Notes under the pieces: model-generated | What the model was told of the DNA's origin: nothing | The model's input: only the letters and a program-made list of their open reading frames with translations | Database searches by the model: none | Position numbers and translations under genes: made by a program | Shown: positions 1-64,000 of the stretch, piece by piece | Layout of the letters: every line of letters starts with the position of its first letter | Position numbering within the stretch: position 1 is the first letter of the stretch | From: Elsinoe ampelina | Lineage: Eukaryota | Length of the DNA: 64,000 nucleotides | Direction of reading: 5' to 3' | NCBI GenBank assembly: GCA_010093995.1 | Contig: ML992501.1 | Span: forward strand, 1,155,047 to 1,219,046

Positions 1-2194
1 TATACCCTTATAGAGCCTAATATAGTTCTAGCTTTAGAACTAAGCCTAGAGTTCTAAAAACTATAGTAATAGCTACGTAGTAAAGTTCTTTACGTTGCAC
101 TAGCGTAGAGAATAGTTAATTACTAATTTCTATATATTCCTCGATAGTTACGAGTTCTATATTAAGATAGCGCTACTCCCGGACAATGCCTACTATATAT
201 AGCTTATCGCCTATACTATACTAGAGCTACGCTCGAAAGTACTCTATTAGGGGAACCTACCCCTAATTAAGGTAGAACTCCTAGTACATCTATCCTGTTT
301 AGAGTAGAACCTACCGGGCTACTCTAACTCTATATAGGGGTAGTATAAGCGCAACGCTAGAGAGAAGACTAATACTTTTACTAAAAGGCCTTACTATAAC
401 GAAGACTATAAGGGCCGAAAGGACTAGTAGAGTAGCGCTAATACTACCCCTATAGCTCCCTAACCTAGCGCTACTTACCCTTATAACATCTATAAGAGCC
501 TAGACTATTAGGCGCTAAACTATCCCTAGAAGGACTCTTTAAAACGAATAGTGTCCTTATATTTACTAATTCTAAGTAGCTCTAGCGTAATATAGAATAT
601 ATACTAAATTTACACCGACGTTGTAGTTAACCTACCTAAAGGCCCTATCGAAGAGGTAGCTCTAATAGATAGTAGCGCTAATAGTAACTTTATTAGCTAG
701 TATTTTGCTATACGCTATTATATCGCTATTAACCCCCTAGTAGTATACTAAGTACACGGCTTAGATAAACACGAATTAACTACCTATAGATATACTAAGT
801 TAGCCTTTACTATTAAGGATAGTAAAGGAATAACGTAGGCGTCGCGCTAGTAGTTTAAAAGCGTTAATATAACTAGTTATAATCTTGTATTAGGCCTACT
901 ATAGCTATTATCCTACAACTCTAAGATTTAGTAGAGCGCTAGTATATAGAGGCATTATACTAGCGCTATATAGGTGTTAATTCTAGATATACTCTCCTTC
1001 TTCTAGAAGCTAAATTAGCCTAACGCCTAGCTCTACCTAGTATATATACGCTAGAACGAACCTAGCACTCTAACTCTACTATACTAGCTTAACAACTACG
1101 TAGATGTTTTTAATAAGAGCGTAGTAATAGCGCTACTAAGTAACAATTTTACTTACTCTATTAATATTAAAGAGGAGAAATAGCTACCCTAGGGACCTAT
1201 CTACCCCCTCGGTGAAAAGGAGCTTTAGGTACTTCGAGAGTATATAGATAATAGCTTAGTAACGAGTTAACTCTAGTATAGTACTAGCTCTATAGAGTCT
1301 CCTATTCTATTCGTTCCTAAGAAGAATAGTTCGCTACGCCTATATATTAACTATTATAGGCTAAATAATGTTACTATTAAGAACTATTACCTCTTACCTC
1401 TAATTGCTAAGATACTTAATTACATCGAGGATGTATACTTATTTAGTAAGCTAGACCTTATAGATACCTACTATAGAGTATATATCTAGTATAGTAATAA
1501 ATAGAAGATAGCGTTCTACTATTACTATAGCTACTTTAAATATACTATTATACCTTTTAGCCTTACTAATGCCCTAGCTATATTCTAGACTTATATATAT
1601 TAGTACTTAAGTAGCTTAGTAGACTACTACTATATTATATACCTAGACGACATTCTAATCTATACTAGCGATAAGTAAGAGTATTACTAGGCTATTAGGA
1701 GCATACTAGACTACCTACGTAAGAATAGCCTCTATATAAAACTAAAGAAGTATATCTTCGAGGTAATATAGGTAGTATTTCTAGGCTATATTATTAGTAG
1801 TAATAGCGTTATAATAGAGTAGCCCTAGGTATAAGCTATCGCTAACTAGCCTACCCCTACTAGCCTTAAGGAGTTATAAACCTTTCTTAGATTTACTAAT
1901 TTCTACTATTAATTTATTAAGAGCTTCTTCTACGTAGCGCTACTACTAACTATACTTACGTAAGAGTTAGTCTAAGGGAAGTAAGTAGGTCTATTTCTAT
2001 AGAGTAATAATGTATCGTAGGCCTTTAATAGGCTTAAAGCTGCCTTTACGTAAGCGCCTATACTACGCTACTTTTTATTAGATAAGCCTCTCTAGCTCGA
2101 GACTAATACTTTAGATTTTACACTCTCTAGAGTAATCTCCTAGTAAAACAAAGACAATACCCCTACGTAATACTAGTACTCTATAGCGTTCTAG

Positions 2195-2405
2195 TGTAAT
2201 AGAGTATCTAGATAGAGCAGGTATAATGTCTCTAAGATAGAGAAGCGATAGAGGAGAAGTATACACTATATAAATATAACAATAAATTCCTAATCTCTCT
2301 ATAGAAGGTTAGGAACTACTACTATATATACTATGTAGGATTGTAGCTAGAACAACGTATCTCTAACGTCTATCTACTAGCTATAAGTTTATAGTTCCTG
2401 TTATA
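2195..2405 (-). repeat. 3' LTR of Gypsy B
   Basis: tgtaatagag...ttcctgttata; direct repeat of 9911-10121, with visible differences being transitions. Confidence 0.95.
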
Positions 2406-2930
2406 ATTGCCTTCTTCTCTATAGGTCTATTCTTAGGCTAGTCCCTCGTTAAAACTCTCTAGTAGTAGAGAAAGAGTAGACTACCTTTGGAGCGTTATTA
2501 CGCCGTATACGGAGGTCTATATATAGGGTCTTAGCATTAGATAAGGAATGTAAAGTATAGCTCTACTCGACTTTATATATGAATTTACCTTACCTAGCAC
2601 ATGTAATAACGTTATTCTCTTATCTCTTAGCTACTATTATACTAGCTATAATAACAATTAGTAGGCTACCTTATTTCTTCTCGTATCTTTCTTCTCTTAA
2701 TTAGTATAGGAGCTTTCTATTGTCTATAATAATAGGACAATAGGACAATAGAACGCTCTAATACATATACGAGACTTCTCCCTCGTTAGAATGTCTCTTC
2801 TCTTTCTTTTAAAAACCCTTTTACTAAAGTATAGCTCTCTACTCTCTACCTTGTATTTTGTACTAATATCTCCTAGTATCTCTCTAACGTCTTATTGTCT
2901 TTTCTCCGCTATTAGGAACCTTCTTTTAAC

Positions 2931-3616
2931 ATGTCTTCTCTAGTAAGTACTACCTCTAGTAGACCTAACTATAGCTAGATCTAGTGTAAAGGTACTCCGC
3001 TATTGTCCCCTAGTTACTTTAACCCTGTTCTTATTAAGGGGAGTTCTTATATTAACTGCCTTAAGCTCTCTACTAAATATATAACATTAGACAACTCTAA
3101 CTTTACTAATAACTCTCGCTACTATAAGGAGTAGAACAACTATGCCTTCTACTAGCTCTATAGGCTCCGCTATAATAGCTATGCCTTTATAGGTCCGATG
3201 TCTATTCTATGTCGGAGTAATACTAACATTCCTAGTTTCTTAAGCGCTATAATACTAAGCTTAATACTACTAGAGTTATCTATAAGGCTATCTATGTCCG
3301 CTATTACAATAACAAAGATAAGCACTCGGCTGCTATACTCTCTAACAAGTAGCGCATTTATAGCACCTACGCTATAATAGTAGAATATATTACTACTTTT
3401 AAGGCTAAATGTATTTCCGCCGAGAAGAAGAAAAAGAGAGAAGAATTTAACTCTAATAACAATTCGCCTATAACCTATAAGAACTTCGCTGCCTTACTTA
3501 CTAGTAGCTAAAAGACTAACGAGTTATTAGCAAGGATTATTAGCGCCTAGCCTACTAGGAAGGCTCTTGCCTACGCTACTACGCCGGCCTCTAGTAGTAC
3601 TACTAGTAGAGCTTAA
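2931..3616 (+). pseudogene. Antisense spliced accessory gene 1 of Gypsy B; six-Cys zinc-cluster-like protein (RIP-damaged)
   Basis: Intact ATG at 2931. Cys-compatible codons at 3048, 3057 (intact TGC), 3120, 3150, 3159 and 3180 give C-x2-C-x20-C-x9-C-x2-C-x6-C. Intron 3189-3235 has a RIP-altered donor ataggt, TACTAAC branch and TAG acceptor. The frame continues with only TAG/TAA (RIP-type) stops; the 3' end is uncertain. Confidence 0.7.
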
Positions 3617-4018
3617 GAGATTTAGAGAGTTAGAGTAGTTACTAGTATAGTCTTCGGGTTTCTAGGTATAAGTATAGGTTCCTTAGTCGATGTAATAGCT
3701 TAGAACTGTCGGAGATAGATTTTGCCTTTTAGAGTTTATAGAGTTTTTTGCTTTCTACTTCTTCTTTTTGCCTAAGTCTCTTGTTTTATAGCCCCTAGCG
3801 GAGCTATAGCTCTTAAATTGCCCTTGCTCCTTTATTAGGGGCCTATTATCCCCTTAGGTATTATTATATTATTAAGAGTCTATTATTAAGGTAGGTATTA
3901 TTAAGGAGAGTATTATTGTTTAGATAATAGAGAAGCGATATATATATACTATCTTTTCTCTTTTTCTCCTTAATCTTCTTAGACCTCTTATTCTCTCTAT
4001 CTGCTTAACTTCTCTACT

Positions 4019-4638
4019 ATAATATTAGAATCCTATAGTATTACGACCTACTATGTCCCTACTAATTAGATTAATAACTCTAGCTATACTATGTCCTTTA
4101 AGTCTCTAGAGATTGCTAATGTTATTATAGAGGCGATACACTGTCTCGGATTTAGTAGAGACTTCTCTAGTAACTATAACTATAACTATAGTAAGAGCTC
4201 TAAGCCTAAGTTCCTATAGTTCTAGACTCCTTCCGACTATGCTATGCTAGTGCACTACTGTTAGTGCAAGCCTTGTATTTACTACTAGACCGCTATATAC
4301 CTTAACTATAAGTAGGCCTAGTCCTAACGTATTTATAATAATAATATAAGTACTTTCCTCCGCTACCGTTTCTATCGATACTTCTACACTAAATGTGTCT
4401 TTATATGTTTTTATTCTACGTCGTCGCTATAATAGCTAACCTATAGTAGTATAACGTCTCTTATACTTCGCTTATTAAGAGTCTTATTTCGACCTAGTAT
4501 GCCTTTAATACTACTATCTATATTTAGAAGTCTAATAAAGATATAATAGAGTCCCTACGTAGCAATCTTATCCTTAAGCTAGTAGAGCTAGATAAGCCTA
4601 AAGATTTAGAGAATAGAGTTAAGATAGACCTCTTATAA
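4019..4638 (+). pseudogene. Possible second antisense spliced gene of Gypsy B (Cys/His-rich N-half, acidic tail)
   Basis: Frame with several intact TGT/TGC/CAC codons and only TAG/TAA stops. Candidate intron 4346-4446 (ataagt...GCTAAC ctaTAG). The last exon de-RIPs to an acidic E/D/P-rich tail. Confidence 0.4.
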
Positions 4639-7600
4639 TTCGCTAGTGTTATATAAGAGACACGTTATTAGGCTAATATTGTACTTTTTTATAACATAGA
4701 CTTACTTTTTTTTTTAAATCTTAATCTTGTATTATTCTCTTACCTCTCTCTTTCTCTATAGCGTAAGTTTAAGCTCTTCGAGCCTTATAAGTCCCTTACT
4801 TAATATAGTATTACTTCGCTATTATACTTAGAATAAGGCTCTTCTTCTCGAAGTTCTCGATTTTACTAATAGTATTCTATAGATGCTCTATTAGCTCCTA
4901 GCTAGCTTCCTCTTTAGGATAGCCTTTCTAGAGTACCTTATAGTAAGTCTTACCTCTAATAAGGCCCTTATTAACTACCTCTTTAACTTTGTATTTTTCT
5001 TTCCCCTTAATCTCTACCGGTAGTAAAGCAATGTTATTACCTTATTAATAAGCCTTAAGGAGAGATATGTAAAAGGTTAAGTAGATCGATTTTATATATA
5101 CTAGAAGGTTAAGTTAGTATACTTAGTAACCTACTGTCTTAGCAACAGTAAATAGACCTATAAACTTCGCTACTAGCTTCTTCTTTAGCTAGAGAGACTA
5201 GAGGTTCTTAGTACTTAGTATAACTTCTTAGCCTTTCTTAAACCTTATCAGCTAGTGCTTCTTATTATAGTATACCTCCTACTACGCGATAGTGTTAAGC
5301 CTATACTACTTAAGTTCTTCTCTTATGTCTTATAGAGCCTTTACTCTTACTTCTACTACTAGTGCTTCTAGTAGTTATAGAGCTACCTTCTTCTCTATAG
5401 CGTTAGCCTTAACATCGTCGGAGAGACGTAGGACTATTCCGTAAATATAGCGAAGTAGGCTTACCCCTAGCGACGCGCTATAGGAGCTATTATAGGCAAA
5501 CTCGGCCTAATATAGCTAGTGTAGCTAGTTATCTTAGTAGAAATTAATAAACACCCTTAGGTACTATTTAATTATTTAGTTCTACTTCTCCGTAGCGTTA
5601 TTAGTTTAAGAGTAGAACACTATCGAGAGGCATCTCTAGACCTTCTATCTCTAGTAGAGAAACATCTAAAATTTAAACTTAAATAGGGTACCTCTGTCGG
5701 TGATCTAGCTTCTTAGGAACCTATAGCAACTAAGGATCTCCCTCTCTACGATGTTAGCTAACTCTTAGGTCTCTATATCTTTTCTTGCTAGAATGTATCT
5801 AACGTATTTAGACACTCTATCTACTAGCACTAAAATTAAATTAGTAACGGAGCTCTATTAGTCCTTCGCTAGAGGTAAATTAGTAATAAAGTCTATTAAC
5901 TAATACTAGAGTACTTCTCTAATAGGGGGCAATCTTAGAGCCTATATTTTACTATAGGGCTAATATTAAGGAACCTTTATTCTTTAACACTTGTTATAGT
6001 AATTTACGTATCTAGTAACGTCTATTGTTATGCCCTTCTAATAGTACTTCTACTTTAGTACGAAGAGTGTCTTTTCTATTCCGAGGTGGCCTACTATTAG
6101 ATTATTATAATTCCTATAGAGTATCTCTATAGTTAGCATTTTTATAGCTAGAATAAAGACTTTATCTTAAAATAGTAAGACACTATCGTCCTACTATCTC
6201 TAGCTCTCTCTCTTAGTAGTCTCTCTTTCTTTAGAATCGCTAAGACGCTCTAGTGTTGTCTCTACTATAGTATCTCGCCGCTATAGCCTCTTTACTAGGC
6301 TAAGTAGCCTTAGTAGTGCCTCTTTATATATATTATCTTCTTTCGTAGCTATTACGTATAGACGTCTAGGGCTAGTAAGTTCTCTACGATCTCTTTATAA
6401 TCTCTCTACTATAGTTATCTACGGGGAATAGTAAAAGGAACTACTTACCTCTAGAGGAGCGGACCTACTATCTCTACTCTCGTAGGGAGCTATTTTAGCT
6501 TCCGTATCTATGTCTAGCATCTCGCCTTAGGCTATAACACTCTCTTAGGTATCTTTAGATCTCCTAGTATACTTTACCTCGCTATGCTATCTTAGTAAGA
6601 AGTCCTCGGCAACTACTAAGTTTATATCTAGTATTTTACCTTATACGTCTTAGGTTAACTTAACCTACTTAGCTACTATTGTAGTATTAAGGAGGAGACG
6701 TCTCTCCGGCCTCTTATATAAGTCTCTTAGGACCTGTAGGTACAAGTCTACCTCGGCTTACTTGTCTCTAGTATCTAGGTCTAGCCTCCTCGATAGTCTA
6801 TTAGTAGAATTAAGCTTCTCTAGGTTATAGGTAATCTAGATATTATATTATAATAGCTCTTTACTAACGTAGGCCTATTAAGCTAAGAGCGTCTTAGTTG
6901 TTAAGAAGTATTTTAGGTTATTATAATCTATAAACATAGTAGTAGTAGAAGGAATAGAGAGGAGATACTACTACTAGTAGCGCGCTACCTCGAGGATAGT
7001 AAGTAGCTCTTAGTTATACATAAGCTAGTTTAACTCTACTCTCTATAGTTTCCGCGAATAGTACGTAATAGAGTACTATTAGACTACCTTCTCTTCGCTA
7101 TTGCTAAATAGTTACATAGTAATCCTAGAGATAGTAAATCTAGAGAAGTTAGTATATATCCTTATATTCTTACTTTTGTCGAAAAACTATAGGAGAGAAG
7201 TAGTTATAAAGCGGTCTTTAAGATATTAGAATAATTGCCTAGCACTATTAGTAAAGTAGAAAGGACCTACTTATTTTTCGTTTTTGCTTTCTATAAGTAG
7301 TTACATTATAGGTCTTATTATCTCTACGTAGCTGTTAATAAACTATTAGTAAAAGTTTATAAATCTAAGAAAGATTTAGAGTTCTTTTAGAGAAGTAGAT
7401 TCTAGCTAGTCTATAATAGCTTAAACTCTCTAGAGCTCTATTAAGACGCTCTCGGGGCCTAGAATATATTCTAGAAACTATACTTTCTTAACTTTAAAGG
7501 TGTACTTAGAAGCCTTTATAAAAAGAAGATACTTCCTAAGTTGCGCTAGAACTTCTTTAATATACCTATAGTGCTATAACAGGTCTCGGGAGTAGATAAG

Positions 7601-9910
7601 AATATTATCTATATAGACGATATAGTAGTAATTAACTAAGCTATTAAGGCATTAGCTAATATATAACTAGAAGGTAGCGGGAGTATTTATAAGGCTAAAA
7701 GGTATAACTATATATTTAAAATATCTATATCTATATTAGAACGCTATCTTCTATTCGTTGCCCCCTTTAATCTAGATATAGTAGTATACGTCCCTAAGAT
7801 CTATTTTTAAGTACACCTTAGCCCTCTAGATTCTATCGAGCATCTTAGTAATAAGGGGTAAAGGGTAGTAGTTCTTTACTAAGACGTTATTAAGACCTTA
7901 GTAGTTAACGTAGAGACGTAGCAACTTGTTAGCCTTAGGCATAAAGAGGATAGAAGCCCCTACGGGGCTAGTAGAGTAGTAAATATAGCTTAGCTTTAAA
8001 TTCTTAGCTAGGTACTCTCTAAGAGTACTTAGCTCTATCTTTATAAGGGTATAAATAGGTCCCTACGGGGGTTACTTCCCTTCGATAAGTTTAATTAAGT
8101 AGTTATATAGCGCTAGAGGGAGTATAGTAATAGCTTCCTTATTGTCGAATATATCTAAGAAGTTATAGAGCTAGCTTAGGAGCCTACTCTATAACGTTAA
8201 AATATTATCTTTATAAATTACATTTAAGAAAACTATATAGTACTATAGCTACTCTAATATTTCCTTAGTAAATTCTTCTACTGTTAGAAGTGTTATATTA
8301 ACGCTAGTAGGGCAATGTCTCTACCTCTAGCTTTACTAGTCGATATCTAGGTTAATACTAAAGAGCTACGTCTAGCCTAGTACTAAGTTATATCCCTTTA
8401 TCTCTACTAACTCGAAGCGCTATTAAATCTCCTTCGTGACGCTATAGTAGTTAGTAGCTTCTACTATAAGATAGTAGTATCCGTATAAGTGTATCTTATA
8501 CTAGTCGAGGGACTTTACCCTCGTTACGCTATTAGTGTATAGGTAAACTTCTTTCTCCTTTACGTAATAGTAGTTAATAAAACAAATATTAGCTTCTAAA
8601 TCTATAAGAGATATAGCTACGTAATTAGTAGATAGAGCTCTACCTTCCTAACTAAGGTAAATATCTATTCTTAGTTAGCTTAGTAGTAGACCTCCTTCGA
8701 ATACTCCTAGCTATATAGAGGCGAGATCTATAGCTAGAGTATCTAGTTTTTTGTCTTATTACAAGGGCAGTTAGAGTAGATATAGCTAGGTTGTCTATAC
8801 CTATAGCACTTTACCTCTAAGAGGTCGAGGCGACAGAGTATTAGAGTTATATTAACTCTAGACGTAGGGTCTTTAAACCTTCTTTTTTTCTTATTTTTGT
8901 TATTCTAGAATTTCTAGTTGCCTTCCTTTAGCTTATCTACGAAGTAGCGAGAGATATATGTCGTCTTAGAGATAGCTTAGCTTCTAAATACACTCTTAAT
9001 ATAAGTAAAGTAGAAGATAGCCTCGTCTTTGCCCCTTAGGGAGTCTTAGAGCGCTATATAGCTCTATTAATATACAGGCTTTACGCCGTTAACGAGGCGG
9101 CTTACGAACTAAGCCTTATCTATAGTAGTGTTACTAATTTCCTTAGTGTACTCTTCGAGGTATTAGGCGAACTTAGTAACTAATTAGTTCGACCTCTAAG
9201 CACTATTATAGAATAGTTAAGTGTATTTCAGGGCTCGGTTACTCTTGTCTATAATACGATCTTTAATCTATTCTTAAAAGTAGCTCTAGTTCTTAGCCTA
9301 AGGTCCTACGTTGTTAATATAGCTCTCCTATATCGTAGTAAGAGATTTATCTAAATAGCTAGCTATAAACTAGACTCGATCTTTACTAGTAAGATAGATA
9401 TACTTATAGACCCTAAAGACAGCGTAGTATAATCGAATAAATGCCTTTACGTCGGCGAGGTATATATATCTCTTTAGTTTCTCTAGTACCTCTAGCTTTT
9501 ATACTTTCTTAAGGTTAATCTAAAGGGAAAGCATCTCTAGAGAGATATCTAGATTAGGAGTTCCTCGAGAGATACTATCTTAGTATAACTAATTATTGTC
9601 GTTAGACTCCTCTTACTACTCTTATGTATTAATATAGGTCCTCTTCCGAAGGGGTCCTTCGCGCTTAATTACAAGAGCTCTCTAGATCTCTATATACTCT
9701 CTATTCTAGCGGAGTTAAGCTAGCTCTTCTTAGGTAGTACGTAGCTCCTCCTTAGATATATTAGAGAGGATAGGTTCCGATTAGGTAGCTTCTACTAAGC
9801 TAGTAGATATAGCGTCTATAGCGGATAATCTATCGGTCCTTTATTAAGCTAACTACGTTAAGACTATTAACCTAGACTATCTTAACTATAGTTTTAGGAG
9901 GAATTTAAAT

Positions 9911-10121
9911 TGTAATAGAGTATCTAGATAGAGCAGATATAATGTCTCTAAGATAGAGAAGTAATAGAGGAGAAGTATATACTATATAAATACAACGACA
10001 AATTTCTAACCTCTCTATAGAAGGTTAGGAACTACTACTATATATACTATGTAGAATTGTAGCCGGAACAATATATCTCCGACGTTTATCTACTAGCTAT
10101 AAGTTTATAGTTCCTGTTATA
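9911..10121 (-). repeat. 5' LTR of Gypsy B
   Basis: Direct repeat of 2195-2405, followed by TSD tctag. Confidence 0.95.
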
Positions 10122-11408
10122 TCTAGTCCTAGAAGCTATAAGGTGTAGAACTAAACTATACTACCTACAATAAAGAGCTTCTTACTATTATAGAAGTAGC
10201 GTAGCACTAGCGCTAGTACCTACTTAGCGCTACTACCTCGATTAAAGTCCTCTCTAACTATAATAACCTTAGGTATTTCCTAACTACTAAGAAGCTTTTA
10301 TAGCGCTAGGCCTACTACGCCGAGGTACTAGCGTAGTTTAATATTATTATCTAGTACTATAGTAGAAAGACTAACCTAGCTAATAGCCTATTACGTAGGC
10401 CTAACTACTATAAGCATAAAGAAGATATATAGAAAGAGTACTATATATTAGTCCCTCTCTTAGAGTAAGCATTATAAACGCAAAGTAAAGGAGTTATACT
10501 TATATCTATTATAGATAAGAAACCTAAGGCTAGTAGGGTCTAGGAAGATAGTAATAAAGCTAGTATAGCTTATATGCCTTAAACTACTCTCTAACGTAAC
10601 GCGCTTATATAATTCTAACGTACCTCTAGAATAGCGCCTATAAGTCTACCTATTACCTTAGGAGTGCTATAGCTATACTAAGAAGAGTTAGAGCCTCTAG
10701 AGAAAGAAGAGTAGCGCCTAGAGAGCACTTATATAAATCTTCCTCTAAGCCTAACTAGCAATATTAAATTAGAACGATATACACCTACCTTAGCATTCTA
10801 GGACGTACCGCTACTCGCCTAGGAAATAATAGAGAGCTAAGAGCATAAAGATAGTATAACGCCTATATAACTCCGGGACACCTCTAGTAGAAAGCCCGCT
10901 ATAATTTTAAACTAGAGTTAGTAGATTATACGCCTCTATACTACGTAAGTACTAGTAGATAAGACTACGTATATCTCTTCTACTCCTATGTTACTCTAGG
11001 ACCTTATCTATATAGTATAGTAAAGAGACGCCTTTACTTATAGCAAGAAATAGAAACTTCTAAAAGAGAGAACCTTAACTAGTAATAGTACTACTCCTAA
11101 GTAGAGCCTATCTAGCAATAGCTTACTCTAGAACGAAGATAAGGTATATATCCTAGAAGAAACTACCTTAAGAGTAGAGCTTATATAGCGTAATTATAAT
11201 AACTCCTTAGGGAGTTACTTTAGCTATATAAAGACCTACCTTAATATAAGGAGAAAGTACTAGTAGCTAGGTATATCTATCGCTATAAAGGTATATATTA
11301 AGCGCTATAATAGCTACTAAAGGCATAAGGTAACGTAGTATAAGCCTTATAGCCTCCTATAACCCTTGCTAATCCCGCTTATACTTAAGGCCTTATAACA
11401 CTAGTTAC

Positions 11409-11610
11409 TGCTAAGAATATAGCTCTCTCTAGATAATTAGGCCCGAAGGTCACATGACTACAGGTTATGTAATGCTAAGTCCTAGGGATTCATAGCTATT
11501 CTTTCCTTCGGTAGATAGACTCCTTAATTAATTAACTCGTCTATCACCTAACTAGTGTGCGGATTAGTTCTATATAATACTCTACCCCTAAACGTGCCTT
11601 CTACTTAACA
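11409..11610 (+). repeat. 5' LTR of Copia C
   Basis: tgctaagaat...ctacttaaca; direct repeat of 16526-16727. Confidence 0.95.
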
Positions 11611-14600
11611 GGTTATAAGCCTAGAGCTTATAGCACAAGTATAGGATTATATATATAGTAGTTGGCCTACTACTTAAACAAAACGGAAGCGGAATTATAA
11701 TATCCCTACCGCCTTATAGTCAACTATCTAGATACCTTTAGTAAGCCTAGTAGACTATACTATAAGTCGTGAAAGATTGTACTACTTAGGACAACAAGTA
11801 GGAATAGCACTTCTATTTAGTATAGGTTTAACTCCTATAATTGTTCTACTATAGCTGCTGTTTATTAGCTAGATTAACTAAACATATTCGATTTATTAAC
11901 TTCCTCTAAGGCCTAGCTAGCCTTATAGACAACTATTAACTAGAGGTTATTAACTAAACTCGACCTTTATCTATTTATTTAATTCTCTTCTCCTTAGAGA
12001 ACTTAATTCCTAACTATAGAAGATTAGTCCTTATCTTTAAGAAGACTAGTTATTAAGCTTAATAGACTTAACTAGAGAGAATAGTTCTACTAGATAGAAA
12101 TATACCTTATAAGTAAGGATGCCTTCTAGACTATTCGTAGTTAGACTACTCCTTTAGTAACACTATTATCCGATAATACCTCTAGCTCCGTTTTAGTCCT
12201 ACCTATTAAGTCAAAGGACTAGTAAAAGGCTAATACAACTACTAAGTACTAGGTTGTCTAGTGTATCTTATAAGATAACAAAGAGTTACTATATAAGGAA
12301 GAGCTTATATTAGAATATTAGAGATTACTTAAGTCTAAGTACAAAACAAACCTTAAGGCAAGCGTAAGGGAGCTAGTTATCTAATTTGTAAACTATAAGA
12401 TAGATAAGTAGGACACTATTAATAAAGCTTAGTCCTACCTTACTAGCCTAGGAAGATAGATCGCTATTGTCTACCTAGATAAGGGTTATTAGAGGGCAGT
12501 AGAGAGATTATAGTAGCTTCTCTCTTCTCTTCCTAACGACTATAGGTTTACAAGGCAAGTAATTAAAGCAAGAGGATTAACTAATATAGATAAGGTCCTC
12601 CTTATTCTTAAGGAGGAAGAGAAACGCCTTAGTAAGCATAAGATTGCTATGTTTACTAGGGGGAGACTAAATTAAGGACCTAGTAGAAGTACAAGCTATA
12701 TATATATCCTCTACTTATAGGCTAGTTACACTATAACTAGATACTCTTAACTTTAAAGAGTATAGAGGCATATTTAGCCTTCCTATAGGATTACTAAGAG
12801 CCTACTAAGGAGGAGAAGATCTCTATTAGCTTCTAATAATCTAATTACCCTTGTTAGGCATCTCACTAAGAAGGTTAATAGACTAGAAGCAGCATCTAAG
12901 TTAAAGAAAGGTAAAGCCTTTACTACTACTAAAGGCCGGTCCGAACCTTTCTCTCTAATCTTAACTCTACTACCTAAAGTTCTATTAAGTAAAGAGGAAC
13001 TTAAGACTATAGGCTCTACATTAGAGGTATAAGGTAAGCTTCTATATTATTAGTAGATACTTAACTCTAGAGTATCTAACTATATAATAGATAAGCTAAC
13101 TCTCTTTAGGGGCCTATTAAGTAAGATACGCACTTAATAGATCTAGGTTAGGGGGGGTTACCTTTAGTTATAGTTAATAGGAACTGCTATTATTAAGACT
13201 AAGAAGGGAGATAAGATAAAGGTATAGGCTCTTTATGTACCTAATCTTAGTATTAATTTAGTCTCCTATCGTAAGCTATGTATAGATTTAGGAGTTTCTA
13301 GAGTTCTTAATTTAAATTCTTTTCTTGTTTTTAATTTATAAAAGCAGCTACTACTTAAAGCTAGAATTCGAGGGGGGGTATATATTATCTAATTCCTCTT
13401 TAAGCAGTTAGCTAATTAAAAGCTATATTCTAGATCTAAGCCCGGCTTAATTCTAGATTTAGCTAATTAGGACATAGTATTCCTTACTACTTAGCTAGTA
13501 ATTATATCACACACTAAGTATATACATCTAACCTAGGATAAGCAATATAAGGATCTTATTAATTTAAGACCCGACAACTCTAATATAGAGTACTAACTCT
13601 AGCATAGGAGATTTGCTTACCTTAGAGTTAAGAAGCTTAGAGATCTTTATAAGGTTATAACCCTTAAGAAGCTTATTAATTTAAACCATGATTTATTAAT
13701 CCTATATAAGGTCTGTTTCTTAACAAAGATAAGAAACAGAAGAGGCAAAACTTTATAGAGAAGACTAGAGGTTCTTTAGCTTATTTATACTAACATCTAT
13801 AGCCTAATTAAAGTAAGTAGGAAAGGATTTAGATACTTCCTAGAGCTTATAGATAGCTATTTAAGAATGACATAGATTATACCACTTAAGACAAGAGATA
13901 AAGCTCTATAGAGGCTTATTAAGTAGAAGCTAAGGGTTAAGAAGGAAAGTAATGCCAAAGTTAAGGTCACTAGATTAGACAATACTAGTAAGCTTAACAA
14001 GATCCTAAAGTAGTAGAAGCGCTAAGAAGACATCTATTACACAACTACTAAGCTATATAATTTAATCTAGAATAGACTAGTAGAGAAAGGCATCTAAACC
14101 TTAGAGAATAGTATAAGAGCAATACTTAAGGACTTAAAGATGCTAAATAAGTTCTAGCCTAAAGTAGTTTAGGTAGATGCATATCTAAGGAACAGGACAG
14201 TAACTAGACCTATAATCAATAATAAGCAAGTTACACTAATTAAGGCCTATATAGGCATTAAGCTATTAGTTAATTACATTAGAGTCTAGGGCTATAAGGT
14301 ATACACCTATATAAACCTAAAGTCCCTTCCTATATATAGAAGAAAAGATAAGCTTATAGACAGAGGGAGAGTAGGAGTATTCCTTAGCTATGTAGATAGA
14401 ACTAACAGGATATATAAGATATAGGCACCTAATAGGAAGGCAGTAATTGTATTACTAAATGTTAAGTTCTCTAAATTTAAGAAAGGTAGGAATATTAATC
14501 TTAGTATTAAGATTAGCACTACGAGCAATTAAGCACTAGTTAGGAGACTAATTAGTAGACTAACCTAGATCCGAGCCCGGCTTAATCCTAAGGTAGACTA

Positions 14601-16525
14601 ATTAGATTAGCCTATTTAGCAAGAAGTGCCTATAGGGAGAATCTTCTTATATATTAAGATCCTAAGGGTTAACCCTATTAACCTTATAGAATTCTAACGT
14701 AGAGAAGAGCTAATAGTTTAATCTATATTACCTAATTATATAGGTTAATCACTTAAGAGATTAAGAGATAAAGAATCTAATAATAAAGAGCCTAAGGTAA
14801 AGTATTATAGAGCATTTATTACTAAGTATATTAATTGGCAAGATAAGGTTAATAAGATTGCTATAATAGCCTCTATTAAGTAATATGTCCTAATTCTAAG
14901 AGACTACTATAAGGCTGTTACTAATCTAGTTTAGGGAAGTAAGTGGCAGGAAGTAATTAATATAGAGCTTAATACTCTAGGATTAAATAACACATAGGAA
15001 GAGGTTATCCCTCTAAAAGGATTAAACTTAGTAATATCTAAGTAGGTCTTTAATGTTAAATACAACACAGATAGCTCTATTAAGAAGTTCAAGGCTAGAC
15101 TTATTACTAGAGGCTTCTTATAGAAGTATAGTATTAACTATAAAGACACATTTACACTAATAGTTAGAGTAGATACACTAAGACTGTTCTTTACCATCGT
15201 GTATATACTTGACCTTAAATGTCATTAGGTGGATATTAATAATACCTTTATAGAATTATTCCTTAGGGAAGTAATTTATATAAGGCTACTACCTAGACTT
15301 AAGGTCTAACCTAGTATTGCCTTCTATATTCTTAGAAGCTTATATAGACTTAAGTAAGCTACTAGAGATTAGAATTAGTACTACATCTCTAAGCTTTTAA
15401 AGCTAGGCTTTACTTAGAGTAAAGTAGACCCCTATCTTCTTATATACTATAATAAGAAGATTATTTTCTTAGTTTATGTTAATAACATACTATTTATAGT
15501 ACAAAGCAAAGAGAACATCTAGTAGTTTAAGCAAGAGCTTAGTAGAATCTTTAAGATTAAGGATCTTAGTAAGGTTAGTAAAGTTCTTAGAGTTAAAGTT
15601 ATAAGGGACAGACAACAAGGAACCTTAAGGCTTAACTAGACCTACTATGTGAATGATATACTATAGAGGCTTAATATGACCTCTAACAAGGCTACTCTAA
15701 CAAAGCAGCTAATAGACAATAAGCTCCCTTAGAGAGCTTAGACTAAAGATGTAAGGTTTAGTAGAACTAAGTACTTATATGCTATTAGAAGCTAGATGTA
15801 CCTTAGTACTCTAACAAGACTAGATACTACCTTTGCCTTAGGAAGGCTTAGTTAGTTTATAGTAGATCTAATAGACAGCTATACTATTAAGATAAAGAAG
15901 ATATTAAGATATATTAGATTAACTAAAGATCTTAGTATAGTGTTTAGGAGGAATAGTAATAAGACTCTTAAGGGATATTCTAATTTAGACTATGCCTTAG
16001 ACAAGACAGATAGAGTCTCTATTCTTAGATACGTCTTTATGCTTATAGGTGGTCCTATTAGCTAGATAAGTAGGAAGTAGAAGTCTGTTTTAACCTCTAC
16101 TATAGAGGCTAAATATATAGTAATATACTCTTATATAAAGAGATTACAGTTCCTATCTTAGTTACTAAGAGACATAGACTATTATAAGATAGTTAGTTAA
16201 TCACCTTAGAAACTAACTATAAAGGAGTCTTAGAAAGCAATAATAAGATTACCCTTTACTACTAAGATTAATAGTAATAACTAGGTAGCTCTTTTACTTA
16301 TAAAGGAGCTATATACTTATAAAAGGGCAAAACACATTAATGTTGCTTACTACTACGTTAGGAGGCTATAGAGGGACTAGAGGATACAGGTTAAGTTTAT
16401 AAGGACAGCAGACATAGTAGCTAATAGGTTAACTAAGCTATTATAAGGTTAGAACTTTACGAGGTTTATAAAGTAACTTAGCTTATTATTAACCTAATAG
16501 CTTATCTATAGGAGCTAAGTAGAAG

Positions 16526-16727
16526 TGCTAAGAATATAGCTCTCTCTAGATAATTAGGCCCGAAGGTCATATAACTACAGGTTATATAATGCTAAGTCCT
16601 AGGGATTTATAGCTGTTCTTTCCTTCGGTAGATAGACTCCTTAATCAATTAACTCGTCTATCACCTAACTAGTATACGGATTAGTTCTATACAATACTCT
16701 ACCCCTAAACGTGCCTTCTACTTAATA
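16526..16727 (+). repeat. 3' LTR of Copia C
   Basis: tgctaagaat...ctacttaata (terminal CA RIP-mutated), followed by TSD gttac. Confidence 0.95.
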
Positions 16728-18000
16728 GTTACTTAATTTTATTACTAGCTTACTCCTAGTAGAGCTCTAGCCTAGCGTCGTTATAGACGCAATTATCGTA
16801 TATATCTATTACTTATCTAAGTTTAGTATCTATATACTAACGTTAACTAAGCTTAACGCTAGAGACTTTACTAATCTATTTAAAATAGATATTATAATAT
16901 TATTTAGAACGCTAAAGACGCTAGTCTTAGATAGAGAGTCTATCTTTATAAGTAAATTCTAGAGTACGCTATACTAGTACTAGAAGGCGTAACGTAAGCT
17001 TAGTACTAGTTTCTATCTATAGATAGACAACTAAACTAAAAGGCAAAACTAGACGCTAGAGTAGTACCTATACTACTTTATCGACTATTACTAGATAGAC
17101 TAGCTATACTAGGTTAAGTAGGCGCAATTCGTGTATAATAATACGTATTAAGCGTTACTATACACTACGCTAGTATAGTTCTTATTTACGTAGGAGATAT
17201 GCCTACCTAACAATATTAAGGCGCTAGCGCCGCCTAGCTACGCGCTAGCGTATAACCTGTCGGTCGATAACTAAGTATAATCTATTACCGAAACACGTGT
17301 AGAGCTTGCCTAACACCTATATAAAGTATAGAAAGACTAAGCGCTAGCCTATAATAGAGATTAATAAGCAAAAGTCTTCTATAATAGCGACAAGGTTATA
17401 CTTAGCACTAAGAACCTTCGTAGCGCTAGACCTAGCTATAAGCTATTAGCTAAGTATATTAACCCGTTTATAATTATATAACAAATTAGTACGTAGGTAT
17501 ATAAGCTACACTTACTAAACAAAATAAAGCTAATCTATAACGTCTTTAACGTTACGCTACTAGAGCTATATAGGCGTAGTAAGGGCGTATACCTACTGCC
17601 TCTAGAGGTAAAAGGGCAAGAAGAATATATTATTAAATATATCCTTAGCAAGGGCTATACTAGCACTCTAAAGGCGCTATACTACCTAGTAAAGTAGTAG
17701 GGTTACTCTATAGAAGAAAGCATATAGGAGCTAGTAAAAAACCTTATAAACGCTAAGGAATTACTATATAAATATAAGGTAGCTTAGCGTAAGTATAGCG
17801 CTAGCTAAACACTCTAGATATACTTAGGATTAACAAGTTAAAGGTATAAATTTTAAAGTAAAGAGCACCTAGGCGTAGCGCTAGGTTAGCTCGGGGTATT
17901 ATTAGCTTACGTAGGGAAAACGCTAGCGTAGTAAAGACTATAGAATTATACTAAAGCGAAGGGGGCGTAGTATAGGTATAGCGCCCTAGCTTTCCCTATC

Positions 18001-18871
18001 TTAACTATCTATATTATTCACCTTAGTCTTATTCTTATTATTCTTCTTAACACTATTAATATGCCTAGTTAGTACTCTCGTAGTATTATTAATTACCTAT
18101 ATAGTAGTAGCTTACTTATTCTTAGTAACTACCTATAAAGAAGTTAGTATAACTTAGGCGTTATAGGGGCGCACTTCTAGACTTATATAACTAGCTAAAG
18201 CCTTAAGTATAAAGCTAGTATTACTAATTATACCTAGGCGTAGCACCTTCGCTAGCTACTTAGTGTCGACTTTAGAGGCAAAGGGCGTAGTAATAGCGCT
18301 ATTATAGCGTAAAGAAGTTACACTATTACTATTACTCTTATTAACTACTTTACTCTTGCCCTTAGCGTTAGACTTGCTCTACGTACGCTTAGCACTAGCC
18401 TTCTTATATACATAGTTAGCATAGGTAGTAATCTAGCGCTTTAGGAGAATAATGTCCTTCTTAGGAGTAGTAGCGTCGTTATAGAGTAGTATATACGTAG
18501 TAAAGTATTTATCCTAGAGCTTCTTAGTAGTAACTTAATCCTTAGAGTTAAGCTTAGTAGGCTACTAAGGTTAGTATAAAGTAGGCGTAGTATAGGTGTA
18601 GAGTATACCTAGTAGTAGTGTTTATTCCTATAACTATAACGATTATAGCGGGTAGCTTTAGCCTTAGTAATCTAGTAGAGAAGATCCTTAATAGAGAGTA
18701 TACTATCTTTAAGCTAGAGGTACTTATTAATAGTAATAGTATAGTATAAGCATAGTATAGAGTACTAGTTCTAGTTAGTAAAATTGCTCTTATAAGCTCT
18801 ATAAAAGGTTAGTGCCGGCGTAGTATAAGTACTATATATAATACTTACTCCTTAGGAACTTTAGGAGCTAT
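18001..18871 (-). pseudogene. Antisense spliced accessory gene of Gypsy A; six-Cys zinc-cluster-like protein with acidic tail (RIP-damaged)
   Basis: Start ATA (from ATG) GCT CCT AAA = MAPK at 18871. Introns: 18848-18799 (GTAAGT...CTAAC...TAG), 18608 to 18562 or 18565 (GTATAC...CTAAC...TAG), and a third ending at 18133 (TACTAAC ttctttaTAG). Exon 2 de-RIPs to C-x2-C-x21-C-x9-C-x2-C-x6-C, with the first Cys an intact TGC. Confidence 0.7.
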
Positions 18872-19528
18872 AGTTATTAAAGTATATAAGCGTATAGGAG
18901 GTAAGCTAGCGTAGAGCTAGAATAACAAAAGGAAAAAAAATTTACTATATAGGTGCTACGCTAGGTTAGTAAACAAACAACTAAATAGATAAGCTCGATA
19001 GCTAGATCTATAGTAGCGTAGACTTAGTATATACGCTAAGCCTCCCCTACTAGCCCTTAGGCTAGTAAGACCTAGTCTATACTATATAGTACCTAAAATA
19101 GATTACTAGTATAGTATTAGACCTACGTAAGTATAGAGCTAGTATTAAGTAGAATACTTACGTAAAGGAAGTATTATAAAGGAGAAAAGAAGAAGAGAAG
19201 GAGAAGAGAAAGATATATACCTAGCTCTAAGCTAAGACTAATCTAGAGAATAATAGGTAGTAGTATACAATAATAGGTAGATTCTTATATATAAAAATAA
19301 TAACGTAAGAGCGCTATATTCTATATATAAAGATTATACTATTATTACTATATCTAGTATACGAAGAATAGTATAGGCTACTATAGGCATACTATATATA
19401 CGAAGAGTACGCTACGCCTAAGAAGCGCTAGTAAGACGCTCTTTTCTAGTTTTCTCCTATACTAGATTTTCTAGGTTTTATTAAGGCTTATAGGTGTAAG
19501 GGCATACCTCTCGAAGGGGAAGAATAAT

Positions 19529-19726
19529 TATAAGAACTAACGTAGTAAGTACGCTATGCTAGCTTACTCTAGAGATACTATTCTCTATAGGAGAATAAAA
19601 CACTCCTTGCCTATAGAATAGATAGAGTAGAGATTAGTCTTACAATAATTAAGAGTACACTAGTATAATACCTGTTCTACTCCTATATACTTGTCTTTCT
19701 AGCTCTAATATTCTATCTTCGTTATA
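19529..19726 (+). repeat. 3' LTR of Gypsy A
   Basis: 198 bp, tataagaact...cgttata (TG..CA RIP-mutated); preceded by PPT; reverse complement of 20661-20858. Confidence 0.92.
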
Positions 19727-20858
19727 GTTCTACTCTAAACGAGATAGATATACTAGAAGTTCTACCTTAATTAGAGATAGGTTCCCCTAATAGAGTACTT
19801 TCGAGCGTAGCTCTAGCGTAGTATAGATAATAAGCTATATATAGTAGGCGTCGTCTAGGAGTAGTACTATCTTAATATAGAACTTATAACTATCGAGGAA
19901 CATATAGAAATTAGTAATTAACTATTCTCTATACTAGCGTAACGTAAAGAACTTTACTATGTAGCTATTACTACAGTTTTTAGAACTCTAGACTTAGTCC
20001 TAAAGCTAGGACTATATTAGGCTCTATAAGGGTATAACGCTAGCGCTCTTAGCGTATAAGTTCTAATTATAGCTAAGCTAACCTTTTAAGTAGCTAGTAG
20101 CTATATAGCACTAAGTAACTTCTTTAAAGTAGATATTTAGTACTATCTTAAAGACGTTATTATATATATATATAAATTCCTTAACTCTTACTATAATAGT
20201 AAACTCTAAGGCCTTAGAGTAGTATAAGTTTAGCATATACTCTCTTATAATTTATAGATTTATTAGATAGATATCGTTAGGTTATATATTGTCGAAATAA
20301 CTACGTAGCACTAGCGCTATAACTAGGAAGCAACTACTAAGTATATTCTTAAGCTAAGTAATACAAGTAAGAAGCGCTTTATATATAGTATTATTTTCTA
20401 TGTCGGCTATACTTCCTATAGAAGCTATATTAGCGTAGTAGAGTCTTAGCGCTAGCTCTTCTCTAGCCTAGCGATCTTTAATAGGAGTTGTCTCTAGAGT
20501 TATAGCTAATTCGGTAAATGTCTTACTAATAGCTAAGCTATTAGAGAGTTGTCTATACTAGTACTACTCTAGCGGTAGTTAGTCGTTTCGCTAGCGCTAA
20601 GTATAGAGTGCTATCTTGTCTATATAGCTCTATTTAATAGGATATAAGAGAGATTAGAATTATAACAAAGATAGAATATTAGAGCTAGAAAGATAAGTAT
20701 ATAGGAGTAGAATAGGTGTTATACTAGTGTACCCTCGATTGTTATAAGACTAATCTCTACTCTATCTATTCTATAGATAAGAAGTGTTTTATTCTTCTAC
20801 GGAGAATAGTATCTCTAGAGTAAGCTAGTATAGCGTACTTACTATATTAGTTCTTATA
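19727..20858 (-). mobile_element. 5' fragment (LTR + leader/gag) of Gypsy A', a second copy of family A in opposite orientation, interrupted by A
   Basis: 20661-20858 is the reverse complement of the A LTR. 19727-20036 is the reverse complement of window bases 1-310 (same length, transition differences). Confidence 0.9.
20661..20858 (-). repeat. 5' LTR of Gypsy A'
   Basis: 198-bp inverted copy of 19529-19726. Confidence 0.92.
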
Positions 20859-21517
20859 CTAATACTAAGGAACTTATAAAGGTTAGAGAGCGCTTATTAG
20901 TCTATTATCTAGATAATTAGTACAACGCTAATAAGACTAGCCTATTCTATATAATAATACTAGATTAGTTACTAGCCTTATAACCTCTCCCTAGTACTAA
21001 GCGCTATAAAAAGTAAATCTCTATACTTTTTACTTATAACACCTCTAGTACTTATAAGCTAAAGCCTTAGATAATTAGCTATGCCTTAAGGCCTTATTGT
21101 TTTAAGGCAGCTAGTATTAATATTAAGTACTAGAACATGTTCTAGCGAGTAAATAAGACTACTTAGATAACTAGTACTATCTTTAAGCAATATCTAAGGT
21201 AGTTAAATAAGTAAGTTTATAGTAGAAAGGTAAGTAGTAAACTCTTTATATACTAATATAAGTATATACTAATTTTGTACTTAGATAGCGCTTCTCCTTA
21301 ATAACTTTTTAGTATATAAGTACGCTATTAAGGCTATTTAATATAAACTTTATAACATTAAGGTAATCTAGTTACTAGCTAATTTAATAAGTAAATACTA
21401 ACTACTTAATTAAGGCATTATCTACTACTTTAAGGCCTACTATTAGAAGCGCTAGCTTACTTATATACTAGAGAAGATTAAGCTCTTACGCGATTCTCTA
21501 TTAACTATTAATATCCT

Positions 21518-21704
21518 TATTAAAGCCTTGTATTAAAGCTACGTATGTCGTAATATAGAGAACGCCTATCTAACCGAATAGTCCGTTAGTAGTAGAACTA
21601 ATTACTATTAAGCTCTAGGCATAAGCGCCGTATAGGATATTTAAGTATATTACATAAGTAGGACTAGCCGCTACTAAGTGCTGCTCTAATACTAAGCTCT
21701 TATA
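21518..21704 (-). repeat. 3' LTR of Gypsy D
   Basis: Direct repeat of 28021-28207; adjacent to PPT. Confidence 0.93.
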
Positions 21705-22118
21705 ATTGCCTTCTCCTCTAGGAGAGCTGTCCTTAGCTCTCGACTAGAAGTATATAACGTATAGTGTTATTCGGAGGTAATATAGACGTAAGGTAGTTAA
21801 GGCATTTTTGTAAAGGCCTTATATATGTCTCGTATAATGTCTAGTAGTAGTAGTCCTAGGAATCTAGTTCCTAGAGAGGCGTTTATCTAGTCGCTATAGC
21901 GCTAAAGCTAATCGGCAGTAATAATATTACTTTTCTTAGAATTCCTAGTAGTATTATAGGAGACATATACCTTACGCTAGCGGCTATAATAAAGATATAG
22001 TGCACTAGAGGTTAGTCTATATTATCTCGTTGTTTCTCCTTATATTCTTCTTTTCTACCTAAAATATATTTATATTTTGTTAATCTCTTACTATATAAGT
22101 GTACTACCTATAACTATT

Positions 22119-22914
22119 ATATTATCTAACTCCGGCCCCTCCGTAGCTAATACTCGTAGTGTAAGGTCTACTAGCGTCTAGGGAGCTATTACTACTAGCG
22201 CCGACTCTATAACTCTCTTACTTCCTAAAGAGAAGGCCGATACCTATACTAGGTATACTAATAGCGTTGCTGAGAGTAAGCTAATAGAGCTCTTATAAGG
22301 GACGTAACTAATTTATAGTAGGTTATATTTATACTAGAGGCAACTTTAGTATCTTCTTCTATTGTAAGTACGAATACTACGCCTATAGTAAGTATATATA
22401 TAAGCCGCTCCTATCTATCCTATATAACTTATATATCGACGCCTTTAACATAGTTACTAAGCTTAAGGCCCCCGACTAGGCTAGCATTACTGTAGCTAAG
22501 AAGTATATATACGCTATAGCCTATAAGAACGTTCCTAAGGTTAAGAAGTTTAAGACTATACTTAAGGTATACTACACTAATAAGAATAAGGTTGTTAGCG
22601 AGGTCTTGACTCCTTATATAGGGCCTATAGGCGACTTACTTAGTAGTGTTATACTCGAGCGTAAGAAGGTTAAGGAACTATAGAAGATTAGGTATAGCCT
22701 TTATAGCTTAATTATTATTAACAAGGAGGTAAGTTAGACTATACTCTATATACGTTATAAACATAGCTAATAGGTTTAGATAGTGTATAACTCTAGTAGT
22801 TCTACTACTAAAATCGACTATGTTATAGCTAGTAAGTAGCTTATAGCCCCTATAGTACCTATAGGGGAGAATCTTAGTATAGAGGTAAATAAGGAGAATA
22901 GTAAGGATAAGTAG
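22119..22914 (+). pseudogene. Antisense spliced accessory gene of Gypsy D; six-Cys zinc-cluster-like protein with acidic tail (RIP-damaged)
   Basis: Introns 22276 to 22318/22321 (GTAAGC...CTAAT...TAG) and 22729-22779 (GTAAGT...GCTAAT...TTTAG). The middle exon of about 135 codons has only two TAG stops. De-RIP reading TCTRC-x9-C-x12-CEYCARGKHVCEPLP; the last exon ends in an acidic run before TAG 22912-22914. Confidence 0.7.
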
Positions 22915-25900
22915 GCATATACGAGACAAGTACGCGTCCTTAGCGCTATATCTATAATAAGGCCTTACGTAGAGTATAATAGAGTATAGAGTTTAGGTTA
23001 ATACCTGTAATAGTAGCGTAAGTATAGCGCTTTATTAAAATATATTTCCCTAGGTAAGGAGTCTACTCTTTGCTCTATTTATATGTTTATATAATCTATC
23101 TACTTATATGCTCTATAATCTACACCTTTAGTAACCTTTCTTAGCTACTCTTAGCTACGACTTATATATAGTAATTAGCTCTCTTATATTTATGTAATTC
23201 TCTTTAGGTTCCTAGCTATTAAACTTAATAGGCTAGTCCTTTTACTTTACTAAGTAGAATACCTTACTCTTTGTAGTTCTTCTACCTAGAATCTCCTCTA
23301 CTATCTACTTATCTACTTTGTTAGTAAGAGGTATACTCTCTTCTAGCTCCTTACTAGCTCTACCTATCTATAGTTTAAGAAGAGATATATAAAAGACATT
23401 ATAGATGCAATACTAACTTAGTAAAGCTAGGCGATACACCTACGATCTAATTGTGTTAAGTATGCGAAATAGGCTAAGGAATTGTAGTTCTATCTTCTTC
23501 TTTAGTATAGGTAGCTATAAGTTCTTAGCTAAGAGTAGTACTAAGTTACCTACGCTATATACCTTTAGTATATACTTCCTATTATAGTACTTAGCCTAGT
23601 AAGTAGAAGCCTCTTTCTATTACTCTATTAGCTTTATATATGTATCTCGTAAGTGTTACGCTAACTCTACTACTACTAGTACTTTTCTCTCTAAAGTCTT
23701 ATTCTAAGACTTAATAGCTATTACCTCTAACTCTAGATAGTAGCTATATATTATTTAGAAGAGGCTTATACGTAGCGTAGTATAAACGCTATTATTGCTT
23801 ATAAATTCCGCTTGTAATAGACGTTTAGCCTAGTTGTTCTATAGCTCTATATAGTAGCACCTTAGGTACTGTTCTAACGTCTAGTTTTACTGCTTAGTTT
23901 AACCGTCTATCTATAGGTAAAAGGCTATACTAAGCCTACGCTTTATACGCGTTTTGTAATAGAATTTACTCTAGAACTAGCTAGTAAAGACCGATCCTCG
24001 ATTGCTTACTATTCCTCTTAGGACACTATAATAGTGAATAATATAGTTATATAGGATCTCTACTAGCTCTATAGACGTATACTTCTTAGTAGTAGAGACA
24101 TATAGTAACATCTTAGTATAATAGTCTATAATTACTAGTACTATATTATAGACGCTACTACCTTACTTACTTAGTAGTAAGTTAGTAATAAAATCTATTA
24201 TAATTTCTTACTATAGGTAGTCTAGTATTAGTAGCGTACGTAGCTCGCTATAGAGGCAATAGTAGCGCGCCTTGTACTTCTAGCAAACTTAGTATAACTA
24301 TATATAGTTATTAATATCTTTTCTTATAGTTAGCTAGAAGTATTTCTATAATAGGAGCTTAAGCGTCTTATTCTTACTAAAGTAACTAGCCTATTCGCCG
24401 TTATAATATATATATAGTACCTACGCCTTAAGCGTACTATTATTTAGAATAACTAGTAACTCTTTATAGAAGAGAAGATTATCTTATATATTCTATAGCG
24501 CTCTACTCTTGTCTCTACTACTTTCCGCTTGCGAATGTAGCTTTATAATCTTAGAGTCTTATCCTTATAGTAGCTCTACTACTAACATTAGGTTAGTAGA
24601 TAGATCTTTAAAGGGATCCTCTCTTATAGTTACTATAACTACGACTTACTAGGTCGTTATAAGCCTCTAGAAGTTCTTAGAAGAGAAGTCGCTACTATAC
24701 GGCGTATAGGCGGCCTAGGCCTATCCTAGAGTAGCCTCGTATATAGCGTAGATATGTCTAATAAGCGGAGTAGCTTCCTTAACATTAGTAGTCTAGTCCT
24801 ATATACGAAGCTTATTCTAAAGAGTAGAAAGGAGATATAACACCTCTTACTCTTCTACTATATAGTTAGAGCGCCTCGAGGGCGTATTAGCTAGGTTCCT
24901 CGTGCCTAGCTAATACTCTATTATAAAGTTAAAAGTAGCAAGGAAGGTAGCCTAGTAAGCTTATTAGCCGTTTAGCTATTTTAGCTTTATAAATCCTTAG
25001 AGATTGTTATAGTTAGTAAGTACTTAAATTATATATAAGACACCTTCGAGGTAGTATTACTATTGCTTAAATACATATACAATTACTAATAGCTCTTAGT
25101 CGTACATCTCGTAATTGTACTTAGCTAGGATAAACTTCTTTAACTAAAAGGCTATTAGGTGCTAAGCACTGTCGAATAGTTAGGATAGAATTACTACCGC
25201 TATAAACTTTAATATATCGCTTTTAATACGTAGAGGCAGCGTAGAATTATAGTAGTAGAGGATAGAGGCACGCGTAAATATGTCTCTAATGTCCTTAAAT
25301 ACCTACTATTCGCTTATGCCCTACACGAAAGAGCTATACTTATAACCTTTTACTAAGTCTTTAAGGAGGCTAGAGAGGAAAGTAATAATCTTAGAGTAGT
25401 ACTATATAAAGCAACGATAGAAGTTTATAAAGCTAGTAAACTACTAGACCTTATAATAACTCTTTAGCCTTAGCTAATTCTTAATTATAGTTACTCTACT
25501 AGGATCTATTAAGACGCCTATAGTAGAGATAATATAGCTAAGAAATTCTATCTCCTTAGTAAAGAATTTACATTTCTTAAGGTTAATATATAAAGTAAAC
25601 TTCTGTAGCTTTACTAGAATCTTATAAATGTAATATATATAGTTCTCTCTTAAATTGCTATAGATAAGAATATTATCGAGGTAGATAATATAGATAGTGT
25701 TAACTAGCCTACCTAGCGCCTTATTAATATACACTTAGAAGGTAGCTAGGGCGTTAGTTAATCTAAAAGGCATAACTAAGTACTTAAAATAGCTATAGCA
25801 CATACGGAATATAGTCTTCTACTTATTGCTACGCTTAATAGAGATTCTATAATAGGCATCCTTAAGATCTAGCTTCGAGAACTACTAGGCTTGCCCGAGC

Positions 25901-28020
25901 TAATTAAGCGTCTCGCTAATAAGTAGAAGCGGGTAGTAATTCTTAATAGTTATCTTATTTAAGCCCCGATAATCTATATATAAGCGTAGACTACTATCTT
26001 TCTTAGGCACGAATAGGATAGAAGTACTTACCTTGCTTATAGAGCGCCTAATTTACTCGTTTAATTAAGTAGTCTCGAGATAGTTCTTAAGCACTTTAAG
26101 CTCTTTAACCGAAAGATTGTATAAGGGCTAGAATAGAGGCCTTCTACCCGGCTCTAGCTTAATTACATACTTAGCGCCTAAGAGGCGTAGTAGATTTATA
26201 ATATCCTTATAGATAAAGATATTAAAGAACTCTACGAACTCTAATAGTAGAGCCGAGTCGCCTACGGCACGAGTATAGTTCTTAGACGAAGTCTATACTA
26301 TAGTATATACTCTCGGCTCGTTCTTAAGGTCCTTTATAAAGTCTTCTAGTTTACGTAAGTAAACTATATGTAAGAAGTAGCTATATAACTAGTTGTCTAT
26401 AGCGCTATCTATAATTACGTACTGTCTTCTCTACTATAGGCGCTCTAAAATAACTAGAGGGCCTAGTTCTAAGTCTATAGCGTAGAAGAGGCCAATTATC
26501 TCCCTAAGGTCGCTATAGAAGTCTACTAGGCGTATATAAAGCTAGTACGCGCCGTAGTAGAATCCGGCTTACTCTATAAAGGAAAAGATACTTAGATACT
26601 AAGTATGCTTAACTCTTAGTAGATTATAACGAAGAGTAAATACCTAAGATATAAGATTAACTTCTATATAATTGTCTATAAGGAACATATAGTTTTTACG
26701 CCCTATAGGCGCTACAATAGTACTATAATAGAGCAGCGATAGATAAGCGTTAATTAAGAGAGAAGAAGAGCTTAGTTATGCTCTTTAGCTAAGCCCTTAG
26801 AGTTTCCTAACTTAGAGTTATTAGACTTGTCTATAGTAGTAACCTTATATACCGCCTAAGACTCGCTATTCTTCTATAGGTGCTTTAACCTATACTCCGG
26901 CTTAATATAACTAGTTTTGCTATAACTATAGCACTTAGCGTCTCTCTTCTACTTATTAGAGAAACTTCTCTACCTACTAAACTATTTAGTAGATAAGTTA
27001 GTAGCTTTACGCTTATAGTAAGCTTAAGAGCTACTACTAGACTAGTAGTAGTATTCTCCTTAGGGGCTACTATAACTACTATACTTACGTAGGTAGTTAC
27101 TTTTATCTTTCTATATAGTACACTTACTACTAGTATAGTCTATAGACTCGATATATAAGTCTAAAGAGACTAACTTCTAGCGCGTAGCTAGAATAGTATA
27201 GTGTTTAATAATAGTAATACGTAGTGTAGGCTATAGCTTAGCAAGGAGATAGTGCACTCTCTACTCTTTAGAGTAGAGAGCTAGTTACTTCTTAAGGGTA
27301 GCGAGTTCCGAGGTAAAGGCTTAGATAGATTATCCCTTATATTATTAGGCTCCCTTGTATATAAGAGTTATACGTACTTTACGATTAATAGAGTTATTAA
27401 CTATGTCCTATATAAACTAGCGGAATTACTTCTATATATAGTCTTCTAGGCTATTTACGTAGTAGTAGTAGTACTATATCTTATCTAGCTTACCTACGAG
27501 AAATATAACTCTATATAGCACCTTCTACTAGTTAGTAGAATAAGCCTTAGAGGCTAGAGTAAAGATAACCTTAAGATTCTTTAGGAAGAATCTTACCTCT
27601 TTTAGAGTCTTACCCTAGTAGGGATAGAGTTCTCTTAATTAAGGTTGTCTAGAGGACAGCCTTACGAATAGTTCGCCGCTACTATATATACTCTATATAC
27701 TAGCATTACTTGCTATAGGCTTAGTAGAAGCACGCGAGCTATAGTTAAAGCCTCCTTAGTAGTATCCTATATTACATATATAGTATATTTACTTAATCTC
27801 TTCCTCGAGGCTCTAAGCCTTAAGCTCTAGCTCTAAATACTTATACTTAGTACGTAGGTATAGTAGCTACTCTATAAGGGTCTCTTCTTCCTCTAGAGGA
27901 GTCTACTCGATAGAGTTTATCTCTATAATATTAATTATATAAGGCGCTAGTACCTCGCTAATAGAGTTCTAGTTGTCTATAGAGTCTAATAGATTACAAC
28001 TATAGGGGAGCAATTAGAAC

Positions 28021-28207
28021 TATTAAAGCCTTATATTAAAGCTATATATGTCGTAATATAGAGAACACCTATCTAACTAAATAGTCTATTAGTAGTAGAA
28101 CTAATTGCTATTAAGCCCCTAGTATAAGCGCTACGTAGGATATTTAAGTATATTACGTAAGCGGGACTAGCTACTACTAAGTACTACTCTAATACTAAGC
28201 CCTTATA
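28021..28207 (-). repeat. 5' LTR of Gypsy D
   Basis: Direct repeat of 21518-21704. Confidence 0.93.
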
Positions 28208-28869
28208 GTTCTTAAGGCTATCTATAATACTATTTAGGCTTAGAATAAGGTTTTAGTAATAACTATCTAGAACTACTAGCTTTACTCTACCTTACTTAGT
28301 GTAGTTTAAGGCCTAATTACGCTTAAGGACTAGTAGAGGAAGTATAGTAATGTTCTACTAAGGACTACTAATATAGAGGTAGAGGTAGTAGTATCTTAGT
28401 AGCTATATACTTTATAAGCTAAGAAGTATATCTATCTAGCAATAATAGTAGCTAGCCTATTATAACTAGAGGAGGAGGTAGTAGAGAATACCTATAAAGA
28501 GATTAGTAAGGCGTTCCTTTAGTAGATTACTAACTAATATACTCTAGCTAAGGAAGAGAAGAAGGAAGAGAAGAAGACTATAGAGAAGTTTCACTATATA
28601 AAGCACTCTAAAGCTCTTTAAGCACTTGTATAGCTTTAGCTATATAAAGAGCAGTTAGAGGAGTGCAACTTTAAGCTGCTAAAGGAGGTAGAGGAGCATT
28701 ATAAAGTTGTTTAAGCACGCTTAAGAGCCTCTATAAGGCAGCTAGATATCCACTAGTTCTTTAGAGGTAGCTAAGCATAGAATTGAGCAATTTAACGGCT
28801 ATTACACCACCTTATCTGACACACCGTTTGACTGGCTATACCGTTAAAGGAGCACCGGTACCGCGCTAA

Positions 28870-28890
28870 CGCTATAACCAGAATCTACTG
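28870..28890 (-). repeat. Probable right terminal inverted repeat of the pogo-like transposon
   Basis: Reverse complement reads TA|CAGTAGATTCTGGTTATAGCG, matching the TA-CAGT start typical of pogo/Tigger TIRs. The partner TIR is not in the window, so the length is approximate. Confidence 0.65.
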
Positions 28891-29387
28891 TAGATCTACC
28901 CTGATGATCACCTGCTGGGGTCCTCGATGGTGAAAGTTTCTTGCTTGACCACATAGCTACATGCCTTCGCCTCACGTGTATTGGGAAGGTCCAATGCAGC
29001 CAAGGTTCAACTCGCGTGGTCCCGCTCCACTTCAATATGCTTGCCGCCTCTATCAGTGGGTTTTTGATCTGCATTACGGAAGACTGTCGGTCCATCACAA
29101 TTCTACCGAACTAGCCTTTCAGCAGCGCGCAGGCCCAGAGATCAGCCAGTGCGTCTTTCTACCGCACTTCCTGGACTCCACCCCTTCTCGGCGTACCCAG
29201 CGACGAAGTTTTCCGCCTCCAATGCGCAGCCTTCGCTGCAAATGGGACGCATTTTTGGGAAGCCATTGCAGAAGCCAAGAGGCGAGAATGCTTAGCCATG
29301 AAATGTTGGATTCAGTGATCGTATAAGAACAAGGTAGGGCCGTCTTTAGAATATTCTTCCGCGGCTAAGCATCACCGTCTACACAAT

Positions 29388-31498
29388 ATGGGTCTCTCCT
29401 TCCAGCTGGCTAGCGCCGCGGCTCTGCTTGTTGTGGCAGGATCTACTGAGCCCATTCCAGTACAATCAGTGCTGTTCAAACAGCCACTCGAGGTGGAGCA
29501 TGGTGGCGTCCACAACATACATGTCGAATACCAAGGCGACGTTGACGGCGAGCTCACAGTCGCGTACGGCCCCTGCAATTCCGGATCTGCTCAAGCGGTA
29601 CACCACATTGTTGGTAGCACTTACGTGGGATCACATCATCGGGCCGCACGTCATCTCGACCATCATGAACGACGACCTACTCGCTTCGTCTGGGTCACGC
29701 CGTCCACGCTACCGGCAGGGTGTCTCCATGCATTCCTCGAGGGTCAGCACGTCGGACGTTCTGCCGAGATTATGACAAAGCATCGGCGCGTACGCCGGCA
29801 AGCGACCTTTGCCAGTGTCGCAGATCCGATGGGACCCTGGTTCGATGGCGTGGCGTACTTACAACAGAAGCAACCAAACGAGACTTTCGTCGCATCGACC
29901 AAGAACAAGCGGTTTGGCATACTGGGGGCTGGCATGGCCGGCTTGACAACAGGGGTAAGTCAGCATGATGATGTCGCTACGACCCCGACTGACTCTGCCA
30001 GCTCATGCTCGACTCTGTGGGTGTCCGCAACTGGAAGATCTTGGAGTCGTCCGACCGTCTAGGTGGCCGTATGCTTACCAGCTACTTGAATGGTACTCGA
30101 CCAGAAGAGGGCCAATACCACGAGATGGGACCAATGCGGTTTCCTTACGAGATCACCGACCCGGACACGAACGAGACATTCCCTATCAATGATCAGAAGA
30201 TGGTCTACCAGGTCGCAGATGTTCTCAACAAGATCAATGAGGGTAATGAGGAGCTGCAAGTCAAGTTCATTTCTTGGATCCAGTCTTCCCCGAATACTCC
30301 GGTCAGCACCTACAAGCGACGTCCGGACGGAACGTTCCCAGGAAAGACTGAGGTGGCTACCAACCCCGATTACGCTGAGCCAGTCGTCTATTCTAACGAG
30401 ACGGCGGCCGCGCAAGCTCAACAGGCCCTCGATGACTTCAAGGCGTTGACGCCTGAGCGTATTAAGTTCTACGCCACTGACCTGTTCCGCGCCCACAAGC
30501 AAGCTGTCGAGCAAGGTCTCTTCGACTGGTCGGAGGTCGAATACCTGCGCAAGGTCATTGGTACACCTCTCAATACCACGGATGAGGTGACACCTTCTCA
30601 GGTCGTCTGGCCGATGTGGGAATACGAAACAGTCTACTTCCTCGCCAACAAGTGGAACACCATCCAGGGTGGTCTTTCTCGTATGCCCGAAGCTTTCAGA
30701 CCAATCGTCCAGGACCGTATTCAATTTGACTCCAAGGTCTTCTCTGTCCAGCACAACAGTCAGAACAACACATTGTCAGTCTCCTATCGACCCCGAGGTA
30801 GCAACCCTCGCGAGGTCACACCCACCACCGAGCAATTCGACTATGTCTTCAACAGCGTTCCCTTCAACCTGCTCAAATTCTGGGAACTCCCTCGCTACTC
30901 CTCCCTCATGCGCCGCGCCATCGACCGCACTGTCTTCGGCGGCGCCGTCAAGGTCGCAATCCAATACAAGACCCGCTTCTGGGAGCACCTCAAGCACCCC
31001 ATCCTCGGCGGCTGCGGCCGCGTCAACATCCCCCTCGTCGGGCAGATCTGCTACCCATCATGGGACATCAACGCCACTGGTCCGGGAACCATGATGGCGT
31101 CTTACATCCCCGACTACGACGCTACAGTCGCCTGCTCCATGTCCGACGACGAGCACATCGCCTATGTACAGAGAGCCATGGTAGCCATCCACGGGCAAGT
31201 CGCGGAGGACAACTGGACGGGCAACTGGGCGAGGCACTGCTGGGAGCATGATGAGAACCATGCTGGAGCGTTTGCGTTGCCGATTGTGCCGCAGCAGCAG
31301 TTGTATCTGCCGGCTTTCTTCCATACGGAGTTCAATACTGTGTTTATTGGGGAGCATACTAGCTATACGCATAGTTGGGTGTTTAGTGCGTTGGAGTCTG
31401 CGGCGAGGGGTACGGTGCAGTTGTTGTTGGATTTGGGGTTGGTGGATGAGGCGAAGAAGGTCAATGAGGAGTGGATGGCGAGGTGGATACAGTTGTAG
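29388..31498 (+). CDS. Secreted L-amino-acid oxidase / flavin-containing amine oxidase precursor
   Basis: Signal peptide; intron 29955-30001 joins GILGAGMAGLTTG to LMLDSVG...ILESSDRLGGR (FAD-binding GxGxxG and GG motifs); EMGPMRFP; C-terminal FIGEHTSYTHSWVFSALESA. Confidence 0.92.
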
Positions 31499-31891
31499 AC
31501 AAATCTGATCAAGTTTGTCATTCTGCCGTGTTTTGTTGTCAGATCGCAGGTGGATTCTACGCAGCCAGAGGCAGAAATTGAATTACAACAGCAATCCCAT
31601 CTGTCGTGAACAGCTCTAGGCCGTCCTGCTTCAGACTGCCACAACATTTCCGGATTATACTGTTGACTTCTTGCAGAGATACAGAAGACCCGTAGAAGCG
31701 ATTTGCGTTGATGAGATGTCGCAGAGGAGGGCGACTGTGGAATTGATATTGCCCCTTCAAGATCGGCTAGACTTGCCCCTTTTGAGCTCCCCCACCGCCG
31801 CAACTTGACCTCCATCATTGCTGCCTCTCTCACATACTACAAGCCATTGACGACCAGACAGGCGACATAGCGTATCCCGCGGTAATCAAAT

Positions 31892-32909
31892 ATGTCGTCG
31901 AAGGCTGCGACTGTGTCCTCGTTCATCGAGACTGCTCCGCCAGGACAGGCAAGCGACCCTTCGTCCACACAAGAATGCGACTACTAACCACGGCAACAGC
32001 TCCAGAATGTCCTCGACGGTAACGACCCTGACCGCTGGGTAAGGCGTGAAGACGCGACTAACGTGGCGCCCCAGATATCAAAGCCCTCACGATAGACGAA
32101 CCACAATTGACTCAAAACCTCGATCCAGCATTCAAAAAGTATCACGAAGAGCAATACACCACGACCAAACTCCCAAACAGCTCATCACAAGTACACCCAC
32201 TTCTCCCCCACCCCTTACTCAGCCCTCCTCATACTCGCCAGGTTCTCATAAGCAAACACAACTCCCTCGGTTCAGACCGCTACTACGACCTCTCCAGCTC
32301 CACCTCCTTTCACTTCTCCCCAAACACCCAAACCACCTCCCAATCCGAATCCCACACCCCCTCCTCCCCCTCCCTCGACCTCGCCAAATCCCTCCTCAAA
32401 CCCCTCTCCTCCCACGCATCAGAACACTACCCCTCCGCCACCACCGGCGTCTTCCCCATCTCAGACGGCTCCATCGCCATCCTCATCGTCGCGAACAAAT
32501 ACTCCCTCAACAACTTCTGGTCCGGCCGGTGGCGGGGGACATATATCCTCGACTCGTCAGGGAACATCAAGGGGGATATCAAGGTGGACGTGCACTATTT
32601 CGAGGACGGGAATGTGAGGATGCAGACGGAGAAGAAGGTGGAGCTGAAGGTTGGGTCGGGGGCGCAGGAGGTGGTGAGGGCCATTGCGCAGGTGGAGAAG
32701 AAGTATCAGGAGGATTTGAACAGGGGGTTTGCGCAGTTGAATGAAGGGGTTTTCAAGGGGTTGAGGAGGCAACTGCCGGTGACGAGGCAGAGGGTGGAGT
32801 GGGATAAGGTTGGGGCTTATAGGGTGAGTACATGGACACAAAATGAGAGACTATGTATGCTGATATGAGGTAGCTCGGACAGGACATTGGCGGAGGAAGG
32901 TCACGGTAA
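31892..32909 (+). CDS. CAP1: F-actin capping protein subunit alpha
   Basis: Exons 31892-31948, 32000-32018, 32075-32190, 32242-32823, 32874-32909. Motifs SFIETAPPG, NFWSGRWR, VDVHYFEDGNV, FKGLRRQLPVTRQRVEWDK. Confidence 0.95.
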
Positions 32910-33929
32910 GACAGGACAGCTAGACGACGAATGACAACAGCATTCGCTTCACCCGACGAACCATTTTGCCAACCAATGCTCCTTGCGCGCCCGGTATATT
33001 CCGTAACAGATTGGTCGTGGCATGCTGTAGGGCGATGCGCCCAACAGCAATAGGCATATGCCGACTGCATGCAACTCTCATGTTCCGGACGTGTCATAAA
33101 ATATGGAGCCCCATGGAGATACTGCAGAGACAGATCGCCTGCATCTCTACCTCCAATTGGCGGCTAGCCGAGAAGCGTCAATGACACTGGCGCAAACCAA
33201 TGATACTCACAAGCTCGTAGGGCGAAGACAAAGTGCACCATTGTGTTGGTCGGCAAGTCACGTGTTCACGTCTCGACTGATATCTCGCTACGGGCTTACC
33301 TTAAACAAGCAACCTTGAAGTGGTGGTAATCTGAGACTGCTCCTCCCGATTCGTTCCTGCACTTCTTCACAGTGACTTCCATTAGACACGCGCTGTTCAT
33401 CACTGGACGGTGATCTTCTCTGGACCTGCGCCTGAATCGATTGTGTATTCCTTGGCGTGAACTGATTCGCCCAAGACGTTGGACAGACAGCTACGACTCG
33501 CTCATCGCAACTCAGAGGAGAGTGGAGGCGATTGCGGTTTTCAGGCCGGCATGTGCTCGACGGTCCACTCGTCCCGACGCTACGCCTTGCCGCTAAATCT
33601 TGGTGCGCGATCCGTTTGGGTCAGTTCTTCCTATTTTACTTTCTTTGCTATTGTGACTTCCCTTGCCACAAACTCCTCTCCCTTGCTTCCCTTGCTTTCG
33701 CATTCGCTTGAGCTACGCCTTTCCGTCATCGTAGCCTCCATAAAGTGATCGATCCCTTGCATGATGCCCGTGCATCAGAGTCCTCCTATCTTTAAAATGG
33801 TTGGCGCAGAAGGTGGTATTTCCCGAGCATTTTCTCCCTGCCCTTGCTTCGTTTGCCGTCTTTCACCTCTCATCTGCTGCTCGAGCACTCCATATCAAGA
33901 AAGAGTCTAGACCGCCAGCACCATCTGCT

Positions 33930-34177
33930 ATGTCTACCCCGCCGTACACACCAAAGCTCAGCGTGGAGGCCGTCATCGCCGTGGTCACGCTCTTCACGAT
34001 GTTGATCATTGCTATCTTCGGGTGGTATCTCAAGACGAGAATACGTGCGAGTACGTGTTGCACACATGGGACATAAGTATGACATTGACCTTGACAGGAC
34101 GACCTGGGCTGGAGCTGTTTGAATTGGAAGCTGGAGTTATACATCGTCTGCCCTACGCTCGGCATAGACAGGACTAG
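33930..34177 (+). CDS. Small (66 aa) single-transmembrane protein of unknown function
   Basis: MSTPPYTPKLSVEAVIAVVTLFTMLIIAIFGWYLK; intron 34051-34097 (GTACGT...TTGAC...CAG); exon 2 RRPGLELFELEAG...; N-terminal motif resembles that of the 63088-62544 gene. Confidence 0.55.
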
Positions 34178-34336
34178 CGCTCAAGGCATGGCATGTACTG
34201 GAGCAAGGGTCAGGGAACATGTGCATGTATGATTCAGGGAAGAAGTGTCGATACTATATCAAGATGAAGGAACTGTTTCATAAATTCATGACATATACTA
34301 CAACCCCCCCAAACCCGACCCCTCTCCCCTTCCCAC

Positions 34337-35218
34337 CTAACCAAACACCAAAGTCCTAACCTCAATACTCTCCCTACCCGTCCACCCCTCCCCCGCCGTC
34401 CTCGGGTCCTCAAACGCCGTATGCGCCGTCCTCTTCCCCGTCTCACTATCAAAACACTGCAACAAAATCCTCTCCTCATTCCCCATGCCACTCCAATACC
34501 ACCACTCCTGCTCCCCCTTGGGCAGTATCCCCGCCGTCTCCCCCGTCCGATCAGGATAGCGGTGCTCGACCGGCACCACGGCCTCGTCAGGCACGGAGTC
34601 GCTCGCCGCCACCCCCAGAGGATTCTTCACCACCGGCCCGTTGAGCGGGCGCCAGACGTTGATGATGCGGTAGCGGCCCTCGAGGAGCTCGTCGGCTTCG
34701 GCGCCGAGGTGGCGGACGACGCGCTCCCGTGCGGCTTTGGGGGTTTGGTCGATGTGGACGCGGTTGACGGGGCCGCGCTTGGCGTCGGCCGAGGCGCGGC
34801 GGATGGTGTGGTCGAAGATGACGACGCGGTGGGCGCCGAGGCGGGATTGGAGGAGTCGGGTCACTTCCGGGTAGTAGTTTGCTTCGATGGAGGCGTCCGA
34901 GGTGAAGTCTTTCTCGGCGCTGGGGGTGGTGGTGAGCAGGGAGAAGCCGTGCGTGTCGGTTGAGAAAGTGGATTCTTTGCCGCGGGCGTCGTGGATGGTC
35001 ACGCCGTGGGTGGTGGAGCCGTAGTTGCGTTGGGGTTGGCCGGGAGGTGGCGTTTCGACGTAGTTGAACGGGGTGGAGCCATCTTCGGGGGCGCCGTAGA
35101 AGGTGAGTGTGGTGGCGACGTCGCCGCGGGGGATGTAGGAGTTGGGCTCGGGGGAGGAGCGGGCTTCGCGGAAGGCGGAGGAGGGGTTGGAGGAGTTGAG
35201 GGTGGCGGCGGTGGCCAT
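34337..35218 (-). CDS. AsaB / GA4-desaturase / CmcJ-like oxygenase (non-heme Fe hydroxylase-desaturase family)
   Basis: 293-aa intronless ORF with IHDARG, HGF, NYYPE, FDHTIRR, VHIDQT, IINVWRPL, WWYWSGM, AHTAF and RESIEVR motifs. Confidence 0.85.
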   Translation of the reverse strand: MATAATLNSSNPSSAFREARSSPEPNSYIPRGDVATTLTFYGAPEDGSTPFNYVETPPPGQPQRNYGSTTHGVTIHDARGKESTFSTDTHGFSLLTTTPSAEKDFTSDASIEANYYPEVTRLLQSRLGAHRVVIFDHTIRRASADAKRGPVNRVHIDQTPKAARERVVRHLGAEADELLEGRYRIINVWRPLNGPVVKNPLGVAASDSVPDEAVVPVEHRYPDRTGETAGILPKGEQEWWYWSGMGNEERILLQCFDSETGKRTAHTAFEDPRTAGEGWTGRESIEVRTLVFG

Positions 35219-35872
35219 TGTGAGGTGGTGGCGGGGTTATTGATGCTAGAGAGGATTGGAACTGGCTGGGAAGTGAACCTTTCAGGTGATGGTGGATGTG
35301 GGACCAGATAGAGAGCCTCGAACTATATATACACTGCACAAGTATTACAAAGGATTGAGGATTAGCAATAGGAAGGAATATAAATCAGAAACTCGGTCTA
35401 ACGTCATTTGCACCCTTCACGCCTTTCGAGACCAGGAACGCGGGGAAAAATTCATGAAGAGGGCAATGATTGGGCGTTAGAGAGATTTCTTGGCAGAAAT
35501 TGCCCTCCTGCTTGGTCATCAGTGGATGGCGCAATCTGAGGACATCCCGTCTGCCGCATTCCCGATTTGCCTCTCGGCAGTCCCTGGCAAGTGACTTTCT
35601 TATAATCAACATTCTTGATGTCTTGATATTTGGGTGGTTCGAGGTGTACGTCTAGCAGACCTTGTTTCAGTAAATGTGGTTGTACTACGACTGGACCTCG
35701 CTACCAGCTTTGTATGGCGGTATGATCGGGGTGGGGGATTGATCCATGTCTCTGCGAAAAGTGGTTATTACTTCATCATGTATTCAAAGGTTCTTGGTGG
35801 TATCTATGCTAAACGCTCATGCCTCGCTATGCTCATTATTATCGTTGTTGCCCGGTACAGAAACATGCGTGT

Positions 35873-37750
35873 CTAAGACGTCCGCTTGATAACAAACACT
35901 CCGACCTCTATCCCGTTCTGTGGCTCACCCGATGGATATTCCTTCCTTGAGGCCCCATTGAGCAGAGCGTTGGTCATGCTCATGGGCGTCACTTCGCCGG
36001 TCTGTGCCCCTCTGCCAAAGTGATTGTTGATCGCCTCCCGTATCCTTGGTTTCTCTTGCTTGATCCACCAATTGTCTATCCAGACCGATCTCTCGATCTT
36101 GACCGTCTCTTTGCTGGCGGACTCGAGCACAAAGCCGCTCTGTTTGCGTGTGAACCTCTGCATGGTCGAGTTGGGTTGACCCATGGCTGCGCACAGCTCC
36201 TGGACCTTCTTGTGCAAGGTGTCATAATCCAGCATTGTCTTGACTGCGGACATTGAGCCTAGTAAAGTCGCTAATTCGAGTGGTAAGTTGTTGATGCTCT
36301 TCATCATGCGGATCACTGGATCGAGAATTGGTCCGAGGTAGTCGCGCATGAAGGTTTGAGCTCCAGTAGATGTCGGGTAGATGAATAGAAGGGTGCCATT
36401 GTCGGGAGACAGCTCCATCAGCCTGTCTACCAGGAGTGACCTTCCGTTGAGCTTGAACATCTCGGAGAACTCATTGGCGCTAGTAGGGGGAATGTATCGC
36501 TCGACAATTGAAACATTCATGGACTCGGGCGCAACAACGGGGAGGGGCGATCGTGGGAGGTCTGAAGTGAGGTTGTCTTGGTAGTCGATTATTGGGACCG
36601 CGCTGTCGAAAGTCTTTGACGTGAAATAGTCATTACCACCGCCGGGTTGACCTGGCGTGCTTGGGGGTGAGGTCGGGAGTTCTGAGAGGTTCGACTTTCG
36701 TAGCGCGTGAAATACGTTGATCCAGCAAAGAGGACTGCCAGGAGTATTGACCTGCAGTGCACTGATTACAGCCGGAAAGGCAAAGCCGCTTGGTGAAGGA
36801 CATGGTAAGGCGTGTGAAAGGACTTTGAGAGAAACGGCATCGCCGGATTGTGCTGATCGTAAGTTCATGACTGTACGACTCATTAGACTCGACTCTTGGC
36901 AATGATGCATGCACTCACGAATGGCACTGGCAGCCCTATCGACGAAGGGCATCCTCTGGTAGTCCGACGTCGTACGATGAAGCTCGATCCTAGGGGCTAT
37001 CGTCACCCGAGGTATCTCACGAGGTATGATGGACGGGTTGGCCGGACTCGGCGGTACCGGGTCTGATTGACCACGGGTTGGTCTCGAGGTTGCAATGTAT
37101 TGCTCGTCGGCTTGTGAAAGCGAATTCCACAATATTGCGGACTTGTCCTCAGGTGGGGTCAAGGTCTCGATCAATTGGGATTGTCGCCGCACTGGAGGTG
37201 GCAATTCACCCTCGCCATCGATAGACAAAGTTCTTGCGAGAGGTCCAAGATTATCAATGGAAGAAAATGAGTCGAGTCGCATAGATCGAAGTGAGGCAGC
37301 CATATTGGAAGTCACCGGATCGGAAAGTCTTTGTCGCACAGAGGGGTTTGCAGCACCCAAGCACGTGTCACCAGCCAAATTGTCGGGTCGCGGATTTGCA
37401 ATGCCCAATTCTTGGAAGGAAGGAAGTCGAAGTCCAGGACCGCCTTTGACGGAAAGATTCGAGTCTGTTAAAGTTGCAGGAACAATGTCGGCCCCGACAA
37501 TTGCGTCCAGAGAAGGTTGAGGTAAAAGGTCCTGACCCGGTGTGAGGACGGCGGGCAGTGTTGCGTGGCCTGGCAGAGGCGCCCTGACTGCAGCAGCTAT
37601 GGGATCCGGTGAATCCTCTGACAGCGGAGTCAGATCGGATAGAGTGGCATCAAGCCCCGGTGACATTAAAGCACTGTCAGCCCTCAAGAGCGTGGACCTC
37701 TGATTGCGGCTTGCATCGCACTCGGCGTGAAACGCGGCGGTATTCACCAT
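35873..37750 (-). CDS. Uncharacterised fungal protein (disordered N-half, globular C-half)
   Basis: 625-codon ORF containing an in-frame 48-nt intron 36918-36871 (GTGAGT...CTAAT...CAG). The start could be 37750 or 37666. No family recognised. Confidence 0.8.
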   Translation of the reverse strand: MVNTAAFHAECDASRNQRSTLLRADSALMSPGLDATLSDLTPLSEDSPDPIAAAVRAPLPGHATLPAVLTPGQDLLPQPSLDAIVGADIVPATLTDSNLSVKGGPGLRLPSFQELGIANPRPDNLAGDTCLGAANPSVRQRLSDPVTSNMAASLRSMRLDSFSSIDNLGPLARTLSIDGEGELPPPVRRQSQLIETLTPPEDKSAILWNSLSQADEQYIATSRPTRGQSDPVPPSPANPSIIPREIPRVTIAPRIELHRTTSDYQRMPFVDRAASAIRECMHHCQESSLMSRTVMNLRSAQSGDAVSLKVLSHALPCPSPSGFAFPAVISALQVNTPGSPLCWINVFHALRKSNLSELPTSPPSTPGQPGGGNDYFTSKTFDSAVPIIDYQDNLTSDLPRSPLPVVAPESMNVSIVERYIPPTSANEFSEMFKLNGRSLLVDRLMELSPDNGTLLFIYPTSTGAQTFMRDYLGPILDPVIRMMKSINNLPLELATLLGSMSAVKTMLDYDTLHKKVQELCAAMGQPNSTMQRFTRKQSGFVLESASKETVKIERSVWIDNWWIKQEKPRIREAINNHFGRGAQTGEVTPMSMTNALLNGASRKEYPSGEPQNGIEVGVFVIKRTS

Positions 37751-38697
37751 CGAAGGAAGACAGACGGAGGCGTCAGGGTATATCTACCCCTCTTTTTTGG
37801 CGTTATCTCAAGCTCTCTGAGCCACCGTTGTCCAGCTGCCTTGAGAGAACGAGGTACCAGTACGAAGGGACGGCTGTGGGTATTAGCTAATAACAAATAG
37901 TGCTGAGAAGAGCTGAAGAGAGCGACAGGCCAAGCAACAGGAATGAGCGACGAGGATCGAGTCAGCAAAGAAACAACAGCGCATGCATGAGCGAGGGTAA
38001 AGTGTTTTTCTCAAGGTGTCAGATTTAGAGTAATGTGGTCGTCCGTGAGAGAGCCTAAGGAGGGCAAAGGGCCACTGAAACGTTCTAGACTGCGCTAGCG
38101 TGGCTGTCTCGCTCTCTGCCAATTTTGGCTTGCGCTCCATCCGCATGCATGCCCACGGGACAGTTCTCGCTCCTGATCGTTCGCCTGCATGTTACACTGG
38201 TACTCGCGTCCAGGTCCGCTGTTGAGATGGTGGACAGCTGAAGAGAACGGTTCGAGGGTCGGGACCAGACAATACGTGTTTAAAGTTATGTTAAGCAAAT
38301 GAGCGACAGGAGATATCTCGGCAACTACAGTAGGTACTGGGACACGAAGACGCGGCAAGGAGCCGGATCAACAGAGATTGTTGATCATTTGTTGATCGCG
38401 TGGGTCCCCACCAGTTCTGCCTGGTGTGTACGGGAGTAGTGAGAGAGAACGCGAGGTGAAAATGGAGGCAGAACTTAGAAGCTGCATTCAGGTGTTCGCT
38501 GCGCCTCACGGGCTTTATTCTCATGCAATTCCCGCATCCTTCCAAGCACTGCCAACGAACGTGGCTTGTCAGCAAGAGAATGCCCAGACGACAATGTTGA
38601 TCCGATTGGGCGCGGAGGAAGCCAAAAGACGGCGCTTGTGTCTGCAACGCACAACGAACATGCAGCAGTCGCTTTCCTTCCACACACCCGTGACTCC

Positions 38698-39818
38698 TCA
38701 ATTGTACCAAGAGATGTCACAATCGGCAGACCATCGTGCCCACAGCCGATCAAGTTTGTTTCTGCTGTAAGCATCTACTGCGTGGCATCTCCGCCACATG
38801 CGATCAAAGTAGCGACCTTTATTCAGCACAACTTCCGGCTGGTCGCAAGTAGCAAGGCGAACGCCCGTTGCAGACCCTTGCTGTACGTCGAGGCCGAGAA
38901 GTGGCTGCAGCATGCCCAACAGCCAGCTGGGAGGATCAAACGGCGCGGTCGAGAGGTCCTGCAGCAGGTTGCTTTTGACCAGACCTGGCTCAAACGAAAA
39001 AGCAAGACGGTCACAGTCTGATTGGGAATCAAAATGCAGCTGCAGAGCTTTTGCAAACGCAACCTGCATGATCTTGGTCTGTGAGTATTTGGCGGTGTTT
39101 CCCGGGTCGTGCGGCGCCGTGTGGAACCCTCTCTCTATCTGATAGACACTTCAGCCTACCTGTCCTCGGACATGGCACACATGAACCTACCTTGCCCCTG
39201 ACTCTGGCTACTTCGAAGGCATGGGGTATGCCCCCAAAGTAGCTACCAATACTCGAAGTGAAGATGACCCGAGCGTCTTTCGAGAAGTGACGTTCGAGCA
39301 GGTGTGTCAACAGAAATGAAGACAGAAAGTTGACCTGATATTCGTACTCGTAGCCGTCCTCGGTCATCTCCTTCCCATCTGGCACAAGCGACACTCCAGC
39401 GTTGTGGGCCAAGATATCGATAGGTCCATGTATCCAGTTTTGTGCGAATCTCTTGACAGAACCGAGGGAGGCCGTGTCCTAGGGAAGGCAATCAATGAAG
39501 CTCAAGGTGGCTTCCGGACATACTCACTAGACTCAGCGTCTCGACCTTCGCTGAGGGGCAAGCCTCGAGCATCAGATCTCGAGCTTCGGTCGCTTTCTTC
39601 TCATTCCGACACGCCAGAATTACCGTAGCACCCATCTCCGCTAATTGCAATGCGAAACCATAGCCGATCCCAGAATTGCCGCCGGTGACAATCGCTGTTT
39701 TTCCAGTCAAGTCTCTGTAGGTAGGTCGCATGGCTGGTAAGAGCCTTCCCATGACGCAGAACAAGACTCCAAGAATGCCATCTTTCAAGACCTTTGCCCT
39801 GAATATGAAGCTGTCCAT
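38698..39818 (-). CDS. Short-chain dehydrogenase/reductase (retinol-DH/WWOX-like classical SDR)
   Basis: Introns 39527-39479 and 39190-39139 join TGGNSGIG, ILACRN, DILAHNAG, FTSS, catalytic YSQTK and FEPGLVKS. Confidence 0.9.
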
Positions 39819-40284
39819 CTTCTCGTATGTTCCGACGGGTTCACAGTCCCGATATCCTCAAGCAAAGGTCGATTGAGTACCGTCGAGTTGTGGCTCCTCA
39901 CAACGCAAATATATTCGGAGAGGAAGCTGAAAACAGGAACTTTGAATATGATACTTATCCGTCGAGTACGGAGGACCTGCGTTCGTTCGAGGTTCTCCAT
40001 TCACAGTACTGACCGAATCATGGCGTAGACGACTCGGTAGATACGGCCGAAACACATAATTCCTCCTCGATGGCACGAGGGCACTATACCTGAAGACATC
40101 GTGCTGGATACATGCAACGCTGAGAGTCGATACAGCTAAAGGCACTTGATTTTGTAGCATTGTGTCCTGAGAAGTCCTCACCGTAAAGACTGAGGGTCGA
40201 AAGCGACCCAAAAGTGCCAACCCCATTCATTCCGCTGGTTCGATTGTGGGTCTCGCATGATTCCGTCACGGCCAAGTCTTCTTG

Positions 40285-40311
40285 GCCCACGCCGCCCACG
40301 CCGCCCACGCC
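40285..40311. repeat. Short tandem repeat (gcccacgcc)x3
   Basis: Three perfect 9-bp units in intergenic DNA upstream of the SDR. Confidence 0.85.
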
Positions 40312-40460
40312 GCACCGCCATCTCCATACCATCCTTGACATGGCACATCTATCGTCTTGTTTTATTTTCAGCCCTGGGGTGACCCGACGACATGTCTTCC
40401 GCATCAACCCTCTGACGATCTCAGCCTTTCAATTAGCGACAAAAGTAGCTGAAACACGCC

Positions 40461-40913
40461 ATGTTCTGGATCATCGTCAATATCGTTATCTACTTCTTTG
40501 CTTTCCTTCGGCTTGAGCAATGGAGAGACTCTGTCGCGCAAGAACGACGCCGACCGGCCGCTCGGGTACCACAGAGCACTACCACACTGAATCATCGCAG
40601 GAGCGTTGTGCTACTTGCTTTTGCAGGCTATGTAGCCCTCAGCAACGGAATAGGCGCAGTAGTGATCCGAGATGCGTGCTATGGGCCAGATACCAGCAGC
40701 GGCACAGCATGCCTCGACAGGACTGCATGGCAAATGTTCAAGCTAGTTTCGGCATATACTGCTGCAGATAGATACTTAACAAGCAAGCATGGCATCGCCC
40801 AAACTCTCATGATGCTTCGCAAAGGACGTTCTGAAAAGGCTGGTTTTGCAAGGGTATCCAACCTTTCGAACGTGGTCGGCACGGCAGTCACGGGAGAGCG
40901 AGGTGGCAAATGA
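40461..40913 (+). CDS. Possible orphan membrane protein (150 aa)
   Basis: ATG-initiated ORF with two hydrophobic segments and a Cys pair. No family motif recognised; may be spurious. Confidence 0.3.
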   Translation: MFWIIVNIVIYFFAFLRLEQWRDSVAQERRRPAARVPQSTTTLNHRRSVVLLAFAGYVALSNGIGAVVIRDACYGPDTSSGTACLDRTAWQMFKLVSAYTAADRYLTSKHGIAQTLMMLRKGRSEKAGFARVSNLSNVVGTAVTGERGGK

Positions 40914-42232
40914 AAAGTCGCCCCTCGAGAGTCTTGCAAACATCAAAGTGGATGGGAAGGAATGCTTGGTGTATAAGACGTGTAGCTGGTGTCTCGCATG
41001 GCAGATGTCTGTTGTTGGGAGCCGCATCATCTTGACGACAATCCACAATCTAGAGCAGACGATCGCTGATCCTCGGCCTGATAGAGCCGGAAGAATGACC
41101 TAACATATGAACGCTAAAATGTATTGGATGATCGGAAGCTGTCGACTCTGACAATGCCTCGAGTGCGGTGTGTCGACGCCACCAGCTCCAATCCTTGGAT
41201 TTCTCTTCATCACACACGTGACTGAAGCAGTGCTTTACAATTCTGACATAACCACGCAGGCGGCAGACTGCTACTGCATAGGCGAGAGTCTCATTTTGAA
41301 TCATGGCAAGCGACTGCTCCCAGCCACCCGGAAAGGTGGAGATTTCATACACTCCTCACCACTTCTTGACCGGCACCGTCTACGGCACGTTGTGAAACAA
41401 CCATCATGTCCATCGACAGACTCTCTCAAACTATCAAAGTGTCGCATGTCAAGGGTGCCTCAATGCGGACAAGCAGTTCTCACCGTTGCAACGTCCGGCT
41501 AACGTCGTCTTCTTCAGAGCAACGAAGGGCGACCTTCCCGTCCGTCAAACTCTCACCGTCGAACCAGTCGCCCAGCAACAACCCACCTTCTGTCCTCTGT
41601 GACTGCTACTACTCAGCATGGTCAGCTCTTGGACTTTCGGTACTGCCGCTGCGAACGCCTGGTCCTTTCGAATGACGGCCGATACTCAACGTGTGCCAAC
41701 AGAGCGACACAATATCGGTCCCTCCTATTCCCGAAGAAAATCATCAATAAGAGGATGATGAGTAGCTCTGACTTCAAGAGACTCATCGAATATTCGGCTT
41801 GAACCAATCCATTATGTGAAAGACTTTGAGAAGGTGGTGAGTCTCTTTCCATCGCTCGCTATGCAACCGTTGTCTCCAAACGTTCCTATACAACGTCGGC
41901 CGCTACGCCCGCCGTCAATGCGATAGTCAAGCAACTCTACACCAAAGCTGTAGGGCTGGCCTCCAAAGTATACCCACCCTGGGCAACAATCGTCCACTGC
42001 ATTGACCCCTCCGCTATCCCGTTAAGTGTGTGAGAGCCTCTATCGATCACTCTACAACGGCCTGCCGCCATATAGTCAATCCCTCTTACTTTCGCATGGC
42101 AACCGTGCATGCGCCATCTCTTTACCTTTGCGTCGCACCCTCCACCCATTCTCTACCTACCCCACCCTTTGTCTCTCTTTCTTTCACATTGTCATCCGGC
42201 GTGAGTGGTGAACACAGGAACAAATCGAGAAC

Positions 42233-44872
42233 ATGGCGAACCGCAACAGCACGGCATCGGACCGCAGTAAGCGCTGGTCTATGCCGGCGCTGCAAGCGTT
42301 GCCAGAATCAAGAAGTGACAGGACATCCACAGCTGCAGGACCACCACCGGACAAGCAGCTCCCGGCCAGACCGAACAGAAACACTCGAGGATCGATCAGC
42401 GGTACAAGTTATGGCAAGAGCGATTTCGGCGTACCCACGCAACCCACAATGTCGACGAGCGACCGACGGGCATCTCGCAGGATATCACGAATTTCGAAAC
42501 TGTCAGATGTGAGTGAGGTGGAGAGCGAAAGGACGAGATCAAGGCACATGTCGGCGTCGGTAGCGGGCGACTCCGATGCTGGTCACGGGTCGAGAAGAAT
42601 GTCCATGAGGAGAATGTCTGTTGCAGATGATCTCGCGGCAGACAGTGAGAGGAGAAGATCTCGCCGCATGTCCATGATGTCGACAAACAGCAGTATCAAC
42701 CGCTTCAGCATGATGAGCAGGGCGAACAACGATTGGAGGCAGGAACCAGAAGAGCATGAGAAGCCCAAGAACTGGGAGGATGACCACAAGAAGCCTTCGA
42801 ATTGGGGCGAGCAGAAGAAGAACGTGAATACGGCTATCTGCTGTGAGTGGAAGTACATGAGAGCATCTCCGATCCCGCTGACGTGTCTAAGCTATCATGG
42901 CCTTTTCCTTCACACTCTCCTTGACGGTATACGCGGCCGCAATCCCAGCCACAGTCACGGACTTGAGCCTGACCGGACTGGTTGCGACTGTCCCATACTC
43001 ATGCTTTGCTCTTGGACTTGCTTTCGGCCCAGCTTTCTCCACGCCTTTCGAAAAGGCATACGGACGGAAACCAATTTTCCTCTTTACCGTCCCTCTCTTT
43101 GCTCTGGTCATGATCGGAGCAGGCGTCTCCAAGGGTCTGGTCGCAATTGCAGTCTGCCGTGGTCTTGCAGGTATCTTTGCCTCGGCTGGCCTATTTCTTT
43201 CGTACGCCATCATGTCCGACATCTGGGTTCCTCTTCGACTTTCAATTGGTCTTGCCATCTATATTGGTTCTATGGTACTTGGTCTCTTCGCAGGGTGAGT
43301 CGAGAACACACGAGTCCACTCGAAAGGCAGCAGCTGACTTTTCATAGTCCCATCGTTGGCGGTGTTGTCATCAAGTATGAGACCTGGCGCTGGACCATGT
43401 GGGTCGCACTATTTGCCACTGTCATTCTCATGTTCGGTGCCATCGGTATGACCGAAACGCAAGAGGCTGCAATCAAGCGCAAGATCAAGACGCCCGAACA
43501 GATCGAGAAGGAGGTCGCCGAACGACGTGCGAAGAGAGTCACACGCCAACCCAGCCGTCTGCACTTCTTTGGCAACTTCATGTTTGCAAAGTCGTTCAGC
43601 ATGCTTCTTGCTGCACCATCACTGTCGATGGCCACACTGTACGTTTCGTACGTCCTAGCTGTTTCCATCGCCATGCCCGTCTTCGTCCCCGGAATCTTTG
43701 GCGCTCTCTACAGCTTTGATGTCGAGCAGCAGAATCTCACATTCGCCGGTGCTGCTGGTGGAGTAGTTGTCGGAGTGCTCCTCATCATTGTCTTGGATCA
43801 CTTCATTCACCAGCCTCGCGTCGGTGCATGGGAAGACGAGCATGATCCGCTGCCTGACCGTGGGGACGTCGAGTTAGCCAAGGGTAAAGATCACCCTAGC
43901 TGGCGCAAAGGCCTCGCAGTCACCACCCGCAGCCTCGGCCTCCGCGATTCCACCGCCTCCTCCGCCGACCAATCATCACGCAACGGGTCCGACGCCTCCA
44001 GCCGCTCCACCCGCACCCGCAGCCGCCGCCAGTCCAGCGAGCACCGCAAATCCCGCCTCCAAGCCTTCTCGGAACGCAACATCAACATCGCCGTCGCCGT
44101 GACCCGCTTCCTCAACAGCCAACCCGCCAACCAAAACAAAAAGATCATCGTCGAACGCGTCATGGTCCTGCTCAAAAACACCGACTCCTTCACCAAAATC
44201 TCCGACGCCCTCGGCGGCCTCGGCCTCGACTTCGAAGAAGCCCTCCTCGCCAAAGTCATCACCGACGCCCTGGCAAAGGAGAAACAAGGCGCCGAGATCG
44301 GGCTCTCCCGCTCGCGCTCCCTCCACCAACTCTCGGCCCAAGCAGCCCTCATGGGCGGCGACGACAACGCCACCGAGTCCACCAGCGAGGCCCCCTCCGC
44401 TGCCCTCCCCAGCCCGACCGACGACAAGAAGGACAACAAACCCCTCGCGCCCCCCGCGGAATGGCGCTGGCTACCCGCCCTCGCCGCCTCGCTGCTCTTC
44501 CCCGGCGGTCTGCTGCTCTTCGCTTGGACAACGAGGGAGAGCATCAATTGGATCATCCCGTGCATTGGCCTCGCGCTGTCCGGCGTGGGCGCTTGTCTGA
44601 TCGCGTTTTCGGCCATCACTTACATGATGGAATTGCACGAGGAAGGGGATGAGGCGATCGGTGCCAGGGCGGGCGCGACTATGCTCACTTTCGTGCTGGG
44701 GGCGGCGCTGCCTCTGGTGGTCAAGCCGATGTTCGATGCGTTGGGGGAGAGGATTGGCGTGACGATTTTCGCGGCCGTGGCGGCGGGTTTGGGGGTGGTG
44801 CCGTGGGTGTTGACGTATAGGGGGAATAAGCTCGTGCCGAAGGAGGGGGAGGTTACGGATGAGAAGAAGTAG
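42233..44872 (+). CDS. MFS transporter (DHA1-like) with long S/R-rich N-terminus and large loop insertion
   Basis: Introns 42843-42891 and 43295-43347 give an 845-aa protein. Motifs DDHKKPSNW (DHA1 D.xNP.NW-like), EKAYGRKPI (motif A), GPIVGG, WRWTMW, PAEWRWLPAL; about 12 TM segments. Confidence 0.88.
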   Translation: MANRNSTASDRSKRWSMPALQALPESRSDRTSTAAGPPPDKQLPARPNRNTRGSISGTSYGKSDFGVPTQPTMSTSDRRASRRISRISKLSDVSEVESERTRSRHMSASVAGDSDAGHGSRRMSMRRMSVADDLAADSERRRSRRMSMMSTNSSINRFSMMSRANNDWRQEPEEHEKPKNWEDDHKKPSNWGEQKKNVNTAICCEWKYMRASPIPLTCLSYHGLFLHTLLDGIRGRNPSHSHGLEPDRTGCDCPILMLCSWTCFRPSFLHAFRKGIRTETNFPLYRPSLCSGHDRSRRLQGSGRNCSLPWSCRYLCLGWPISFVRHHVRHLGSSSTFNWSCHLYWFYGTWSLRRVSREHTSPLERQQLTFHSPIVGGVVIKYETWRWTMWVALFATVILMFGAIGMTETQEAAIKRKIKTPEQIEKEVAERRAKRVTRQPSRLHFFGNFMFAKSFSMLLAAPSLSMATLYVSYVLAVSIAMPVFVPGIFGALYSFDVEQQNLTFAGAAGGVVVGVLLIIVLDHFIHQPRVGAWEDEHDPLPDRGDVELAKGKDHPSWRKGLAVTTRSLGLRDSTASSADQSSRNGSDASSRSTRTRSRRQSSEHRKSRLQAFSERNINIAVAVTRFLNSQPANQNKKIIVERVMVLLKNTDSFTKISDALGGLGLDFEEALLAKVITDALAKEKQGAEIGLSRSRSLHQLSAQAALMGGDDNATESTSEAPSAALPSPTDDKKDNKPLAPPAEWRWLPALAASLLFPGGLLLFAWTTRESINWIIPCIGLALSGVGACLIAFSAITYMMELHEEGDEAIGARAGATMLTFVLGAALPLVVKPMFDALGERIGVTIFAAVAAGLGVVPWVLTYRGNKLVPKEGEVTDEKK

Positions 44873-45453
44873 GGAAGGGGGGTTTCTTTTGTATAAGCAT
44901 GCTGTTTGGAGGTTTATACTTCGTTTGTAAAGAAGGTTTTTTGTATCTGGTTTGGGAGCCTTACGGGGAGGGGATGTGGGAGAGGGAGGACAGATCTGTA
45001 TTATATTATATACCTGTAGCGTCTCCGCATGGGGCGGTGTTGGCAATGGATACCTTACCTTTGACTGCACGATATGGTTGGCACGTCTTTCATTGCACCA
45101 AAGCTCACGCTGAATTCTGCTGCGCTCATCATGCATGCCGGAAAATTGTCAGTGATCGTCTTTGTGAGGTGCGGGCCGCCATAATTCACACGGAAGGCAA
45201 CCTCGCCCGCATATCAACGAGGCAGTCGGGATGGAGCCCCTCCTTCCTCATCTGACAGCTCTCGAGCAGTATGCACATGCTGCTTTTTCAGGAGGTATCT
45301 TCGACTCTGTTATCTAGGCGTTGTGAAATTCCATGCAATCGATCACATCATCAACCGCTGTTCGTTGCATCAAAGTCCATTAGACTTCGAGTCATTGAGA
45401 TTTCATCCAGCACATTAAGAACAGAGAGCCACAGTGCAAGCTCAGCCCTCAAG

Positions 45454-46210
45454 ATGCGCTGCGGTACGCACGGCATCGAGATGTGTGAACATTGCTTCAC
45501 ATTCTTCAGCAATGAAGACCAGCCTATCATCCTTCAAGCTGCTGAGGCTTTCGACACCGGTGGCGGCAGCAACAATCCTCGAGATCATTTTACTTGCTGC
45601 TATGGCCGCCACACCATGCTCACATCTGCAGCATGGCGCTACATCAGCGAGAAGGACGACCGGACTTTTCTTGTCTACACGGACGGCGCGTGCAAGGCGA
45701 ACGGACGTCAGGACCAGGAGCCTCGTGGAGGTTGCGGTGTCGTTCTTGGAGATCCGCCCAGTGACAACTCCAAGCTGGGGACAGCTATCATTCAAACTGG
45801 AGGCTCAAGGTCCAGATGGCCGCTTCTATATCCCGACTTCCAATCGTGCTGAGCTACGAGCTGTGGACCTAGCTCTCGATATTCGTCCTTGGTCCCGCGA
45901 AGGCTTCGAGAAGATGGTAATTGCCACAGACTCTCAGCACGTCGTCCTTGGTGCCACAGTCTGGTGCAAGAATTGGCTGGTGAATGGCTGGCTCAATAGC
46001 CACGGCGCGGCAGTCGCGAATCAGGACTTGTGGACGGCCTTGCTCACGAAGATCGCCAAACTCCGCAACGAAGGTGTTTCCGTGTACTTCTGGTACATAC
46101 CCCGTGAATTCAACACAGCCGCCGACAGGCTCGCCAGGGAAGGCGCCGACATGGAGGACAACCAGGGGCATACCCACACAGCCTCCGTGGGATTCGGTGG
46201 ATACTGGTAG
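45454..46210 (+). pseudogene. RNase H1-type protein with N-terminal Cys/His motif, split by a +1 frameshift
   Basis: One frame carries RCGTHGIEMCEHC and VYTDGACKANG..PRGGCGVV. A second frame carries SFKLE..GP, TSNRAELRAV, VIATDSQHVV, NQDLW and NTAADRLAREGA. The frames switch near ctggggacag at 45775-45784. Confidence 0.8.
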
Positions 46211-46728
46211 AACATGGGCTCAGCAGAAGACCAGCGTACTCAGAACGAGGCAAAAATCGCCGAGGGGCGTCCAGCATCCAGATGGTAATGACGGAATGAT
46301 CATGGTTATCCAGAAGCAGTCATATGTTGGTAGGGTTTGACCGCCAGTGCCGGCGAGGTGTATCGTTGCTCCGTAGATTCAGACCAAGCATGTTCCAATC
46401 AAGTCGGCCAGTGCCAATGACAACCATCGTGCTCTGTGACACGTCATGGTGTGCATAACACCTGTTATGACATGCTGTGTCGAAAAGCGTCACTACCTTG
46501 TGTTGGAATGAGTGATGTGGAAAGCTTGAACGGAAGCAGATGCGGAGAAGCTTCTCAAGACCTTCATTCACCACTTCATGGACTGAGCTCCTTCGACTGT
46601 CACACATAAATGCTTCCCAACAGGGTCTGGAGGCGGCAACACAATATTCTCAGGATGGTCACAGGAAAAGGCTGATACGTATGGCTCCCAGCACGAATCA
46701 AGTCGAATAAGCAGAGGATCCTACCAAC

Positions 46729-48693
46729 ATGGAGGCGGCTAGCACAGATACCGGGTTGCGGCCTCTAATGGACAGCGACCCGGCTGTGACACCGACCAAA
46801 CGACATCTATCAGACACTTTCCCAGGTCTAGCACCGTCTCCCCAATTTCGCGAATCTGCAGCATCGGCCCCCAGAGACGATAATGTCATTCTCGATGATT
46901 CACCGCGTACGCCTCGCCGGACCTCTTTCCTTGCCCGAGGCCTCTCCCTTCAGATGCCACAGAAGAGCAATGGCACCGTGACACCTCAGCAGACGCCTGC
47001 GAAGACGCCGCTTTCACCTGCTCTCGATCCCACCATGTCCTACGGCTCCCCCGCTACCTCGCTCCCTCGTCACTCGCGCGGGCTGGACTTTTCCCGTGCC
47101 AGCACACACCTGCACCACTCGACTCTGGCAGAGTCTTCTCCTGATAGTAGTCCCATCATCACGCATAAGAGCTTGAACATACCGTCGCGGAAAGGGAGCA
47201 TCAACAGTATGGTCTTGGACAGTCCGAATCTCGGACCAACAGGTGCATGGCCCGCATTCTTGCAGACGGAGAAGTCGGCAGTGTCGAGCTCGGTGGGCAG
47301 CATTAACATGATGACCTCGCCAATTGGGTCATCTGCAAGCTCAGACGAGGAGCTTTCGGACGAGGTTCAGGATGAGGTCATGACCACACCACATGTCAAT
47401 CGCATGAATGGCATTCCCACTGGCACTCCCTACAATGCTTCGACCACCCCTGGCGGCGCCCTGCAGTCCCCGAGTAACAGTACCTGGTCGAGCAACTTCT
47501 CGCCTGCAGCAGCAAGTCTTATGAAAAACTTCCAACGCTCACGGTTCCGGCGAGGACGGAGTCGCAAGTCCTCAAGCTCTGCATCTGGAACCTCAGCTGT
47601 GCCTAGTCCACGTACCACGTCACCACCGGCTATCCGAAGCATAGAATCAGCCAATGGATACTTTGGCTGGGGCAAATTCTCATCGACAAGGAGGGAGTCC
47701 CTCGCTCTTGGAACGGAGACGCTGCATCTGAGTTCCTCCAACGACTCAGGGGACGAACGCAGTGACAACAAGAACTCTGATGCGAAAGAAAAGGAGAAGG
47801 AAGCGCCTACCACACCAGGAGTCGTGCGACGTGCAGTTACTCGGCGTGGCAATCTGCTTCCTAAGACCAAAGGCTTCGCGAGAATTCGAGCAGCGCTCAT
47901 GGAGGAGTCTGCACCGGTCGACGCCGAGTCAAGAAGGGAGGCAGAAACAATCAAGCAGGTCCGAGAGCGAGACGAGCGACCTAGCTTTTCTGGACCAAGA
48001 TCACCTGGTCTATTACCTACTGTGCCAGGACCGGAGAATGTGCTCGAAGATATCCCCGAGGGCGAGTTAGACAGTCAAGAGGGCAAAGGGCTTGGCAACT
48101 GCTTTGGGAGTCAGACACAGGCCAACGCTACTGGATACTGGCAGCGACTAGACAGGAGCTTTAGAACACCTCCTCCGCCCAGCTTCCCACGACAAGGCAG
48201 TAGCTTCATGGATGTGAGCATGGACAGCCCCACACCAGACATGGAAAGTAGTCTGGAGGGTATCAGCGCAAGCCAAGGAAAGGATTCTGCAATGGCTGGG
48301 TTCATGGAAGGGCCTAAGCAGCCTCTTCTTACGAAGACTGGCAAGCGAGCAAGAGATGAAGATGTGGACATTATGAGTATCAAGCGCAGGGCAGTGAGTC
48401 CGAGCCTGAGCGTCAACAACAGCCCAGTGGTCAGTCAAAGCCCAAGGGACAGAGAGCCAAGGATAAGAAGAGAAGAAAGCGATTGGGGAGGTCCACCAGG
48501 AAAAGTCACCAGGGAGAACAGCACTGGTGAAAAGGATGCAGTGTTGGTGCCACACCGAAGCAATAGTGGTGGTAGTGTCAGCAGCATGGCCAGTGGTGTC
48601 GCAGCTGTGGCCGGGCCAGGAGCTCCCAAGAGGGTCGGATTGCAGAGTATGACTGACACCAATGACGGGCTCATGAAAATGAGCATTGAGTAG
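46729..48693 (+). CDS. Ser/Pro-rich largely disordered protein of unknown function (654 aa)
   Basis: Long intronless ORF with many SP/TP sites and islands such as LPRHSRGLDFSRA, RRGNLLPKTKGFARIRAAL and KRRAVSP (NLS-like). Confidence 0.88.
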   Translation: MEAASTDTGLRPLMDSDPAVTPTKRHLSDTFPGLAPSPQFRESAASAPRDDNVILDDSPRTPRRTSFLARGLSLQMPQKSNGTVTPQQTPAKTPLSPALDPTMSYGSPATSLPRHSRGLDFSRASTHLHHSTLAESSPDSSPIITHKSLNIPSRKGSINSMVLDSPNLGPTGAWPAFLQTEKSAVSSSVGSINMMTSPIGSSASSDEELSDEVQDEVMTTPHVNRMNGIPTGTPYNASTTPGGALQSPSNSTWSSNFSPAAASLMKNFQRSRFRRGRSRKSSSSASGTSAVPSPRTTSPPAIRSIESANGYFGWGKFSSTRRESLALGTETLHLSSSNDSGDERSDNKNSDAKEKEKEAPTTPGVVRRAVTRRGNLLPKTKGFARIRAALMEESAPVDAESRREAETIKQVRERDERPSFSGPRSPGLLPTVPGPENVLEDIPEGELDSQEGKGLGNCFGSQTQANATGYWQRLDRSFRTPPPPSFPRQGSSFMDVSMDSPTPDMESSLEGISASQGKDSAMAGFMEGPKQPLLTKTGKRARDEDVDIMSIKRRAVSPSLSVNNSPVVSQSPRDREPRIRREESDWGGPPGKVTRENSTGEKDAVLVPHRSNSGGSVSSMASGVAAVAGPGAPKRVGLQSMTDTNDGLMKMSIE

Positions 48694-49158
48694 CCGCTGA
48701 ACCTTTGACCGTCCGACAGTTGTGCAAGAGCTCGGTCGACCTTCACTGTATCTCTAGCATGCATTCTTTACGAATTTACGAATTAGCATTCTGCTCATCA
48801 GGAGAGATTCGTGAATTCGAAGCTTGTATACAGATCGACCGTGGTCACGAGCTTATCTTGCGGCTCGTGCTTTGGGATCTACCCCACCTTGGTGTGCTGC
48901 ATTGTGATTGGCGCCCTCCATCGCGGGTCGGTCGGCTGTATCGAAACGGCAGGTGCGGTGGCCATCAAGGTACCCGGTACCCTCTACGCCTCATGACCAG
49001 GGCTGCTATCTGACTCCCCAACATCGCGACGTTGCTTCTACGGGTTATCCTTCACCATGTTTTCGTGCAATTAGAAGCTTGCATCTTTCATATTTCTCTT
49101 CGCAACAGCTCAATCTTTACAGCATAATCCACGACCCATCAGCAGCAATACCGAAATC

Positions 49159-50832
49159 ATGGGCAACACACCTTCCGTCCCCGCCCCTCGGCCAGCGGTA
49201 GCTCAGCATCGCCGAGCTGCCGCTCCTCGTAGGAAGGAAGAGCCAGTGGTAGACAGCTTTGACGAGAAGCGGGCTGCAGCCATGTCCTTTGCCGGCGACG
49301 GCGAGGCAAAGGTAGCTGACGGAGCTTATGTCAGCGCGAACAAGACCTCACAGCTTGTCGAGGAATTGCTCCAGGACCCAAAGGTATGCGTGGTATGCTC
49401 ATGCTAGACGTCGCTTGCTAACCATGTGCAGAACCGCCTGGCTCTTTCGGCCCTCTCCACGAATAACCCCTCCTCCATCCTAGAGATCCCCTCCACAATC
49501 CTGAAAGACACCCAGCACTTCAATGTAGCGATCCCACTCGAGGGTACCCCGGTCACAAACCAGAGATCGTCCGGACGATGCTGGATCTTTGCTGCGACCA
49601 ACGTCTTTCGTATCGCCCTGATGAAGACCTACAACCTACCTGCCTTTGAGCTCTCTCAATCATACCTCTTCTTCTGGGACAAGGTGGAAAAAGCCAACTA
49701 CTTTCTCGAAAGCATTCTAGCAACGGCAGATGAAGAGGTGGACTCTAGAATCATCTCTGCGCTCATGGCGTCACCTGTCGGCGATGGTGGACAGTGGGAC
49801 ATGATCGCCAACTTGGTCAGCAAGTACGGTCTTGTCCCTCAAGTACTCTACCCCGACTCGTACAACGCCATGAACTCTCGCACTATGGACAGCCTGATCA
49901 CCACCAAGCTCAGGGAGGACGCCCTCAAGCTCCGTCAGCTTGTCAACAACGGCACAGACAATGCAACGCTCCAGAAGACCAAGGACAGCTTCATGCAGGA
50001 TATTGTCCGCATCCTGACTCTTACCCTCGGCCCGCCACCTCCAGCAGACAAGAAGTTCACTTGGGAGTTCTACGACACGTCGCACAAGCTCCATACTGTC
50101 TCCAAAACACCTCTCGAGTTCGCCTCGTCTCTTTCCGACTCGCGCGCCGTTCGCGCCCTCAACGGCACTGATGTGCACTCCCTCTTCTCCCTCGTCAACG
50201 ATCCCAGAAACGATTATGGCACGTTGCTCACTGTCAACAAGCTTGGTAACGTATGGGGCGGTCGACCAATAACATACGTCAACGTGGACTCTGCAACGCT
50301 GAAGGAGGCCGCTGTAGCCATGATCAAGAAGGGCCTACCAGTATTCTTCGGCAGCGACGTGGGTAAGTTCAGCGACTCGAGCAAGGGCATCATGGACGTC
50401 AAGCTCGTGGATTACGAGCTCGGCTTCAATGTCAGACTAGGCATGACCAAGGCACAAAGGCTGCAGACAGGAGAGAGCGCCATGACACGTAAGTAATATC
50501 AATTGTCCAAACGCAGGTATCAGGGCTGACGAGATAGATGCCATGGTTTTGACTGCAGTCCACCTCGATGAGGATGGCAACAGCGTCCGCTGGAGGGTTG
50601 AGAACTCATGGTCCAACACTGCCGGTGACAAGGGCTACTTTGTCGCCAGCGACGCGTGGATGGACGAGTTCTGCTACCAAGCTGTGGTCGACCCCAGTGT
50701 GGTGAGCAAGGAGGTTGCAGATATCCTCAAGCAGAAGCCAAAGGTGCTTCCGCTGTGGGACCCCATGGGGTGAGTCGCTCTTACATTACAATGCAGAAGA
50801 TGTGCTGACGATGCTGCAGAGCTCTGGCTTAG
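49159..50832 (+). CDS. LAP3: Bleomycin hydrolase / cysteine aminopeptidase (peptidase C1B)
   Basis: Introns 49384-49431, 50489-50537 and 50770-50819. Catalytic NQRSSGRCWIFA, MTHAMVLT and WRVENSW; C-terminal WDPMGALA. Confidence 0.95.
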
Positions 50833-53223
50833 TCGGACGGCTGCATGTAGGAGGATGAGCTGGACGGGTAGTCCATACTCTGATCAGGCGTTTTGTGTGC
50901 AAGGAGTGACAAGAGATGGACATCTCCGGGCAGTGCATGATTTGACGGTTCGGTAGAATAGCATAGGTGATCACATCGATATCCATCCCCTCGAGAACCG
51001 CATTTCCCACAATCCCATCCTGGGCTCGACATCCAATCCCGTCCCGGCGCCCACCCACGAGGCGGCCCTCCCCCAGACTTTCCCCAGATGGCGTGATCAC
51101 CTTGGCTTGCCTTCGTCCACCCACACACCAATGAATACCGACATGACGCCGAGGGACACCATAAAATGCTTGACGAGCTTGACTTGACGCAGGGTACTCT
51201 AATTGACTTTTTTTTCCAGCCCAGGCACTATAAATAAGGACCGAGTCTGTTGCACGTCACATGTAGAGCCGCGTCGATGGTGTGCTCGTTTCACCTCTCT
51301 TTCGTCACAGACAGGGCAGAAGGGCAGGAAGACATGGGAGACTAAGCTGTGATGGGACAAGTGGTCTTTGACACGTATGATTGTCGTCCCCAAACGAGGA
51401 AAAGCGAGGGGCGGAATGTGCTGTGGGCTGCTGGTGAAACGGGGGGAGGGCAAGGGTCTGGTGTTTCAGGATGGGGGATTGGAGGAAATTTTTGGATTTT
51501 GGGACGGGGAGGGACTTTGCTTCGTAGAGAGAGGGAGGAGGTGAGGCGGCAGACAAGGATTGAGCAGATGGTTAACATGATGGGTGAAGTGCAGGCGGTG
51601 TTGATGCCAATGTTGATATTGTCCCGCGGTTGTATACCTCTATGCAAGTCACAGGGAGGCAGTTGGGTCAGTAGTCGATGGAGTTGGTTCCGCCCCGTGC
51701 GGTCGGTCACAAACGGGAGTGGACACCGCCAAGACGAGGGAGATTGGGCTAGAGATTAAAGACGTTTTCCACCAAGGCCTTCGAGAAGCTGGCGGTGACG
51801 TGTGCTTTTCGGACTGTTTACCGGATGGGAAAGAGGGGACGTTTCAGGGAGAATTGGGCTTATCTATCTGCTTTGATGTCTGTGTCCAACGCGGTGTTCG
51901 CGCGTGGGAATGATTGATACCAGCGGCAAGGGATGGCGGTGGGCGGGTGAATGTTTGATAGCTTAGTCTGGACAAGTGGTGTGGCTGTTTGCTGGGTCTG
52001 CAGAAGACGGATTTGTGTGGCAAGCGACGTCGGGATGTGGTCGTTGGAAGGATTTGAGCATTTCTTGTCTTTGACTGTGGCTTGACGGTTTCCCCTGGTT
52101 TGGTCTGCCTTTGGCTGGCAGGCGCAGTAGCTTGTTCCGGAATTGATCGCCCGGATGATTTTGATCAAGCTCGGAACAGACGGATTTCAGAATGATGGGG
52201 TGCAGAGAGGCTAGAATTCGTGGATGGACAGGATTGCTGCTTCAGAATTGTGGATCTGTGCAGGGCGAAAGTGGTCAGCGTGTTCAATCGAGGTAACAGG
52301 AATTGCTGCTGAAGTGCTTGTGGTGACTGCACCGCGAAATGGTACGACGATGGGCATGCCGTGTCACGACTCCAGCGTATCACTCTTCCTTGACCGTCAC
52401 CTTCCACCCGTACGACTGGGATTCTGGGGAAAGAATGACGACCAGAGGCCTCGTCACCTCTCCTGTATCCGCGCATGCTTGTGAGAGTCCACTCTAGCCC
52501 TGCTGTTGCGTGTGGAGCCTCGCCGACCGAAACGCATGCCGTGTCCCAAAGACGGCTCGACTCAGCGGCAGAGACATGATCGCTGGGCAGGAGGAGACGC
52601 CTGAGGAGCTGACTTGCTTGTTGCATGCTGATCAATATTCTTCCGTCAGCTCAATCGAGAATCAAGAACAAGACCCACGATAGACAATCTCGGACTATCG
52701 TCCAACGACTGAACCGGTCATAAACTAGACGTAGCTAAAGGGGATCGCTGTGTGAGAGAAGCTGGGCGAGTAAATTTCTCGTCAAACGGGCTCCATTGGA
52801 GGCGAGTCGCAAACTAGCAGGGGCGGGTCCGTGGGTCTTGCCGCGCAAAGTCGCCGCGAGCGCTGTCCAAAGTTGCAATCAACCTAATCTCAGCGCTTCA
52901 ACCGTCCGTTTCTCCTCCATCCCTCTCTCTCTTGGTGCGAGGACTAGATATTCTACCGATCGTCGCTCTCTTCCACACACTCTTTCAGCCAGAGCCTGTT
53001 TCTTCTTTCGACTTGAGGTCTTTTGCATCTTCGACCGTTCCGACCTCGTGCTTCACCACCAGAACCTGCTTCAATTCTATCCACAACCACCACCAGTTTC
53101 GTCACTCTTTAATACCAGTCCAACTACCACTGGTCTACCACCTACTTATAATTAATCACTTATCCGCGCAACGACACGCCCTTGTCGCTTAATAACCAAC
53201 CACTTTCACACACATCCACAACA

Positions 53224-54153
53224 ATGGCTTACGCAAACATCCCATACACCCCCAAGCCCATCACCGACATCTTCACTGCCGACACCGACATCGACCGCCG
53301 GCAATGCAAGCGTACCGTCCCAATGAGGGTCCTGGCCCTTGGTCTCGGCCGTACAGGTACTGCATCTCTCCGCACAGCTCTTAAGGAACTCGGCTTCGAC
53401 GACTGCTACCACATGATGTCCGCTTCCGTTGAGAACCCTCCCGACTGCCTCATGTGGCAAGACGCCTTTGCCGCAAAGTACGACGGTGTTGGAAAGTTCG
53501 GCCGTGAGGAGTGGGACAAGTTGCTCGGACACTGCCAGGCCGTCTGCGATTGGCCAGCTGTGGCATTCGCAAAGGAGCTCATTGAGGCATACCCGGACGC
53601 AAAGGTGCTCATGACCACAAGGGATGTAGACTCGTGGCACGCCTCTACTATGAAGACTGTTGATTGGCGGGCAAATGATCCAGAGCTCAAGGCTGTGGCC
53701 AGATTTGACTGGGGAGCAGGTCTCTACCAGCCAATGCTCAAGAGTGGGTTCACAAGAACATTGCAGCTTTGGACAACGTACTAATCATGCACAGAGTTCT
53801 GGGACGTCTTTTTCGGAGGCGACTTTGAGAAGAACGGAAAGGACAAGTACAGGTCATATTACGCCGAGGTTCAGTCTATTGTGCCCCCAGAGAACCTTCT
53901 CATGTACAAGATGGGCGATGGCTGGAAGCCACTATGCGATTTCCTCGAAGTGCCAGTTCCAGAAGGCAAGAAGTTCCCTCGCACCAACGACACAGATGGA
54001 TTCGTCGACCGCTGCAAGGCCCGCAACCGAGCCCAGATGATGAACGTCGCATTCCGCTGCTTGGTCGTCGGCGGCAGTCTTGCCGCAACTGTCTTCAGCG
54101 CAACCATGACCGTCAGGCGATTTGTCGGTGGTCGTGGCATGCTTGCGGCCTAG
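53224..54153 (+). CDS. P-loop sulfotransferase-like protein (Sulfotransfer_4 / Cpz8-like), C-terminal hydrophobic anchor
   Basis: VLALGLGRTGTASL...CYHM, AVCDWP, YPDAKV.MTTRD.DSW..S, VPPENLL, GWKPLCDFL, FPRTND; intron 53744-53794. Confidence 0.88.
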
Positions 54154-56059
54154 ATGGCCGACTGAACAGTCTGCGACGACTTGCCTAACGACTTCTTCTG
54201 GGTTCACGGCGTTTAATGATCAAAAGCATGGCACGGTGGTAATGTGTCTGTGAGGGGCGAGGCGTTTGGATATACTTCTCCTCTGCTGGATTATTGGCGC
54301 CAGAAGCGCTTGCACATTTTTGTTGTATCCAACAGCAGCTTCTATTAAAAGGCCATATGGCATTAGTTGTCAAGACCATATTTCATTCATGACATCTCTA
54401 TACTAGATGAATATACACATTCTCAAGTCAAACAGTGATTGTCTGCCTCACGTGATGATCTTTCACAAGACCTTCCCGAAGGCTTGGAATGCACGGAGAA
54501 AAAAGCTACACAGGTAACTTGCACCTTGCACCTAACAGCAGCCACAAGGGCGCTATGTTGCGGAAGGGGCTTGTCCCATCCAAATTCTGCCCCTCAACCG
54601 TTGAAGCAAATGTCCACTCGCCTGCAAATTTACACAACGGCTGCACCAAACAAGCTTCCGAGCTTGATATGCTTTTATTGATAAGAGATAATCGAAGCAG
54701 CATCAGCGATCGCACCAACGTCAACAATCTTTTGCCTACGACCTCAAACGGACATCCGTAGTCACGACCATACGTATTTTCACACGTATACCCATGCTCA
54801 TTCCAGCGGCTCGCAGTGGATGCTTCTGTGTTACGCTGCGGAAGGACGTACGCGCGGCCTCACGGGGCAAGCATGTTGGGCAAGATATTGTTCGTCCCGC
54901 ACGGAGACCGGAAGGTCAAGTATTCGTCGTTCCTCTCGAACAAAGGGTGCCGTGCCGTGTTTTGTAGCAGGGCTATGTGCTCGCCAAGCAAACAGCTGGA
55001 GAATCAGCTAGACTGCGGTATGACGGTTGCAAGAATAGTACAGGGGTAAAGAGTACTTGAGTACTTGATCGTTCTACAAGCATGACATGATCCTTTCATG
55101 GCTAGGAGATGCCGTCCACAGATTCGCTATATCAATTTCTCTCCTCTGACCGGCGACGCACGTACGCACTGCATCAGTATCAGATTGCTCTGAAACAGCG
55201 TCACGGCCGGGTTCTCAATCTGCGGGAATGGGTCCAACCCAAATTTCCACGCGAGAGACGCGAATCCTCCGTGCTCCAGATAGTGTGTGCATACCTTCTC
55301 CACTGGGAAAATGCTGATCGTAACTTTATGGGTGCACAGATTTCCTGCGTGCAGCCTTGTGGTCGGGGAAATGCATGTTAAGTTAGGCGAAAAGGCAGAG
55401 AGCTGAGGTCGGAGGTCCCGTTTTCTTGGGATGGGGATGCCAACGGTGCTTGTGAACTTGACAGCCCCGGGGCCAAGCAGGATAGATGAAAATTTACAGT
55501 GACCAGACGAAGCAGTAGCAGACGTATCTAGCGGCTTACACGGATATGGCGGACCATTGTGCCGCCCTTGTGGATTTTGGGGACATGACAGAGAAATGCC
55601 AGAGTCAACCAATCGTCGAAAACATTCGCACGCAGAGACAGGGCAAGTTGGCCCGCATCGCTTGGCGCATTTTTTCCCCTGATCTTGAAAGGGCCCGCGA
55701 CTGACCAAGGCACGCACACTTCGACCACCAGCCATCTGTTCACATTTCACAATATACCCGTGCAAAAGGGCTGGTACTTGCACGATCATCCTTATCCCCC
55801 GGCTGCTGAACCCAATGTTCTCATCCGTTCGCTACTCATGTTGCATCATTTGACTTTGCATTAGCTTGCGTGTACTGGACACGCGAACGACCTCTCCGTC
55901 ACTCGCATCTCAGGCCGTCGTCAGCGACTCTCTTGCAGCGAATGCGGACTCTTCGACCTTGAATATCCCCCCACGAACTTCTCCCTTGGCCGATCCTCTG
56001 CATCCCCTGGAGCGGGCAGAGATACCAAGGGAGACGATAATTCACCATTGCTCCCCGGC

Positions 56060-58212
56060 ATGACGCGATCACGCACGAGATGGACTAGGCGAGGACTCTG
56101 CTGCTGGTCATCACTGTCACATTTACATGTCTGCTTAATACTATTACTCTTTTGCATGCTCAATGGCGCCGCTTCAGCATGGGACCTCAACAACCAGACC
56201 AGTCCGACACACATCTTTAGATCGGTAAGCTAGATGGGCGGACACGGCGGACACATGCTGAATCTATCCTACAGAGACCAGACCTCCATGCGCCCATTAT
56301 CGATATGCGGATACTACGACCGGAGCTTGTGACACCCGGTTACATCTTCATCGCGCCCTACCGGAATAGAGATGCTGGACCATACATCTATGACAACTAC
56401 GGGGTGAGATTGAACAAGAGTGTGGATAGGGAGCAAAACTGATTGGCATAGGATCTCGTCTGGTCAGGCGCTGGAGAGAGTGGTCCCAAAGTCGCCCACG
56501 CGCCTCACACGTGTCAGTACAAGGGGAAGCCACACCTCTGCTTCTTCCAGGGACAGCAGCATCAGGGGTTCGCCCGCGGCCATGGCACAATCATGGATCA
56601 GAATTACCAGGTGGTAAAGACCATCCAGAGCGCGGGCGCGGGCGCCTCGGCCGACATGCACGAGTTCCGAATGACTCCCTTCTCGAATGGCACTTCAGTC
56701 CTCATGACCGTCTATCAGCCGCGAATGTTCGACTTGACCATCAATCCGAGATTTAGGATCACCGGAGGTATGGGCTGGATCGTCGAGGGAGTGTTTCAAG
56801 AGGTGGAGATCGGGACGGGCAAGGTGCTATTCGAATGGCGGAGTACGGACCATATTGATCCTGGAATATCATACACCTATCCCGGGACCACGGATACTTC
56901 AGGAGATGGATTGACGGAGGATACACCCTGGGACTATTTCCACATCAACTCGATCGACAAGAACCTGGATGGAGACTATCTACTTTCCGCGCGGCATACA
57001 GCAGGGTTGTACAAGATATCAGGTGTAGATGGACATTTAATGTGGCAGCTAGGCGGCGCGAACCCTACCTTCAATCAGACCAACTTCAACTTCTCCTCCC
57101 AGCACCACGCCCGCTGGCTTTCCGAGAACGGCACCCACACTATCCTCTCCTTCTTCGACAACGCCAGCAATTCCTTCAACCTCACCAACAAGCTCTCTCA
57201 CGGGTACGTCATCAGTATCAACCACATCCTCGGCACCGCCACGGCCATCAGATCCTGGTCCGCCCCCGAAGGCGGCCTCTCCTCCGGCTCCCAAGGCAAC
57301 ATCCAAATCCTCCCCGGCGGCAACGTCCATCTCGGCTGGGGCGAACACGCCCACTTCTCCGAACACACCTGGGAAGGCGACCCAGTCCAATACGGCGTCC
57401 TCGCCCAACGCGAAAGCAACGTCATGGTCTACCGCAGCTACAAATTCAACTGGACCGGCACGCCCCTCACCAAACCCGCCCTCTGGACCTACGCCCGCTC
57501 CGAAACCGCAGAGAAAGGCATGATCTCGTACGTCTCCTGGAACGGCGCCACCGAAGTCCGGGGGTGGAACTTTTACGTCTCAAACTCCTCCTCTGGACCG
57601 TTCGTGCACCTCGGCTCGACGGCCAAGCTCGGCTTCGAGACCTCGTTCCGCTCTGACATTGTCTACGGGTGGTCATTCGCCGAAGCCCTGGACGCGACGG
57701 GCCGGGCGCTGGAACGGAGTGAGATCAGCAAGACGTTCATCCCTAGCCCGTCCCTGGCGGCGTTCTGCGACGACGTCACGTGTCGGCGCGCGGAGAGGGT
57801 CGAGGACGATGACTTTGACGCGGCGAGGGCGAATGAGACTGTCGTGGATTGGGAGGACGAGAGTCCGCAACGGGGGTGGGATACGAGACGGTACTACGCG
57901 GATTTCGATCGTGGAACGAGGAGGGAGAGGGAGGTGCATATCGGGAGTTTGTTGCTTGGGATGGGGATCAGTGTGGGCGTGATGATTGTGGTGTTGGGGG
58001 TGCTGAAGTTCATGGAGAAGGGGGAGGGAGGTGGGAAGGGGGTGTGGGAGGAGAGGACGGCGAGGGGGATGAGGCAGGTGACGCGGTGGGTGAGGGTGGG
58101 GAGGGAGAGGGTGTTGGGGTTGGGAGAGGGGTATGCGAGGTTGTTGACCAAGGATGAGGGGGATGGTCAAGAGAGCTTGCCGAGGGATGAGAGGAGGGAT
58201 TCGAGAGGGTAG
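56060..58212 (+). CDS. Arylsulfotransferase (ASST, Arylsulfotran_2-type), signal peptide and C-terminal TM
   Basis: Introns 56225-56274 and 56404-56451. Motifs FRSRPDL..P, GPYIYD..G.LVWSG, DMHEF, WDYFHINSIDK, LSARH, QHHARW, FDN, SQGN.Q.LP.GN, YRSYK, VSWNGATEV. Confidence 0.92.
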
Positions 58213-59991
58213 AAGGACGGGGCTAATTTTCGTGCACATATACTTGAGATACCTATTTTGCATGTGGGCCGTGGACTTTGCATGGGAGGGTAGTGTAAGC
58301 TGAAGGACTCTTTTGCATTTTTGGATGGGGATATCAACTGTACCATCCTAGAGGGAGCAAAAGTATTGCTGTCTGGCTATTAGATACCTGGTATAGTGGC
58401 TGGCAGGAGAGGACTAGTAAGCTGTAATGCTGAAGAATGAATGATGAACACGACTTGTTCACAGCAGTGACAGTGACACACTTGCAGCACCCGACCGCCG
58501 CACGCAGATAAGAACATGCACCCACTTCCTACAAAGTCAAACCAGCAAACAAACCTGTTCTGTCCATCGTCAACCAGATATCGCCCACCCACCCATCAGA
58601 AAAATCCACACCCAGCGCCACATCCAATTTATCCCCACCCCGATCCCGCCGCTTGTGCCACAAGTCATGTCAGTCATGTGGCTCGTGCGATCACTCTACA
58701 GTGCTCCAGACACGTGCCGACAGTCCCGGGACGGGCCCACTTTCTCGAGGCAGGCGTGCAGGACTTCGTCACAGAGTGGGCGGGGAGGGAGGGAGACGTG
58801 GATCTTGCTCGGTGACGAGGTTAGACAAGGGTGTGATGGGTGCAGTGGGTGTGATGGGTCGGGCAAGTTCAGCTCTGCTTTTGCCCTTGCGAGGTATTGT
58901 GCTCGCTGAGACTTGGGATTCTTTATCAGCCGCCACCAAGATCTAGCAGCCTGTTGAACCGGAGTGGGATCCGCCAAGCGATTGTTGTTGATGGGTCGCG
59001 TGCAGGACCCCAACTGTGCAGGATTTCCGCAGTGAAATTTGCTGGCGGGTTGATTGACGTCGGCGTCGCGTGGGAGTGTGCCTGCTTGCTTGCCTGGCGC
59101 CGACTCAGGCTGATCTTCGGCCGGGCGTTTGGGGATGGGACTCCCGAGGATACAGTACATCGGTTGGTGCGACGTTCAGTCCACTCGGAACGGGGACGCG
59201 TGGCGCCGGGTGTCGTGGAACATGGGAACATTTCTCTGCCGGGTTAGCCAAGAGGTGGAGGAAAGAGGACGTTGTTGGGTAAGCGGTTGATGGTTTGCAG
59301 AGGAGAAGAAGGGGAGTCTCGCTTGTTGTTTGGTTTGCCGTTTGGTGTTCTGCTTGGCTGCTTGACGAAAGCAAAAACGGGAGCTTGAACGGCTCACAAT
59401 CAAAGTCGAGCCATGGCGGCTTGGCATATGCAGGTGTTCAAAAGGCGGCACGCGATGGGTGGAGCTCGCCGCGGCTTGTGAAAGGCTTGCTCGGGGGGAC
59501 GAGAAAAAAGTCTCCTGAATGTCGACGTGTCGATTTCGATCTTGCATTTGCCTCTTTGTCTGGCATTTGCGCTTGCACCTTCCATTCTTGGCGCGGTGCC
59601 TTTGGATATTCACGACTCGCCATCTGTTCAAATCAGGTACAAGCTCTTCTGCTCTCTGTCCCGCGCGGAACCCGGGAAACCTTGCGATATCTCTGGTATT
59701 GTGGTACCAAGGACAACCATCAAGTCAGATCTTGCATCTGGCGTCCGCTCTCTTGGTCGCTCTTCCCCGCGGTATCTCGCTAGCTGAACACACTAACCCA
59801 CGACCCATCGTGCCGGCTGCATCCATTGGTTGTCTATTCCCAGTCCTTGTACCCACCCCATTCGTCCTCGTTTGCACCAAAGGTGACGACACCTGGCAAC
59901 CTCTTTCGGATCTCGCAGCACCCAACCCTAGCCTGAGGGCGCCTTCCATTGGTTGACGAGCCCGCGGTTTCCTGAACCACTTCGGCCCGTC

Positions 59992-62259
59992 ATGTCGTCC
60001 AAGTCGAAAGCCCACCTGCGTCAGCGCCACGGCTCAGATGCACTTCGTCTTGAACGCTTCGACGAAGATTCTTCGTTTGACGACGACAACAACAATCACA
60101 ATGGCCCCCTCCTCTCCAATGGAAGCCAGCCCATGTCGCCAAAGCCGCGTGCAGTGCAGAACATGAGCGAGGAGAGTAATTTCAAAGTCTCGAATCGCCA
60201 CAATCGGTCACGATCATCAGCCTACATGTCACCGGGTCTGGTCCAACAGACCTTTGCACAACTTCAAGCAGAGCGGCTTCAAACATCTGCCGGCGCCATG
60301 CCTGTCGACGAGGAGATGACACCCATCGAGAAGCGGCGACCACAATTCCCTTCATCGGCACCTGCCAATGGATCATCACAACCCATCGTCCCGACATGGA
60401 CGAATATGCCATGCAAACCACAATTGGCTATTCTGGCCGCATCACGCTTTGTCGACTTCTTCCAAATGGCGTCATTACAGACGTACATGGTGCATCAACT
60501 CAAATCCTTCGACCCTTCATTACCAGACTCTACCATATCACATCAGGCGGGTGTCTTACTAGGATCATTCACAGCGGCGCAAATCATCACATCTATTCTG
60601 TGGGGACGGCTGGCGGATAAACCTGCCATTGGACGAAAACTTGTTTTGAATATCGGTCTGGTAGGCACTGGTATCAGCATGATCGGCGTGGGTTTCTCAA
60701 AATCTTACTATCAGGCGGTGGCGTGGAGAGTCATGGGTGGTGCCATCAATGGTACCGTCGGGGCCGCAAGGACCATGGTCGCCGAGACTGTCGACAAGCG
60801 GTGGCATCCTCGTGCCTTTCTGCTTTTGCCCGCGGCGTTCAATGTCGCTAACGTGGCTGGTCCTATCTTGGGAGGACTGTTGGTAAACCCTGTGGACAGC
60901 TTCCCAAGATTGTTCGGCGAGAACAGCACATTTGGAGGCCATTCCGGAGTGGCCTGGATGCGGAGTTATCCTTATGCAATCGCCAACATGTTATCCACAT
61001 TTTTGCTATTAGCAGAGGCGGTTCTGGTCACTGTATATCTGGATGAGACACTACGAGGTTACCGAGGATTCGAGTGGAAAGACTATTTGAGCGTTGACAA
61101 AGTGCTTGGTGCGCTCAGAAGTCTGTTCGCCACTATCCGGGGCAGGGGTGTCAAAGCTAGCAGCGACTACCGAACACTCAAAGAGGGCCTTCTCAGCGGC
61201 CGTGAGGATACCAGCGTCGACCTCGACCGCAGCGTAGGCGCTATCGAACTCACAGAAAAAAGCGAGATGATCAAGAACAAGCGTCCCACCCGCCTCCCCT
61301 TCCGTCGCATTTGGACAAGCAATGTCCTCTGGACCATGCTCAGCATCGCCGTCTTCGACTTTCACATGGGGTAAGCTCTTTCCCATCCTCCATTTCCCCC
61401 CTCTGCATGCATACTGACCTCCTCCCCCAGCGCCTTCAACAACCTCTGGATCCTCTTCCTCTCCACCTCCCGCGAATTCGTCCCCACCGACCCGGGCATG
61501 ACCTCCTCCGACTCCCAACCCCAACCCCCACACCCCGCCCGCTCCGTCTCCGCCTTCAAATTCGCCTCCGGCCTCGCCTTTCCCCCTCCCACCATTGGCT
61601 TCGCAATGTCCATTTTGGGATTCATCGGCATCGCGCTGCAATTCCTCCTCTACCCCTGGGCGAACGGCAAGTTCGGACTGATGCGGTGTTTCCGCTCGTC
61701 GCTGTTCCTGTTCCCCCTGGCGTATTTTCTGGCGCCATATATCGCATTACTTCCATCATCATCTCCTTCGCCGGAGCCAGCGAGTGGGTTTTGGGTCTGG
61801 ACGGGGATCGCCCTGGTTTTGCTCTTGCAGGTCGGGGCGAGGACATTTGCCCTGCCGGCGAGTATCATTCTACTGAACAATTGCTGTCCGCACCCGACCG
61901 TGTTGGCGACGATTCATGGTCTGGGGCAGGCGGATAGTGCTACTTTCAGGACGCTGGGGCCGATTCTGGCGGGCGGATGGTACGGAACTTGGTTGGAGCG
62001 AGGGGTGGTGGGGATGGCGTGGTGGATTGTCGCGGCGGTGAGCGCGTTGGGGTGTGGAGCGAGTTTTTATGTGAGGAATGGGAGTGGGCATGAGATATTT
62101 TTGGAGGGCGAGGAGGAGGAGGTGCAGGGTGGGCAGGGGCAGGGTCAGGGTCAGGGACAGGGAGGGCAGGGCCAGGGTCAAGGGACTGGGGCGGGGATGA
62201 GGCAGGTCAGTGGGATGAGTAGGAGGGATAGTGTGGCGGGGCAGCAGCAGCCGAGGTGA
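59992..62259 (+). CDS. MFS transporter (tetracycline-resistance/ZIFL-like family)
   Basis: QLAILAASR, WGRLAD...GRKLVL, NGTVGAARTMVAE, GPILGGLL, YPYA, RTLGPILAG; intron 61371-61430; GQ-repeat tail. Confidence 0.92.
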
Positions 62260-62543
62260 TGTGCTTGACAGAAGAGAAAGACTTGGAAGAAGGGAGGGGA
62301 CTGGACATTGCATTGCGCGGGGTTTTGGAATATTGGGATTGGGCATGTAATCGTACAGAGGTAGAACAGAAAGAGAGTATGATGGGTCGTAGATTCGGTC
62401 GTGATGAAAGGTGGAAATTGAGACCTCCAAGTTGTCTGTCGGGAAGGTGTCTACACTGGCTGAATCTTGGTCTCGGTGTGGTGCTTGCTCCGGCTCTTTC
62501 TTGGGCGCAAGCGCAGTCGCAGGCGCAGACGTGTCAGCCAGGA

Positions 62544-63088
62544 TTAGCTACTCGTGACCATGGTCGTGGTCGGTGTCGTCGGCAATGCTTGAATCAAAGG
62601 CCCTCCGAATCGAGATGTGCCGGGCGTCGTGGCCATCTGCGGCGGGGGTGCGCTCGCTGGGCGAGGCGGAACGATGGAGGCAATGTCGATTACGTGCTCG
62701 CGAAGTGCAAGCGGAAGAGGAGTGGCGGCCTGCCAAGTTGAGGCTCCGCGCAGCGGGATGAAGTTGTGTCCCAAGGAAATCGTGGAGTGCGAGGAAGCTT
62801 GCCCTGACGATGCCATGGTACTGGAGTGGGGCAGCCCCGGATAAGGTGCGGCTCTGGGGGAATTGGCATTGGGATTGGCATGGTTCGGCAAAATGGTCGT
62901 CGTGTTGTTGGCGACTATGTTGTGTCAGATATAGCTCATGATAGGGATGTTGTGAGATATCTACATAGTGGCCAGATATAGTGCTTGAACAGATAGCCCA
63001 AGGGTAAAAGAACGATGGAGGTGACCAATGTTGCGAGAGCCAGGTAGGCCTCGGTGCTCCATGATTGGTTGGTGGGGATGGGCGACAT
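62544..63088 (-). CDS. Small (164 aa) single-transmembrane protein with Pro/Thr-rich tail
   Basis: MSPIPTNQSWSTEAYLALATLVTSIVLLPLGYLFK; intron 62964-62915 (GTAGAT...CTGAC...TAG) splices in frame to ORF 62544-62891. Confidence 0.6.
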
Positions 63089-63659
63089 GGTCGGCTTGAT
63101 CTTTGTAAATGTATGATTGACTCTCAGGTATGTGTTCTGCGGCTGCGATACTGTACTATCTTGTTCAAAAATTGTTGGAGGACAGTTCACGTTTGTTGAT
63201 GGGGGCTTGATCTTATCATATATACTGCCTGCGTGGTGTGGCATTTTGTCGTGAAGGCCGGGCAAACGCCCTGACCTGCGAACAACTTGTGGCTTCACAA
63301 GACGAGACAACTTGACTTGGCGATTGAGGCAGTGCAACGAAAATCCGGGGCAAATGGGGTCAATCGGCGGGTGTTTTTTCTCTTGCCTACAACATACTGG
63401 GGACTGGAAGTCGCCAAGGCAGCAATACATCGAAATCGTCTTCGGCATTAGGGGCTTTGCCAGCAGTGTTGCGCAAGCTACGCTGACAGGCAGTGGAAAA
63501 TCACAATCAAGCATAGGCCGAGCATTTGACGTCCACGTTCACTGATGCTCCCAGCTTGACACGTCTGCAATGTCTGATGGGCGGGGAGAATAAAGACCAC
63601 TCACCGACCAACTTCATTTGGCCCCTGCCTCATTCGGATTCATCCTTCAAGAGTCATGC

Positions 63660-64000
63660 TCATATCTCCTTCAAGAACCCAACCTCAATCAGCCTGTCCG
63701 CTGGCACTTCTAGATCCGCCATTTTTCCCCTCGTGTTCTCCCTAATCCAGAGGAAAGCCCACAGCAAGCCTGCTCTGAACCATCCCGTACCCTCCTTCGT
63801 CTTCATCTGGCCCTTGCCTAGAACATACAATGCACCGCCCGCAAATGCCTTGTCCAGCCTCGTCACCTCCTCCGCCGCCGTCGTCGATGCAGCTCCATAC
63901 TCAGTCACCCCATCTTTGCCCTCCCTCGACTCCACAAAGCCCCTGACCTGCTGATACAACACCGCCGCCAGATCCCCACTCACCACCACATCATTATACC
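63660..64000 (-). CDS. HAK1: HAK/KUP-family potassium transporter, C-terminal fragment (runs off window)
   Basis: C-terminal LYVLGKGQMK...AFLWIRENTR...L.VP.DRLIEVGFLKEI is characteristic of fungal HAK/KUP transporters. Confidence 0.8.
   Translation of the reverse strand, partial: YNDVVVSGDLAAVLYQQVRGFVESREGKDGVTEYGAASTTAAEEVTRLDKAFAGGALYVLGKGQMKTKEGTGWFRAGLLWAFLWIRENTRGKMADLEVPADRLIEVGFLKEI

Follow-up and report, generated by a model that had tools for sequence, protein, structure and literature searches.

At the locus, positions 1-28300 of the window (the whole 64,000-nt stretch of Elsinoe ampelina DNA that was analysed) form a RIP-mutated nest of LTR elements, made up of three distinct Gypsy chromoviruses (B on the minus, A on the plus and D on the minus strand) and one Copia element. 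The RIP indices are 2.09 for TpA/ApT and 0.23 for (CpA+TpG)/(ApC+GpT) in this block, as against 0.60 and 1.25 elsewhere in the window. The Copia element (11409-16728, plus strand; 203-bp LTRs with 95% identity; RVT_2 2.1e-25) is nested in A, and DNA contigs of run X1 join 11401-11405 to 16726-16732, i.e. across it; it is not part of the antisense-gene finding described here and explains the layout of the block. Altogether 14,038 X1 contigs lie on the stretch and cover 30 of 30 bins including the element tails, as do the diverged contigs among them, the contig depth not being equal to copy number. Between these contigs and the window we counted 1,380 transition places against 47 others, i.e. 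the differences are almost all of the RIP type, and among 40 variable places listed out of 1,427 none is a Cys codon.

Element B (2195-10121, minus strand) has 211-bp LTRs with 92% identity (2195-2405, 3'; 9911-10121, 5') and a 5-bp duplication, TCTAG, on both flanks. Its gag-pol runs in one frame from 9910 down to ~4841 and contains the Pfam domains RVT_1 (2.2e-14), RT_RNaseH, Integrase_H2C2 and SH3_Tf2-1, followed by a weak Chromo match (aa 1640-1690, E 0.024, under the Pfam cut-off) that ends near 4841. Element A is interrupted by B and by the Copia element; its earlier parts occupy 1-2194 and 10122-11408, and its 3' part (16729-19736, plus strand; SH3_Tf2-1 5.1e-12) ends in a 3' LTR of ~205 bp (~19530-19736). 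The integrase SH3 and the chromodomain-like end of A reach ~17790, the latter placed by alignment to B and D, as Pfam reported no Chromo there. Element D (21518-28210, minus strand; SH3_Tf2-1) has 190-bp LTRs with 86% identity (21518-21707, 3'; 28021-28210, 5') and a Chromo domain at 23161-23304 (E 1e-05; 25.8 bits, cut-off 25.1). RT, RNase H, integrase, chromodomain and LTRs, the marks of Ty3/Gypsy chromoviruses, were all seen in B; D shows SH3_Tf2-1 and the chromodomain, and A shows SH3_Tf2-1, its chromodomain being placed by alignment only. An earlier note on this DNA had claimed that the three elements have unrelated LTRs and long tails between chromodomain and 3' LTR, and both statements hold: no LTR matches the LTR of another family, and the tails measure ~2.4 kb in B, ~1.7 kb in A and ~1.45 kb in D. 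The integrase-chromodomain parts of A, B and D are only 34-36% identical.

In all three elements the tail carries a candidate gene in the same position, between pol and the 3' LTR and on the strand opposite to gag-pol: 22116-22914 (plus) in the minus element D, 18845-17950 (minus) in the plus element A and 3030-3718 (plus) in the minus element B. Six-frame blastp among the three tails gave weak compositional matches only and nothing clear, and a Pfam search with the antisense read-throughs of the window gave no match. The earlier description of frames broken only by RIP-type stops is correct, and equally so for every frame of the block, as nearly all stops in it are TAA or TAG.

The gene in D consists of two exons. 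Exon 1 (22116-22275, plus strand; start codon not fixed) contains Cys1-x2-Cys2, now written TAT..TAT, and is separated by a 43-nt intron (22276-22318, plus strand; GTAAGC..ACTAAT..TAG), lying between Cys2 and Cys3, from exon 2 (22319-22914, plus strand; stop codon 22912-22914), which carries Cys3-Cys6 as TAT/TAC, the string GNFS, a helical middle and a Lys/Asn/Asp/Glu tail. In a search of 1.84 billion representatives, exon 2 with its stops read through matches P0011, an intact hypothetical protein of 213 aa from Elsinoe fawcettii (D9617_77g092410; E 9.6e-6). The two share 35% identity over 134 aa, and a RIP-aware alignment of them gives z=27. P0011 is the sole intact homologue found; P0010 and P0012, the other representative matches to D, are repeat proteins and were judged spurious. 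The homology to P0011 changes frame across the intron: residues 1-43 of P0011 score 50.5 against the exon 1 frame (null 25.9 +/- 4.9, P=0.002), the other two frames giving P=0.06 and 0.4. All 6 of the 6 motif Cys of P0011 align to TAT/TAC in D, where Tyr accounts for 25 of 251 residues (chance ~1e-6); TGY>TAY is the canonical RIP change. P0011 has an Asp/Glu C-terminus and exactly the spacing C-x2-C-x9-C-x12-C-x2-C-x6-C that had been proposed for D; in D itself this spacing is absent from any single frame, and splicing of 22276-22318 yields x2, x10, x12, x2, x6, i.e. x10 instead of x9.

In A, a Cys/Tyr-rich exon 1 (18609-18845, minus strand; motif at 18836-18720) is followed by a 44-nt phase-0 intron (18565-18608, minus strand; GTATAC..ACTAAC..TAG) and by exon 2 (17950-18564, minus strand), which ends in a Lys/Asn-rich tail and gave no match in a word-indexed protein search. 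The 5' limit of exon 1 is uncertain, since a canonical intron-like string at 18848-18799 would drop the first C-x2-C. In B, the Cys/Tyr-rich exon 1 (3030-3188, plus strand; 53 codons, 2 stops) contains a motif at 3048-3182 that comprises NFT together with a C-x2-C-x6-C triad whose Cys now appear as Tyr. The 47-nt intron behind it (3189-3235, plus strand; branch point ACTAAC, acceptor TAG) now has ATAGGT at its donor, where GT is at present lacking and would be restored by reversing one G>A change, and it shifts the frame from coord%3=0 to coord%3=2, into exon 2 (3236-3718, plus strand). A by-eye likeness of the end of this exon to residues 150-183 of P0011 was not significant and was rejected. 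The Cys/Tyr strings noted earlier in B (3048-3182, plus) and A (18752-18615, minus) are present, and the introns of both (B 3189-3235, A 18608-18565) join the frames as described, whereas the Cys registers claimed for these two genes are probably incorrect. In A and D the tails, described earlier as acidic, are in their present form rich in Lys and Asn with few Asp or Glu (K/N/D/E make up 14/30 and 11/30 residues); they become acidic only once G>A is reversed, and P0011 ends in Asp/Glu.

To score these exons we used a codon log-odds model trained on RIP-mutated gag-pol frames, which identified the correct frame for 37 out of 49 held-out windows. The opposite-strand exon in each of the three tails scores as coding. 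Exon 2 reaches 0.185 per codon in D, 0.164 in A and a modest 0.075 in B, where it is the best of six frames across 3216-3500; sense windows average 0.110, and all 600 of 600 windows in non-coding frames stay at or below 0.136, a maximum that exon 2 of D and of A exceeds. Exon 1 scores 0.081 per codon in A and 0.089 in B, the latter weak alone. The frames on either side of the A intron are those of the codon model, which also supports the downstream frame predicted by the B intron. The codon-aligned opposite strand is lower in all three elements (0.103 in D, 0.006 in A and 0.004 in B).

These scores bear on whether the true coding strand could be that of the element itself, the tail then extending pol or forming a third sense ORF, of which the antisense frames would be a shadow. 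Past the chromodomain the pol frame is indeed unusually open in B and D (a 104-aa ORF at 3179-3493 and a 94-aa ORF at 22708-22992, both minus), the antisense exon is codon-aligned with the pol frame in all three elements, and the sense shadow in D attains its 0.103 per codon. However, the antisense frame outscores the sense frame in each element, and the codon-aligned opposite frame is usually the best-scoring wrong frame anyway (mean -0.027, maximum 0.129). The 43-nt antisense GT..AG insert would moreover break the frame of a sense ORF, while the homology to P0011 continues across it, and six conserved Cys together with an Asp/Glu tail make sense on the antisense strand only, so that we regard a sense-strand gene as highly improbable. 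We likewise give very little credence to the idea that the antisense transcript matters instead of a protein, as dsRNA or small RNAs regulating the element, with the ORF being incidental. This possibility is raised in the available text of a review of plant antisense ORFs, and small RNAs come from Gypsy elements of Botrytis, but the conservation between D and P0011 of Elsinoe fawcettii is at the protein level, with the Cys positions kept, which argues for selection on the protein.

What the three tails have in common is a short motif. The pattern [CY]x1-8 NF[ST] x4-13 [CY]x2[CY]x6[CY] occurs at exactly 3 loci in the six-frame translation of the block, and these are the antisense tails of A, B and D; under a Markov null 0.085 loci are expected, 3 loci were reached in 0 of 200 simulations, and 969 kb of other Gypsy-bearing contigs contain 2 occurrences. 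The motif was loosened after A and B had been seen, and B fits the loose form only; with a narrower pattern, defined on D and P0011 and allowing +/-2, A is still recovered (null 0.015). The motif Cys are written as Tyr codons throughout, save one TGC each in A and B. In an alignment of A with B we obtained z=3.1 (P=0.01), which may reflect local composition, as the alignment leaves the motifs out of register. By overall similarity D alone belongs to the P0011 family (z 0.4 and 0.6 for A and B against P0011); A and B show no significant similarity to either D or P0011 (z -0.7 to 0.6), and when the block was scanned by RIP-aware Smith-Waterman alignment, once with P0011 and once with D as the query, only D stood out.

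Taken together, we consider it reasonably probable that the three tails contain RIP-killed copies of a retrotransposon-borne antisense accessory gene, with D belonging to the P0011 family and A and B probably being distant members. All three copies in the window are dead. The antisense accessory gene of the earlier note is upheld for D by the homology to P0011, the frame change across the intron and the codon statistics; that A and B are also genuine antisense genes is likely, short of proof, judging from codon statistics, joined frames and the shared short motif. A more restrictive reading, which we find unlikely while giving it some weight, is that only D has a six-Cys gene, the tails of A and B being unrelated antisense genes or coding-like noise whose Cys/Tyr motifs arise by chance in Tyr-rich RIP-mutated DNA. 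In keeping with it are the insignificant similarity of A and B to D and P0011 and the post hoc loosening that B requires. In addition, the six frames of the 28.3 kb contain 52 matches to a loose six-Cys pattern with Y=C, so that this pattern alone is no evidence, and intron-like strings are common in the block (26). On the other side, the NF[ST]-anchored motif is confined to the three antisense tails in the block, A fits the pattern fixed beforehand, and, past the motifs of A and B, the introns lead into frames in which the exons score as coding.

Alternatively, a cellular gene may have been captured once, by transduction, by an ancestor of D, in which case P0011 would be an ordinary Elsinoe host gene and there would be no conserved retrotransposon module. 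P0011 is annotated merely as a hypothetical protein, and further homologues were not found: a word-indexed protein search with the whole protein and with residues 28-172 returned only P0011 itself at E up to 10, and a metagenome scan with the P0011/D alignment gave 588 pattern matches of which 0 were confirmed. Of 80 metagenome contigs with related integrases, 0 carry a P0011-like gene (tblastn, E up to 1), and the exons of A, B and D had no match in the same 80 loci (E up to 0.01); most of these contigs are AT-rich and their tails are closed. A single capture would leave the recurrence of position, orientation and layout in three families with pol only ~35% identical to be accounted for, and the tail, like pol, is covered by many diverged contigs. 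The nearest ESM Atlas clusters to P0011 (0.91) are unnamed Ascomycota proteins with 63-157 members each, sizes that suggest a multi-copy family and serve as a lead only. We think a captured host gene distinctly improbable.

The Gal4 consensus is C-x2-C-x6-C-x5-12-C-x2-C-x6-8-C. The likeness of the D and P0011 protein to Gal4-type Zn2Cys6 proteins lies in the six Cys, among them a C-x2-C-x6-C triad of basic character, in the helical region behind them and in the acidic C-terminus, i.e. the layout of a miniature Gal4. The Zn2Cys6 spacing itself differs, with x2, x9, x12, x2, x6 in P0011 and x10 in D, so that the first triad is too long (x9 or x10, not x6); in B it could be x6, but with a linker of ~24. 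Pfam PF00172 (Zn_clus) matched neither P0011, nor its 51-aa Cys region, nor the read-through exons of the window at E up to 10. What survives of the earlier label 'zinc-cluster-like' is therefore a resemblance, and from the spacing one C4 site (C-x2-C-x22-C-x2-C), leaving two Cys over, would be equally possible. P0011 has no Pfam family and no match among the sequences of solved structures, and its AlphaFold2 model has a mean pLDDT of 41.5, with the Cys region below 50 and no usable fold; for this reason we can only infer zinc binding and any function.

Under the preferred explanation, the retrotransposons themselves would carry an accessory gene that lies between pol and the 3' LTR, opposite to gag-pol, and contains one or more short fungal introns; antisense introns are not lost in retrotransposition, since they lie on the strand opposite to the genomic RNA. 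In D the predicted product has ~250 aa, with an N-terminal six-Cys module C-x2-C-x9/10-C-x12-C-x2-C-x6-C in which GNFS would be conserved and the last triad would contain basic residues, then a putatively helical, partly basic middle and a C-terminal Asp/Glu tail, and it would form one family with the intact 213-aa protein of Elsinoe fawcettii. The genes of A and B would have the same layout and probably be distant family members. The cysteines may bind zinc, and the protein may have a nuclear role, with nucleic acid or chromatin as its target, in which it would promote expression or integration of its own element; it could, for instance, be a small activator whose head binds metal and whose tail is acidic. 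Its gene would be expressed from a promoter located either within the element's tail or in the 3' LTR. A bolder version, which we deem quite unlikely, sees a 'mini-Gal4' family, encoded antisense and exchanged or independently kept by unrelated ascomycete chromoviruses, whose members would combine a six-Cys head for zinc binding with a helix for dimerisation and an acidic tail for activation. Such a protein would bind its own LTR or tail to switch on transcription, or block heterochromatin and RIP-linked silencing, and would be a fungal counterpart of Tat or HBZ.

HBZ of HTLV-1 is a nuclear regulator and a bZIP protein. Its gene, like that of ASP of HIV-1, lies on the minus strand and is transcribed from the 3' end of the provirus, an arrangement also proposed here, without sequence relation to the genes described above; antisense retroviral genes are also discussed in the available text of the review of plant antisense ORFs. 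The same text describes the plant aORF-3R genes, which lie antisense between pol and the 3' LTR (GENE23 of Grande, RIRE2, ORF4 of Retand, ORF2 of PvRetro13) and some of whose products are nuclear. Their position and orientation are as here, but they belong to plant non-chromovirus lineages, and the portion of the review available, by whose description alone they were compared, does not mention a six-Cys module or an acidic tail. Closest in host and element type is brtn of Boty, a fungal Gypsy element with an extra opposite-strand gene between pol and the 3' LTR (Zhao et al. 2011, Virology 417:248), likened to our genes by its description in a review, which gives the same position and strand. 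Among the proteins returned by the searches with P0011, none bears the name brtn. With brtn, opposite-strand genes of fungal Gypsy elements have been published before, and the six-Cys gene would be a variant of this kind; for a printed six-Cys antisense gene in a fungal Gypsy element, the main texts of the literature consulted gave only brtn citations and plant reviews. The present case differs from Boty in that a single genome has three unrelated families, each with such a gene.

Annotation seldom includes the accessory genes of LTR retrotransposons, and we know of none with a known function. The gene described here has an intact relative, a module of metal-binding type by sequence and an acidic tail, and is met in three unrelated Gypsy families of one genome, a recurrence which suggests that modules move between element families. 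The natural Elsinoe protein P0011 is a concrete candidate for expression and testing, and some proteins listed as hypothetical in fungal proteomes may be products of retrotransposon accessory genes. When fungal chromoviruses are annotated, the opposite strand of their long 'non-coding' tails deserves a search that allows for introns.

In element D, a Gypsy chromovirus on the minus strand (21518-28210; 190-bp LTRs, 86% alike; Chromo match above the Pfam cut-off), the tail between the chromodomain and the 3' LTR carries what its homology identifies as a real, intron-split antisense gene convergent with pol. Searching its antisense exon, with X at the seven stops, against 1.84 billion representative proteins returned three proteins below E 0.001, two of which were repeat proteins and judged spurious. 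The third, P0011, is a 213-aa intact homologue ('Hypothetical protein D9617_77g092410 [Elsinoe fawcettii]'; E 9.6e-6, 35% identity across 134 residues). Residues 31-67 of P0011 read C-x2-C-x9-C-x12-C-x2-C-x6-C and its C-terminal end is a Gly/Glu run followed by Asp; thus the spacing and the acidic tail that an earlier note had proposed for D both match the intact protein, whereas spliced D itself reads x10 where P0011 has x9 and its tail is now Lys/Asn-rich. In TpG context RIP canonically converts TGY to TAY, and opposite 6 of 6 motif Cys of P0011 we find TAT or TAC in D (Tyr accounts for 25 of 251 D residues; chance about 1e-6). A TAG stop in D is aligned to a Gln of P0011, and when spliced D is compared with P0011 in a RIP-aware way, the alignment reaches z=27 relative to codon shuffles. 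Upstream of 22319, only a different frame takes up the alignment, with residues 1-43 of P0011 (score 50.5 vs 25.9 +/- 4.9, P=0.002; P=0.06 and 0.4 for the remaining two), and between the two homologous frames lies an intron-like string of 43 nt (22276-22318, +; GTAAGC..ACTAAT..TAG). The homology to P0011, the replacement of Cys by TAT/TAC and the frame change across this string together argue for a genuine gene, whose stop (22912-22914) is some 250 nt away from the chromodomain.

A codon log-odds model trained on gag-pol frames, themselves RIP-mutated, from B, D and a Copia element, which called the frame correctly for 37 of 49 eighty-codon windows from held-out elements (chance 1 in 6), found one opposite-strand stretch scoring as coding in each of the tails of A, B and D. 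Antisense exon 2 scores 0.185 per codon in D (22321-22911, +; codon-aligned opposite strand 0.103), 0.164 in A (18564-17950, -; 0.006) and 0.075 in B (3236-3718, +; 0.004); for comparison, true sense windows have a mean of 0.110 and 600 of 600 wrong-frame windows stay at or below 0.136. The first exons, which are rich in Cys/Tyr and short, reach only 0.00-0.09. The antisense introns previously proposed for A and B lead into exactly the frames that score as coding, and the three elements certainly have the same antisense layout, in which a Cys/Tyr-rich exon is followed by a short intron and then by a longer exon. In each element the codons of exon 2 line up with those of the extended pol frame. 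The sense frame beyond the chromodomain is unusually stop-poor (ORFs of 104 aa at 3179-3493, -, and 94 aa at 22708-22992, -; also in the A tail), probably as the antisense gene's shadow.

Several of the features that had first drawn attention to these tails are common in such DNA. The Cys strings described earlier can be read letter for letter in both B (3048-3182, +) and A (18752-18615, -); a loose six-Cys pattern in which Tyr may stand for Cys turns up 52 times across the six frames of the RIP-mutated block 1-28300. The antisense frames do contain only RIP-type stops, yet this is not diagnostic, as virtually all stops are TAA or TAG in every frame, and the block holds 26 intron-like GT..CTRAY..YAG strings. 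No single one of these features suffices for the claim. Neither are the A and B models significantly similar to D or P0011 in RIP-aware alignments (z between -0.7 and 0.6); the comparison of A with B reaches z=3.1 (P=0.01) with the motifs out of register, so that shared local composition may account for the score. What D, P0011, A and B have in common is a core of Cys, then NF[S/T], then C-x2-C-x6-C. With Tyr allowed and loose spacers, the six-frame block contains this core at three loci and no more, 22324-22401 (+), 3078-3173 (+) and 18803-18720 (-), once in each antisense tail (D, B and A, respectively); NF[S/T] tripeptides number only 12 throughout the block. Under a Markov null 0.085 loci are expected, three being reached in 0 of 200 simulations, and 969 kb of other Gypsy-bearing contigs (mostly AT-rich) contain 2 occurrences. 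As these spacers were relaxed only after A and B had been seen, a second pattern was fixed from D and P0011 alone with a tolerance of +/-2: it recovers D and A and misses B (null 0.015 loci per block in 400 simulations; 2 matches in the 969 kb). Judged by these sequence patterns, A probably belongs to the same family as D and P0011, and B possibly does.

In the core register A reads C-x2-C-x10-C-x13-C-x2-C-x6-C; the string in the earlier register exists, but has the fourth Cys of A as its first. One codon ahead of the third Cys of A is a 50-nt intron-like string of very canonical form (18799-18848, -; GTAAGT..ACTAAC..TAG), near where the D intron sits, which is four codons ahead of the third Cys of D. 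Since this string overlaps the first C-x2-C, which its removal would cost A, the 5' model of A stays provisional. The genes of A and D end in a Lys/Asn-rich tail, consistent with former Asp/Glu because G>A turns these into Lys/Asn.

The protein had been called zinc-cluster-like. Six Cys are indeed present; however, with x9 in the first triad and no profile match P0011 is not a Zn2Cys6 member, and one C4 site that leaves two Cys spare is just as probable as a binuclear cluster. P0011 matched no Pfam family (full length or Cys region alone), no solved-structure sequence and no further relatives in a word-indexed protein collection. Its AlphaFold2 model (pLDDT 41.5) is unusable as a fold and suggests helices at 72-86, 94-126 and 148-171; its ESM Atlas neighbours, unnamed Ascomycota clusters of 157 and 63 members (score 0.91), are a lead only. 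In its architecture, P0011 would resemble small activators, with helices between a head of metal-binding type, whose last triad is basic, and an acidic tail.

Opposite-strand genes between pol and the 3' LTR are already known: the review PMC7264820 lists the plant elements Grande, RIRE2, Retand and PvRetro13 as well as Boty of Botrytis cinerea and Sclerotinia sclerotiorum, and describes these genes as having no assigned function, some products being nuclear. Our literature search turned up no description of an antisense gene with six Cys and an acidic tail that is common to several fungal Gypsy families. The Boty gene was reportedly named brtn by Zhao et al. in 2011. We regard the finding as real and moderately surprising, and the intact Elsinoe protein makes it testable.

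The elements were resolved with repeat and self-BLAST searches and Pfam scans of read-through translations. B, a Ty3/Gypsy chromovirus (2195-10121, minus; LTRs 211 bp, 92% alike; flanking duplication TCTAG), has gag-pol in one frame, with RVT_1, RNase H, Integrase_H2C2 and SH3_Tf2-1 and a weak Chromo match. B and a Copia element (11409-16728, plus; RVT_2, E 2.1e-25; 5-bp duplication GTTAC), which is nested in A, split the Gypsy element A (1-2194, 10122-11408 and 16729-19736, plus), which begins off-window. Directly after A's 3' LTR follows an inverted, truncated 5' fragment of A (19727-20866), which consists of an LTR and some 900 bp more; there is a 91% match between bases 1-310 and 20036-19727, and an 89% match between the LTRs at 19521-19736 and 20866-20651. 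As proposed, A, B and D represent three different families, since their LTRs do not match one another and their integrase-chromodomain parts are 34-36% identical. Their long tails were also borne out (A about 1.7, B 2.4, D 1.45 kb). In A, a polypurine run (19170-19210, +, sense strand) ends some 320 nt short of the 3' LTR instead of abutting it. The B tail is about 1 kb longer than the others; its part 3720-4840 shows weak, mixed coding signals on both strands (e.g. + frame 4476-4650 and pol frame 3666-4300) and matches nothing in the remainder of the window.

Placing contigs of the DNA sequencing run X1 on 2931-22914 at 80% likeness gave 14,038 contigs covering 30 of 30 bins, tails included, with 1,380 transition places against 47 others. 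These contigs and their mostly transitional differences indicate multi-copy families with RIP-type divergence; the tails are therefore not private to this copy. Copia-free copies of A exist in the genome, since X1 contigs link 11401-11405 straight to 16726-16732.

G+C is 31-35% in bases 1-28300 and 52-57% in the remainder of the window, and the RIP signature is confined accordingly (TpA/ApT 2.09 and (CpA+TpG)/(ApC+GpT) 0.23 in the AT-rich part vs 0.60 and 1.25 in the gene-bearing part). At 28300 the RIP-mutated DNA switches abruptly to ordinary genes, which extend to 64000; three ORFs of 636-886 aa there have no Pfam family, and others encode a flavin amine oxidase (29993-31495), an arylsulfotransferase-like protein (56452-58209) and an MFS transporter (59932-61371).

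Follow-up and report, generated by a model that had tools for sequence, protein, structure and literature searches.

Does the DNA between pol and the 3′ LTR of a RIP-wrecked Ty3/Gypsy element in Elsinoe ampelina hold the remains of a gene, and if so, from which strand was it read, how was it spliced, and what would it have encoded? In this study, we addressed these questions at positions 2931–3616 of a 64-kb stretch of DNA (the window, to which all coordinates refer), which an initial annotation made from the letters alone had read as a spliced antisense gene of the element, here called B. Our analysis indicates that 2931–3616 very probably represents the remains of a dead, spliced antisense accessory gene of B. 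The former antisense spliced gene is well supported, with its intron at 3189–3235, although the end that had been placed at 3616 is probably too early. For the overall reading, a spliced antisense gene for a putative zinc-binding nuclear regulator of the element, we give a probability of about 0.7.

A RIP-degraded element beside gene-rich DNA

Bases 1–29000 of the window are RIP-dense (GC 30–37%, composite RIP index 1.2–2.3), and the remainder is gene-rich (GC about 54%). The border at 29000 is abrupt, with no leakage of RIP visible in the index, and the first gene past it is a flavin amine oxidase (29319–31498). A neighbouring gene in the window falls into a 90%-identity cluster with a protein of Elsinoe batatas; the genus includes crop pathogens. 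TGA, TCA, TGG, and CCA are nearly absent from bases 1–29000, where TGT and TGC persist. Given this persistence and the fact that copies differ most at CpG, RIP in these bases also hits CpG and can create new TG. Bases 1–20036 form a nested stack in which element A (plus strand) is broken by B (2195–10121) and by a CpG-poor LTR element (11409–16728), and bases 1–310 recur inverted at 19727–20036.

Element B, a RIP-degraded Ty3/Gypsy element of the chromovirus type, lies on the minus strand at 2195–10121, nested in element A. Its 5′ LTR (9911–10121, minus) and 3′ LTR (2195–2405, minus) are 211 bp in length and 92% identical, TCTAG flanks it on both sides as a target duplication (2190–2194 and 10122–10126), and its composite RIP index is 1.6–2.1. 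The 3′ LTR, which a purine tract adjoins, is the likely site of an antisense promoter. Pfam recognized a pol remnant in a single frame (4781–8770, minus) with reverse transcriptase (RT), RNase H, an integrase zinc finger, SH3, and a weak chromodomain; RT, RNase H, and integrase stand in the order expected of Ty3/Gypsy elements. This pol is 36% and 28% identical to the intact protein P0003 across two stretches. The chromodomain scores below the cut-off for Pfam Chromo (15 bits, E = 0.024), and its region aligns with the C-terminus of P0003, which has PF00385. The antisense region of B is flanked by pol and the 3′ LTR and is read in the direction opposite to gag-pol.

Other copies of B were seen as contigs from two runs of one sample (160 and 112 contigs), possibly the source sample, and they cover all 30 bins of the region. 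In these contigs, 169 of the 177 variant places are transitions. The present copy had been proposed as the clearest starting point for reconstruction, and this holds in part: over the whole variant tally, it has C or G at 93 sites where other copies differ, but T or A at 76. Among the 40 variants listed, of 185 in all, it keeps C or G in 26; position 3189 and the five TAY codons discussed below are not among these 40.

A coding region in an alphabet that RIP cannot change

RIP produces transitions only. We therefore scored purine against pyrimidine by codon position, an alphabet that RIP cannot change. The optimum of a two-frame model was 146; in 1000 dinucleotide shuffles submitted to the same optimization, the score averaged 47 and never exceeded 95. 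In the best model, the switch of frame falls at 3231–3264, that is, at the intron. When the two exons were tallied each in its own frame, the periodicity was highly significant (p = 4e-10), against p = 0.09 for the unspliced stretch. It is absent from the leader upstream of the ATG (p = 0.2) and from 3617–3990 taken whole (p = 0.33), and the same two frames were selected by a codon model after training on the frames of the RIP-hit pol. A coding region thus lies between pol and the 3′ LTR of B, and the purine/pyrimidine test can prove such genes in RIP-wrecked DNA.

The periodicity is the same on both strands and does not itself give the strand. The assignment to the plus strand rests on a weak codon test, on the splice signals, and on the context of the ATG. 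It is very improbable that the coding strand was the minus strand, in the same sense as pol, with mirror frames joined by a frameshift instead of an intron. Such a gene would fit the self-complementary nature of R-N-Y periodicity, the mirror frames, which contain similarly few stops (three each), and the location of the mirror of exon 2 in the pol frame. The codon model, however, favoured the plus strand by 12.1 bits (a weak test, as the four mutated controls ranged from −3 to +10) and scored exon 2 at 9.6 on the plus strand against −4.3 on the minus strand. Near the switch, the minus strand has no branch site followed by YAG; the ATG context of B resembles that of the antisense genes of two intact elements described below, L001 and L021; and the extra cysteine genes of intact elements are antisense.

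Layout of the antisense gene and its intron

The plus-strand gene starts with the ATG at 2931, after a leader of 525 nt (2406–2930) that was correctly described as pyrimidine-rich in the initial annotation: 2780–2930 is 70% pyrimidine, against 55% farther upstream. With low confidence, the leader may contain a 5′-UTR intron (2765–2876, plus), with a donor-like site at 2765, ACTAAT at 2862, and TAG at 2874–2876; UTR introns are also predicted in L001 and L021. Exon 1 (2931–3188, plus) has 86 codons, a purine/pyrimidine periodicity of its own (p = 4e-4), and four in-frame TAG stops due to RIP. It is followed by a phase-0 intron of 47 nt (3189–3235, plus), recognized by an in-phase donor together with the frame switch, and by exon 2 (3236–3703, plus).

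Exon 2 is periodic at p = 5e-8 over 3236–3613 and contains three internal stops before the TAA at 3614. Its maximal periodic segment, 3249–3700, adjoins a TAG at 3701–3703, and position 1 is a purine in 19 of the 25 codons of 3617–3691. As the frame bias continues to 3700, the TAA at 3614 is probably a product of RIP; the gene probably ended at about 3703 and may then have had about 240 codons, within an overall estimate of 210–240. Four TAG in exon 1 and three internal stops in exon 2 mean that this copy is dead. The basic run K-K-K-K-R noted earlier is present at 3425–3439 (plus) and is NLS-like by sequence; among the variants listed, one falls inside it, at 3432 in six to seven contigs per run, and it keeps the residue basic.

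Beyond the gene, a second coding-like block occupies 4035–4701 in three successive frames (p = 2e-3 for 4022–4300), putatively on the plus strand; it may be a second gene or further exons. It has branch-like sites at 4061, 4115, and 4435, and no Pfam match was found for it.

The splice signals that had been claimed, a degraded donor, TACTAAC, and TAG, are all present. Positions 3186–3194 read TTTATAGGT, the branch site TACTAAC stands at 3221–3227, and the acceptor TAG at 3233–3235. Within 3105–3203, position 3189 is the only RIP-degraded donor that is in phase and compatible with the consensus, and it is preceded by T, a RIP context. Two other in-phase candidates, GC-type donors at 3144 and 3183, were rejected for mismatch to the consensus. 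The length of 47 nt fits the seven intron-like patterns of the genic half of the window (47–60 nt). Among the variants listed, other copies have no indel near the intron, which argues against a private frameshift as the source of the switch.

Taken singly, these motifs carry little weight. TACTAAC followed by YAG is expected 0.43 times per shuffled tail, which is chance level, and RIP itself tends to produce sites of this perfect form; single triads of the form TRY-x2-TRY-x6-TRY number 75 on both strands of 28.9 kb. It could accordingly be argued that TA-rich decay alone yields TAY, TAG, and TACTAAC and that the gene was assembled from noise. This is scarcely credible, since the periodicity is found in a RIP-immune alphabet, the leader and 3617–3990 show none, and 0 of the 1000 shuffles reached the two-frame score, which refutes it. 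The combined motif, TRY-x2-TRY-x6-TRY-x2 with degraded donor, branch site, and YAG, occurs once on both strands of the 28.9 kb and in 0 of 1000 shuffled tails, with a pattern written after this site, L001, and L021 had been seen. Tests therefore support the position of the gene, that it once was coding, that the frame switches, and how its splice signals are arranged.

A putative cysteine cluster before the donor

Exon 1 has TAY codons at 3048, 3120, 3150, 3159, and 3180, all in frame with 2931. Counting back from the donor, TAY stands 3, 10, and 13 codons before it, an arrangement with a chance of about 0.003–0.01 given how often TRY occurs in exon 1. The TRY codons of this exon follow the spacing of two C-x2-C-x6-C triads (3048/3057/3078 and 3150/3159/3180), between which lies a TAC TAT pair at 3120–3125. 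TRY codons number 10 in the last 47 codons (p = 0.007 compared with pol).

Codons 3048–3059 read TAT ATT AAC TGC. They had been taken as C-I-N-C with one unmutated TGC; the letters are as described, but the cysteine reading depends on reverting RIP, and our searches found no protein relative that would bear it out. Only one TGC survives in the cluster. The pol of B offers a parallel: of its four conserved Cys columns, three are now Tyr and one is Cys, the same pattern as Y-I-N-C. In that pol, just 3 of 31 conserved RIP-target columns (Cys, Trp, His, Gln, Met) survive (about 10%), so a true G may be missing from a set of few copies, which makes its absence a weak refutation of the reading. Moreover, positions 2985 and 2987 are C in five to six contigs per run, which indicates that the TGT of codon 19 was made by RIP from a CpG codon; a surviving TGY is thus not proof of an ancestral Cys.

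From these patterns of codons, it seems rather likely that the product had a zinc-binding cysteine cluster. An improbable alternative is that B carried a real spliced antisense gene of an unrelated family, in which the TAY codons descend from Tyr and His. In its favour, the exon resembles neither intact six-Cys family, a double triad alone is not above chance (181 of the 1000 shuffled tails contain one), the TRY excess over all of exon 1 is modest (13 of 86 codons, p = 0.04), and the TGT of codon 19 is RIP-made. Against it, TAY lies at exactly −3, −10, and −13 from the only fitting donor, where L001, L021, P0060, and P0061 have Cys. We prefer the cysteine cluster.

Searches for relatives of the B protein

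No sequence relative of the product was found. A phmmer search with exon 2 against 1.84 billion representatives gave no hit, and no Pfam family was matched by either exon, RIP lowering the power of such a search. With tblastn, the best E value of both exons against the 88 loci surveyed below was 0.76, and with MAFFT exon 1 of B does not line up with L001 or L021. When exon 1 was aligned in a RIP-aware manner with two profiles and six intact proteins, no score left the range of the shuffles: against the intact L001/L021-type profile, it scored 27.7 (null 26.2 ± 5.7, with 29 of 100 shuffles as high), when mutated controls at about 42% identity reach 57–90 and the null lies near 26.

A purine/pyrimidine tree of 65 elements with RT and integrase, from which element A and the shorter loci were left out, placed B on a long branch between the side of L009, element C, L010, and L015 and the rest. 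B is not sister to L001/L021 in this tree, and its nearest RT relative, L009, has no antisense Cys ORF. The match of B to the intact elements is therefore one of architecture, not of sequence.

Antisense cysteine genes in intact elements

We surveyed 88 loci, comprising 8 viral loci and the best 80 of 571 metagenome matches. Judged by eye, 4 of the 88 have a clear antisense Cys-cluster gene and one more, L029, is a candidate; many of the loci stop soon after pol. A regular-expression scan of all loci for a Cys triad plus intron was too strict and missed L001 and L021. These two have predicted GT donors two codons after C-x2-C-x6-C and further introns, with splicing predicted from sequence alone. 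P0060 and P0061, the only two matches of one search, read on into the intron and have V-C and V-S at the same point. In L039 and L041, the gene is unspliced, the spacing looks canonical, and the leader is shorter than 50 nt. The distance from ATG to LTR is 525 nt in B, 521 in L001, and 477 in L021; in the unspliced L039 and L041 it is 29 and 45. Two of five loci from a genome collection have ORFs similar to those of L039/L041.

Four intact proteins share 23 invariant columns, including six Cys, at 35–42% identity to the first. This bears on the idea that the gene acted mainly through an antisense transcript limiting the element via double-stranded RNA, with the protein secondary, as has been proposed for antisense ORFs in general (PMC7264820). 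That idea has a slim chance at best, as the codon bias of B is strong and the invariant columns point to selection on a protein.

Pfam Zn2Cys6 (PF00172) gave no match above the cut-off for L001, L021, or the exons of B, for which RIP lowers the power; L039 matched it weakly (14 bits against a cut-off of 21, E = 0.056), and Zn2Cys6 proteins are among the low-TM neighbours of its Atlas model. An Atlas search with the L021 exon had a top score of 0.78, which is a lead only, and the AlphaFold model of that exon has a low mean pLDDT of 46.

Further antisense regions were observed in passing. L029, of another Gypsy lineage, has a long antisense ORF (minus strand; 369 codons between stops) about 1.4 kb after integrase, whose product shows a six-Cys motif and an acidic tail. 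L090 (6623–6400) and L093 (7865–8362, and 6370–6780 on the minus strand) carry tandem Gypsy pieces with antisense six-Cys ORFs; both are filed as Bacteroidota MAGs and are probably mis-binned fungal contigs. In the window, element C (21518–28210, minus) shows two periodic antisense blocks at 22080–22900 (plus), where the frame switches and a run rich in TAY resembles a Cys cluster. Periodic antisense blocks also follow the integrase of element A (18890–18000, minus) and include several branch-like sites. When the exons of B were compared, in a RIP-aware manner, with its second block and with the antisense regions of elements A and C, the best scores came near the top of only 12 shuffles each, and with 18 tests made, no relationship was accepted.

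Proposed reading of the B gene

We propose that B carried a third gene opposite gag-pol, starting at the ATG at 2931 and with one coding intron (3189–3235). Its transcription would have started at a promoter within or close to the 3′ LTR and run inward. Such a gene could keep its introns, since they would lie on the strand opposite the genomic RNA and would not be spliced out before reverse transcription. The predicted product would combine an N-terminal zinc-binding cysteine cluster, a basic nuclear signal, and a helical tail. It most likely would have served as an accessory regulator in the nucleus, with the DNA or the transcription of the element itself as its target; that it was a DNA-binding regulator of the element is possible but somewhat doubtful. 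RIP would then have killed the copy through at least seven stops and the loss of the donor.

A wider picture, which we put forward tentatively and regard as unlikely, is that fungal chromoviruses are complex retroelements. In several lineages, antisense genes with introns would encode a non-canonical zinc-cluster protein, whose role would be to bind the LTR or to oppose silencing by the host; proteins no longer alignable would share an intron position of ancient origin; and B would have had two such genes. The present copy of B, which is dead and has no close intact relative, adds little alone. The intact L001, L021, L039, and L041 are natural representatives for testing nuclear location and the binding of zinc and the LTR.

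Comparison with known systems

Zn2Cys6 clusters have the spacing C-x2-C-x6-C-x5-12-C-x2-C-x6-8-C, in which 5–12 residues is the usual linker. As in Gal4-type Zn2Cys6 proteins (PF00172), two C-x2-C-x6-C triads can be read in B, but 23 residues separate them, or 20–21 separate the second and third Cys if 3120/3123 are used. This spacing is not canonical, and B is not assigned to that family.

A close architecture is that of L001/L021 (with P0060 and P0061), which have in common with B an intron in phase 0, placed two codons past C-x2-C-x6-C, as well as a basic helical tail and a leader close to 500 nt in length. They differ from it in having no detectable sequence similarity, different linker lengths, a separate branch in the pol tree, and three predicted coding introns, where B has one.

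Among published systems, PMC7264820 describes antisense extra ORFs between pol and the 3′ LTR, calls their function unknown, and includes brtn of Boty in its list. brtn is an additional antisense gene of Boty-like (BcGypsy1) elements in Botrytis cinerea and Sclerotinia (Zhao et al. 2011, as cited in PMC7264820 and PMC8365987); the latter source notes brtn for BcGypsy1 and reports that a BcGypsy3 transgene raised aggressiveness. By description only, brtn and the B gene are alike in belonging to fungal Ty3/Gypsy elements and in lying antisense between pol and the 3′ LTR; the B gene differs in its host, a Dothideomycete, and in being present as a dead copy. The plant aORF-3R genes (maize Grande gene23, rice RIRE2, and Silene Retand) have the same position and orientation as the B gene, and the product of the maize Grande antisense gene is nuclear and has its own promoter (PMC7264820). 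They belong to plant elements, however, and that source, in the part available, mentions no such Cys cluster for them, the comparison again being by description. Literature titles yielded no spliced six-Cys antisense gene in fungal Gypsy elements, in a search that did not extend to the text of Zhao et al. (2011). As extra antisense genes in this position are already known, the B gene is a well-supported new example of such genes rather than a surprise.

Follow-up and report, generated by a model that had tools for sequence, protein, structure and literature searches.

An antisense six-cysteine gene in a RIP-inactivated chromovirus of Elsinoe ampelina, on a probably exchangeable cassette with a history apart from pol

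The DNA analysed here, hereafter the window, is a stretch of 64,000 nucleotides from the 28 Mb genome of the fungus Elsinoe ampelina, whose positions 1-29000 form an AT-rich, RIP-mutated block of nested LTR elements with a TpA/ApT ratio of ~2. Within this block, the interval 22119-22914 raises the question of whether a reading frame lying antisense behind a heavily damaged pol is a gene, and whether its history is that of the element which carries it. The initial annotation had regarded it as a divergent member of a module present in two neighbouring elements, Gypsy A and Gypsy B, the module being either old or acquired more than once. The carrier, Gypsy D, is a chromoviral Ty3/Gypsy LTR retrotransposon with its pol on the minus strand. 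It is bounded by a 5-bp target-site duplication (left copy 21513-21517, right copy 28208-28212, with two transitions between them) and by an LTR pair on the minus strand, the 187-nt 3' LTR (21518-21704) differing from the 5' LTR (28021-28207) by 25 transitions and one transversion. The RIP-damaged pol (23080-27000, minus strand) can be read in the chromoviral order RT-RNase H-integrase, with an integrase zinc finger, an SH3 domain and a C-terminal chromodomain. The chromodomain of the damaged copy scores slightly below the cut-off (23.7 bits against 25.1, E 4.5e-05), and PF00385 is present in the best database match to this pol. Among the copies of D, A and B, columns mixing Arg, His, Cys and Tyr show loss of CpG as well as of CpA/TpG, so that mutation is not confined to the classic CpA target.

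The surroundings are themselves composite. Gypsy B, on the plus strand, extends from before position 1 to ~19736 and is interrupted by Gypsy A (2195-10121) and by an LTR element at 11409-16728, which lies inside the Gypsy B pol and is distinct from Gypsy B, the integrase preceding the RT as read from the sequence (Copia order). Inverted repeats (19521-19736 with 20651-20866, and 1-310 with 19727-20036) suggest that another B-like fragment, oppositely oriented, is present and that D was inserted within it or next to it. From position 29000 onward, the G+C content jumps sharply from 32-37% to 51-62%, and open reading frames of the amine oxidase (29993-31498), peptidase C1-like (49408-50496), arylsulfotransferase (56452-58212) and MFS (59932-61374) families are found; the long frames at 35873-37783, 42212-44872 and 46711-48693 gave no Pfam match.

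The gene of D lies on the plus strand between the pol end and the 3' LTR, and is hence antisense to pol. A DNA search of the same genome with this gene returned 43 matches, the best 30 of which were examined and are all RIP-damaged. A three-exon model fits the ends 22119 and 22914. Exon 1 (22119-22275), with a RIP-damaged start and a low-complexity N-terminus, carries Cys1 (22245) and Cys2 (22254); a predicted phase-1 intron of 46 nt (22276-22321) falls within loop 1 of the cluster; exon 2 (22322-22728) carries Cys3 to Cys6 (22330, 22369, 22378 and 22399) followed by a helical region; and a predicted phase-0 intron of 45 nt (22729-22773) precedes exon 3 (22774-22914), a short tail that is acidic in the intact homologue described below. 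The 3' end of exon 3 is uncertain because its final TAG could be a RIP product, and an alignment signal between exon 3 and the first 175 residues of that homologue was absent. The two canonical introns put forward in the initial annotation are well preserved as predicted GT-AG introns, their donors and branch sites being kept in 28-30 of the 30 copies (intron 1: donor GTAAGC in 28, branch site in 30; intron 2: donor GTAAGT/C and branch site in all 30). An alternative in-frame intron at 22388-22453, whose donor is present in 28 of 30 D copies, was rejected because Cys6 would be lost, because the donor is missing in four of four examined copies of a second version of the gene (D2, see below), and because D and D2 align colinearly with the intact homologue over this interval. 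After splicing of intron 1, the Cys or Tyr codons are spaced Cx2Cx9Cx12Cx2Cx6C. True Cys codons remain at just two positions, 22254 (4/30 copies) and 22369 (9/30), the four other positions being TAT/TAC in all 30, and TAT/TAC is the RIP product of Cys codons. The start codon is likewise ATA in 30/30 copies; an ATG is retained in one D2 copy near the equivalent place. The predicted product would comprise about 230 residues, with a six-cysteine cluster and a helical middle, the acidic tail being that of the intact homologue.

As had been remarked earlier, the middle exon is almost devoid of stops despite heavy RIP: two, both TAG, are found per 135 codons in 29 of 30 copies, and the thirtieth has a 5-nt deletion. 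Exon 2 has the fewest stops of 11,442 overlapping 135-codon segments in the 29-kb RIP block (mean 14.4), and none of 2000 dinucleotide shuffles contained two or fewer. The age read into this feature does not follow from it. RIP creates stops out of Gln and Trp codons, and stop density tracks the Gln and Trp content: the pol frame shows 9.8 stops per 135 codons, against 9.0 Gln and Trp residues per 135 codons in intact related pol. The scarcity of stops in exon 2 is best read, from its codon content, as a scarcity of Gln and Trp codons and not as a sign of age.

An intact homologue indicates that the frame encodes a protein. A profile built from 23 exon-2 translations of natural copies (19 from among the 30 D loci and four from D2, stops entered as X) yielded two matches among 1.84 billion proteins. 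The top-scoring one (P0001) is a tandem-repeat protein without a cysteine cluster and was discarded as an artefact. The other is the hypothetical protein D9617_77g092410 of Elsinoe fawcettii (KAF4546987.1, E 5e-15), which has 213 residues, true cysteines at all six positions with exactly the spacing of D, seven basic residues in the 37-residue cluster and 18 acidic ones among the last 38; its RIP-compatible identity with exon 2 is 61-66%. It is intact, unlike the gene of D, and represents a third version of the cassette, about equally far from D and D2. In a separate search, the best match of the D pol among 8000 scored candidates was KAF4546986.1 (87-93% RIP-compatible), the two proteins having consecutive accessions in the same species and contigs of equal size. 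The accession order and the equal-sized contigs suggest that the E. fawcettii gene lies next to pol, presumably with the orientation and introns of D. Since the accession of this intact homologue adjoins that of the closest pol, the gene appears to be real and to travel with the D pol lineage. We consider it almost certain, on the strength of these comparisons, that 22119-22914 is a RIP-inactivated copy of a genuine accessory gene of a chromoviral family.

A word-based protein search with KAF4546987 matched only itself, and a metagenome scan with it found none; a search with an eight-sequence alignment gave 28 further unnamed proteins, of which the eight inspected were all of the type of L151, a related element locus, and neither the word-based nor the alignment search returned a Botrytis-named match. 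A single-sequence fold of the homologue reached a pLDDT of 43.5; a further structure model, with a mean pLDDT of 58.8 and cluster loops below 50, has helices after the cluster. The weak model of the homologue gave no match at E <= 0.001 in a fold search, and a sequence search of the PDB gave a single match at E 0.33, that is, no solved-structure match. In the ESM Atlas, unnamed ascomycete clusters were found at 0.91-0.92, while DUF8257/DUF8414 and DUF3716, below 0.9, are leads only; DUF3716 matched one family member at E 0.12.

The cluster invites comparison with Gal4-type Zn(II)2Cys6 domains (PF00172), whose pattern is Cx2Cx6Cx5-12Cx2Cx6-8C. Both have six cysteines arranged as two CxxC pairs and two singles, in two CxxC-plus-C halves that are complete in the intact homologue and marked by Cys or Tyr codons at the six places in D and D2. 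They also share a second half of the form Cx2Cx6C, the presence of basic residues, helices that follow the cluster and an acidic tail. The first loop, however, is x9 in D, D2 and KAF4546987 and six in the Gal4 type, and the D product is a small protein without a middle homology region. The initial annotation had placed the x9 loop closer to the Gal4 spacing, which is correct as a number and fails as a sign of kinship. Pfam Zn_clus matched neither KAF4546987 nor nine related exons at E values up to 10; on a profile of 22 host Zn2Cys6 sequences KAF4546987 scored 0.2 bits, a value reached by 122 of 200 shuffles; and loop 1 ranges from 6 to 21 across the whole family. By these profile scores, the D-type cluster falls outside PF00172 and resembles Zn(II)2Cys6 in its pattern alone.

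The family to which it is better compared was found behind related pols. Of 84 loci with such pols, 42 include the end of pol together with 500 nt or more of following sequence; the full six-cysteine motif occurs antisense in eight of the 42 (two of them near duplicates), in sense in none and in no shuffle, and is absent from the other 34. Loop 1 in the eight loci measures 6, 9, 9, 11, 11, 15, 20 and 20. A profile trained on the intact genes of six of ten candidate loci (L157, a near duplicate of L151, and L111, L142 and L155 were left out), gave KAF4546987 20.7 bits, a score reached by none of 500 Cys-fixed shuffles, whereas 22 host Gal4-type clusters reached at most 6.6 bits. Five of the six members pass leave-one-out, and L151 fails (90/300). 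Further antisense clusters were seen beyond the eight: L111 (4487-4680, minus) and L142 (7113-7215, minus) have atypical loops behind pol, and L131 a RIP-damaged cluster in the same place. At L155 (5664-5844, minus), an antisense cluster in a related element has the canonical Gal4 first loop of six and is split by a predicted intron; it is a possible bridge to host Zn2Cys6 factors.

What, then, of the genes in A and B? That of A (2931-3560, plus strand, 3' end undefined) reads Cx2Cx20Cx9Cx2Cx6C at 3048-3180, with introns from 2943 and at 3189-3235, and that of B (18200-18880, minus strand, ends approximate) reads Cx2Cx21Cx9Cx2Cx6C at 18752-18617, with introns from 18848 and 18608. Both models are readings of RIP-damaged copies, with true Cys at two of six positions in A and one of six in B, and the second donor of A is GT in only 1/12 copies. 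In each, one predicted intron precedes the cluster and another, of phase 0, follows Cys6 at a distance of two codons. The latter is common to A, B and five intact genes (L087, L089, L093, L095 and L111), and this position links A and B to the element-borne family. It is lacking in D and D2; the intron positions of D do differ from those of A and B, as had been noted, one lying in loop 1 and the other ~110 codons past the cluster. Direct RIP-aware alignment to the D homologue gave z 1.0 for A and 0.0 for B, a comparison of low power in which D itself gives no signal to other members, while D against its own homologue reached z 11.9; A and B showed no signal to any intact member either (best z 1.9). 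A 'YYTxKxK' word common to A and D was dismissed as evidence of homology, being at shuffle level (16.9 against 16.3). The proposal that D is a divergent member of the same module is thus sustained indirectly, by the element-borne profile, and finds no direct counterpart in similarity between A or B and the D homologue. A tree built from transversions alone in RT, RNase H and integrase (72 sequences, 585 codon columns, backbone weakly supported) places A next to B as its sister (100) and unites D with D2 in a separate clade (100). The six-cysteine carriers are scattered over it and do not group by loop length; at L087 and L095 the cassette lies behind a second pol end in the contig, hence the pairing of RT and cassette is uncertain there. 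This spread over distant pol lineages supports the view that the module is old, and common ancestry of the D gene with those of A and B appears likely. Within the A family, the antisense gene forms two sub-haplotypes over window positions 3000-3400, L039-L044 on one side and L036-L038, L045 and L046 on the other, with several differences not of RIP type; this may be the D/D2 situation in a less pronounced form.

The D/D2 pattern bears directly on the history of the gene. The second cassette version, D2, was found through weak matches in the search of the same genome, which holds at least 33 D and at least six D2 cassettes. The 39 scored matches fall at 81-100% (33) or 71-73% (6) with no intermediates, and no third version was seen among the at least 39 and 40 matches scored. 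In D2, each of the six Cys/Tyr positions is retained, as is the 46-nt intron at the identical site in loop 1. With RIP transitions set aside, elements of the two versions align colinearly and scarcely differ in gag, pol and LTRs: a scan of the whole element per 200 nt gives mostly 0-2% transversions outside the cassette (single bins up to 7%), 6-9% on its flanks and 17-28% across ~22000-23000. By region, the transversion difference is 0.021 in the LTR, 0.086 at 21708-21990, 0.148 in the upstream DNA at 21991-22118, 0.26 and 0.18 in the introns and 0.19 in exon 2. The region upstream of the gene on the polypurine-tract side (21705-22118, plus strand), a putative promoter, thus differs between the versions together with the gene. 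Counted at codon positions 1-2, the transversion mismatch of the D/D2 pair is 0.002-0.006 in pol and 0.31-0.34 in exon 2; for D against E. fawcettii it is 0.109 and 0.33-0.34, respectively, and for D2 against E. fawcettii 0.29 in exon 2. By this measure the D and D2 cassettes would have split about as long ago as either from E. fawcettii, on backbones that are recent sisters.

Recombinants between the two were also identified. L025 and L028 carry a D cassette (177/177 and 172/179 diagnostic sites) and a D2-type pol end (8/9 sites), the switch falling at 23013-23047, with 10/10 D-like sites up to 23013 and 8/9 D2-like sites from 23047; the diagnostic sites were defined without six loci with insertions or misaligned flanks and without the four test copies. 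In a comparison by 500-nt bins past the junction, the whole L028 element (L192) differs from the D2 copy L032 by nine transversions in 2183 nt of pol, against ~20% in the cassette. In L192 (G000:C9:880000-889900), ~700 nt of pol (window 25730-26428) are replaced by ~660 nt of non-aligning sequence. As copies of one element carry either of two very different versions, the gene would have been exchanged as a unit; and the two versions on one gag-pol-LTR backbone, together with the recombinants, show a cassette history separate from that of pol. Exchange of the cassette between element lineages is, in our judgement, very probable. The earlier suggestion of more than one acquisition therefore holds as exchange between retrotransposon lineages, and not as repeated capture of a host gene. 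Taken as a whole, the best explanation, to which we assign a probability of roughly 0.72, is that of a RIP-killed accessory gene, antisense to pol, in an exchangeable cassette with a history apart from pol; on present comparisons, the D cassette is best described as an old, fast-evolving, exchanged module.

The same divergence could arise in other ways. Recombination may have evened out gag, pol and LTRs between two old subfamilies that each retained its cassette, with no cassette brought in from outside. The outcome, separate histories, would equal that of exchange, and the two differ in direction and source. D2 has its own slight pol-end haplotype (nine diagnostic sites in 23040-24100) and pol divergence is patchy along the element, which fits such homogenisation, but ~5.5 kb flanking a 1.3-kb island on both sides would have to be swept to near identity, and one exchange of the island, aided by the common LTR, is simpler; we regard homogenisation as rather unlikely, though as the most serious of the competing histories. 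That the cassette merely evolves very fast, under relaxed or positive selection and without exchange, is largely refuted and retains very little probability. The cassette divergence between D and E. fawcettii is indeed three times that of pol (0.33 against 0.11), and a third-position excess is absent; the cassette-to-pol ratio between D and D2, however, is 50 to 150 and not 3, introns and upstream DNA are as divergent as exon 2, recombinants exist, and the 39 scored matches include no intermediates. Independent capture of fragments of host Gal4-type factors by D, A and B would explain their differing intron sites and the lack of detected direct similarity, and would suit the x6 loop of L155 and the leave-one-out failure of L151. 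It sits poorly with a D homologue that scores on the element-borne and not on the host profile, with the phase-0 intron that A and B share with five intact genes whose pols are distant, and with a place and orientation that are identical throughout, and is judged distinctly improbable.

With exchange preferred, the mechanism can be outlined. Recombination near the pol end would occur by template switching between co-packaged RNAs of related elements, a route drawn from established retroelement biology, or by DNA recombination. Template switching during reverse transcription would move the cassette with its upstream region, and the common LTR would let the swap close. The cassette would carry its own antisense promoter on the LTR side and encode a putative small nuclear protein with a zinc cluster, a helical dimerisation region and an acidic tail, acting on its own element. 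By analogy with the Zn(II)2Cys6 domain, whose first loop is shorter, the cluster would bind two zinc ions, and in the nucleus the protein could be a transactivator of its own element or a factor countering silencing. The odds on such a regulatory role are, in our estimate, even. In exon 2, D and D2 show no third-position excess of transversions (positions 1/2/3, 22/28/33 of 128), nor do four-fold sites (4/18) differ from position 2 (28/128; p = 1.0), and purifying selection therefore lacks support beyond the cysteines and short motifs. The near-identical LTRs of D and D2 (0.021), despite strongly different clusters, do not fit tight cognate LTR binding. The absent codon-position excess, an LTR that does not co-vary with the cluster and a weak structure prediction all speak against a regulator. 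The protein may alternatively be secondary, the antisense transcript tuning the element via double-stranded RNA, or the protein may be structural or RNA-binding. Such roles have been raised for antisense ORFs in general, in the available part of PMC7264820, and agree with the weak codon-level constraint between D and D2. At ~30% transversion mismatch, D, D2 and E. fawcettii have nevertheless retained the frame and the six cysteines with their spacing, and we hold this alternative to be unlikely.

An extra gene of this kind has a precedent in brtn, for which the source is reportedly Zhao 2011 (Virology 417:248). In Boty-like elements of Botrytis, brtn is an additional antisense gene between pol and the 3' LTR (PMC8365987, PMC7264820, PMC4227169, each as available in part), and Fig. 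S1 of PMC8365987 presents brtn and other extra ORFs. The D gene, which lies between pol and the 3' LTR in most copies, shares with brtn its antisense place in a fungal chromodomain-bearing Ty3/Gypsy element; the likeness is one of layout, D being compared with the description of brtn in these sources. Plant LTR elements with antisense 3' additional ORFs, namely Grande (gene23), RIRE2, Retand and PvRetro13, resemble D in position, orientation and retention in most copies; a regulatory role was proposed for these ORFs, their function being unassigned, and GENE23 is nuclear (PMC7264820, available part). They belong to plant lineages, and the word 'zinc' does not occur in the available part of PMC7264820, in contrast to the six-cysteine cluster of D. 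Similarly, 'zinc', 'antisense' and 'Gal4' are absent from the available part of PMC3248453. In the literature on brtn-type elements, as far as its texts were available, no report of two exchangeable versions on one backbone was found, and a search to which most subscription papers were closed returned nothing on six-cysteine antisense genes or cassette exchange in fungal elements. The antisense layout is therefore already known, and two exchangeable cassette versions on one backbone are apparently new.

The antisense extra genes of LTR elements are without an assigned function in the available part of PMC7264820, and the D gene provides a concrete domain hypothesis for them. Should the protein have no regulatory role, the cassette gene would still be a well-documented passenger. 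A classification by RT overlooks that these elements have a second part with its own inheritance, and the antisense six-cysteine family accounts for one class of orphan 'hypothetical proteins' among annotated fungal genes. The locus offers a natural swap, in which one gag-pol and LTR is joined to either of two cassettes that differ as much as those of separate species, and since intact members exist, the question of the role becomes testable by comparing cassette versions. It can tentatively be hypothesised, at less than even odds, that fungal chromoviruses possess their own old regulators of zinc-cluster type, which differ from the Gal4-type factors of the host and are encoded on an antisense cassette traded like an allele between element lineages, and that two versions were co-amplified because the cassette would set the switching-on of the element or its escape from silencing.
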